A stretch of DNA of 36,310 nucleotides from Elusimicrobiota bacterium (GTDB taxonomy: Bacteria > Elusimicrobiota > Elusimicrobia > O2-12-FULL-59-9). Where the stretch lies: NCBI GenBank assembly GCA_016206405.1, contig JACQRQ010000268.1, positions 1 to 36,310 on the forward strand, written 5' to 3'. The notes beneath the pieces are model-generated. The model made no database searches. It was given only the letters and a program-made list of their open reading frames with translations, and was not told where the DNA came from. Numbering within the stretch: position 1 is the first letter of the stretch; each line of letters starts with the position of its first letter. Made by a program: the position numbers and the translations under genes. Below are positions 1-36,310 of this stretch, piece after piece.

Positions 1-1
1 C

Positions 2-3000
2 TGCAAGGCCAAGGATATATACGGCAATCAGGCATCCCACCGCTGGGACCCGCGCTGCTGTGGCAAGGGTCTAAGCATGATACGACGGGTTTACGGAACC
101 CACAGGGTCCAGTACCCCTCCGTCAGGAAGGGTTTCAAGGAGTGGGCGGACGCCGGCTATCCTCGCGAGTCCGATGGGCGCATGCCGGAGAAATTCCGCT
201 CCCGCGGCAAGGATCACTTCGTTCGCGTCGGCTGGGACGAGGCTTTCCTGATGGTCGCCAAGACCTTGGACAACGTGGCCAGGGCTTATGACGGCGACCC
301 GGGCAAGGACCTGTTGCTCAAGCAAGGCTACGATCCGGAGATGGTGACGGCCATGAAGGGGTCCGGCGTCCAGACCCTAAAATTCCGCGGCGGCATGCCG
401 CTCTTGGGAGCCACCCGCGTGATGGGGTTTTACCGCTTCGCCAACTCGATAGCTCTGCTCGACGCGAAGATCCGCGGCGTCGGTCCCGACAAGGCGGTCG
501 GCGGGCGCGGCTGGGACAACTACTCCTGGCATACGGATCTGCCGCCGGGCCACACCATGGCCTGCGGGCACCAGACCATCGACTTCGATCTGGCCAATGC
601 CGAGAACGCCAAGCTCATCGTCTGCATCGGAATGAACTGGATTTCGACCAAGATGCCCGACGCCCATTGGCTGACCGAGGCGCGCCTGAAAGGGACGAAG
701 ATCGTCACCGTCGCCGCCGAGTACCAATCAACCTCCAACAAGGCCGATCGCGTCATCATCGTGCGCCCCGGCTCGGACCCGGCCTACGCGCTGGGTCTAG
801 CCAACGTGATATTCCAGGAAAGGTTGTGGGACGACGACTTCGTCAAGGGCCACACGGACCTCCCGCTGCTTGTGCGCGCCGACACGCTCAAGCTCCTGAA
901 GCCGACCGAGATATTCCCCGGTTACCAGAACGCCGAGCTTAAGAACACCCAGCTCCTGGCGGAGGGCGAGAAGGCGCCGCCCGCTGGAGCCCAAGACCGT
1001 CAGGTCGTCAAGAAGAGCCTTCGAGAAGAGTGGGGCGATTTTCTGGCCTGGGATTTCGCCAAAAAAGCGCCGGTCGTGGTCACTCGCGACAACGCCGGCC
1101 AGGCGGGCGATTACGCCCTGGAAGGGACCTTCACGGTCAAGCTTTTGGACGGCCAGGCCGTTCGAGTTCGCCCCGTCTTCGATATGGTCCGCGAGCACGC
1201 CTCGCACTTCACCCCCGAGGTCGTCGCCGAGATCTGCCACACCGATCCGGAGGGCGTGCGGTGGCTGGCTCGCGAGATCGCCAAGAACAAGGAGAAGACC
1301 CTCGTCGCCTACGGCATGGGACCCAACCACTTCTTCAATAACGACCTCAAGGACCGCACCGGCTTTTTGGTGTGCTCGCTGACCCGCAACATCGGCTTTC
1401 ACGGCGGCAACATCGGCTCCTACGCGGGGAACTACCGCGGGGCCTATTTCAACGGCTTGCCGCTCTACATCGGAGAGGACCCATTCCAGCCCGAGCTTGA
1501 CCCGAAAGCCAAGCCCCACTACAAGACCTATTACACTCAGGAATCGGCGCACTACTACAACTACGGAGACCGGCCCCTGCGCGTGGGCAACAAGGTCTTT
1601 ACGGGCAAGAGCCACATGCCGACCCCGACCAAGACGATGTGGTTTGGCAACGGAAACTCGATCTTGGGCAACATCAAGTGGCATCACGATGTGGTCATGA
1701 ACACGCTGCCGAAAATAGAGATGATCGTGGTCAACGATTGGTGGTGGACGGCCTCGTGCGAGTACGCCGACGTGGTCTTTCCGGCGGACTCTTGGGCCGA
1801 GATGAAGTTGCCGGACATGACGGCGGCAGTCACCAACCCCTTCCTACAGATGTTCCCCGTGACGCCGCTCAAGCGGCTGCACGACAGCCGGGGCGACGCC
1901 GAGATTTTGGCGGGGGTGGGCGAAGCGATGGCCAAGGTCACCGGCGACCGGCGCTTCGTGGACTACTGGAAGTTCGTCCACGAGGGGAAAGTCGAGGTAT
2001 ACTTGCAGAGGATCGCCGACAACTCGACCGCGCTCAAGGGTTTCGACATCAAGACTCTCCATGAGAACTGCAAAAAAGGCATCCCCGCCCTCTTGATGAC
2101 CCGGACCTACCCCAAGATCATGGGCTGGGAACAGTCCAATGAAAAGCGGCCCCACTACACAAAGAGCGGGCGCATCGAACTCTACCGTGATGAGCCCGAA
2201 TTCATCGAGTACGGAGAGAATCTGCCCGTTCACCGCGAGCCGGTGGACGGCACGCCCTACGAGCCCAACATCATCGTCTGCGGCGCCAAGGAACTCATCC
2301 GGCCTGCCGGCCCCGAGGTCTATGGGCTCAGCCGCGATGATCTCTCGGTTGAAGTTCGCCAGGTCCGCAACGTGGTGGTTTCCCCTAAGGACGTTGCCAA
2401 GACTTCCCACCCGGGCAAGAAGATCGGCCTCTCCTTGGTCTATATCACCCCCAAATACCGCCATGGAACCCACAGCACCTCGGCTGACACGGACATTCAG
2501 TCCGTCCTGTTCGGGCCCTTTGGGGACCTGCACCGCCGCGACAAGCGCATGCCGTGGGTCGGCGAAGGCTACGTGGACTTAAATCCCGAAGATGCGAAGG
2601 AACTGGGAATACAAGACGGGGATTACGTCTGGATCGACGCGGACCCCAGCGACCGACCTTTTCGCGGCTGGCAGGACAAGCCGGAAGACATGAAAGTCCA
2701 CCGCGCCAAGATGCGCGCCCGCTACTACTGGGGCATCCCGCGCGGCATCGCGCGCTCGTGGTTTCACATGTTCGTAGCTACTTACGGGTCGGTGGAAGGT
2801 CACGAGAATAGACCCGACAAACTGGCGCGCAACCCCCGCACGGGGTACCAGGCCATGTTCCGCTATGGGAGCCACCAATCAGCCACGCGGGCGTGGCTGA
2901 GACCCACCTGCATGACCGAAACCTTGGCGCGCAAGGATTACTTCGGACAGACCATCGGGAAGGGCTTCGCCAACGACATCCACTGTACCGTCGGCGCTCC

Positions 3001-3148
3001 TAAGGAATCCTTCGTCAAGATCACGAAGTCCGAGGATGGGGGCAACGGCATGGCGCTCTGGAAACCGGCGGCCGAGGGCTATCGCCCGGGCTATGAGAGC
3101 GAGGCCATGAAAAAGTACCTCAGGGGCCAGTTCGTGACGAAGGCGTGA
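2..3148 (+). CDS. nxrA: Type II DMSO-reductase-family molybdoenzyme alpha subunit (periplasmic-type nitrite oxidoreductase/nitrate reductase alpha), 5'-truncated by the window edge
   Basis: Frame is open from base 2 ([25 protein letters not shown] then MIRRVYG), so the true start lies upstream. PRCCGKG is the position of the last FS0 Cys; [15 protein letters not shown] carries the Mo-ligand Asp (NarG WYCDLPP equivalent); [11 protein letters not shown] and [10 protein letters not shown] motifs present. Followed by beta subunit and chaperone. The symbol denotes family, not reaction direction. Confidence 0.88.
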
Positions 3149-3174
3149 GTATTCATACATGAGGAGGCGCTGAT

Positions 3175-4293
3175 ATGCCCGAGGTTCCCAACTGGCAGCT
3201 CAAAAGGGATATGGCTTACAAATACGAGGCCAAGCCTCCCAAGAGGCAGATCGCCTACGTCTTCGACACCAATAAGTGCATCGCCTGCCAGACGTGCACG
3301 GTCGCATGCAAAACGACCTGGACCTCCGGAGAGGGGCAGGAGCACATGTTTTGGAACAACGTGGAATCCAAACCCTTCGGCTTCTACCCTCTGGCCTACG
3401 ACGTCAAAATTCTTGAGAAACTGGCGCGACAGACATGGGACGGCGAACAGTACGCCGGCGACACCATTTTCGAGGCGGCGCCGGAGGGCGAGGAGGTGCT
3501 CGGCTACACGCCCGACCCCGACGACTGGTCCCGTCCGAACCTGGGCGAGGACGAGGTCAACGCCCCGGTGGACGCCAACAAGAACATGTCCGTACCGCAC
3601 GATCGCTGGATGTTCTATCTGGCCCGTATCTGTAATCACTGCTCCTACCCCGCCTGCCTGGCCGCTTGTCCCCGCAATGCCATCTATAAGAGACCGGAGG
3701 ACGGCATCGTGCTCATCGATCAGGCGCGATGCCGCGGCTATCAAAAATGCGTAGCGGCCTGTCCCTACAAGAAGCCGATGTTCAACCCGAACACGGGCAG
3801 ATCTGAAAAATGCATCGCCTGCTATCCGCTGATCGAAAAGGGGATCGCCCCGCGTTGCGTGCAGACCTGCATCGGCAAGATCCGCATGACCGGCTTTATC
3901 AACCCGCCGGAGAAGGCGGACGCAAACAACCCCATGGACTATCTGGTGCACGTGCAGAGGGCAGCCCTCCCGCTCATGCCGCAGCTGGGCACGCTGCCCA
4001 ACGTCTATTACATCCCTCCCATCCACGTCGATACGGACTACTTGAGCCAGATGTTCGGTCCCGGCGTGAAGCATGCCGTGGCGACCTATAAGGCGCAGGA
4101 CCCAAAGACCGTCGGGCTGCTGAGTCTCTTCGGGAGCACGGACCACTGGGTCGACCGCTTCACCGTGGAGAATGGGGAAGCCGCGGCCTACCAGAACGGC
4201 AAGGAACTGGTCCGGGTTCCGGTCACGGAGCCCGTGGTTTTCCGGGTGCTCAAGGACGAGAAGCTCGACATTATCCGTCACAGCGTGACATAG
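3175..4293 (+). CDS. nxrB: Fe-S beta subunit of nitrite oxidoreductase/nitrate reductase
   Basis: Four Cys groups: CIACQTCTVAC, CNHCSYPACLAAC, CRGYQKCVAAC (3Fe-4S type) and CIAC..CVQTC. N-terminus MPEVPNWQL and WNNVESKP resemble periplasmic NxrB. GAGGAGG RBS upstream. Confidence 0.9.
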   Translation: MPEVPNWQLKRDMAYKYEAKPPKRQIAYVFDTNKCIACQTCTVACKTTWTSGEGQEHMFWNNVESKPFGFYPLAYDVKILEKLARQTWDGEQYAGDTIFEAAPEGEEVLGYTPDPDDWSRPNLGEDEVNAPVDANKNMSVPHDRWMFYLARICNHCSYPACLAACPRNAIYKRPEDGIVLIDQARCRGYQKCVAACPYKKPMFNPNTGRSEKCIACYPLIEKGIAPRCVQTCIGKIRMTGFINPPEKADANNPMDYLVHVQRAALPLMPQLGTLPNVYYIPPIHVDTDYLSQMFGPGVKHAVATYKAQDPKTVGLLSLFGSTDHWVDRFTVENGEAAAYQNGKELVRVPVTEPVVFRVLKDEKLDIIRHSVT

Positions 4294-4302
4294 GGGGAGG
4301 AG

Positions 4303-4896
4303 ATGAAAGCGACGACGACTTACGCAGCCTGCCCGCCGAAAGCCTTGGGCCTGCGCTTGGCCGCGGCCGGTTTCCAGTATCCGGATGCGGCATGGCGCCG
4401 GCGCTTCGCGGCGCTGCTTGCCGAGTGCCGCAACGCCTCCGCCGTCGCCCTCGAGGAGATCGACGGCTTGGAAACGGAACTTGCGTCGAGCGCCCCCGAC
4501 GGCCTGGAGGCGGAGCATTTCCGTTTGTTCGGCCCCGCTCCGGCGTGCCCGCTCGACTTGGCCCACCACATCAGTCCCAATCCCTTCAACCAAGTTAAGA
4601 AGATCGCCGAGATCGCAGGTTTCTACAAGGCCTTCGGGGTAGAGTCGGAGGGGCGGGCGGACCATCTGCCCGCGGTGCTGGAGTTCATGGCTTATCTCCA
4701 GATCAAGTCCGCGCACGCCGCGACGAAGGGCTGGGACGAGCGGCGCCGGATCGCCGATGCGGCGGCGGCCTCGCTGCGGCGCGATATCGTCTCCAGGGCC
4801 TTGAACGCCTTCTCCGGCAAGCTGAAGAAGGCGGGCGCCGCGAAATTCTATCTGCGATTGGCGGCTTTAAGCCGCGCTCTAGGAGGTGCGTCGTGA
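4303..4896 (+). CDS. TorD/DmsD/NarJ-family molybdoenzyme maturation chaperone
   Basis: EHFRLF, IAGFYKAFG and RADHLPAVLEFMAYL (DH..ELEF-type) motifs; position in the operon; GGAGG RBS. Confidence 0.85.
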   Translation: MKATTTYAACPPKALGLRLAAAGFQYPDAAWRRRFAALLAECRNASAVALEEIDGLETELASSAPDGLEAEHFRLFGPAPACPLDLAHHISPNPFNQVKKIAEIAGFYKAFGVESEGRADHLPAVLEFMAYLQIKSAHAATKGWDERRRIADAAAASLRRDIVSRALNAFSGKLKKAGAAKFYLRLAALSRALGGAS

Positions 4897-5975
4897 AACG
4901 CTGCATTCTTTTCTTCTGTCTGGCGCTCGGCGCCGCCCCGTGCCGGGCGTGGGACCAGAACATCGAGTCCAAGGTTGTTCCGGCGATCTCTTCGGAGCCC
5001 GACGACCCGGCGTGGTCGAAAATCACGTCCGTGAGGGTGGTCCTGGCCCCCCAGAAGCTTCTCGCGCCCCAAGGCGGCGGCGCCGTTTCTTTCATCGATG
5101 TTCAAAGCGCCAGGACGTCAAAGGACGTCTATTTCCGCCTGCGCTGGCCGGATGCGACCAAGGACTCGAAATTCGAGTTGAGCGGACAGTTTGTGGACGC
5201 GGTGGCCGTGCAGTTTCCGCTTTTGCCAGACAGCATGCCTTCGCCCTTCATGGGAGAGAAAGGCAAGCCCGTCAATATTTGGCGCTGGAGCGCTGCCATG
5301 CAGGAGCCGCAGCGCTTCCCCACGGCCTACGCGGACTATCACCGGCCGGACGCGGTGGAAAAAACCATCCTCTATCCCACCCAGGCCGAAGACCTCGCGG
5401 CGGAAGGCTTCGGAACTTTGACCAAGCGAGAGCAGCGGAGCGTCAGCGCCAAAGGCATCTGGGCCGACGGCTTCTGGACCGCGGTGTTTAAGCGCAAATT
5501 GACCGTTCCCGATGGAACCGCATTTAAGAAAGGGACGGTTCTGCCCGTGGCCTTCGCGGTCTGGGACGGTTCGGGCAAGGAGCGCGACGGCGCCAAATCC
5601 TTCTCCGTATGGCACAACCTGCTTCTCGACCGGCCGGCTCCCGCGTTGGCCAAAAATCCCATTGAGCGCGGCCGCCGCGTCTATAACCGCTACGGCTGCG
5701 CGACCTGCCACGGACCCGCAGGCGAGGGCGGCGTTGCCAACCCGAATTCCCAAGTTGATCCCATCCCCCCTCTTAAGCGCGTGGCGGAAGGCTTCACGGA
5801 GGAGGAGATAAAAGCCGTCATTTTAAAGGGCCGAATGCCCGTGGCCAAGGACCCCAACGGCATCAAGCCGCGCCTATGGATGAACTCCTGGAAGGCCCTT
5901 ATGGACGAAGAGGAACTGCATGTGCTGGTGGATTATCTCTTCAGCCTCATGCCCAAAGAGGAAGAAGGCTGGTAG
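4893..5975 (+). CDS. Secreted gamma subunit: EbdC-like (DOMON) heme b domain fused to a C-terminal monoheme cytochrome c
   Basis: GTG start with AGGAGG RBS, overlapping the previous stop. Sec-type signal MKRCILFFCLALGAAPCRA. YFRLRWPD, DAVAVQFP..FMG (Met ligand) and AFAVWDG..ERDGAK (Lys ligand) motifs. CATCH heme c motif with candidate distal Met in LWMNSW. Confidence 0.85.
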   Translation: MKRCILFFCLALGAAPCRAWDQNIESKVVPAISSEPDDPAWSKITSVRVVLAPQKLLAPQGGGAVSFIDVQSARTSKDVYFRLRWPDATKDSKFELSGQFVDAVAVQFPLLPDSMPSPFMGEKGKPVNIWRWSAAMQEPQRFPTAYADYHRPDAVEKTILYPTQAEDLAAEGFGTLTKREQRSVSAKGIWADGFWTAVFKRKLTVPDGTAFKKGTVLPVAFAVWDGSGKERDGAKSFSVWHNLLLDRPAPALAKNPIERGRRVYNRYGCATCHGPAGEGGVANPNSQVDPIPPLKRVAEGFTEEEIKAVILKGRMPVAKDPNGIKPRLWMNSWKALMDEEELHVLVDYLFSLMPKEEEGW

Positions 5976-6042
5976 GGTTCCTGGATAATAACTTTTTTGG
6001 CGCAAACGCGCATGTTAAGAGGTAACGGAGAGGTGCAAACCA

Positions 6043-6246
6043 ATGCTGCCTAACATAGGAATGGGCGAATTGCTGGTGATATCAGCCATCGCGCTCCTGC
6101 TTTTTGGAGCCAAACGGCTGCCGGAAGTCGCCCGCGGGCTCGGAAAGTCCGTCAACGCCTTCAAACAGGGGCTTAAAGAAATTTCCAGCGGCGCGGAGGA
6201 GACTCCGGCGCCCAAGCCGCTTCCACAGGAAGAGAAGAAAGCGTAA
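6043..6246 (+). CDS. tatA: Twin-arginine translocase subunit TatA/E
   Basis: IGMGELLVISAIALLLFGAKRLPEVARGLGKSVNAFKQG is the canonical TatA TM-FG-amphipathic helix; GGAGAGG RBS. Confidence 0.95.
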   Translation: MLPNIGMGELLVISAIALLLFGAKRLPEVARGLGKSVNAFKQGLKEISSGAEETPAPKPLPQEEKKA

Positions 6247-6269
6247 CGCCGGAATCGGAGGGCGCAAAG

Positions 6270-7373
6270 ATGCCCGGGATGACCAGGCAGGAGCTCGCCG
6301 TGATCGCTCCGGAACAGGCTCTTCAAAAAATATTGGACCACGCTCAGCCGCTCGAGGCTGAACCCGCGGCGCTGGCCCAATGCGCCGGCCGGATTCTGGC
6401 CCAGGATTTGTCGGCCGGGGAAAATCTTCTCCGGCCCGGCGAAAACATCCTCCGCCGCGCGGAAGATGTGCGGCGCAGCGATCTCCTGCTCAAAAAGGGG
6501 AGCCTCCTGCGCCCGTATGAAATCGCGCTTTTGGCCGCCCAGGGCTTTGAAATGGTGCCCGTGATTCGCAGGCCGATCGTGGCCATATTGGCCACGGGCG
6601 ATGAGCTCATCGATGCTTCAAAGCCGCTGTCTCGGGGAAAAATCCGAAACTGCAACGGTCCCGCCATCTCCGGCGCGCTTTCAAGGTGGAATCTCGCCTC
6701 GATGGACCTCGGCATCTCCCGCGATGACCCCGACGAGCTGGAGGCCGCGCTAAAGCCGGCCTTGGCGCGGGCGGATGTCGTCGTGATTTCCGGATGCGCT
6801 TCGGTGGGAGACTTCGACCACGCCAAGAGCGCGCTGCGCCGGCTTGGGGCCGAGGATATTTTCTGGAAGCTGGCCATCAAGCCGGGCGAACCCTTTTTAT
6901 TCGCCGTGCATCGCTCCAAACCCGGCGGCCCCCTGCGCAGCCCCAGGCGCAGTGCCCTGGGACCCAGAAGCCCCAGAGGGGCGTGGGGAGCTTCGGGGAC
7001 CATGAATCGCCGGAGGCGCGGCGGCCGCCCGTTGCCCATCTTTGGGCTTCCGGGAAATCCCGTCGCCGCTCTCATTTGCCTGGAGGAGTTCATTCGGCCG
7101 GCGCTGGAAAAAATGCAGGGCTACGCGCCGAAACACCCAAGTTATCACCTGCGGGCTAGAGCCGTCAACGGCTATGACAAGCCCTCCGACCGACGGGAAT
7201 ATCTTTTCTGCCGGGCTAGCTTGGGCGATGGGGACTTTAAACTTCACATCCTCCGGCAGCACGGCGCCGCCATGATGGGCGCCGCCTGCTCGGCCAACGC
7301 TCTTGCCGCCGCTCCTCCGGGAGGCGGCCGCATCCAACCGGGGGATTGGCTGCCGTTCCGGTGGCTGAAATAG
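6270..7373 (+). CDS. moeA: MoeA-like molybdopterin molybdotransferase, internally deleted and carrying an in-frame insertion (possibly non-functional)
   Basis: GRILAQD, GENI..EDV, VAILATGDEL, IKPG and FGLPGNP motifs present; the usual PPF..SAMDGYA...TGA..P..ADAV segment is absent. Confidence 0.8.
   Translation: MPGMTRQELAVIAPEQALQKILDHAQPLEAEPAALAQCAGRILAQDLSAGENLLRPGENILRRAEDVRRSDLLLKKGSLLRPYEIALLAAQGFEMVPVIRRPIVAILATGDELIDASKPLSRGKIRNCNGPAISGALSRWNLASMDLGISRDDPDELEAALKPALARADVVVISGCASVGDFDHAKSALRRLGAEDIFWKLAIKPGEPFLFAVHRSKPGGPLRSPRRSALGPRSPRGAWGASGTMNRRRRGGRPLPIFGLPGNPVAALICLEEFIRPALEKMQGYAPKHPSYHLRARAVNGYDKPSDRREYLFCRASLGDGDFKLHILRQHGAAMMGAACSANALAAAPPGGGRIQPGDWLPFRWLK
6923..7026. mobile_element. 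Putative 96-bp MITE/palindromic-element insertion in moeA with 8-bp direct repeat CGGCGGCC
   Basis: CGGCGGCC at 6923-6930 and 7019-7026 (96 bp apart). Internal inverted repeats CTGCGC/GCGCAG, CCCAGG/CCTGGG and GAAGC-CCCA/TGGG-GCTTC. Removal restores SKPGGRPLPIFGLPGNP. Confidence 0.5.
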
Positions 7374-7376
7374 GCC

Positions 7377-8000
7377 ATGCTGCGCAATGTGACGGGCGTG
7401 ATATTGGCGGGCGGACTCAGCCGCCGCTTTGGCTCCAACAAAGCCTTGGCGCCTTGGGGTGGTAAAAAGCTCGTGGAGCATATGGCGGCCAAGCTCTCCC
7501 CGCTTTTTCCGGAAGTTATGGTTTTGGCAAAAAACCGCGGCGACTATGGGTTTCTACGCGGCGTCAATGTGCGCGTGGAAGCGGATTTGCTGCCTGAAAA
7601 CCACCCTCTGGGAGGAATCTATTCCGCCTTGTCGCTTGCCGGAACGAAATCCGTCTTTGTCTGCGGCTGCGACATGCCTCTGCTCGACCCGGAGCTGGTC
7701 CGTCGTTTGTGGAAAGCCGGCCGGCGCCATGACGCCGCGGTCCCCGTGTGGAATTTAAGGCTTGAGCCGCTTTGCGGAATCTACTCGAGAAACTGCGCGC
7801 CGGCCATAGACGCCATGCTGCGGGAAGGCTGCTTCAAGATTCAAGAGCTTTTCAACCGGGTGCGCACCCGGTTTTTTCTGCATGAGGAAGTGCAGGCGGT
7901 CGATCCCGCCGGACTCTCTTTCATGGATGTCGACACCCGTGAAGATTTCAAGCGCGTTGGAAAAGCGCGGCGCGAGGCGGCCGCGATTTATGCCCGTTGA
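7377..8000 (+). CDS. mobA: Molybdenum cofactor guanylyltransferase
   Basis: GVILAGGLSRRFGSNKAL, PLGGIYSAL, CDMP and EPLCGIYS motifs. Confidence 0.93.
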   Translation: MLRNVTGVILAGGLSRRFGSNKALAPWGGKKLVEHMAAKLSPLFPEVMVLAKNRGDYGFLRGVNVRVEADLLPENHPLGGIYSALSLAGTKSVFVCGCDMPLLDPELVRRLWKAGRRHDAAVPVWNLRLEPLCGIYSRNCAPAIDAMLREGCFKIQELFNRVRTRFFLHEEVQAVDPAGLSFMDVDTREDFKRVGKARREAAAIYAR

Positions 8001-8979
8001 TTCTTTCAACCGGCGCATCGACTACCTGCGCCTCTCGGCGACGGATCGCTGCAACCTGCGCTGCCTCTATTGCCTTCCGGAGTTCTACGCGCGTTTTGCG
8101 CCGGCCGAAGAGCTTTTAAGCCACTTGGAAATTGAGGAATTGGCGGCCTGCTTCGCGGAGCTGGGCGTTTCCAAAATCCGCGTCACCGGAGGCGAACCCC
8201 TGGTGCGCCCGGCCATCGCAGACTTGATCGGCCGTCTGGCGAAGCTGCGCGGCGTTTCGGAAGTCTCCCTGAGCACCAACGGGATTCTGCTCGCTCCGCT
8301 GGCCCGGGAGTTGGCGCAGGCGGGCCTAAAAAGAGTCAACATCAGCTTGGACACTCTGCGGCCGGAGCGCTTCAGGCAAATCACGCGGTTTGGGAAGCTG
8401 GCGGCGGTGCTGGAGGGCGTGGAGGCCGCCCTCAAGGCGGGCCTCAACCCCGTGAAGCTCAATGTCGTCGTGGCGCGCGGGATGAACGCCGATGAGATCG
8501 GCGAATTCGTCGAGTTGACGCGGTCGCTGCCGCTGCACGTGCGATTCATCGAGCTCATGCCTATGGGAGAAACGGGCTTTTTTTCCGAAGAAAGGCGAGT
8601 GCCCCTCCAAGAGATGATGGAGCGGGCAGCCCCGCTCAGGGCCCTGGGCCCGGACGAGCGCCCCGTGGGCCATGGGCCCGCGCGCTACTACCGCAGGCCG
8701 GGAGCGCAGGGGACCGTGGGCTTTATCAGCCCCTTGAGCTGCGGCTTCTGCTCTGCCTGCAACCGCGTGCGCCTGACGGCCAGGGGAGTTCTGGTTCCCT
8801 GCCTGGACGCCTCTGAAGGCACGGACCTGCGCCAAGCGCTGCGCGATAAAGCCGGGCGCGCCCATCTTCAGAAGCTGATCTTAAGCGTCATTGAAAATAA
8901 ACCCCGGCGGCACTCGATGCTTGAAAGAGCCGCCGGCCTCTCTCCGAACCCGAGGTTCATGTGCCAAATCGGGGGTTGA
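7990..8979 (+). CDS. moaA: GTP 3',8-cyclase
   Basis: DSFNRRIDYLRLSATDRCNLRCLYC, TGGEPL, FIELMP, FCSACNRVRLT..C and terminal IGG. Start placed at ATG 7990, overlapping the mobA end, rather than 7882. Confidence 0.95.
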   Translation: MPVDSFNRRIDYLRLSATDRCNLRCLYCLPEFYARFAPAEELLSHLEIEELAACFAELGVSKIRVTGGEPLVRPAIADLIGRLAKLRGVSEVSLSTNGILLAPLARELAQAGLKRVNISLDTLRPERFRQITRFGKLAAVLEGVEAALKAGLNPVKLNVVVARGMNADEIGEFVELTRSLPLHVRFIELMPMGETGFFSEERRVPLQEMMERAAPLRALGPDERPVGHGPARYYRRPGAQGTVGFISPLSCGFCSACNRVRLTARGVLVPCLDASEGTDLRQALRDKAGRAHLQKLILSVIENKPRRHSMLERAAGLSPNPRFMCQIGG

Positions 8980-8981
8980 CC

Positions 8982-9626
8982 ATGCCTGAAACCGCTGAAA
9001 AAAATATTCCATCGAGTTGGGTCTACCGCTACCAAAACGGGCTCTACGTGAATTTGACCAATCGCTGTCCGACCGCCTGCGCCTTCTGCATCAAGAGCGC
9101 GTGGAAGATGAGGTATCGAGGATACGACTTGCGGCTGCGCAAAGAGCCGGCGGCGCAGGAGGTGCTGCGGGAGGTGGCCGGAGCGGCCGCTTTCGGCGAG
9201 CTCATCTTCTGCGGCTACGGAGAACCCACCTACCGGCTTCAAGAAATGCTGGAAATCGCCCGCCATCTCAAGGCGGAATGGAAAAGGCGGCCCGACGCGC
9301 CTCGCATCCGGCTCAATACCGTCGGCCTGGGCAGCCTCATTCATGGGCGCGACATCGTCGCCGATTTGACCGGCAGCATTGATTCCGTCTCCGTCAGCCT
9401 CAACACGGCCGACCCAAAACAGTGGCTGAGCCTGATGCGGCCGGCGGCGCCGTACCGCAAGGAAGGCTTTGAAAGCGTGCTGCGCTTCATCCGCCTATGC
9501 GCGCGGCTTTTGCCCGAAACCTGCGTGACCGCCGTGGACCTGCCGGAAGTGGACATCGCCAAGTGCAGGTCCACAGCGCGCGCTTTAGGCGCCAAGTTCC
9601 GCCTGAGACCATTATTGGACCCGTGA
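8982..9626 (+). CDS. Radical SAM protein of the TatD-associated family
   Basis: LYVNLTNRCPTACAFC, L.L.KEP, FCGYGEPT, IRLNT.GLGSLIHGRDI and SVSLN motifs; starts 2 nt after the moaA stop. Confidence 0.82.
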   Translation: MPETAEKNIPSSWVYRYQNGLYVNLTNRCPTACAFCIKSAWKMRYRGYDLRLRKEPAAQEVLREVAGAAAFGELIFCGYGEPTYRLQEMLEIARHLKAEWKRRPDAPRIRLNTVGLGSLIHGRDIVADLTGSIDSVSVSLNTADPKQWLSLMRPAAPYRKEGFESVLRFIRLCARLLPETCVTAVDLPEVDIAKCRSTARALGAKFRLRPLLDP

Positions 9627-9650
9627 CGTTTTTTTGCGCGGCTGGGGCTG

Positions 9651-9678
9651 TTGACTACGCCTGCGGGTTTGCTAGAAT
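9651..9678 (+). promoter_or_regulatory. Putative sigma70 promoter for the Sel1-repeat gene
   Basis: TTGACT (9651-9656), 16-nt spacer, TAGAAT (9673-9678) with extended -10 TG. Confidence 0.5.
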
Positions 9679-9722
9679 AAGCTACGGCCGCTTGGCTCGG
9701 GTTTTGGCGCCCGCATAATAAA

Positions 9723-10679
9723 ATGTTCCGCTGGATTTACCAAAAATCCATTCTTTTGGTTTTGCTGCTGATCGTGCTGCCATCGGCTATCGTCAATTCT
9801 TTGCCGGAATACACGCGCATCGGCCTTCACTACAGGGCACTGATGAGATTCAAGGCCCTCCCCAAGGCAAAAAAAGGGGACGTGCTGTCTCAGCGGCTTT
9901 TGGGGCAAAGATACGCCAGGGGCTTGTTCACGCAAAAAAATCCGGCCGAGGCGGTGAAGTGGTACCGCCAAGCGGCCGACCAAGCAGACATCACATCCCA
10001 ATTTGAGCTCGGCAAGCTTTACGCCTCGGGCGAGGGGCTGCCCGTGGATTATCCCGAGGCGCTCAAATGGCTCTATAAGGCCGCCGAGAAAGGCCATGTG
10101 GAGGCGCAAAGCAACATCGGCACATTTTACGAAAACGGCATGGGCGTCCGGCAAGACTACCTCGCGGCAGCGAAATGGTACTACCGCGCCGCCACGCAGG
10201 GCTACGCCGACGCGCAGTTCAACCTAGGCAATTTGTACCTGCAAGGCTTGGGCGTTAAGAAGAATCCCGCAAAAGCGGAGGAATGGTACCGCAAGGCGGC
10301 CAACCAGAGCCACAGCGAAGCTCAATTCAACCTGGGCTACCTATATTACTCCGGAGAAGCCGGCGGGCGGGATTACGAGCGAGCGGCCAAATGGTTCCGC
10401 GACGCCGCCGACCAGGGCAATGTCCTGGCCCAATATTATCTGGGGCTGCAGTACAGCCGCGGGGTAGGCGCGCCCAAAGATCCAGCCAAAGCGGCGGATT
10501 GGTTCCAAAAAGCGGCCGAGCAAGGACATGAGGACGCCCAACTGCAGCTCGGCGTCATCTATTATCACAATCAGAAATTGGATGAAGCCAACGAATGGCT
10601 GACTCTGGCCGCTGAACAGGGAAACGCCGAAGCAAAAACCTACCTGGATAAAATCCAGCCTGTTCTTAACAATAAATGA
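9723..10679 (+). CDS. Sel1-like repeat protein with N-terminal membrane anchor
   Basis: About seven 36-aa repeats of the form AQFNLG.LY..G.GV.KD..KA..WY.KAA.QG; hydrophobic N-terminal segment. Confidence 0.93.
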   Translation: MFRWIYQKSILLVLLLIVLPSAIVNSLPEYTRIGLHYRALMRFKALPKAKKGDVLSQRLLGQRYARGLFTQKNPAEAVKWYRQAADQADITSQFELGKLYASGEGLPVDYPEALKWLYKAAEKGHVEAQSNIGTFYENGMGVRQDYLAAAKWYYRAATQGYADAQFNLGNLYLQGLGVKKNPAKAEEWYRKAANQSHSEAQFNLGYLYYSGEAGGRDYERAAKWFRDAADQGNVLAQYYLGLQYSRGVGAPKDPAKAADWFQKAAEQGHEDAQLQLGVIYYHNQKLDEANEWLTLAAEQGNAEAKTYLDKIQPVLNNK

Positions 10680-10706
10680 TTCTTCGTCGCACCCTGAGCG
10701 CTTTCC

Positions 10707-10777
10707 CGCTCGACGACTCGATCACTTGCCCCTCTGCCACTCTACCACTATACCACTCTATCACTGTACCACTACCA
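10707..10777 (+). repeat. Degenerate octamer tandem array (CACTCTAC family), copy 1
   Basis: cgctcgac-gactcgat-cacttgc-ccctctgc-cactctac-cactatac-cactctat-cactgtac-cactac. Confidence 0.85.
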
Positions 10778-10834
10778 TAACGGCTCATACCGCCGGCTTA
10801 GCAGCGTTCCATCAAGGGGGTAGAAGTCGGATTC

Positions 10835-11572
10835 TTACGGCTGTGGGTGTTGGGCGGGACGCGAATAGGTGACGATGTCATCATCTACCAGGCGGATGCC
10901 AAAATCCCGCCCTTTATCGTTTTCAGCAAACCACCAAATCTGCTTTTTGAGTTCTTCCTTCGTATAGGTCCATACCCGGAAGTCCCAGCCTTCAGGCCAG
11001 AAAACGGACAGAGTTTCCGTAAACCGGTCCTGCGAGTAGTAAATCCTGTAATCCCGGCTTCCGAAATGAAGCGGCGTCGCCTTGGACTGAAGATTCCAGT
11101 AAAGGTCTTGGAGCTGCAGTTGGACGGCGGGAGCGGGCTGTTTAAACGGCGTGAAGGTGATGAGGGCGTTGGGCTCGATCCGCTCCTTGCGAATATCGAA
11201 AAATTCGCCCGCGCCGAAATTCCAGGAGTAAACGCCCGTCTCCAAACGCTGAAACTCCCAGGAATATTCGGTCGAGCTTCCATAGTTGCGCGAGTAGCCC
11301 AGGCGGCGGTTGCCCTGGTCGTCAAAGAGGATGTAAAAGAGATATTCCTCGCGGCCGAGGCGCAGCCATCTGCCCGCGCCGCGCTGCCGCTGCTCAATTT
11401 GAGTCAAACCCAGGCGGCCCTCTTCTTGTTCGGCCGAGAGGGCAACCGTCACGGGGACGGGTTGGGACGCGTACGAGTCGAACCAGTTGCCTTCCTGCCG
11501 GAGCTTCTCCAAGCCGCCGGCCCATGTTCCGGAGGGGATGAGCCACAGCGCCCCGATCAATATTTTGAGCAT
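10835..11572 (-). CDS. Hypothetical secreted protein
   Basis: 245-aa ORF, signal-peptide-like MLKILIGALWLIPSGTWA, aromatic-rich composition with an apparent twofold internal repeat, and a well-formed promoter immediately upstream. Confidence 0.75.
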   Translation of the reverse strand: MLKILIGALWLIPSGTWAGGLEKLRQEGNWFDSYASQPVPVTVALSAEQEEGRLGLTQIEQRQRGAGRWLRLGREEYLFYILFDDQGNRRLGYSRNYGSSTEYSWEFQRLETGVYSWNFGAGEFFDIRKERIEPNALITFTPFKQPAPAVQLQLQDLYWNLQSKATPLHFGSRDYRIYYSQDRFTETLSVFWPEGWDFRVWTYTKEELKKQIWWFAENDKGRDFGIRLVDDDIVTYSRPAQHPQP

Positions 11573-11578
11573 GAATTT

Positions 11579-11607
11579 ATGTTAACTTTTACGGTTTAAA
11601 GTGTCAA
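11579..11607 (-). promoter_or_regulatory. Sigma70-type promoter, probably producing a leaderless mRNA
   Basis: Minus strand TTGACA-17 nt-TAACAT, then 6 nt to the ATG at 11572; no SD. Confidence 0.65.
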
Positions 11608-11640
11608 ATAAAAAAACCGCTTCCGAACTGAGTGTATTTT

Positions 11641-11693
11641 CACTCTACCACTTTACCACTCTACCACTTTATCACTTCTTCACCGCCCCACTA
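11641..11693 (+). repeat. Octamer tandem array, copy 2
   Basis: cactctac-cactttac-cactctac-cactttat-cacttctt-caccgccc-cacta; abuts the thiolase stop codon. Confidence 0.85.
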
Positions 11694-12845
11694 TGATGTT
11701 CTTTCAACCGCCACCGCCACCGCCTCGCCTCCGCCCAAGCAGATGGCCGCCACGCCGCGGCGAAGATTTTCCTGTTTTAAGGCATGCAGCAGCGTCACTA
11801 AGATACGGGCTCCGCTGGCTCCGATGGGGTGGCCCAAAGCGACGGCCCCGCCGCGGACGTTGACCTTGTTGGCGGGAATGCCGGCCAGCTTCATGACCGC
11901 CAAAGCCACGACGCTGAAGGCCTCGTTGATCTCAAAGAGGTCCACTTCCGCAACCTTCCAGCCCAGCTTTGAAAGCAGTTTTTCGATGGCGCCGGCGGGC
12001 GCGGTGGTAAACCACTCCGGCTCCTGACTGTGCGTGGCCCAGCCGCGGACGGCGGCCATCGGTTCAAGACCGAGCGCTTGAGCCCGGGAAGCGGAAGCCA
12101 GCACCAGCGCCGCGGCTCCATCGTCGATCTTGGATGAATTAGCCGCCGTCACGCTGCCGCCGGGCTTGAAAGCGGGCTTAAGTTTGGAGATTTTTTCAAA
12201 TTTGACCCGCTGGGGCTCCTCGTCCTCCAAGAGGCCGTCCACGACCGCGATCTCCTCGGCGAAAAGTCCCTTGCGCTGCGACTCCTGAGCTCTCTGGTAG
12301 CTCAGTATCGCGAAAGCGTCCTGCTCCTCCCGCGAGATCGCGTGCTTTTCCGCGCAAAGCTCTCCGCAGATGCCCATCGACATGTCCTTATACGGGTCCC
12401 ACAACCCATCTTTAATCACTGAGTCGATCAATTGGCTGTGTCCCAGGCGGTAACCGGAGCGCGCCTTTTCCAAAAGGTAGGGCGCCTTGCTCATGGATTC
12501 CATGCCGCCCGCCACGACGATGGAGGAGTCGCCCAGCCGGATGGACTGAGCCCCCAACATCACCGCCTTCAGGCCCGAGCCGCAGACTTTGTTGACCGTC
12601 GTCGCGCCCGTTTGAACGGGAATGCCGGCGCCGATGGACGCTTGGCGCGCGGGGGCTTGGCCGATGCCGGCGGAAAGAACGTTCCCAAAAATCACCTCAT
12701 CCACATTTTTGGGCGCGAGGCGGGCCGCTTCCAGAGCCCCGACAATGGCTTTGGCGCCGAGTTGAGGCGCCGTGTAGCTGGCCAGCGCCCCGTTGAGAGT
12801 CCCGATGGGCGTCCGGCGACCGCTTAAAATGACGGTTTGTTCCAT
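11691..12845 (-). CDS. atoB: Acetyl-CoA C-acetyltransferase (thiolase)
   Basis: NKVCGSG, GGMESMS, EINEAF, GHPIGASG and CLGGG catalytic motifs; GGAGG RBS. Confidence 0.95.
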   Translation of the reverse strand: MEQTVILSGRRTPIGTLNGALASYTAPQLGAKAIVGALEAARLAPKNVDEVIFGNVLSAGIGQAPARQASIGAGIPVQTGATTVNKVCGSGLKAVMLGAQSIRLGDSSIVVAGGMESMSKAPYLLEKARSGYRLGHSQLIDSVIKDGLWDPYKDMSMGICGELCAEKHAISREEQDAFAILSYQRAQESQRKGLFAEEIAVVDGLLEDEEPQRVKFEKISKLKPAFKPGGSVTAANSSKIDDGAAALVLASASRAQALGLEPMAAVRGWATHSQEPEWFTTAPAGAIEKLLSKLGWKVAEVDLFEINEAFSVVALAVMKLAGIPANKVNVRGGAVALGHPIGASGARILVTLLHALKQENLRRGVAAICLGGGEAVAVAVERTS

Positions 12846-12886
12846 AATAACCTCCCCTTGTCACACCCTGCGCTTCTCAACGACAA

Positions 12887-12915
12887 TGGCAAAGTGGTGT
12901 GCCACTCTATCACTT
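12887..12915. repeat. Short inverted pair of octamer-family units, copy 3
   Basis: tggcaaagtgg-tgtg-ccactctatcactt: G-rich and C-rich units head to head, able to form a hairpin. Confidence 0.55.
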
Positions 12916-12932
12916 CAGTTTGTTAAGGAAAA

Positions 12933-13649
12933 CTAGGTAAAATACACGGCCCGGCCCACAAAGCCGCACAGGACCGACGCAACGGCGCCGACGGCCATAT
13001 TGAACCAGGTGATGTCTTGAATGCGCCGGAGCTTCAAGTAAACCAAATACGCCGTCCACGCCAGCGCCATGGGAAACCATAGGCGGCCCGGCAAAAAAAA
13101 GCAAAGGCAGAGGACGAGCCTCTCCGCCATCCCCAGATACTTGGCGTCAAAATCCGGAAATACGCCGTTGAAGAAATCCTTCTCTAAAAAATAAATCATC
13201 ACCGTCGTAAAATGCGTCACCAGGACGAAGAGGATTCCCAAAATCACCCAGCGCTCCGGTATCGGCCGCTGCATCCCTCCGCCCGTGAGCATCTCCAAAG
13301 GGAAAACCATGAAGATGACGGCATAATGAATGAATTGGTCCCAAACGAAATAAAGCGTGTTGTCGGAGGTGTGGAACTTGAAAATCGTGAACACCCGCCA
13401 TTGGTCCTCAATGAAATGAGTGATAAAAATGATCAAAACGCAGGCCCAGCCTTGAAGCCGGAAATATTGATTATCGACCCAGTAATCGCCCAGGTAGCGG
13501 TAGGTCAATAGGAGGTTCACAACCGGGTGCATGCCGCTGTGAAACAGCATGCCCATGACGTTGCTGCGCTTCCAATGGTTGACGAAATTGGATTGCAGCG
13601 TGAAGTCGGCGATCAAATGCCCCAGGACCAGACGCCAAAATATCAGCAT
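12933..13649 (-). CDS. DUF3307-like membrane protein
   Basis: GHLIADFTLQ, H...H, THFIED and WDQFIH His/Asp motifs in a multi-TM protein. Confidence 0.7.
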   Translation of the reverse strand: MLIFWRLVLGHLIADFTLQSNFVNHWKRSNVMGMLFHSGMHPVVNLLLTYRYLGDYWVDNQYFRLQGWACVLIIFITHFIEDQWRVFTIFKFHTSDNTLYFVWDQFIHYAVIFMVFPLEMLTGGGMQRPIPERWVILGILFVLVTHFTTVMIYFLEKDFFNGVFPDFDAKYLGMAERLVLCLCFFLPGRLWFPMALAWTAYLVYLKLRRIQDITWFNMAVGAVASVLCGFVGRAVYFT

Positions 13650-13665
13650 ACAACAGCCGGACGGC

Positions 13666-15861
13666 CTACTTGGCCGTTAAAGCAAAGACGGGCTCCCATT
13701 CCGCGGGAGGCGGGATGAGCACGTAATCATTGCAGGCTTTTAAGTAAATCGCCGACGGCTTATCGGCCGGATTGAGTTTGGCGACCTGTTGGAAACAGCG
13801 CTGCGCCTCGGCAAAATTCTTGTTTTGATAGTGCCCGAGCCCCTCGACGTAAATCGGCAGGGTTTTGGCATGCGCCGCCGGCAGCTGCCCTTTCTTGCCC
13901 AAGAGCTCATACACGCGGATGGGCACCTGTTTTCCAACGACCCGCACACGGCCCAGCTCGCGGCACTCCACGGAGCCTTCCGCTCCGGAAACGGTCGCCT
14001 CGCTGGCCATAATCCGCGTGCCGAAAAATTTATTGGCCCCCTCCAGCCGGGAACCCAGGTTGACCTCATCGCCTATGACGGTGTAAGAGAAGCGCATCGT
14101 CGAGCCCATGTTGCCGACCACCATCGCGCCTGAGTTGATGCCGATGCGGACATCGGGAGTGACCTTGGCGCCGTTTTGTATGGCCTCGGCGTTGAGCTTT
14201 TCAAGCACTTCCAGGCATTCGACCGCCGCCTGGCAGATGAGGGCGCGGTGGCGCGGCTGGTCCACCGGCGCGTTCCAAAACGCCATGATGCAGTCCCCGA
14301 TATACTTATCCACCACGCCGTCGTAGCTGATGATGGTGTCGGTCAGCGCCGACATATACTTGTTGAGGAAGCGGGTGAGCTCTTCCGGATCCATCTTTTC
14401 CGAAATGGTGGTGAAGTGCGCGATGTCCAAAAAGAAAACCGACATGTCGCGCCGGTCGCCGCCGAGCTTGAGTTTGCTGGGGTCGCTGACGACCGCGTCG
14501 ACCACCTTCGGCGATAGATATTGGCTGAACGTGCTCTTGATCCAGCGTTTTTCCTGCTGCTCCGTCAAAACGCGGTGCACGGACAGCACCATGAACGACC
14601 CGGCCAAGGAGACCGCCGGGGCGATAAAATCCAGATGCCAAAGCATTTTATAAAGCGCGAAATTACTCAGCGCCCAGAGAGCCAAAACGCCGCAAACCAC
14701 CGCGGCCCCATGCATGGCGGAAAGCTTGCGCAGGGACACCGGAACCCAGATGAACAATAGGGTGAAAAACAACGCGACCAAAGGCGTCATCTGCCGGATG
14801 TAATCGTCGTTTAAAATATTGTCGATGGAGTTGCCATGGATTTCGACCCCGGCGAAGGTGGACGTAAACGGCGACGGATAATGGTCGTAAAGGCCGATGC
14901 TCGTAGACGCGATGAGCGCCAGGCTTCCCCGCAGCAGGCGCCGCTCCTCATTGGAAAGACGGTCCTGAAGAAGGTCCATAATGGAGATATAGCGGTACAC
15001 CGACTGGATATAGCTTTCGGGCTCCTGGTCCGATTTCGGCCAGCCGGGATGGTAGACCAGCTGCTGGGGCGCGCGGGAGTTGATGATGGTATACCAGCGC
15101 GTGCGCCGGTACTTGTCGGTAAAGTATTTGAGCGGTTTTCCGGTGAAGCTGGCGGCGGCCGCCACGTCCAGGGAGGGGTAGGGCACCGTATACTCCTCGT
15201 CGTAGTAATGGCTGTCGTCAAAAATCATCGCGCGGCGGATATGGCCGTCCGGATCGATGACGTTGTTGACGTTGGGATAGGCGAGATACTGGCTGGTTTC
15301 GATCAACTGCGGGATCGGCGGCCGGACCATGCCGACGCGCCCATCCTTGGTAATTTGAGTCTCGACGGTGGCCAAATGCACGACGTTGCCGGCCCGGGCC
15401 GTGGCTTGCCCCAGAAGATCGTCCCCTTCCGGATGCAGGATGTTGGGATCGGGGAAAAGCACGTCGAAAACGATCGTTTTCACCCCCAGCTCCTTTAAGC
15501 GCTCGACCGCCTGGGCGTAAAGATTTCTTGGAAACGGCCAAGCGCCCAAATGCTTGATGGAGTCGTCGTCGATGGCGATCACGATGATCCGCTTGTCTCC
15601 CAGCTTGCCCCCCGTCATTCTCTCATCCATCAGGAACAGGGCGTCCTGCCAGCGGTTGTCGCTGCCCCTCCAGGCGCCCTGGAGGGTCAAAGCCAGCATC
15701 AAGACGCTGAAACAAGACGCGAAAAAAACGGCGAAATTGGTCTTGGCTTGTTCCTTGACGAGATCGGCCAACGGCTTGAACCGCCCGGCGAAGTCGAGCA
15801 GTTTTTCAATGACGGGTTCCAGCTTCCAGAGGAAGCGTTCCAATAGGCTGGGAGCTTTCAT
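13666..15861 (-). CDS. CHASE2-domain class III adenylate/guanylate cyclase
   Basis: CHASE2 motifs (IAIDDDS..LGAWPFPR, FDVLF, DPDGHIRR, GVEIH), three TM helices, cyclase motifs FLDIAHFT, DKYIGD and YTVIGDEVNLGSRLE, and a TPR-like tail. Lys in DKYIGD favours ATP. Confidence 0.93.
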   Translation of the reverse strand: MKAPSLLERFLWKLEPVIEKLLDFAGRFKPLADLVKEQAKTNFAVFFASCFSVLMLALTLQGAWRGSDNRWQDALFLMDERMTGGKLGDKRIIVIAIDDDSIKHLGAWPFPRNLYAQAVERLKELGVKTIVFDVLFPDPNILHPEGDDLLGQATARAGNVVHLATVETQITKDGRVGMVRPPIPQLIETSQYLAYPNVNNVIDPDGHIRRAMIFDDSHYYDEEYTVPYPSLDVAAAASFTGKPLKYFTDKYRRTRWYTIINSRAPQQLVYHPGWPKSDQEPESYIQSVYRYISIMDLLQDRLSNEERRLLRGSLALIASTSIGLYDHYPSPFTSTFAGVEIHGNSIDNILNDDYIRQMTPLVALFFTLLFIWVPVSLRKLSAMHGAAVVCGVLALWALSNFALYKMLWHLDFIAPAVSLAGSFMVLSVHRVLTEQQEKRWIKSTFSQYLSPKVVDAVVSDPSKLKLGGDRRDMSVFFLDIAHFTTISEKMDPEELTRFLNKYMSALTDTIISYDGVVDKYIGDCIMAFWNAPVDQPRHRALICQAAVECLEVLEKLNAEAIQNGAKVTPDVRIGINSGAMVVGNMGSTMRFSYTVIGDEVNLGSRLEGANKFFGTRIMASEATVSGAEGSVECRELGRVRVVGKQVPIRVYELLGKKGQLPAAHAKTLPIYVEGLGHYQNKNFAEAQRCFQQVAKLNPADKPSAIYLKACNDYVLIPPPAEWEPVFALTAK

Positions 15862-15873
15862 AACCAGACCACC

Positions 15874-15902
15874 ATTCTATCCCCGCATGAGGAGATTGTC
15901 AA
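15874..15902 (-). promoter_or_regulatory. Sigma70 promoter for the cyclase gene
   Basis: Minus strand TTGACA-17 nt-TAGAAT, ending 12 nt before the ATG at 15861. Confidence 0.65.
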
Positions 15903-15922
15903 TCCTTACCTGAAAACAATTT

Positions 15923-15931
15923 TGTTATACT
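15923..15931 (+). promoter_or_regulatory. Extended -10 promoter for the radical SAM operon
   Basis: TGtTATACT ending 9 nt before the ATG at 15941; no SD and no good -35. Confidence 0.5.
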
Positions 15932-15940
15932 ATCTTCCGC

Positions 15941-16966
15941 ATGCGCGCGACGGCGCTGGAAATTCCTCTCGTCTCACCTCCCGGCAATTTGCCGGGCCGG
16001 ACTTCCAGCGGCCTGGAAGGAGCGATACTTCGCGCTCTGGCGTACGCGGACGTCTTCGACTACCCGCTGTCTTTGGAAGAAATCCACCGCTACCTGGACG
16101 GATCGCAAGCCTCCAAAGAAGAAACGCTCTCCATTTTGTCGAGCCATCGGATGCGCCGGGAGGTCGGCCGGCTGCGGGGCTTGTATGCGCTGGCGGGGCG
16201 CGAAAATCTGGCCGGGACGCGCCTTCGCCGCGCCCAATTTTGCGCCCGGCTGTGGCCGCGGGCGCTGCGATACGGCCGCTGCATCGGCCGGCTTCCCTTC
16301 GTGCGGCTGGTCGCCGTCACGGGCGGCCTGGCGATGAACAACGTGGACCCCGATGGAGACGTCGACATCGATTATTTCATCGTCACGGCGCCGCGGCGGT
16401 TGTGGCTCTGCCGCTTGGCGGTTCTGGCTCTGACCAAGGCCGCCTCCCGGTTCGGCTTCCGGCTTTGCGCCAATTACTTTCTTTCCGAACAGGCGATGCG
16501 GGTGCCTGAAAGAAATCTTTACACCGCACGGGAAATCTGCCAGATGGTTCCCGTGGCGGGCATGGAAACTTATAGAGAACTTCGCCGGCTCAATGATTGG
16601 ACCTCCGATTTCCTGCCAAACGCGGGCCAAGAACCCGATACCGGCTTTCTTAATAAGCGTTGGGCTCCCGCTCCGGCCGTCCGGGAACCTCTCCAACGTC
16701 TGGCTGAAGCAACGTTAAGAAGGAGGGCTTTCGACCCCCTCGAAGGCTGGGCCATGAACCGCCTCTCTAGAAAACTGGTCAAGCTAAGCATCTTGGCCGA
16801 AGCCGAAGCGCGGGCCACCTTCACTCCCGATTGGCAAAAATCGGTGCGACTGGGCAAATATCCCGCAATCATGGAAGCTTTCCAGCGGCGGCTTGACCGC
16901 CTCGGGCTTGCGGAACGTGGGCCGGAGCGCGGCCGTCAAAAAATCCTGCTTCCCGCTTTCCAATGA
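15941..16966 (+). CDS. Uncharacterised protein with a Pol-beta-type nucleotidyltransferase motif
   Basis: VAVTGGLAMNNVDPDGDVDIDYFIVT fits hG[GS]..DxD; LAYADVFDYPL N-terminus, CANYF and NLYTARE segments. Confidence 0.65.
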   Translation: MRATALEIPLVSPPGNLPGRTSSGLEGAILRALAYADVFDYPLSLEEIHRYLDGSQASKEETLSILSSHRMRREVGRLRGLYALAGRENLAGTRLRRAQFCARLWPRALRYGRCIGRLPFVRLVAVTGGLAMNNVDPDGDVDIDYFIVTAPRRLWLCRLAVLALTKAASRFGFRLCANYFLSEQAMRVPERNLYTAREICQMVPVAGMETYRELRRLNDWTSDFLPNAGQEPDTGFLNKRWAPAPAVREPLQRLAEATLRRRAFDPLEGWAMNRLSRKLVKLSILAEAEARATFTPDWQKSVRLGKYPAIMEAFQRRLDRLGLAERGPERGRQKILLPAFQ

Positions 16967-18558
16967 AGATATTGATCGCTCAACCCTATTTCAGGGTCCT
17001 GGACCCGGCCGAGTGGAAAAACCAGATGCCTTATCCGGCTCTGAGCGCGCTTTACGCGGCGACCGTCCTGCGCGGCTTGGGGCACGATATCCATTTTTTC
17101 GACGGCATGCTGGCTTCACGCCCAAAAAACCTGGATGACGAACTGCGGGATCTTCGGCCCGACCTTTTTTTGCTCTTGGACGACGATTTCAACTATCTGA
17201 CGAAGATGTGCCTGTCCAACATGCGCCGCGCCGCGCTCAAAGCTCTGGAAACAGCCCAGGAACTGGGCATTGCTGCCTTTATTCACTCCTCCGACGCCGC
17301 CGATCACCCGCGGCCGTATCTGGAACGAGGGGCATGGGCGGTGATTTTGCAGGAAGCGGAGAGCGCCCTTCCCGACGTCATCACCGCCATCGAAAAGGGA
17401 AATTTCAAGCAAACCCGCGAAAAAATACCGGGACTGCTTTTGGGGGGCGGCGAACGGAGTCCAAAAAGGGAGGCGCTCAAGGATTTGGATCTTCTGCCGG
17501 AGCCGGATTATGATTTCGTCGACCTCGCCGCCTACAGGAAAATTTGGATTAAAAACCACGGATATTTTTCGCTCAACATCTCCACGGCCCGGGGCTGTCC
17601 CTTCGGCTGCAATTGGTGCGCCAAACCTCTTTATGGCCAAGCCTACCACAGCCATTCCCCCGCCAGAGTGGCCGGACGCATGCGTCGCTTAAGCCGGCGC
17701 TACAACGCCGACCATTTCTGGATCACCGACGATATCTTCGGTTTGAAGCCCGGTTGGCTCAGGGAGTTCGCCCGCGAATGCGCCTCTCAAGACGCGCGCG
17801 TTCCATATAAATGCCTGTCCCGGGCCGATTTGCTTCTCCGGGACGGCACGGTGGAGCTTCTAAAGCGTTCCGGATGCAGAACCATCTGGCTCGGAGCCGA
17901 ATCCGGCAGCCAGAAAGTGTTGAACGCCATGGAAAAAGGCGTTTCGGTGGAGCAGATCTACGAGGCGGCGCGCCTGGTGCGCCGCGAAAACATGGAGATC
18001 GCTTTTTTCCTGCAGATCGGGTACCCGGAAGAAACATGGGACGATATTTCGCTGACGCGGAAAATGGTCCGGGACTTGACGCCGGACGGCCTGGGCATTT
18101 CCGTCTCCTATCCGCTTCCCGGCACTAAATTTTTTGAGCGGGTATCCAGCCGGCAGCTCTCCAAAACCCGCTGGACCCACTCCAAGGATTTGGATCTTTT
18201 GTTTGCCGGAACCTACGGACGGCAATTTTACCGGTTTCTGCAGCGCTTTATTCACGCCGAGCACCGTATTTTCAGGATCTGCAGAAACAAACAATGGCGG
18301 CAATGGCATCGCCTGGCGGCCTCCATCTTGAGATGGACGTTCTACGGCGCGCTGTTGGCGATCAAGTCTTGCGTGGAGCGTCCCGCCCGCCCAGCGCCCC
18401 GCGTCCGATCGAACACTCGATCACTCGACCACTTGAGCACTGATCACTCTACCGCTCGCCCACTTTACCACTCTACCACTCTGCCGCCGTATCACTCTAT
18501 CACTCTACCACTTTACCACTCTACCACTGGTGGACAAGTTAAGGTGGACTCAATATGA
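16963..18558 (+). CDS. Cobalamin-binding radical SAM protein 1, with repeat-derived C-terminal tail
   Basis: N-terminal B12-binding-like domain (PYPALSALYAA), ARGCPFGCNWC, DDIF, GAESGSQ and YPLPGT; ATGA overlaps at both ends. Confidence 0.9.
   Translation: MKILIAQPYFRVLDPAEWKNQMPYPALSALYAATVLRGLGHDIHFFDGMLASRPKNLDDELRDLRPDLFLLLDDDFNYLTKMCLSNMRRAALKALETAQELGIAAFIHSSDAADHPRPYLERGAWAVILQEAESALPDVITAIEKGNFKQTREKIPGLLLGGGERSPKREALKDLDLLPEPDYDFVDLAAYRKIWIKNHGYFSLNISTARGCPFGCNWCAKPLYGQAYHSHSPARVAGRMRRLSRRYNADHFWITDDIFGLKPGWLREFARECASQDARVPYKCLSRADLLLRDGTVELLKRSGCRTIWLGAESGSQKVLNAMEKGVSVEQIYEAARLVRRENMEIAFFLQIGYPEETWDDISLTRKMVRDLTPDGLGISVSYPLPGTKFFERVSSRQLSKTRWTHSKDLDLLFAGTYGRQFYRFLQRFIHAEHRIFRICRNKQWRQWHRLAASILRWTFYGALLAIKSCVERPARPAPRVRSNTRSLDHLSTDHSTARPLYHSTTLPPYHSITLPLYHSTTGGQVKVDSI
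18414..18535 (+). repeat. Octamer tandem array, copy 4 (14 units plus cactggtggac end), inside a CDS
   Basis: cactcgat-cactcgac-cacttgag-cactgat-cactctac-cgctcgcc-cactttac-cactctac-cactctgc-cgccgtat-cactctat-cactctac-cactttac-cactctac-cactggtggac. Confidence 0.92.
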
Positions 18559-20015
18559 GCGACATCCTTTTATCGCACGCTTATTTCATCGCCGAAGACC
18601 CCCGGGAGCAAGGGATCATGAAGCCTTATCCTCCTCTGGGCCTGCTCTACATCAGCTCCCACCTCAAAGCCAAGGGCTTTGCCGTGGACCTCTTCGACGG
18701 CACTTTCAAAAGCATGCCTGACTTCGAAAACCACCTCTGGACGACGCGCCCCCCCGTGACGGGCCTGTACTGCACGTTAATGAGCAAGCCTCACGTCCTG
18801 AAAATGATCCAACTGTGCAAGGCCGCGGGAAGCCGGGTTATTTTAGGAGGGCCTGAGCCGCCGCCATACGCCCTCGAGTACCTTCGCTCCGGCGCCGACG
18901 TCGTCGTGCATGGCGAGGGGGAACTGGCGCTGCAAGAGCTCATCCCCCATCTCAAGCGCTTCGGCGCCGCGGGTCTCAACTCCATTGAGGGCATTTCCTT
19001 TCTTGACGAGGACGGCCGCTTGGTTCAAACGCCGCCGCGAGCCCAAATTATAAACCTCTCCCAACAGCCTTGGCCGGACCGCGAAGCCATCGACATGGAC
19101 CGCTATCTGGGGGCGTGGAAAACGCATCACGGATCAAGCTCGGTCTCGCTCATCACGGCCCGCGGCTGCCCCTATACCTGCGCCTGGTGCAGCCACTCCG
19201 TCTTCGGCGAAACTCACCGCCGCCGGCAGCCCGGGGAAGTCGCCGAGGAAATCGCCTGGCTCCAAAATAAATACGCCCCGGACCGGCTTTGGTACGCCGA
19301 CGACGTCTTTACCATCCATCGCGGCTGGATTCTGGAATTCGCAAGGGAGCTAAAAAAACGCGGCCTTAAAATTCCCTTTGAATGCATTTCTCGGGCCGAC
19401 CGCCTCGATGACGCGCTCATCGCCGCGCTTTGCGAAATGGGCTGCTTCCGGCTCTGGATAGGCGCCGAAAGCGGGTCCCAGAAAATCCTCGACGCCATGC
19501 GGCGCCGGACCACGATTGAAGACGTCCGATTAAAAACCAGGAGCCTGCAAAATAACGGCATTCAGGTTGGGATGTTCGTCATGCTCGGCTACGAAGGCGA
19601 GCAATGCTCCGACATCGAGGCGACGGTGGACCACCTCAAAAAGTCCGCTCCGGATGTTTTCTTGAGCACGGTCGCCTATCCCATCAAAGGCACCCGCTAT
19701 TATGAGGCCGTTTCGGATAAAATCGTTTCCAGCTTAAGCTGGCCCGCGCGCACCGACCGCGACCTCAAAATATCGGGCCGGCGCTCCAAAAGGTTCTATG
19801 CCCACGCGACCCGCTGGATGGACAACGAGGTGAATTTCCATAAATTGCGGGTCCAAAATTCTCTCAACCTTCCCCGCATGCTCAAGCTCTTGGCCAACGC
19901 CAAGCGCGGCCGTCTCGGCATGTGGTGGACCCGCAACGAGACGGAGGAGGACCCGTCGCAAGGCGCCGGCGGGCGCGGCTGGCCCGCCCGAGACCGGGCG
20001 GAGGCCGCATGGTGA
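18555..20015 (+). CDS. Cobalamin-binding radical SAM protein 2
   Basis: PYPPLGLLYI, GGP, GEGE, ARGCPYTCAWC, DDVF, GAESGSQ and YPIKGT. Confidence 0.92.
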   Translation: MSDILLSHAYFIAEDPREQGIMKPYPPLGLLYISSHLKAKGFAVDLFDGTFKSMPDFENHLWTTRPPVTGLYCTLMSKPHVLKMIQLCKAAGSRVILGGPEPPPYALEYLRSGADVVVHGEGELALQELIPHLKRFGAAGLNSIEGISFLDEDGRLVQTPPRAQIINLSQQPWPDREAIDMDRYLGAWKTHHGSSSVSLITARGCPYTCAWCSHSVFGETHRRRQPGEVAEEIAWLQNKYAPDRLWYADDVFTIHRGWILEFARELKKRGLKIPFECISRADRLDDALIAALCEMGCFRLWIGAESGSQKILDAMRRRTTIEDVRLKTRSLQNNGIQVGMFVMLGYEGEQCSDIEATVDHLKKSAPDVFLSTVAYPIKGTRYYEAVSDKIVSSLSWPARTDRDLKISGRRSKRFYAHATRWMDNEVNFHKLRVQNSLNLPRMLKLLANAKRGRLGMWWTRNETEEDPSQGAGGRGWPARDRAEAAW

Positions 20016-20815
20016 GCCGGGCGCAGGAAGCGTCCCCTTTCGACGCGGTCGCCCGGGATTACGACCGCACCTTCACTTTTACGACTCTCGGCCGGATGCT
20101 GCGCGCTCGAGTTTGGGAGCACTTGGCCGAGCATTTCAAGGCGGGCGAGCGCGTCCTGGATTTGGCGTGCGGCACCGGCGAAGACGCCGTCTGGCTGGCC
20201 CAACGAGGCGTACGGGTCGCCGCCGCGGACGCTTCCGGAACAATGCTCGACATCGCCCGCGCCAAAGCCGCGCGCGCCGGGATTGCCGGCGGGATAGAAT
20301 TTAGAAGCCTGCGCATCGAACGACTGCCGGCCTATGCCTCCCAACAGCCCCCCTTTTCTTTTGACGGCGCCTTCTCCAATTTCGGAGGACTCAACGCGGT
20401 GGAAGACAGAACGCCCGTCTTTGAGGCTTTGTTCCGCCTGCTTAAACCCGGCGGCAAGCTGATTCTGGTCGTGATGGGCCCCTGCTGCCCCTGGGAGATC
20501 GCCGGAAATATCCTGCGCCTTGAGCCGCGCAAAGCTTTCCGGCGCTGGAAGAAAAGCGCGCCGGCGATCATCGGCGGCCGCGCCCTTCGCGTCCGCTATC
20601 CGTCGGCCGCAAAGCTTCAAAAGGAGCTTTCCGGAAATTTCCGCCTCATCGATGCGCAAAGCCTGGGCTTATGGCTGCCGACGACCGAGTTCAGGGGGCT
20701 GGCGCACCAATGGCCCCGTCTCTTCGCTTTTCTCAATCGCCTGGAAAAATCTACCGCCTCCATCACCCGAGGCTGGGGAGACCACTCCATTGTCATCGCC
20801 GCGAGAAAGCCTTAA
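20009..20815 (+). CDS. Class I SAM-dependent methyltransferase
   Basis: FDAVARDYD, VLDLACGTGED and FDGAFSNFGGLN. Start placed at the ATG overlapping the previous stop. Confidence 0.88.
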   Translation: MVSRAQEASPFDAVARDYDRTFTFTTLGRMLRARVWEHLAEHFKAGERVLDLACGTGEDAVWLAQRGVRVAAADASGTMLDIARAKAARAGIAGGIEFRSLRIERLPAYASQQPPFSFDGAFSNFGGLNAVEDRTPVFEALFRLLKPGGKLILVVMGPCCPWEIAGNILRLEPRKAFRRWKKSAPAIIGGRALRVRYPSAAKLQKELSGNFRLIDAQSLGLWLPTTEFRGLAHQWPRLFAFLNRLEKSTASITRGWGDHSIVIAARKP

Positions 20816-21527
20816 CAACGCCCATCGCCTGACAGGCTGGAGAGCCCGTTGGACGCGCCGCTGGCTGTCGCTGAAATACCGGATTTTTCACCGAGGGTAT
20901 CGTCGTCTTGTCTTGGAAAAAATCCCCGAAGCGGCGTTCGTGGTTCTTCCGGACGTCTTCAACCCCGTTTTATTTCGCATCGGCCCGTTTTTGGGAAGGG
21001 CCGCTTCCAAGCTGATCGCCTCAAAGGCGGCTGCCTCCGCCGCGAACGCGCCCATCCGGGTTTTGGATGTCGGAACCGGTTCCGGGGTCTGCGCCGTCCT
21101 CGCCGCCCAGGCAGGAGCGGCGGCGGTGGCCACAGACATCAATCCGGAGGCGGTGCGCTGCGCCAAAATCAACGCCCTGCTCAACGACCTCGAAGAGCGC
21201 ATCGAGGTGCGGCGGAAAAACTTATTAGAGGACCTCCATGGAGAAAGGTTCGACCTTGTGTTGTTCAGCCCGCCGTTTTATATCGGCCGGCCTCGAGACT
21301 GGCTGGACTGCGCCTGGCGCAGCGAGGACGTCTTTGAGCGCTTCGCGGAGGGTTTGCCGGCGGCGTTAAAACCGGACGGGCAAGCCCTGATCGCCCTTTC
21401 CACCGATGGAGCCGGCCAATATTTCTTAAATTTGATGCGGCAGCGCGGATTCGACGTGTCCCTCCATCAGCAAGAGCATTGGGGAAATGAAATCGCCGCC
21501 ATCTACAGCGTCCGGCCCCAAGGATAA
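20790..21527 (+). CDS. HemK/PrmC-like class I methyltransferase
   Basis: VLPDVFNP, VLDVGTGSG, DINPEAV and FDLVLFSPPF (NPPY-like). Start uncertain; in-frame TTG at 20790 has GGAG upstream. Confidence 0.8.
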   Translation: MSSPRESLNNAHRLTGWRARWTRRWLSLKYRIFHRGYRRLVLEKIPEAAFVVLPDVFNPVLFRIGPFLGRAASKLIASKAAASAANAPIRVLDVGTGSGVCAVLAAQAGAAAVATDINPEAVRCAKINALLNDLEERIEVRRKNLLEDLHGERFDLVLFSPPFYIGRPRDWLDCAWRSEDVFERFAEGLPAALKPDGQALIALSTDGAGQYFLNLMRQRGFDVSLHQQEHWGNEIAAIYSVRPQG

Positions 21528-21541
21528 AGGACGGCGCGCCG

Positions 21542-23017
21542 ATGATTATTTTATACAACCCTCAAAGCAGCGCGGCCCGCAAGCCTATTCTTCCGATGTC
21601 GCTCCTGGCTCTGGCCGCGCAGTTGGAAGGGCGCCGCCCTTGCCGGATCATCGACGGCAACTTGGACGATCATCCGGTGGACAGCATCGCCCGGATCATC
21701 GGCGAGAATTCTGCCGGCGTTCTTGGAGTCACGGTGATGCCCGGCCCCCAATTGTTGGCCGCTACGCGGGACTGCCGGGCGATCAAAAACCGCTTTCCCC
21801 ACGTGACCATCGTTTGGGGGGGCTACTTCCCCACGCAGCACCCGCGCCCCTGCCTCAACGCCCCCTACGTGGATTTCGCGCTCCAAGGACACGCTGACTT
21901 CGCCTTGCATGCCTTCTTGGAGATGCTCGAGGGGCGCATGCGCCCATCGGAGGTGCCGGGATTGGTCTACCGGGATCCATCCGGCGGCTCCGTGCGGCAG
22001 GTTCCGGCGGGACCGGTTCCCCACCCCGCGCATCTGCCCCCTTTTCCCTATCACCGGGTGCCGATGCAGCGCTATATCCGCAACACCTATCTCGGTTCGC
22101 GCACCTTGCCGGACCACACCAGTTACGGCTGCCCGTTTTTTTGCAATTTCTGCGGCGTCGTCAAACTCGCCAACGGCAGGTGGCTGGCCCAGTCGGCCGA
22201 ACGCATCGCCGGGAATGTGGCGATGATGATGCGCCGCTGGAACGTCAACGCCGTCGAGTTTTTCGACAATAATTTCTTTGTCCAAGAGGCTCGCGTGGCC
22301 GAGTTCGCCGACCGCATAAAGAAGTTTGGAATCGGCTGGTGGGGAGAGGGGCGCATCGACACCATGCTCCAATTCGACGATCGGACCTGGCGCGCTATGG
22401 CGGAAAGCGGCTTGCGCATGGTTTTTTTGGGCGCCGAATCCGGTTCCGATGAGACGCTCAAAAGAATGAAAAAGCAAGGGACAGCCTGCGCCGCGAAAAC
22501 GCTGGCGATGGCCCAAAAATGCGCCCAATGGGGAATTATTCCGGAATTTTCCTTCATGCTCGGAAATCCGCCGGACCCGGAAAAAGACGCGCAAGCGACG
22601 ACGGCCTTCATACGCAAGCTCAAAAAAATCAATCCTCAAGCCGAGATAATCCTTTATCACTACACCCCGGTTCCGCTTCAGGGAGAACTTTACGAGGCGG
22701 CACAGGGACGAGGATTCCGCTTTCCTGAACGCTTGGAGGAATGGGTGCGCCCGGAGTGGCAGCGGGTAGCCGCGCATCGCCCCGAATCCATGCCCTGGTT
22801 CTCCTCCAACCTGACAAGCCGTATTCGTAATTTTGAAAAAGTGCTCAATGCCTATTACCCCACGGCCACCGACATCAAGCTGGGGAAACTGCATAGGTTG
22901 TTCTTGCGCGGCCTGAGCGCTTGGCGCTACCGCCTGCATTTTTACCGACTGCCCTGGGAACTGCGCGCCGCAAACCGCCTCTTGAAATATCAGCGCCCGG
23001 AAACTTCGGGATTTTAA
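21542..23017 (+). CDS. Cobalamin-binding radical SAM protein 3
   Basis: LPMSLLALAA, VWGGYFPT, SYGCPFFCNFC, DNNF and GAESGS; AAGGA RBS. Confidence 0.9.
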   Translation: MIILYNPQSSAARKPILPMSLLALAAQLEGRRPCRIIDGNLDDHPVDSIARIIGENSAGVLGVTVMPGPQLLAATRDCRAIKNRFPHVTIVWGGYFPTQHPRPCLNAPYVDFALQGHADFALHAFLEMLEGRMRPSEVPGLVYRDPSGGSVRQVPAGPVPHPAHLPPFPYHRVPMQRYIRNTYLGSRTLPDHTSYGCPFFCNFCGVVKLANGRWLAQSAERIAGNVAMMMRRWNVNAVEFFDNNFFVQEARVAEFADRIKKFGIGWWGEGRIDTMLQFDDRTWRAMAESGLRMVFLGAESGSDETLKRMKKQGTACAAKTLAMAQKCAQWGIIPEFSFMLGNPPDPEKDAQATTAFIRKLKKINPQAEIILYHYTPVPLQGELYEAAQGRGFRFPERLEEWVRPEWQRVAAHRPESMPWFSSNLTSRIRNFEKVLNAYYPTATDIKLGKLHRLFLRGLSAWRYRLHFYRLPWELRAANRLLKYQRPETSGF

Positions 23018-24117
23018 ATGCTCGCCCGCCGGCTTCTCCAACCGCTTAAGACCGCCAATATGAGATTTTTTCCGGATTCTTTCCCCTACGCTCCGGATTG
23101 GGTCGTTCTGGGGGTCAACAACGCCTGCAACCTGCGTTGCAAAATGTGCGACGTGGGCGCCGGCTACAAGGCGAGCAACTTCTACCACAATATGACTGGC
23201 GCAAAGCCCTTGAACATGCCCCGGGAGCTTATTTTTAAGATCATTGATGAGACCGCGCGCTATTTTCCGAAAGCTAAGCTGGGCTACGGCTTCACCGAAC
23301 CGCTGCTTTATCCGCATCTGGTCGAATCCATTCGCTATGCCAAACAAAAACGGCTAACCACGGCGCTGACGACCAACGCCTTCGGATTGGAGCGCCTGGC
23401 GGTGGATTTGGCGTTGGCGGGGCTGGATGAAGTGAGCGTCTCGCTGGATGGCCCGCCGGAAATTCACAACGCCATCCGGGGCCACGCGCGCTCCTTTGCC
23501 GGCGCTTTTGAGGGAATCAAAAAGATTTTCAAGATCAAAGGCCCTGCGCCCGAAGTTTCCATATTTTGCGCCGTCACGGAGTGGAACATCGGCCACTTGG
23601 TGAGATTTGCGGAATTGTTTAAATCCTTTCCGCTCCGCCGGCTCGGTTTTTGCATACGAACTTTACCCCGCCCGATGTTGCCGGGGCGCACAATGCCCTC
23701 TATGGTCGTCTATACCCCGCCACCATTTCCAGTATGAAGGAAATCAACATCGAAAGAATGGACCTAAACGTCTTGTGGCGCGAGATCAAAGCCGTCGAGG
23801 AACAACCCTTTCCCTTCCCGGTCGTTTTTTCACCGAGGCTGATAGATTTTCAGGCGCTACAAGATTTTTACCTAAAACCCGGCAAATTCATCGGCGCGCG
23901 CTGCTACGATGCCTTCCGGATGCTCATGATCAAATCCGACGGTTCCGCCATGCCGGCCCACAGCCGTTGTTACAAAATAGAGGCCGGGAATCTATATCAG
24001 CAGAGTTTAAAGGATATTTGGCGATCCGAAGCGATCCGCCGCTTTCGAAAGACGCTGACCGCAGCCGGCGGTCTTTTGCCCGCCTGCGCCAGGTGCTGCA
24101 GCGCCTTCTCCACCTGA
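23018..24117 (+). pseudogene. Radical SAM/SPASM(twitch) protein split by a 1-nt frameshift near 23647-23651
   Basis: ORF 23018-23737 has CNLRCKMC, EPLL, TTNA and SLDG..IHNAIRG. Coding sense continues in the -1 frame (23650-24117) with C..IKSDG..P..C..GNL...SLKDIW..CARCC. The junction is a T5 run; could be a sequencing error. Confidence 0.75.
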
Positions 24118-24120
24118 CCC

Positions 24121-25326
24121 ATGGGACCCCTGAGAATTCCAGCCGTCCGTCTTGCGCTCATCGCCGTCCTGGCGGCGTATTGGGCGTTTTTGGGCGTGGT
24201 TCCGGCATTCAACGAAATCCGAAGCGATTTTCCAAACTACTACGCGGCCGCAAGAATCGCCCTCCAAAACCCGGACGACGCCCGGCTCTACGACGACGCC
24301 TGGTTCCAGGCTAAACTCATGCAGGCCGGATTTGCCCACCCCGGCAAGTTTTCCCCCCATCCTCCCACGACGGCAATTCTCTACATGCCGCTTGCCTTTC
24401 TGCCGCCGCTGGCCGCGTTCAACACGATGACCGCCTTGAACCTTCTTTTCGTGCTTCTGGCCGTCATTTATTTATCCCGCGGGCTGTCTGCCCCCTGGAC
24501 GGAGTCGTCGCTGTTGATTCTCTTATCCGGCCAAGGGCTCGTCAATTGCTTCCTGCTGGGCCAAATTTATGCAGCCGTTTCCTTGTCCGTCATTATGGGT
24601 TATTATTTTTATGCGCGTGGAAACAAAGCGGCGGCCGGCATTTTTTTCGGGCTTTTTATTCCCATTAAATATTTCCCCGTCGTTTTCTTGCCCTACTTCG
24701 CCGTTAAGAAGGAGTACCGGCTTCTGCTTTACAGCGCCATTCCCGGCGCTCTCTTCGCGGCGGCCAGCCTATGGCTGTGGGGATGGGAAACTCACCGGCG
24801 TTTTCTGAACGAGGCTTTCGGCCCCCATCTTTTATCCAACCTGTCCCTGCAAAGCCCGTTTGCGCCGGCCTTCCAATCCTTGGACGGGTTGCTGCGCCGA
24901 TGGATGATCATGGACGCGGCGGCCAATCCGCGGCCGTGGATAGATTCTCAAGCGGGATTCTGGGCCGCCAAGCTCTTAGTTCTTTTTGCGCTCGGCGCCC
25001 TCGCGGTTCGCAGGTTCATTCAATATATGCATGATCCGGCCAAGCAGGCTCTCTGCCTTATTTTGCCCGCGCTCTTGGCGCTTGTCATCGCGCCGGCCAC
25101 CGCCACCTACCATTTTCTGCTCCTTTGGCTGCCCGTGGGGCTTCTCTTGAAGCATTACTCCAACCAGGGTCGGCATGATTTATCGCATCTGACGCTGATG
25201 GCCTATGCGGCGATCGGGTTCATTCCTTACGGCCTGTTCTATCCATTTGCCGGGGCAGGGGGGTGGGCCTGGCTGGCTTATCCGCGCTGGTTTTTGATTT
25301 TGGCGATGTTTCTTATGGCGGCGTAG
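24121..25326 (+). CDS. GT87-like (GT-C fold) membrane glycosyltransferase
   Basis: SDFPNYYAAA after TM1, F..PP...LYMPL, LGQ, IKYFP and QSL motifs; multiple TM segments. Confidence 0.75.
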   Translation: MGPLRIPAVRLALIAVLAAYWAFLGVVPAFNEIRSDFPNYYAAARIALQNPDDARLYDDAWFQAKLMQAGFAHPGKFSPHPPTTAILYMPLAFLPPLAAFNTMTALNLLFVLLAVIYLSRGLSAPWTESSLLILLSGQGLVNCFLLGQIYAAVSLSVIMGYYFYARGNKAAAGIFFGLFIPIKYFPVVFLPYFAVKKEYRLLLYSAIPGALFAAASLWLWGWETHRRFLNEAFGPHLLSNLSLQSPFAPAFQSLDGLLRRWMIMDAAANPRPWIDSQAGFWAAKLLVLFALGALAVRRFIQYMHDPAKQALCLILPALLALVIAPATATYHFLLLWLPVGLLLKHYSNQGRHDLSHLTLMAYAAIGFIPYGLFYPFAGAGGWAWLAYPRWFLILAMFLMAA

Positions 25327-25333
25327 AACTCAC

Positions 25334-26929
25334 ATGGATCGCGCTTCGACCTTTGGAATTCTCGCGCGGATTTGGCAATTTGCCGCCGCTCCGGTGACGT
25401 TGTGGCTGGTGGCGTCCCGATTTGCGCCGGAGGCGCAAGGCTACTACTATGCCTTCGGGAGCTTGATCGCCTTGCAGGTGTTTTTGGAGTTGGGATTGGG
25501 CACGGTCATCTCCCAGTTTGCCGGCCATGAATGGGCCCGGCTGGCGCTCGATGAAAAGGGGCGCATCGCGGGAGCAACGGACGCCCTCTCGCGTTTGGCC
25601 GGCCTGGCGCAATCGGCCTTGCGGTGGTATGCGGCCGCCGGCGCCTTGGCGGCGGCGGGATTGGCGCTGGCCGGTTTTATCTTTTTCCGCGACGCGCCGG
25701 CGTCGCACATCCGCTGGGCGCCTGCCTGGCTGGCGCTTTGCCTGCTCACCGGCTTCAATATACTCCTATTGCCGGCGTGGCATCTTTTGGACGGCTGCAA
25801 TCAAGTGGAACACACGCACGCCTATCGTTTTTTTCAAAGCGTGCTGGAAACTTTTGCGCGCTGGAGCTTTGTTTTGGGGGGAGCGGGATTGTGGACGCCG
25901 GCTCTAGCCTGCTCGGCTTCCATGGGTTGCGGTTTGGTCCTGCTGCGCTCAAGGTATTGGAACTTCTTTCGATGCCTTTGGACTGCGCCGGCTTGCGAGC
26001 GCATCGACTGGTTCAAGTCTGTCTGGCCGATGCAATGGAGAACGGCGATCACCTGGATCAGCGGCACCCTCATATTTTCGACGATGACTCTGATCGTTTT
26101 TCGCTCGCACGGCCCCGTCATCGCGGGCCAAATGGGCATGACTTGCGCGCTCATGGCCGCGCTGACTAACGCGGCGTTTATGCTGGTTTCGACAAAAACT
26201 CCCCGTTTCGCCATGCTCATCGCCCGGAAAGACTATCCGGCCCTGGACCGGCTGTTCGTAAAATCAGCCCGGGGCGCGCTGGCGGTCATCAGCCTCGGCG
26301 CGGGAGCCATGGCGGCCATGCTCTTCCTCTTGCGCCTTTTCAACCACCCGCTGGCCGCGCGGCTCTTGCCGCCGCTGCCGGCGGGCCTGCTGCTTTTGGC
26401 GGCGGTCTTCAACCAATTAAACTTTTGCTATGGAGCCTACCTAAGGGCCCACCGGCGGGAACCTTTCATGCTCACCACCGCCGCCGGCGCCGGACTCTTC
26501 TGCGCGGCCGGATCTTATTTGGCAAGCAGCTACGGTCCGGTCGGACTGGCGGCCGGATTCTTGGCCGTCAGCGCGATGATGTTGACGGCTAATTCAATGC
26601 TTTTCTTTAGACTGAGGACCGCATGGCATGCGGATCAGGACGCGACGGACAGGCGTTTTGACATCATCGCGCCGATATCGGCGGGAGATTCGATGACGGG
26701 GATGCCGGCCCCGCGCAGCGCCTCCGCCTTGGCCGCCCAGGTCCCGCTTCCGCCCTCGATGATGGCGCCCGCGTGGCCCATGCGGCGGCCGGCGGGGGCG
26801 GTCCTTCCGGCGATGAAGGCGCAGACGGGTTTGGACATATGCGCCTTGAAAAATGCGGCGGCTTCTTCTTCGGCGCTTCCGCCGATTTCGCCGATGATGA
26901 GCACCGCATCCGTTCCGGCGTCGTCTTGA
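25334..26929 (+). CDS. Wzx/MOP-superfamily flippase-like membrane protein, with read-through tail antisense to sucD
   Basis: About 12 hydrophobic segments; [28 protein letters not shown] and [10 protein letters not shown]. The membrane portion ends near 26630 but no stop occurs until 26929. Confidence 0.72.
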
Positions 26930-27519
26930 AACAGGGATAAAATTTTAACGAAGTCGGCGCCCAAAACCGGATCGCCGCCTATGCCGACCACCGTGGACTG
27001 CCCAAGCCCGTGCCGGGTCAATTGCCAGACGGCCTCATAAGTGAGAGTCCCGGAGCGCGAAACGATGCCCACGGAACCGGGCTTGTGTATGTATCCCGGC
27101 ATGATGCCCACCTTGGCCTGTCCGGGGCTGATGACGCCCGGGCAGTTGGGCCCGATGAGCGTCGTCTCCGGCCGACGCCCCGCCAATAAACGCTTGACTC
27201 TGGCCATGTCCCTGACCGGGATGCCTTCGGTGATGCACACAATCAGCCTGACGCCGGCGTCGGCCGCTTCCAGCACCGCATCGGCGGCGAACGGGGGCGG
27301 GACAAAAATCAGGGACGTATCGGCTCCCGTCCGCCGGACCGCCTCGGCGGCCGTGTTAAAGATGGGCACTCCAAAAATAAGCCCGCCGCCTTTCCCGGGA
27401 GTGACCCCCGCCACCACTTTGGTGCCGTAGGCGGCGCATTGCTCGGCATGAAATTTGCCGGCGGAACCGGTGATCCCCTGGACCAGAACCTTCGATTTGT
27501 TATTGACTAAAATGGACAT
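26635..27519 (-). CDS. sucD: Succinyl-CoA synthetase alpha subunit
   Basis: [30 protein letters not shown] and RMGHAGAII. Confidence 0.97.
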
Positions 27520-27524
27520 GATAT

Positions 27525-27580
27525 TGAAAGTGGTAGAGTGGTAGAGTGGTAGAGTGATCGGGTGATCAAGTAATCGAGTG
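27525..27580 (-). repeat. Octamer tandem array, copy 5 (reverse orientation)
   Basis: tgaaagtg-gtagagtg-gtagagtg-gtagagtg-atcgggtg-atcaagta-atcgagtg on the + strand. Confidence 0.9.
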
Positions 27581-27622
27581 AACGATGGGTTGACGTTGGG
27601 TTTTGAGTTCCGCTGAATCCAA

Positions 27623-28810
27623 TCACTTTACCACCTTTACCACTTTACCACTATCTTTCCGGGCGGCTTTCACCGCTTTCTGAGCCGCATCTTCAAGGTC
27701 GGCGGCCTGCGTCAAGGGCAGCCCGGATTGCGCTAAAAGCTTGCGCCCTTCCTCGACCCGCGTTCCCTCCAGGCGCACGATCAGGGGAACATCGAGCCGC
27801 ACGTGTTCCAATGCCTTCAAAATCCCCTCGGCGATGACGTCGCACTTCATGATGCCGCCGAAAATGTTGACCAAGACAGCCTCCACCTTGGGATCCTTCA
27901 GCAAAATCTCGAAGGCCTCGCGGACTTGTCCGACATTGGCGCCGCCGCCCACGTCCAAAAAATTGGCCGGTTCTCCGCCCGCCAGCTTGACGATATCCAT
28001 GGTCCCCATGGCCAAGCCGGCCCCGTTGACCATGCAGCCGATGTTGCCGTCCAAGCTGATGTAGGAAATTCCCGCTTTCTTGGCCGCGCGCTCCAAATCG
28101 GTCGCGTCGAGGTCCTCCCGGACCGAGGGATGTCGAAAAAGGCCGTTGTCATCGAGGGCCACTTTGGCGTCCAGAGCGATCCATCGGAAATCCGGGGTTG
28201 TCGCCAGCGGATTGATTTCTACCAGGCTCGCGTCCTGCTCGAGAAAAAGCCTGGCCAGGGAAACGGCGATGGCGCAAAATCCGGAGACGAGCTCCGGGGC
28301 GAGCTCGAGGCCGAAGGCCAGGCGGCGCGCCTGAAACGCCTCCAGGCCGCCCCCGGGGTCCAAGGGCTCGGTCAAAATAGCCTGCGGTTTGTCCCGGGCG
28401 ACGTTTTCAATTTCCATGCCGCCCTCCTTGGACGCGATCATCAGCGGACAGCCCCGCTTGCGGTCCATGACCACCGACAGGTAATATTCTTTGTCGATCT
28501 TCACGGCGGCTTCGGCCAAAATCTGATTAACGACGACGCCCCGGCCCGCCGTCTGGTGGGTCGTCAGAGACATGCCGATCATCTTCTGCGCCAAAGCGCC
28601 GGCCTCTTCCGCCGTGCGCGCCGTTTGAATGCCGCCCGCTTTCCCGCGGCCCCCGGCAAAAACCTGCGCCTTGAGCACCCACGGCCCGGCGCCTGCTTTC
28701 TTGATCGCCACGGCCGCCTCCGGCGCCGAAGAAAATACGCCGGCCGACAAGGGAACGGGCACTCCGTATTCCTTTAATAGGCGTTTGGATTCAAATTCCA
28801 GAAGCTTCAT
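27623..28810 (-). CDS. sucC: Succinyl-CoA synthetase beta subunit
   Basis: [41 protein letters not shown] and [10 protein letters not shown]. Confidence 0.97.
27624..27653 (+). repeat. Octamer tandem array, copy 6, encoding the SucC C-terminus
   Basis: cactttac-cacctttac-cactttac-cacta; the minus strand reads SGKVVKVVK up to the stop. Confidence 0.85.
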
Positions 28811-29982
28811 ATCTTGGAGCGGTCCCCCCGCCTTTTTTCGACCCGCTCATAGGAGCGCGGCTCCGGGCCGACATATTCCGCGTTGGGCCGGAATAGACGG
28901 TTTTCTTGCCAATATTCCAGCACATGCGCCGTCCAGCCGGCGACGCGGGCGATGGCAAAAATGGGCGTAAACAAATCCGGGGGGATTCCCAGGGCCTGGT
29001 ACACCAGGCCGGAGTAGAGGTCGACGTTGGCGTAAATGCCTTTGGAACCGACCTGCGCCTGCATGACCTCTTCCAGCCGCACGTTGATATTAAATAGCCG
29101 TTCGCTGTCGGTGCCCGCGACCACGTTGCGCGCGTATTCCTTAAAAACCCTGGCCCGCGGATCGACCGTCTTGTAAATCCTGTGGCCAAAGCCCATAATC
29201 CTGTATTTTTTCGAGCGGAAAGACTCGCGCACATAGGCCTCCACTTTGGAGGCGTCGCCGATGGCGTCGATCATCTTGAGAACCTCTTCGTTGGCCCCGC
29301 CGTGCAGGGGCCCCTTCAGAGTTCCTATGCCGCTGACGACGGCGGAATACAGATCCGAAAGAGTGGAGGCCGTCACCAGCGAAGAGAATGTGGAGGCGTT
29401 CATCTCGTGGTCGGCATGCAGGATCAAGGCCACATCCATGAGCCTGGCCTCGTCTTTGGTCGGCTGCCTGCCGGAAAGCATATACAGAAAATTTGCCGCG
29501 TGGTCCAAGGAAGGATGGGGAGCGACGGCGTTTTGGCCGCGCCTGAGCCGGTGGAAAGCGGCCATCATGGTCGGAAATTGCGCGGTCATGCGGACGGCGC
29601 GCTCTTCGTTGGCCGCGACGCCGTTATCCGGGTTTTTATCCAGGTTGCCTAAGAGCGAGGCGAGCGTGCGCAAAACGCCCATCGGAGCCGCGTCTTTGGG
29701 CAGCCGCTCGATGTGGGGCGCCAACTCCTCGGGAAGAGCGCGGCATTCGAGAAACCGCTTCTTGAGCGCTTTGAGCTCCGGGGCCGTCGGGAATCTCCGC
29801 CGCCATAAGAGAAAACACACCTCCTCGAAGGAGGAGTGTTGCGTCAATTCCTCGATGGAATAACCCAGGTAGTACAGCCGCCCTTGCTGCCCATCAATGG
29901 AGCACAGCCCCGATCGGGCCGCCGTAACTCCCTCCAGGCCCGCGGAAAAACCGGGTTTTGCGGCAAGTTTTGTGGCGCCCAT
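28807..29982 (-). CDS. gltA: Citrate synthase (short type; 2-methylcitrate synthase not excluded)
   Basis: GLEGV, LHADHEMNAST, GPLHGGAN, MGFGHRIYK.DPR and NVDLYSG. Confidence 0.9.
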   Translation of the reverse strand: MGATKLAAKPGFSAGLEGVTAARSGLCSIDGQQGRLYYLGYSIEELTQHSSFEEVCFLLWRRRFPTAPELKALKKRFLECRALPEELAPHIERLPKDAAPMGVLRTLASLLGNLDKNPDNGVAANEERAVRMTAQFPTMMAAFHRLRRGQNAVAPHPSLDHAANFLYMLSGRQPTKDEARLMDVALILHADHEMNASTFSSLVTASTLSDLYSAVVSGIGTLKGPLHGGANEEVLKMIDAIGDASKVEAYVRESFRSKKYRIMGFGHRIYKTVDPRARVFKEYARNVVAGTDSERLFNINVRLEEVMQAQVGSKGIYANVDLYSGLVYQALGIPPDLFTPIFAIARVAGWTAHVLEYWQENRLFRPNAEYVGPEPRSYERVEKRRGDRSKI

Positions 29983-30032
29983 ACGCGTTGTTCCCCCTGA
30001 TGCTGCGGCCGGCGGACTGGATTGATGAACTT

Positions 30033-30060
30033 AGTATATATATTTTAGGAAAAATGTAAA
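30033..30060 (-). promoter_or_regulatory. Putative promoter for gltA-sucCD
   Basis: Minus strand TTTACA-16 nt-TATACT in an AT-rich divergent intergenic region. Confidence 0.45.
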
Positions 30061-30109
30061 ATATAGGCGCGGTGGCCCGGTCCGCTTCAAGGCGCGCCAG
30101 CGCAATTGC

Positions 30110-31609
30110 ATGCCCATCGCCCTCAGCATTCTCGGCGCCGCCGTCTGCGTCCTATTAAACGCCTTCTTTGTCTTGGCGGAGTTCGCCATCATCAAAGTGC
30201 GCGTCACCCGCATCGAGCAGTTGGCCCAGAGGGGCGTGCGCCGCGCCCAAGTGACGCGGGAAATCGTCCGGCAGACGGAAGCCTACCTCTCGGCCACGCA
30301 GATCGGCATCACGATCGCGAGCCTGGGGCTGGGCTGGCTCGGAGAGCCGGCCTTCGCCGTTATTTTCGCCCCTATTTTCGTCAAGCTCAACCTGGCTTCC
30401 GGCGCGGCGGCGCAAACCGCGGGCTTCGCGGCCGCTTTCGTGTGGATCACTCTGCTGCACGTCATTTTGGGCGAGCTGGTTCCCAAATCCATCGCGATCC
30501 GCAGAGCCGAAGCCTCGGCCCTCCTCGTTTCCGGGCCGATGCGCCTGTTTTACACTATAGCCTCCCCTTTCATCAACTTGTTTAACACCCTCGCCGAGGG
30601 GGTGCTGTTCCTGCTGGGTATAGCCCCCTTAAAACACCTGGACTTGGCCCACTCGGAGGAAGAGCTCCGAATTATTTTGGCCGCCTCTCAGGACGTGGGC
30701 TCCATCCCTCCCCAAAGGATATTCTTTTTCGAAAATGCCCTGGCGCTGGCCAAAAAGCACACGCGCCATATCATGACTCCCCGGGAAAAAGTCGTCTTCC
30801 TGTCCGTGCAGCAGGACTGGCCGCAAAACCTGGAGCTTATCCAAGCCACGCGCCATACGCGCTATCCCCTGTGCGACGGCGGCATCGACCAAACTCTGGG
30901 CATGATCCACGTGAAGGATTTATGCCACCAGGTGTCTTCCTCGCCCGATCTTTTGCGCCTTAAGCGCCAAATCCTCAAGGTGCCGGCGAGTTTCCCCGCG
31001 GAGCATCTGTTGGGCGAATTCCAGCGGCAGAAAACGCACATGGCCATGGTCACCGAGGACGACGGCCGCGTCGCCGGCATGGTCACGCTTGAAAACGTCC
31101 TAGAGCAGCTCGTCGGCAATATCGAGGATGAATTCGACCGGCCGAGGCCCATCGATCTCGGCCGGCTTTTTCATGAGGGAGTGGTCGTTCTGGATTTGAA
31201 GGCGGAAACGAAAAAGGAAGCCATCGCGGCCCTGGTGCATGCGCTGTGCAAGGCCAAAGGGCTTCAAAACGAACACCAGATTTTTTCTTCGGTTTGGGGC
31301 CGGGAAATCAGTTTTTCAACGGGCATCGGAAACTCGGTCGCCCTGCCGCACAGCGCGATCGCGGGTCTCACAAAATTCATGCTCGCTTTCGGCCTGTCAA
31401 GAAACGGCATAGACTTTCAGGCGCCGGACAAGCAGAAGACCCATCTCATTTTCATGATATTGTCTCCCATGGAACAGGCGGGGGACTACCTGCAGCTGCT
31501 GGCCAAGCTCAGCCGCCTGATTCGCAATTCAACCATCCGCGAACAAATAATGACCACGACCCGCAAGGAAACCCTGCTGGACCTTTTCGACGCCTTGGAT
31601 AAATTCTAG
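30110..31609 (+). CDS. CNNM/CorB (hemolysin-family) transporter with CBS pair and C-terminal PTS EIIA domain
   Basis: NAFFVLAEFA, QIGITIASLGLGWLGEP, GELVPKS, IMTPR, HTRYPL and G.IEDEFD, followed by RE..STGIGNSVALPH, GIDF.APD and LQLLAKLSRL (EIIA Ntr/Fru type). Confidence 0.88.
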   Translation: MPIALSILGAAVCVLLNAFFVLAEFAIIKVRVTRIEQLAQRGVRRAQVTREIVRQTEAYLSATQIGITIASLGLGWLGEPAFAVIFAPIFVKLNLASGAAAQTAGFAAAFVWITLLHVILGELVPKSIAIRRAEASALLVSGPMRLFYTIASPFINLFNTLAEGVLFLLGIAPLKHLDLAHSEEELRIILAASQDVGSIPPQRIFFFENALALAKKHTRHIMTPREKVVFLSVQQDWPQNLELIQATRHTRYPLCDGGIDQTLGMIHVKDLCHQVSSSPDLLRLKRQILKVPASFPAEHLLGEFQRQKTHMAMVTEDDGRVAGMVTLENVLEQLVGNIEDEFDRPRPIDLGRLFHEGVVVLDLKAETKKEAIAALVHALCKAKGLQNEHQIFSSVWGREISFSTGIGNSVALPHSAIAGLTKFMLAFGLSRNGIDFQAPDKQKTHLIFMILSPMEQAGDYLQLLAKLSRLIRNSTIREQIMTTTRKETLLDLFDALDKF

Positions 31610-31623
31610 AGGGAAAAGCGGAC

Positions 31624-33696
31624 CTACCTCAAAAACGGCAGCGCGCCGATGAGGAGCGCGTGCAGCCTTTCGAGTCCGACGCCGAAAACCAGCGCCACCA
31701 CGGTCATCAGCTTGAGCAGGATGTTTAAAGACGGGCCGGCGGTATCCTTGAGCGGGTCGCCGATGGTGTCGCCGATCACGGCGGCCTTGTGCACGGCCGA
31801 GCCCTTGCCGCCCAGGTTCCCCTCCTCCACGTACTTCTTGGCGTTGTCCCACGCTCCGCCCGCGTTGGCGAAGAAGATGGCCAAGGGCACGCCCGTGACG
31901 ATAGAACCCACCAAAAATCCGCCGAGACACTCCTTGCCCATGAGCGCGCCGACAAGGATGGGCACGACCACGGCCATGACGCCGGGCGCGATCATCTCCT
32001 TGAGGGCCCCGCGCGTCGTGATGTCCACGCACTTGGCCGAGTCCGGCATCACCTTGCCTTCCATGAGGCCGGGAATTTCCTTGAATTGGCGGCGCACCTC
32101 TTCCACGATGCTGAAGGCGGCTCGGCCCACGGCCTGCATGGTCATGGCCGAGAACGCGAAGGGTATCATGCCGCCGATGAAAAGACCCGCCACCACCTTG
32201 GGATCCAACGCGTCTATTTTAGCGAGGTTCACCAACTGGCCGTAGGCCACGAACAAAGCCAGGGCCGTCAACGCCGCGGAACCGATGGCAAATCCCTTGC
32301 CGATGGCCGCGGTCGTGTTGCCGATCGCGTCCAGGGTCTCGGCGCGGCGGCGCGCCTCCGGCCCGAGCTTCGACATCTCCGCGATGCCGGCCGCGTTGTC
32401 CGCGATGGGACCATAGGCGTCGACGGCCACCGTCATGCCGGTCAAAGCCAGCATGCCCACGGCGGAGAGCCCTATTCCGAAAATGCCCGCAAATCTGTAG
32501 GCCACGATCGTGGCGATGCTGATGCCCACCAAGGGAACCACCGTGGACTTCATGGCGACGGCCAATCCCTGGATGATGGCGGTGGCCGGGCCGGTCTTGG
32601 CGGATTCCGCGATGCCCTTCACGGCATCCCCCGAGGTGTAAACCTGCGCGATGAAGCCGATGAGCAGCCCGGAAAGCAGGCCCGACATCACGGCCCAGAA
32701 CACCCGGTAGTCGCCGTACCAACGACCGCACAAAGCCAAGGCTCCGAACGCGAAAAGGATGGCACTGACGATCATGCCGCGGTTTAAAGCGGCCTGAGGC
32801 GAGCCGCCCTCCTTGGTGCGCACAAAAAAGACGCCCACGACGGTGGCCAATATCCCCCACGCGGCCAATAGGAAAGTCAGCATCACGCCCTTGAGGTCGA
32901 TCAATGGATTGGGCGCGGCCGCAATCACCATGGCCGATAAGATGGCGCCTATATAGGACTCGTAGAGATCCGCGCCCATGCCCGCCACGTCGCCCACGTT
33001 GTCGCCCACGTTGTCGGCGATGACCGCGGGATTGCGCGGGTCGTCCTCCGGAATTCCCGCCTCCACCTTGCCCACCAAATCCGCGCCCACGTCCGCCGCC
33101 TTCGTGTAGATGCCGCCGCCGCAGCGGGCGAACAGAGCCACGGAGCTCGCACCCATCGAAAAGCCGGCGACAAGGTTGGTGGCCGCTATCAGGCTATCGG
33201 CGATGGGCATGAGCCCGTACTTATGCAGGTAGGCGGTGATGATAAAATACGCCAAAGAGAAGCCGCCCAGCCCGATGCCGACCACGGAGATGCCCATGAC
33301 CGCTCCGCCTGGAAAGGCGATGGCGATGGCGTCGTTGTAGGACTTGGAGGCCGCCCAGGCCGTGCGCGTGTTGGCCCGCGTCGCGATCTCCATGCCGATG
33401 TAGCCGGCCGTCAGGGAGCAAACCGCGCCGAATACGAACGCGACGGCGGTGATTTTGGCGACGGCAAAAGCCAGCACAAAGAACATGACGGCCACGAAAA
33501 CTCCGATGGCGGTGTATTCCCTCTTCAAGAAGGCCATGGCGCCCTGGTGGATGGACTCGGAGATCTTCTGCATCAATGCGGTGCCCGGGTCCTTCTCCAA
33601 AATGGTCTTGGCCAAATAGGCGACGAAGAAAAGGCCCAGTATGCCCGTCGCAAACGCGACGAGCACGGATGTCATGTCTGCCAGCAGTAGGGTCAT
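31624..33696 (-). CDS. hppA: Membrane-integral cation-translocating pyrophosphatase, K+-dependent type (probably Na+-pumping)
   Basis: GGIYTKAADVGADLVGKVE, EDDPRNP, DNVGDNVGD and GDTIGDPLKDT. GNTTAAIGKG has Ala at the K+-dependence site. ADLYES places Glu as in Na+-PPases. AAGGAG RBS. Confidence 0.93.
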   Translation of the reverse strand: MTLLLADMTSVLVAFATGILGLFFVAYLAKTILEKDPGTALMQKISESIHQGAMAFLKREYTAIGVFVAVMFFVLAFAVAKITAVAFVFGAVCSLTAGYIGMEIATRANTRTAWAASKSYNDAIAIAFPGGAVMGISVVGIGLGGFSLAYFIITAYLHKYGLMPIADSLIAATNLVAGFSMGASSVALFARCGGGIYTKAADVGADLVGKVEAGIPEDDPRNPAVIADNVGDNVGDVAGMGADLYESYIGAILSAMVIAAAPNPLIDLKGVMLTFLLAAWGILATVVGVFFVRTKEGGSPQAALNRGMIVSAILFAFGALALCGRWYGDYRVFWAVMSGLLSGLLIGFIAQVYTSGDAVKGIAESAKTGPATAIIQGLAVAMKSTVVPLVGISIATIVAYRFAGIFGIGLSAVGMLALTGMTVAVDAYGPIADNAAGIAEMSKLGPEARRRAETLDAIGNTTAAIGKGFAIGSAALTALALFVAYGQLVNLAKIDALDPKVVAGLFIGGMIPFAFSAMTMQAVGRAAFSIVEEVRRQFKEIPGLMEGKVMPDSAKCVDITTRGALKEMIAPGVMAVVVPILVGALMGKECLGGFLVGSIVTGVPLAIFFANAGGAWDNAKKYVEEGNLGGKGSAVHKAAVIGDTIGDPLKDTAGPSLNILLKLMTVVALVFGVGLERLHALLIGALPFLR

Positions 33697-33741
33697 GGAA
33701 CGATCTCCTTGGCGAGTTCGGCCGAGGCGGCTGCCCCCGGC

Positions 33742-34425
33742 TCAGATTTTTTGATTGGGATTGACGGAAACGCCGGGCCCCATGGTGGCGGCCAGAGTGA
33801 CGCTTTTAAGATACACGCCTTTGGAAGAGGCCGGCTTTGCGCGCAGGATCGCTTGCCAAATCGTTTGGGCATTGGCGACCAATTTGTCCTCGGAAAACGA
33901 CGCCTTGCCTATCGGCACGTGCACGATGCCGTAGCTGTCGGCTTTGTACTCGGCACGTCCGGACTTAAGCTCCTTGACGGTCCGGGCGATGTCGAAGGTG
34001 ACCGTCCCGCTCTTGGGATTGGGCATCAGGCCCCGCGGCCCCAAAATCTTGGCCAGGCGCGTGATGTCCTTCATCACGTCCGGAGTGGCCACCAGCACGT
34101 CGAAATCAAAAATACCCTTGTTGACTTTCTCGACGATGGCTTCCATGCCGACTTGGTCGGCGCCTGCCTCGACCGCTTCCCTCTCTTTATCGCCCTTGGC
34201 CAGGACCGCCACCTTTTTGCTTTTGCCGGTCCCGTGGGGCATCAACACTACGCCGCGGACCTGCTGGTCCGATTGCTTAACATCGATGCCGAGCCGTAGG
34301 TGCATTTCAACCGTCTCGTCAAATTTCGCGGATTTTGTTTTTTTGACCTGCGCCACCGCCTCTTCGAGGCTGTAGAGCTTGTCTTTCTCCAAAGTTTTCA
34401 CCAGGCCTTCCATTCTCTTGCCCAT
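33742..34425 (-). CDS. rplA: 50S ribosomal protein L1
   Basis: KFDETVE, PHGTGK, LGPRGLMPNPKSGTVT and TMGPG. Confidence 0.98.
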   Translation of the reverse strand: MGKRMEGLVKTLEKDKLYSLEEAVAQVKKTKSAKFDETVEMHLRLGIDVKQSDQQVRGVVLMPHGTGKSKKVAVLAKGDKEREAVEAGADQVGMEAIVEKVNKGIFDFDVLVATPDVMKDITRLAKILGPRGLMPNPKSGTVTFDIARTVKELKSGRAEYKADSYGIVHVPIGKASFSEDKLVANAQTIWQAILRAKPASSKGVYLKSVTLAATMGPGVSVNPNQKI

Positions 34426-34426
34426 T

Positions 34427-34852
34427 TCATTCCACCTCGATGCCCATGCTGCGCGCCGTCCCGCGGACCATCTGCATGGCCGGCTCCAGCGCGTCGGTAT
34501 TTAAATCGGGCATTTTCTTGCGGGCGACCTCCTCGAGCTGGACCCGGGTGATTTTGCCCACTTTATTGCGGTTGGGCTCGCCCGAGGCCTTGGCCAATCC
34601 GGCCGCGCGCTTAAGCAGCGCCGAAACGGGGGGCATTTTCGTGATGAAAATGAAGGAACGGTCCTCATACACCGTAATGACGACCGGAATCGTCATGCCC
34701 GCTTCCATGCTTTTGGTGCGCTCGTTGAATTGCTTGCAAAACTCCATGATGTTGACCCCGTGCTGGCCCAAGGCCGGGCCGACCGGAGGCGCCGGGTTCG
34801 CCGCGCCGGCTGGAATTTGAAGTTTTATCTGCGTCTTTATCTTTTTCGCCAT
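34427..34852 (-). CDS. rplK: 50S ribosomal protein L11
   Basis: [26 protein letters not shown] and GTARSMG. Confidence 0.98.
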
Positions 34853-34883
34853 AATTACGCTCCGTCCGAATTTAAATGCTCCG

Positions 34884-35486
34884 TCAAAGTTTTTCCACCT
34901 GCAGGTAATCCAACTCCACCGGCGTCGGCCGGCCGAAGATGGTCACCATGGCCTTGAGTTTGGCCTTTTCGTCGTTGCACTCTTCCACCACGCCGATAAA
35001 GTGCCGGAATGGGCCGTCGGAAATCCGCACGTTTTCGCCCTTCTCAAATTGGACGGCCGGCTTGGGCTTGGCCTCGCTGGAAATTCGCGTCAGGTCCAGG
35101 ATGCCCTTGACCTCGCTTTCCGGAAGCGCGGTCGGCTTGGGCTCTCCCAAAAAGCCGGTCACGCCGGGAACTCCTTTCACGAACCAATACGTCTCGTTGT
35201 CGACCACCATCTCGACCATGACGTAGCCCGGGAAAAATTTTCGCTTGCGAACCACCTTCTTGCTGCGGACCACCTCCACCACTTCCTCGGTCGGGATCAG
35301 GAGGCTGAAAATCTTATGCGCGAGACCCAGGGACTGAATCTTCTCCTCCAGTATCCTTTTGACCTTGTCCTCAAAACCGGACTGCGTGTGAATAATGTAC
35401 CAGCCTTTGTTCATTGGGGTTGGCTCCTGCCGTTTAGGGTCTGCGTAAATCCCCGGTGTTTCAGTTTCGGCGGCTTGCTCGTTCAT
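34884..35486 (-). CDS. nusG: Transcription termination/antitermination factor NusG
   Basis: [24 protein letters not shown] motif GPF..F.G and [10 protein letters not shown]. Start may be the later Met (MNKGWY). Confidence 0.96.
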
Positions 35487-35508
35487 TGAGTCCGGCTCCC
35501 GGTCCCCG

Positions 35509-35703
35509 TCATTTACCCAACAGGGAACCCATAAAAATGGATAGAAGAAAATCCACGGCGCTCACAAAAAGCGACAGGACGACGACCAAAACGATGACCA
35601 CCGTCGTAGAGCCGAGCATCTGCTGCCGGCTCAGCCATGTGACTTTCCGGAGCTCGGAGACCACTTCCTTAAAAAATTGGCCGGTTATCGCAAGGGGATT
35701 CAT
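35509..35703 (-). CDS. secE: Preprotein translocase subunit SecE
   Basis: FFKEVVSELRKVTW plus a single TM helix; lies between tRNA-Trp and nusG. Confidence 0.93.
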   Translation of the reverse strand: MNPLAITGQFFKEVVSELRKVTWLSRQQMLGSTTVVIVLVVVLSLFVSAVDFLLSIFMGSLLGK

Positions 35704-35755
35704 AGAATTAAGCGCCCCCTCTCCGGGCGCGGACTTCGCCGCGACGCTGAGCCTG

Positions 35756-35827
35756 CGGGAGCGGAGGGACTCGAACCCTCAGTCCTGGTTTTGGAGACCA
35801 GTAGTTTAGCCATTAACCGACGCTCCC
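35756..35827 (-). tRNA. tRNA-Trp(CCA), 3' CCA not encoded
   Basis: Minus strand GGGAGCG-TC-GGTT-AATGGCTA-AACT-A-CTGGT-CTCCAAA-ACCAG-GACT-GAGGG-TTCGAGT-CCCTC-CGCTCCC-G folds as a cloverleaf with CCA anticodon; canonical rpmG-trnW-secE position. Confidence 0.96.
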
Positions 35828-35867
35828 CGAAACCTCGGAGCCACCGCCGCGACCGCGCTCTAGGGGC

Positions 35868-35900
35868 AAAAAACGGCCCGCCGGAACGCCGCGGGGCCGT
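35868..35900 (-). terminator. Putative intrinsic terminator between rpmG and tRNA-Trp
   Basis: Minus strand ACGGCCC...GGGCCGT stem running into a T6 tract. Confidence 0.5.
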
Positions 35901-35920
35901 CCCAACGACAGGGTTGGCGT

Positions 35921-35929
35921 ATTATAGCA
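35921..35929 (-). promoter_or_regulatory. Extended -10 element downstream of rpmG
   Basis: Minus strand TGcTATAAT. Confidence 0.5.
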
Positions 35930-35941
35930 AATCCGGGCCGC

Positions 35942-36094
35942 TCACTTCACCTCTTTGTGCAGCGTGTGCTTGCCGCAATGGCCGCAAAACTTTTTCAGCT
36001 CCAGCTTGAATGTTTTCTTTCGGCCTCGGGCAAAATGATAGTTTCTGTTCTTGCAAGAGGTGCAGCCCAAAGTTATGATTACGCGATCAGCCAT
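35942..36094 (-). CDS. rpmG: 50S ribosomal protein L33 (Zn-ribbon form)
   Basis: Manual translation MADRVIITLGCTSCKNRNYHFARGRKKTFKLELKKFCGHCGKHTLHKEVK (50 aa, below the ORF track cutoff). Confidence 0.96.
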   Translation of the reverse strand: MADRVIITLGCTSCKNRNYHFARGRKKTFKLELKKFCGHCGKHTLHKEVK

Positions 36095-36131
36095 TTATGA
36101 GATCCGCCTTGAAGTTTTCCACCATCTATCG

Positions 36132-36180
36132 GTCCACCAGTGGTAGAGTGGTCCAGTGGTAAAGTGATCAAAGCGATCAC
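36132..36180 (-). repeat. Octamer tandem array, copy 7 (reverse orientation), between tuf and rpmG
   Basis: gtccaccagtg-gtagagtg-gtccagtg-gtaaagtg-atcaaagcg-atcac on the + strand; 36132-36152 is the exact reverse complement of 18515-18535. Confidence 0.85.
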
Positions 36181-36310
36181 TCAACAATCTGGCCGACGAC
36201 TCCGGCGCCGACGGTGTGGCCGCCTTCCCGGATGGCGAAACGCAGCCCGTTTTCCATCGCCACCGGGCACATCAGCTCCACCACCACCTCCACGCTGTCG
36301 CCGGGCATCA
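36177..36310 (-). CDS. tuf: Elongation factor Tu, C-terminal fragment
   Basis: Manual translation [43 protein letters not shown]-stop. Confidence 0.96.

What the first reader, a model, noticed from the sequence alone, without database searches (positions are those of the whole stretch)
15941..26929. Uncharacterised envelope-directed pathway: three B12 radical SAMs, a SPASM radical SAM, two methyltransferases, an NTase, GT-C and a flippase
Seen: nine co-oriented genes with overlaps or gaps under 15 bp, behind one candidate promoter; CxxxCxxC is intact in all four radical SAMs. No precursor peptide, NRPS/PKS, PEP mutase or squalene-hopene cyclase is in the window. Known: cobalamin-dependent radical SAMs methylate unactivated C or P or form rings; GT87/GT-C enzymes use lipid-phosphate-linked donors outside the cytoplasm; Wzx/MOP proteins flip lipid-linked substrates. 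Inference: a nucleotide-activated building block is multiply radical-modified and methylated, flipped, and transferred to a lipid, glycan or protein acceptor. I know of no characterised pathway with this gene set, so this is the best candidate for a new system here.
Basis: partly seen in the sequence, partly recalled or inferred. Interest (0 to 1): 0.8.

Follow-up and report, generated by a model that had tools for sequence, protein, structure and literature searches.

The report
Radical-SAM cell-surface sugar tailoring operon
Nine tightly packed genes form the local version of a widespread, unstudied enzyme cassette that most likely decorates cell-surface sugars with unusual methyl groups, and in this genome one of its enzymes is broken.

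Summary
The nine co-oriented genes are real, with corrections. The SPASM radical SAM is split by a one-base deletion: T5 here, T6 in the sister genome. The "NTase" has no Pfam match and is supported only by fold and motif. The flippase ORF runs 295 nt into the convergent sucD gene.

The conserved unit is g1-g6: NTase-like protein, three B12-type radical SAMs and two methyltransferases. All six occur together in 10 further loci and in the sister genome, in Chloroflexota, Acidobacteriota and a Zixibacteria MAG.

Orthologues of the GT87 and the flippase are found only in the sister genome. Same-family envelope genes still cluster with the core. 33 of 52 long loci carry a GT4, GT-C, Wzy_C, MOP flippase, PGM, PIG-L or phosphodiesterase gene, against 7 of 40 control windows. 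These genes lie between core genes in 12 loci.

All six long fused forms of g1 among the top 150 hits carry GT2, GT4 or Wzy_C domains.

No radical SAM reaches any named NCBIfam cut-off. Hopanoid, phosphonate, RiPP and defence readings found no support.

Best reading: an uncharacterised cytoplasmic glycan-tailoring cassette, probably C-methylating, here joined to a flippase and a GT-C. The product is unknown.

The parts
15923..15931 (+). Candidate extended -10 element (TGtTATACT), 9 nt before the g1 ATG. Weak.
   Evidence: Read by eye. The scan lists no + strand promoter-like site here; its only hit (15902-15874) is on the - strand, before the divergent CHASE2 cyclase gene.
15941..16966 (+). 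g1: 341-aa winged-helix plus Pol-beta-type nucleotidyltransferase-like protein of an uncharacterised family.
   Evidence: No Pfam or NCBIfam hit. Model pLDDT 85.7. Foldseek gives MntA/MNT at prob 0.96-0.99, E about 1e-2. VIA-align gives ANT(4') 6nlt at Z 9.0, rmsd 3.2, 112 aligned; LinB Z 6.7; DrrA Z 6.6; winged-helix matches for residues ~20-88. G128, D142 and D144 are invariant in 34 orthologues. The profile finds 7045 representative clusters.
16963..18558 (+). g2: class-B-type radical SAM (531 aa), the fixed downstream partner of g1.
   Evidence: PF04055 62.9 bits; Pfam B12-binding not detected. Aligns to the NCBIfam BchE model over residues 3-399 at 120.9 bits, cut-off 481. 32% identical to g3 over residues 4-427. 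Lies directly downstream of g1 in 32 of 38 loci.
18409..18528 (+). Tandem repeat of an 8-nt unit (CACTCTAC-like, about 10-15 copies) that encodes the low-complexity C-terminal tail of g2.
   Evidence: The sister record L013 has a run of N at this place.
18555..20015 (+). g3: B12-binding radical SAM (486 aa), the most conserved gene of the cassette.
   Evidence: PF02310 52.5 and PF04055 67.2 bits. The 120 listed relatives are 62-96% identical. 453 stretches in the species-representative genome collection encode a relative. Model pLDDT 81.6; best folds are MgmA/QCMT 9ccb (E 1.2e-20), AprD4, TsrM, OxsB, CysS and TokK.
20009..20815 (+). g4: UbiE/CpaM-like class I SAM methyltransferase. The ATG 20009 start is inferred; the longest ORF starts at GTG 19922.
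   Evidence: Pfam Methyltransf_25 63.6 bits. NCBIfam CpaM 82.5 bits, cut-off 180. Present in 46 of 62 g3 loci that have at least 3 kb of downstream room.
20790..21527 (+). g5: HemK2/MTS-type methyltransferase with an SPPF motif. The TTG 20790 start is inferred; the longest ORF starts at 20520.
   Evidence: PF05175 53.2 bits. NCBIfam HemK2/MTQ2 81.6 bits, cut-off 87. 'FSPPF' is in the translation. Orthologues have a median length of 243 aa.
21542..23017 (+). g6: B12-binding radical SAM (491 aa), a third paralogue.
   Evidence: PF02310 44.5 and PF04055 40 bits. Orthologues at 45-61% identity in 27 other loci.
23018..24117 (+). g7: radical SAM/SPASM gene broken by a 1-nt deletion. Frame A is 23018-23737, frame B is 23650-24117, and the break is at the T5 run 23646-23650.
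   Evidence: L013 has T6 and an intact 366-aa ORF. A Logan contig agrees with T5. Orthologues occur only in L013, L086 and L089; L070 and L027 hold distant relatives.
24121..25326 (+). g8: GT87-family GT-C glycosyltransferase (401 aa, at least 7 hydrophobic segments).
   Evidence: PF09594 91.9 bits, cut-off 25. Hydropathy scan. It is the only GT87 over the cut-off in G000.
25334..26929 (+). g9: divergent Wzx/MOP-like membrane protein (at least 8 hydrophobic segments). The codons after about 435 overlap the convergent sucD gene (26635-27519).
   Evidence: NCBIfam WZX_like E 1.1e-13, 51 bits, cut-off 300. No Pfam hit. Hydropathy. Homologues in 6 of 200 other same-phylum genomes, three of which sit in glycan clusters.

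Best explanation
This is an operon for tailoring a cell-envelope glycan. Its conserved heart is a soluble cytoplasmic cassette, with no hydrophobic segments found in g1-g7. The cassette has three two-gene modules: g1 NTase-like with g2 radical SAM; g3 radical SAM with g4 methyltransferase; g5 methyltransferase with g6 radical SAM. In this lineage and in Acidobacteriota there is also a SPASM radical SAM, g7.

Inferred mechanism:
1. g1 puts a nucleotide monophosphate on a hydroxyl of a sugar unit or of a lipid-linked glycan precursor. This may serve as a recognition handle or as activation.
2. The three class-B-type radical SAMs act on unactivated carbons of that unit. C-methylation is the most likely chemistry; ring contraction or dehydration is not excluded.
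3. g4 adds an O- or C-methyl group, and g5 adds an N-methyl group on a planar amino or amide group.
4. The product is flipped by g9 and transferred outside the membrane by the GT87 GT-C enzyme g8.

Shown: gene content, cassette conservation, linkage to glycan genes, and fusion of g1 relatives to glycosyltransferases. Inferred: substrate, chemistry and order of steps.

In this genome g7 is frameshifted, so that step is probably lost.
For: 1. Cassette conservation. g1, g2, g3, g4 and g6 occur together in 16 other loci, and with g5 in 10 of them. L074 has the same order as the window. g2 lies directly after g1 in 32 of 38 loci.
2. Glycan genes lie between core genes in 12 of 52 long loci: Wzy_C, GT4, PMT-type GT-C, Phosphodiest, PGM, GT87, MOP flippase, PIG-L, sulfotransferase and an AlgX-like SGNH protein.
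3. Enrichment. At least one of eight glycan families is present in 33 of 52 long loci, against 7 of 40 evenly spaced 20-kb control windows from two carrier genomes. PMT-type GT-C: 10 of 52 against 0 of 40. GT87: 6 of 52 against 0 of 40. MOP flippase: 17 of 52 against 1 of 40. Carrier genomes hold only 0-8 GT87 and 0-5 Polysacc_synt matches each.
4. Domain fusions. All 6 proteins longer than 600 aa among the top 150 g1-profile hits carry GT2 (1), GT4 (4) or Wzy_C (1) domains.
5. The g1 fold resembles NTases that modify sugar hydroxyls: ANT(4') Z 9.0, LinB Z 6.7.
6. g9 relatives in the same phylum sit in glycan clusters: NeuB with a CMP-transferase, a phosphonate/TagF-like cluster, and GT2 with RmlC. 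Two of the three also hold B12 radical SAMs.
7. The sister genome adds an FkbM-type methyltransferase to the cluster.
8. The 2026 review PMC12931638 (section 17 read) states that every B12 radical SAM group with a characterised member includes C-methyltransferases. It lists the sugar C-methylases GenK, GenD1, Fms7 and MoeK5.
Against: - Orthologues of g8 and g9 accompany the core only in L013.
- 19 of 52 long loci show none of the eight glycan families. L074, which has the exact six-gene core, is flanked by FHA, VWA and DNA polymerase III delta genes.
- The window cluster has no initiating phosphoglycosyltransferase, NDP-sugar synthesis gene, GT-A/GT-B transferase or polymerase.
- Loci are phylogenetically related, so the counts are not independent. 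The seed proteins came from the test loci, and the controls come from only two genomes.
- g5's SPPF motif is, from recall, typical of methyltransferases that act on nucleobase or glutamine amino groups, not on sugars.
- The closest solved relative of g3 is a protein methylase, MgmA/QCMT.
- No chemistry was tested. Cobalamin binding is inferred from a domain match only, and AprD4, the second-best fold match, does not bind cobalamin according to PMC12931638.
Confidence: 0.6

Rival explanations
1. The cassette makes a diffusible small-molecule natural product, such as an aminoglycoside-like pseudo-sugar or a phosphonate. It would use Fom1/Fom3-type logic: a nucleotide handle followed by B12 radical SAM methylation. 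g8 and g9 would then be unrelated neighbours or act in export.
For: - An NTase sits beside a class-B radical SAM.
- g1 folds like the aminoglycoside NTase ANT(4').
- g3 folds like AprD4.
- The radical SAMs hit the PhpK and Sden_1168 P-methylase models at 58-99 bits.
- A Phosphodiest-family gene that could remove a nucleotide handle lies in 5 loci.
Against: - No PEP mutase over the cut-off in 0 of 5 carrier genomes; G000 is 81% complete.
- No aminotransferase, inositol-phosphate synthase-type or other scaffold-forming genes in the window.
- The 6 of 6 long g1 fusions are to GT2, GT4 or Wzy_C domains.
- Envelope-assembly genes lie between core genes.
Confidence: 0.12
2. The radical SAMs tailor a membrane lipid, such as a hopanoid side chain or head group in the manner of HpnP/HpnR/HpnJ, or ladderane- or tetraether-type lipids.
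For: - Weak matches to the HpnJ (88-115 bits), HpnR and 'ladder' lipid B12 radical SAM models.
- The window's genome has a squalene-hopene cyclase on contig C129 (487 bits).
- PIG-L deacetylases lie near the core in 3-4 loci. This recalls the HpnK-HpnJ pair (recalled).
Against: - All scores are far below the equivalog cut-offs of 360-650 bits.
- A full-length cyclase match is found in only 2 of 5 carriers. G041, which has the full six-gene core, has only a 20-bit match.
- No lipid-synthesis genes recur among the neighbours.
Confidence: 0.1
3. The cassette modifies a peptide or protein: either a RiPP, or a structural or enzyme protein C-methylated as in MCR or the polytheonamides.
For: - The closest solved relative of g3 is the MCR glutamine C-methylase 9ccb.
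- The radical SAMs hit the RiPP models ApyD and rSAM_ocin_1 at 53-93 bits.
- g5 resembles HemK2/MTQ2 protein glutamine methyltransferases: 81.6 bits, cut-off 87.
- g7 is of the SPASM type common in RiPP maturases.
Against: - No small ORF family recurs in more than 4 of the 79 loci searched. Those that recur look like HicA/HicB toxin-antitoxin pairs, judged from their sequences.
- The window operon has no intergenic room for a precursor.
- No leader peptidase or RiPP recognition element was found.
- g1 relatives are fused to glycosyltransferases.
Confidence: 0.08
4. The cassette builds or modifies a tetrapyrrole or corrinoid-type cofactor.
For: - BchE is the best NCBIfam model for g2 and g3 (121 and 138 bits).
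- g4 hits CpaM (82.5 bits) and BchM weakly.
- Several database records name g3 relatives 'Mg-protoporphyrin IX monomethyl ester cyclase'.
Against: - Scores are far below the cut-offs: 481 for BchE and 180 for CpaM.
- No tetrapyrrole genes in the window or in the recurrent neighbourhoods.
- The source names are automatic annotations.
Confidence: 0.04

Closest known systems
Class B (cobalamin-dependent) radical SAM sugar C-methyltransferases of antibiotic pathways: GenK, GenD1/GntE, Fms7, MoeK5. Names are taken from PMC12931638, section 17.
   Same: g3 and g6 have an N-terminal B12-binding domain, and g2, g3 and g6 all have a radical SAM core with CxxxCxxC. They probably act on unactivated sugar carbons and are accompanied by ordinary SAM methyltransferases.
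   Different: The cassette sits among envelope-assembly genes, not antibiotic scaffold genes. It has three paralogues and an obligate NTase-like partner.
Fom1 cytidylyltransferase / Fom3 B12 radical SAM logic of fosfomycin biosynthesis. The mechanism is recalled; Fom3 is listed in PMC12931638.
   Same: A nucleotidyltransferase is paired with a class B radical SAM, which suggests a nucleotide handle on the substrate.
   Different: g1 has a Pol-beta/ANT-type fold. From recall, the Fom1 domain is MobA/LicC-like. No PEP mutase was found in 0 of 5 carriers.
Aminoglycoside and lincosamide O-nucleotidyltransferases ANT(4') and LinB, and minimal NTases such as MntA.
   Same: These are the best fold matches to g1 residues ~100-310. 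The G...DxD motif is conserved.
   Different: Sequence identity is 11-14%. g1 has an extra N-terminal winged helix. It has no Pfam match, it is not in a resistance or toxin-antitoxin context, and it is always next to a radical SAM.
Wzx/Wzy-dependent and GT-C-dependent envelope glycan assembly: O-antigen, capsule, S-layer glycan, and PimE-type GT87 mannosyltransferases.
   Same: g8 is a GT87 member by Pfam. g9 is Wzx-like. Related loci carry Wzy_C, PMT-type GT-C, GT4 and MOP flippase genes.
   Different: The window cluster has no initiating transferase, polymerase or NDP-sugar genes. Radical SAM tailoring of such glycans was not found in print in the searches.
HpnI/HpnK/HpnJ hopanoid head-group pathway (recalled), and MgmA/QCMT, the closest solved structure.
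   Same: A class-B-type radical SAM acts on a sugar head group (HpnJ). QCMT is the best sequence and fold match to g3.
   Different: The HpnJ model scores 88-115 bits against a cut-off of 578. A hopene cyclase is missing from 3 of 5 carriers. QCMT shares only 20% identity and acts on a protein.

Membership tests
Class B (B12-binding) radical SAM enzymes (g2, g3, g6) | CxxxCxxC cluster motif within a Radical_SAM (PF04055) domain | tested here: met
   PF04055 scores 62.9, 67.2 and 40.0 bits against a cut-off of 29.5. The motifs CPFGCNWC, CPYTCAWC and CPFFCNFC are in the translations.
Class B (B12-binding) radical SAM enzymes (g2, g3, g6) | N-terminal B12-binding Rossmann domain (PF02310) | tested here: inconclusive
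   Met for g3 (52.5 bits) and g6 (44.5 bits) against a cut-off of 32.1. Pfam does not detect it in g2, although g2 aligns to g3 from residue 4 and to the BchE model from residue 3. The g3 model superposes on MgmA, TsrM, OxsB, TokK and CysS.
Class B (B12-binding) radical SAM enzymes (g2, g3, g6) | Actual cobalamin binding and methyl transfer | not testable with these tools
   PMC12931638 (section 17) says that no structural feature separates methylating members from non-methylating ones. It also says that AprD4-like proteins lack cobalamin.
Named B12 radical SAM equivalogs (BchE, HpnJ, HpnR, PhpK, BzaD, ladderane-type, MCR Gln methylase, AprD4, ApyD) | Score at or above the curated NCBIfam cut-off | tested here: not met
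   The best scores are 120.9 (g2), 137.8 (g3) and 90.9 (g6) bits, against cut-offs of 251-750.
Pol-beta-type nucleotidyltransferases (g1) | hG[GS]...DxD catalytic motif and the alpha/beta NTase fold | tested here: met
   G128, D142 and D144 are invariant in 34 sequences. Foldseek gives MNT at prob 0.96-0.99. VIA-align gives ANT(4') at Z 9.0, rmsd 3.2, 112 aligned.
Pol-beta-type nucleotidyltransferases (g1) | Pfam NTP_transf_2 (PF01909) at its gathering score | tested here: not met
   The window protein has no hit even at E up to 5. The L074 orthologue scores 20.2 bits against a cut-off of 21.
GT87 / GT-C glycosyltransferases (g8) | PF09594 at its gathering score; polytopic membrane protein | tested here: met
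   91.9 bits against 25. At least 7 hydrophobic segments. Donor and acceptor were not tested.
Wzx / MOP flippases (g9) | Match to Polysacc_synt (Pfam) or WZX_like (NCBIfam) at the cut-off; about 12 transmembrane helices | tested here: inconclusive
   No Pfam hit. WZX_like scores 51.1 bits against 300, aligned over residues 8-406. The crude hydropathy scan finds at least 8 segments. Relatives sit in glycan clusters. No structure was predicted.
Radical SAM/SPASM enzymes (g7) | Radical SAM core and SPASM domain in one intact reading frame | tested here: not met
   PF04055 (63.3 bits) and PF13186 (40.6 bits) lie in different frames. The cause is a 1-nt deletion relative to L013.
Hopanoid tailoring system | Co-occurrence with squalene-hopene cyclase in carrier genomes | tested here: not met
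   A full-length PF13243 match is found in 2 of 5 carriers (G000, G044). G043 has only a partial 29.5-bit match, and G041 and G042 have none over the cut-off.
Phosphonate (Fom/Php-type) pathway | PEP mutase in the genome | tested here: not met
   TIGR02320 is over its cut-off in 0 of 5 carriers. G000 is 81% complete.
RiPP biosynthetic cluster | Conserved precursor peptide gene beside the maturases | tested here: not met
   Among 479 intergenic small ORFs from the 79 loci searched, the largest family is in 4 loci and is HicB-like.
Known anti-phage defence systems | System-specific PADLOC models | tested here: not met
   Only domain-level hits: methyltransferase domains to mad2, the radical SAM core to pVip, and g3 to PDC-M51A at 48 bits.

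The most novel reading that the evidence does not exclude
The g1-g6 cassette is a new and widespread way of decorating envelope glycans. Its NTase family has 7045 representative clusters. Under this reading, a Pol-beta-type NTase tags a lipid-linked or nascent sugar with a nucleotide. Three dedicated B12 radical SAMs then install several C-methyl groups, or a carbocyclic rearrangement, on unactivated sugar carbons. The result would be a heavily alkylated, hydrophobic surface sugar not yet seen in any bacterial envelope. The module would be portable between phyla and would plug into whatever flippase and GT-C the host has.
Probability: 0.3. Interest if true: 0.8.

Novelty: new variant of a known kind. 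Interest (0 to 1): 0.62.

Why it matters
B12-dependent radical SAM enzymes are known to tailor antibiotics, cofactors, lipids and peptides. The 2026 review read here (PMC12931638, section 17) lists no member that acts on a cell-envelope polysaccharide, and it says the largest sequence groups are unexplored.

This cassette and its NTase-like partner family are conserved in several hundred uncultured genomes of Chloroflexota, Acidobacteriota, Zixibacteria and Elusimicrobia MAGs. They point to unknown surface chemistry in groups that dominate sediments, groundwater and wastewater.

Identifying the product would assign function to a very large orphan protein family. It could also reveal new radical sugar chemistry, and possibly a lipid- or glycan-bound biomarker.

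Tried and rejected
- **g1-g2 complex.** It was accepted and failed. There is no verdict on whether g1 binds g2.
- **g9 homologues.** The search for homologous proteins timed out twice. I used the genome search instead.
- **Expression.** No RNA holder was listed for the stretch.
- **Promoter.** The scan found no + strand site before g1.
- **Apparent g2-g3 fusion in L013.** The 1009-aa ORF is an artefact of a run of N.
- **Hopanoid reading.** Rejected: a cyclase is missing from 3 of 5 carriers.
- **Phosphonate reading.** Rejected: no PEP mutase in 0 of 5 carriers.
- **RiPP reading.** No conserved small ORF.
- **Defence-system reading.** Only domain-level PADLOC hits.
- **Literature.** Searches found no paper on a B12 radical SAM, NTase and glycan cassette; two searches returned 0 papers. 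The Elusimicrobia preprint 10.1101/765248 (passages seen) describes radical SAM suites beside nitrogenase paralogues, not this cluster. Its supplements were not seen and might list this locus.
- **g1 fold.** Foldseek gave no PDB match at E <= 0.001. A LicD/fukutin-type phosphotransferase was considered from recall, but none appeared among the 50 rows. That does not exclude it.
- **Earlier scan notes.** The look-ups by place and by sequence returned nothing.

Full report
**Observation**

The window is contig C223 of a 2.29-Mb, 299-contig genome bin that is 81% complete. From 15941 to 26929 there are nine + strand genes.

| Gene | Coordinates | Product |
|---|---|---|
| g1 | 15941-16966 | NTase-like protein, 341 aa |
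| g2 | 16963-18558 | radical SAM |
| g3 | 18555-20015 | B12 radical SAM |
| g4 | 20009-20815 | methyltransferase |
| g5 | 20790-21527 | methyltransferase |
| g6 | 21542-23017 | B12 radical SAM |
| g7 | 23018-24117 | radical SAM/SPASM, frameshifted |
| g8 | 24121-25326 | GT87 |
| g9 | 25334-26929 | Wzx-like |

The starts of g4 and g5 are my inference from orthologue lengths. With those starts, every junction is an overlap of 4-26 nt or a gap of 0-14 nt.

Pfam and NCBIfam confirm the radical SAM, B12-binding, methyltransferase and GT87 assignments. All four CxxxCxxC motifs are present. The hydropathy scan finds no hydrophobic segment in g1-g7, at least 7 in g8 and at least 8 in g9.

- g7 is broken. 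Its radical SAM half and its SPASM half are in different frames. The window has T5 at 23646-23650 where the closely related named record L013 has T6 and an intact 366-aa ORF. L013 is titled as an Elusimicrobia MAG. A Logan contig of one groundwater run reproduces T5 without any difference. It may be the sample the bin came from, so it is not independent.
- g1 has no family match at all.
- g9 has only a weak WZX_like match: 51 bits against a cut-off of 300. Its last ~100 codons overlap the convergent sucD gene. Its relatives are 443-475 aa.
- In L013 an FkbM-type methyltransferase gene lies between g9 and sucD. The window lacks it.
- The promoter scan found nothing on the + strand before g1. 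By eye there is an extended -10-like TGtTATACT 9 nt before the ATG.

**What g1 is**

An AlphaFold model built on 34 orthologues has pLDDT 85.7. It shows an N-terminal winged helix, a Pol-beta-type NTase domain and C-terminal helices.

- Foldseek's best matches are MntA-type minimal NTases: prob 0.96-0.99, but E only about 1e-2.
- The exhaustive VIA-align search puts ANT(4') first for the NTase part: Z 9.0, rmsd 3.2, 112 residues aligned. LinB follows at Z 6.7 and DrrA at Z 6.6. The tool itself warns that Z values near 8 are middling.
- G128, D142 and D144 are invariant.
- A profile search of 1.84 billion representative proteins finds 7045 clusters at E <= 1e-3 and 3233 at E <= 1e-30.

g1 therefore belongs to a very large orphan family.

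**The conserved unit**

The 120 listed relatives of g3 are 62-96% identical over its full length. The named ones are mostly from Chloroflexota of the class Anaerolineae. 453 stretches in the species-representative genome collection encode a relative.

I compared the window's proteins with the best 80 loci by tblastn. The counts below exclude L013.

- g2 lies directly downstream of g1 in 32 of 38 loci.
- g1 is present in 34 of 44 g2 loci that have room for it.
- g4 is present in 46 of 62 g3 loci that have at least 3 kb of downstream room.
- g1, g2, g3, g4 and g6 occur together in 16 loci, and with g5 in 10 of them.

L074, titled a Zixibacteria MAG, has g1-g6 in the window's order. An Ardenticatenaceae variant keeps only g3, g4 and g5.

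g7 orthologues occur only in L013 and in two Acidobacteriota loci, L086 and L089. In a quick, unfinished tree the window's g3 is sister to the Acidobacteriota copies (SH-aLRT 85).

Within the window's own phylum the cassette is rare:
- 1 of 200 other sampled genomes has a g3 match at E <= 1e-80, and that match is only 41% identical.
- In the 40 relatives sampled, only G001 and G021 have close copies.

The distribution is therefore patchy across phyla and fits horizontal transfer. I cannot give the direction.

**g8 and g9**

Their orthologues accompany the core only in L013. The window and L013 compare as follows:

| Region | DNA identity |
|---|---|
| Flanks and g1-g3 | 91-96% |
| 20658-24899 | 81% |
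| 24899-26669 | not alignable |

In the unalignable stretch, g8 is 54% and g9 48% identical at the protein level. The 3' half of the operon is thus a mosaic, fast-changing part, as is usual for surface-glycan genes.

**Link to envelope glycans**

There are four lines of evidence.

1. Interleaving. In 12 of 52 loci with at least 8 kb of flank, glycan genes lie between core genes. Examples:
   - L066 has Wzy_C with TPR, GT4, a PMT-type GT-C and Phosphodiest.
   - L086 has GT4 and two proteins without a Pfam match, one of them with about 10 predicted transmembrane segments.
   - L021 has a phosphoglucomutase.
   - L028 has GT87 and a second GT-C.
   - L032 and L034 have a MOP flippase; L034 also has a sulfotransferase, GNAT, PIG-L and GT87.
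   - Four Chloroflexia loci have a GT4 between g6 and g2.

2. Enrichment. I used jackhmmer seeds for eight families and compared the long loci with evenly spaced 20-kb control windows from two carrier genomes.

   | Family | Long loci (of 52) | Control windows (of 40) |
   |---|---|---|
   | Any of the eight | 33 | 7 |
   | PMT-type GT-C | 10 | 0 |
   | GT87 | 6 | 0 |
   | MOP flippase | 17 | 1 |

   Caveats: the loci are related to each other, the seeds came from the test loci, and the controls come from only two genomes. 19 long loci show none of the families.

3. Fusions. All six proteins longer than 600 aa among the best 150 g1-profile hits carry GT2, GT4 or Wzy_C domains.

4. Context of g9. 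Homologues occur in 6 of 200 other same-phylum genomes. The three contexts that I annotated are glycan clusters:
   - a NeuB/CMP-transferase cluster with two B12 radical SAMs, a SPASM enzyme and a sugar C-methyltransferase;
   - a PEP-mutase/TagF-like cluster;
   - a GT2/RmlC cluster with a B12 radical SAM.

**What the radical SAMs are**

None reaches any curated NCBIfam cut-off. The best scores are BchE at 121-138 bits against 481, and HpnJ at 88-115 against 578.

The closest solved relatives of g3, by sequence profile and by fold, are:
- MgmA/QCMT (9ccb), named in PMC12931638 and;
- AprD4;
- TsrM, OxsB, CysS and TokK.

The 2026 review (section 17 read) states that every group with a characterised member includes C-methyltransferases. 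It also states that nothing in sequence or structure separates methylating members from the others. C-methylation is therefore the prior, not a finding.

**Rivals tested**

- Hopanoid tailoring: a full-length cyclase match in only 2 of 5 carriers.
- Phosphonate pathway: PEP mutase in 0 of 5 carriers.
- RiPP: no recurrent small ORF except HicAB-like pairs in 4 loci.
- Defence system: only domain-level PADLOC hits.
- Cofactor synthesis: no supporting neighbours.

**Mechanism proposed (inferred)**

1. g1 transfers an NMP to a hydroxyl of a sugar unit or of a lipid-linked precursor at the cytoplasmic face.
2. g2, g3 and g6 modify unactivated carbons, most probably by methylation.
3. g4 and g5 add heteroatom methyl groups. 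g5's SPPF motif suggests an amino or amide nitrogen (recalled rule).
4. g7, where intact, adds a further radical step.
5. g9 flips the lipid-linked product, and g8 transfers it to an acceptor outside the membrane.

A Phosphodiest-family enzyme is present in 5 related loci but not in the window. It could remove a nucleotide handle.

**Earlier notes of this scan**

Eight AI notes describe the same kind of module in other genomes: an NTase-like protein with a B12 radical SAM in glycan loci. They agree with my reading but are not independent evidence. My own tests of the shared claim are the adjacency counts, the control windows and the fusions.

**Verdict**

This is a real operon, and a local form of a widespread, undescribed glycan-tailoring cassette. 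The product and the chemistry are unknown.

Noticed in passing
window 18409-18528: An 8-nt tandem repeat (about 10-15 copies) encodes the C-terminal tail of g2, just before the g3 start. The sister record has an assembly gap (run of N) exactly there. Copy-number change would shift the frame of the tail and could affect coupling to g3.
   Followed up: partly
window 20280-26669 against L013: Mosaic divergence between two genomes of one genus. The flanks and g1-g3 are 91-96% identical. The stretch from g5 to the start of g8 is 81% identical. g8 and g9 cannot be aligned at DNA level. L013 carries an extra FkbM methyltransferase gene (L013 17442-18293, - strand) that the window lacks.
   Followed up: partly
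L021 9398-9998; L070 8850-9152; L024 9591-9962; L016 784-1191; L018 11469-11932; L022 5389-5821: Small selfish modules repeatedly sit between core genes (g2|g3 and g3|g4) in Chloroflexota loci: BrnT/BrnA pairs, HicA/HicB-like pairs and PDDEXK_3 nucleases. L044 has a D12 DNA methyltransferase there.
   Followed up: no
L102 (G060:C3:214000-233900): A long operon in another genome of the phylum combines NeuB, a CMP-sugar synthetase-like protein, two B12 radical SAMs, a SPASM radical SAM, a TylC3-type sugar C-methyltransferase, an FkbM methyltransferase and a g9-type flippase. It is a possible radical-SAM-modified nonulosonic acid pathway.
   Followed up: no
window 2-5975 and 6270-9626: A nitrate reductase / nitrite oxidoreductase-type molybdoenzyme set: molybdopterin subunit, 4Fe-4S subunit, NarJ-like chaperone, and an EB_dh haem subunit fused to cytochrome c. 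It is followed by MoeA, MobA, MoaA and a further 221-aa radical SAM.
   Followed up: no
G000 contig C129 4015-4974; C117 4629-5762; C293 2049-3161: The genome has a squalene-hopene cyclase and two more B12 radical SAM genes outside the window. They could be hopanoid methylases.
   Followed up: no
window 26635-29982: Succinyl-CoA synthetase alpha- and beta-like genes lie directly beside a citrate synthase-family gene on the - strand. This could be an ordinary TCA set or a citryl-CoA synthetase/lyase pair of a reductive cycle.
   Followed up: no
window 30110-31609: A single 499-aa protein joins a CNNM transmembrane domain, a CBS domain and a PTS EIIA-2 domain.
   Followed up: no
L066 8826-9992; L086 6892-8133; L028 4051-5283; L044 17773-18999 and others: A family of ~390-410-aa proteins with about 10 predicted transmembrane segments and no Pfam match recurs beside the core in 8 loci. 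It may be a further polymerase or GT-C-like envelope enzyme.
   Followed up: partly
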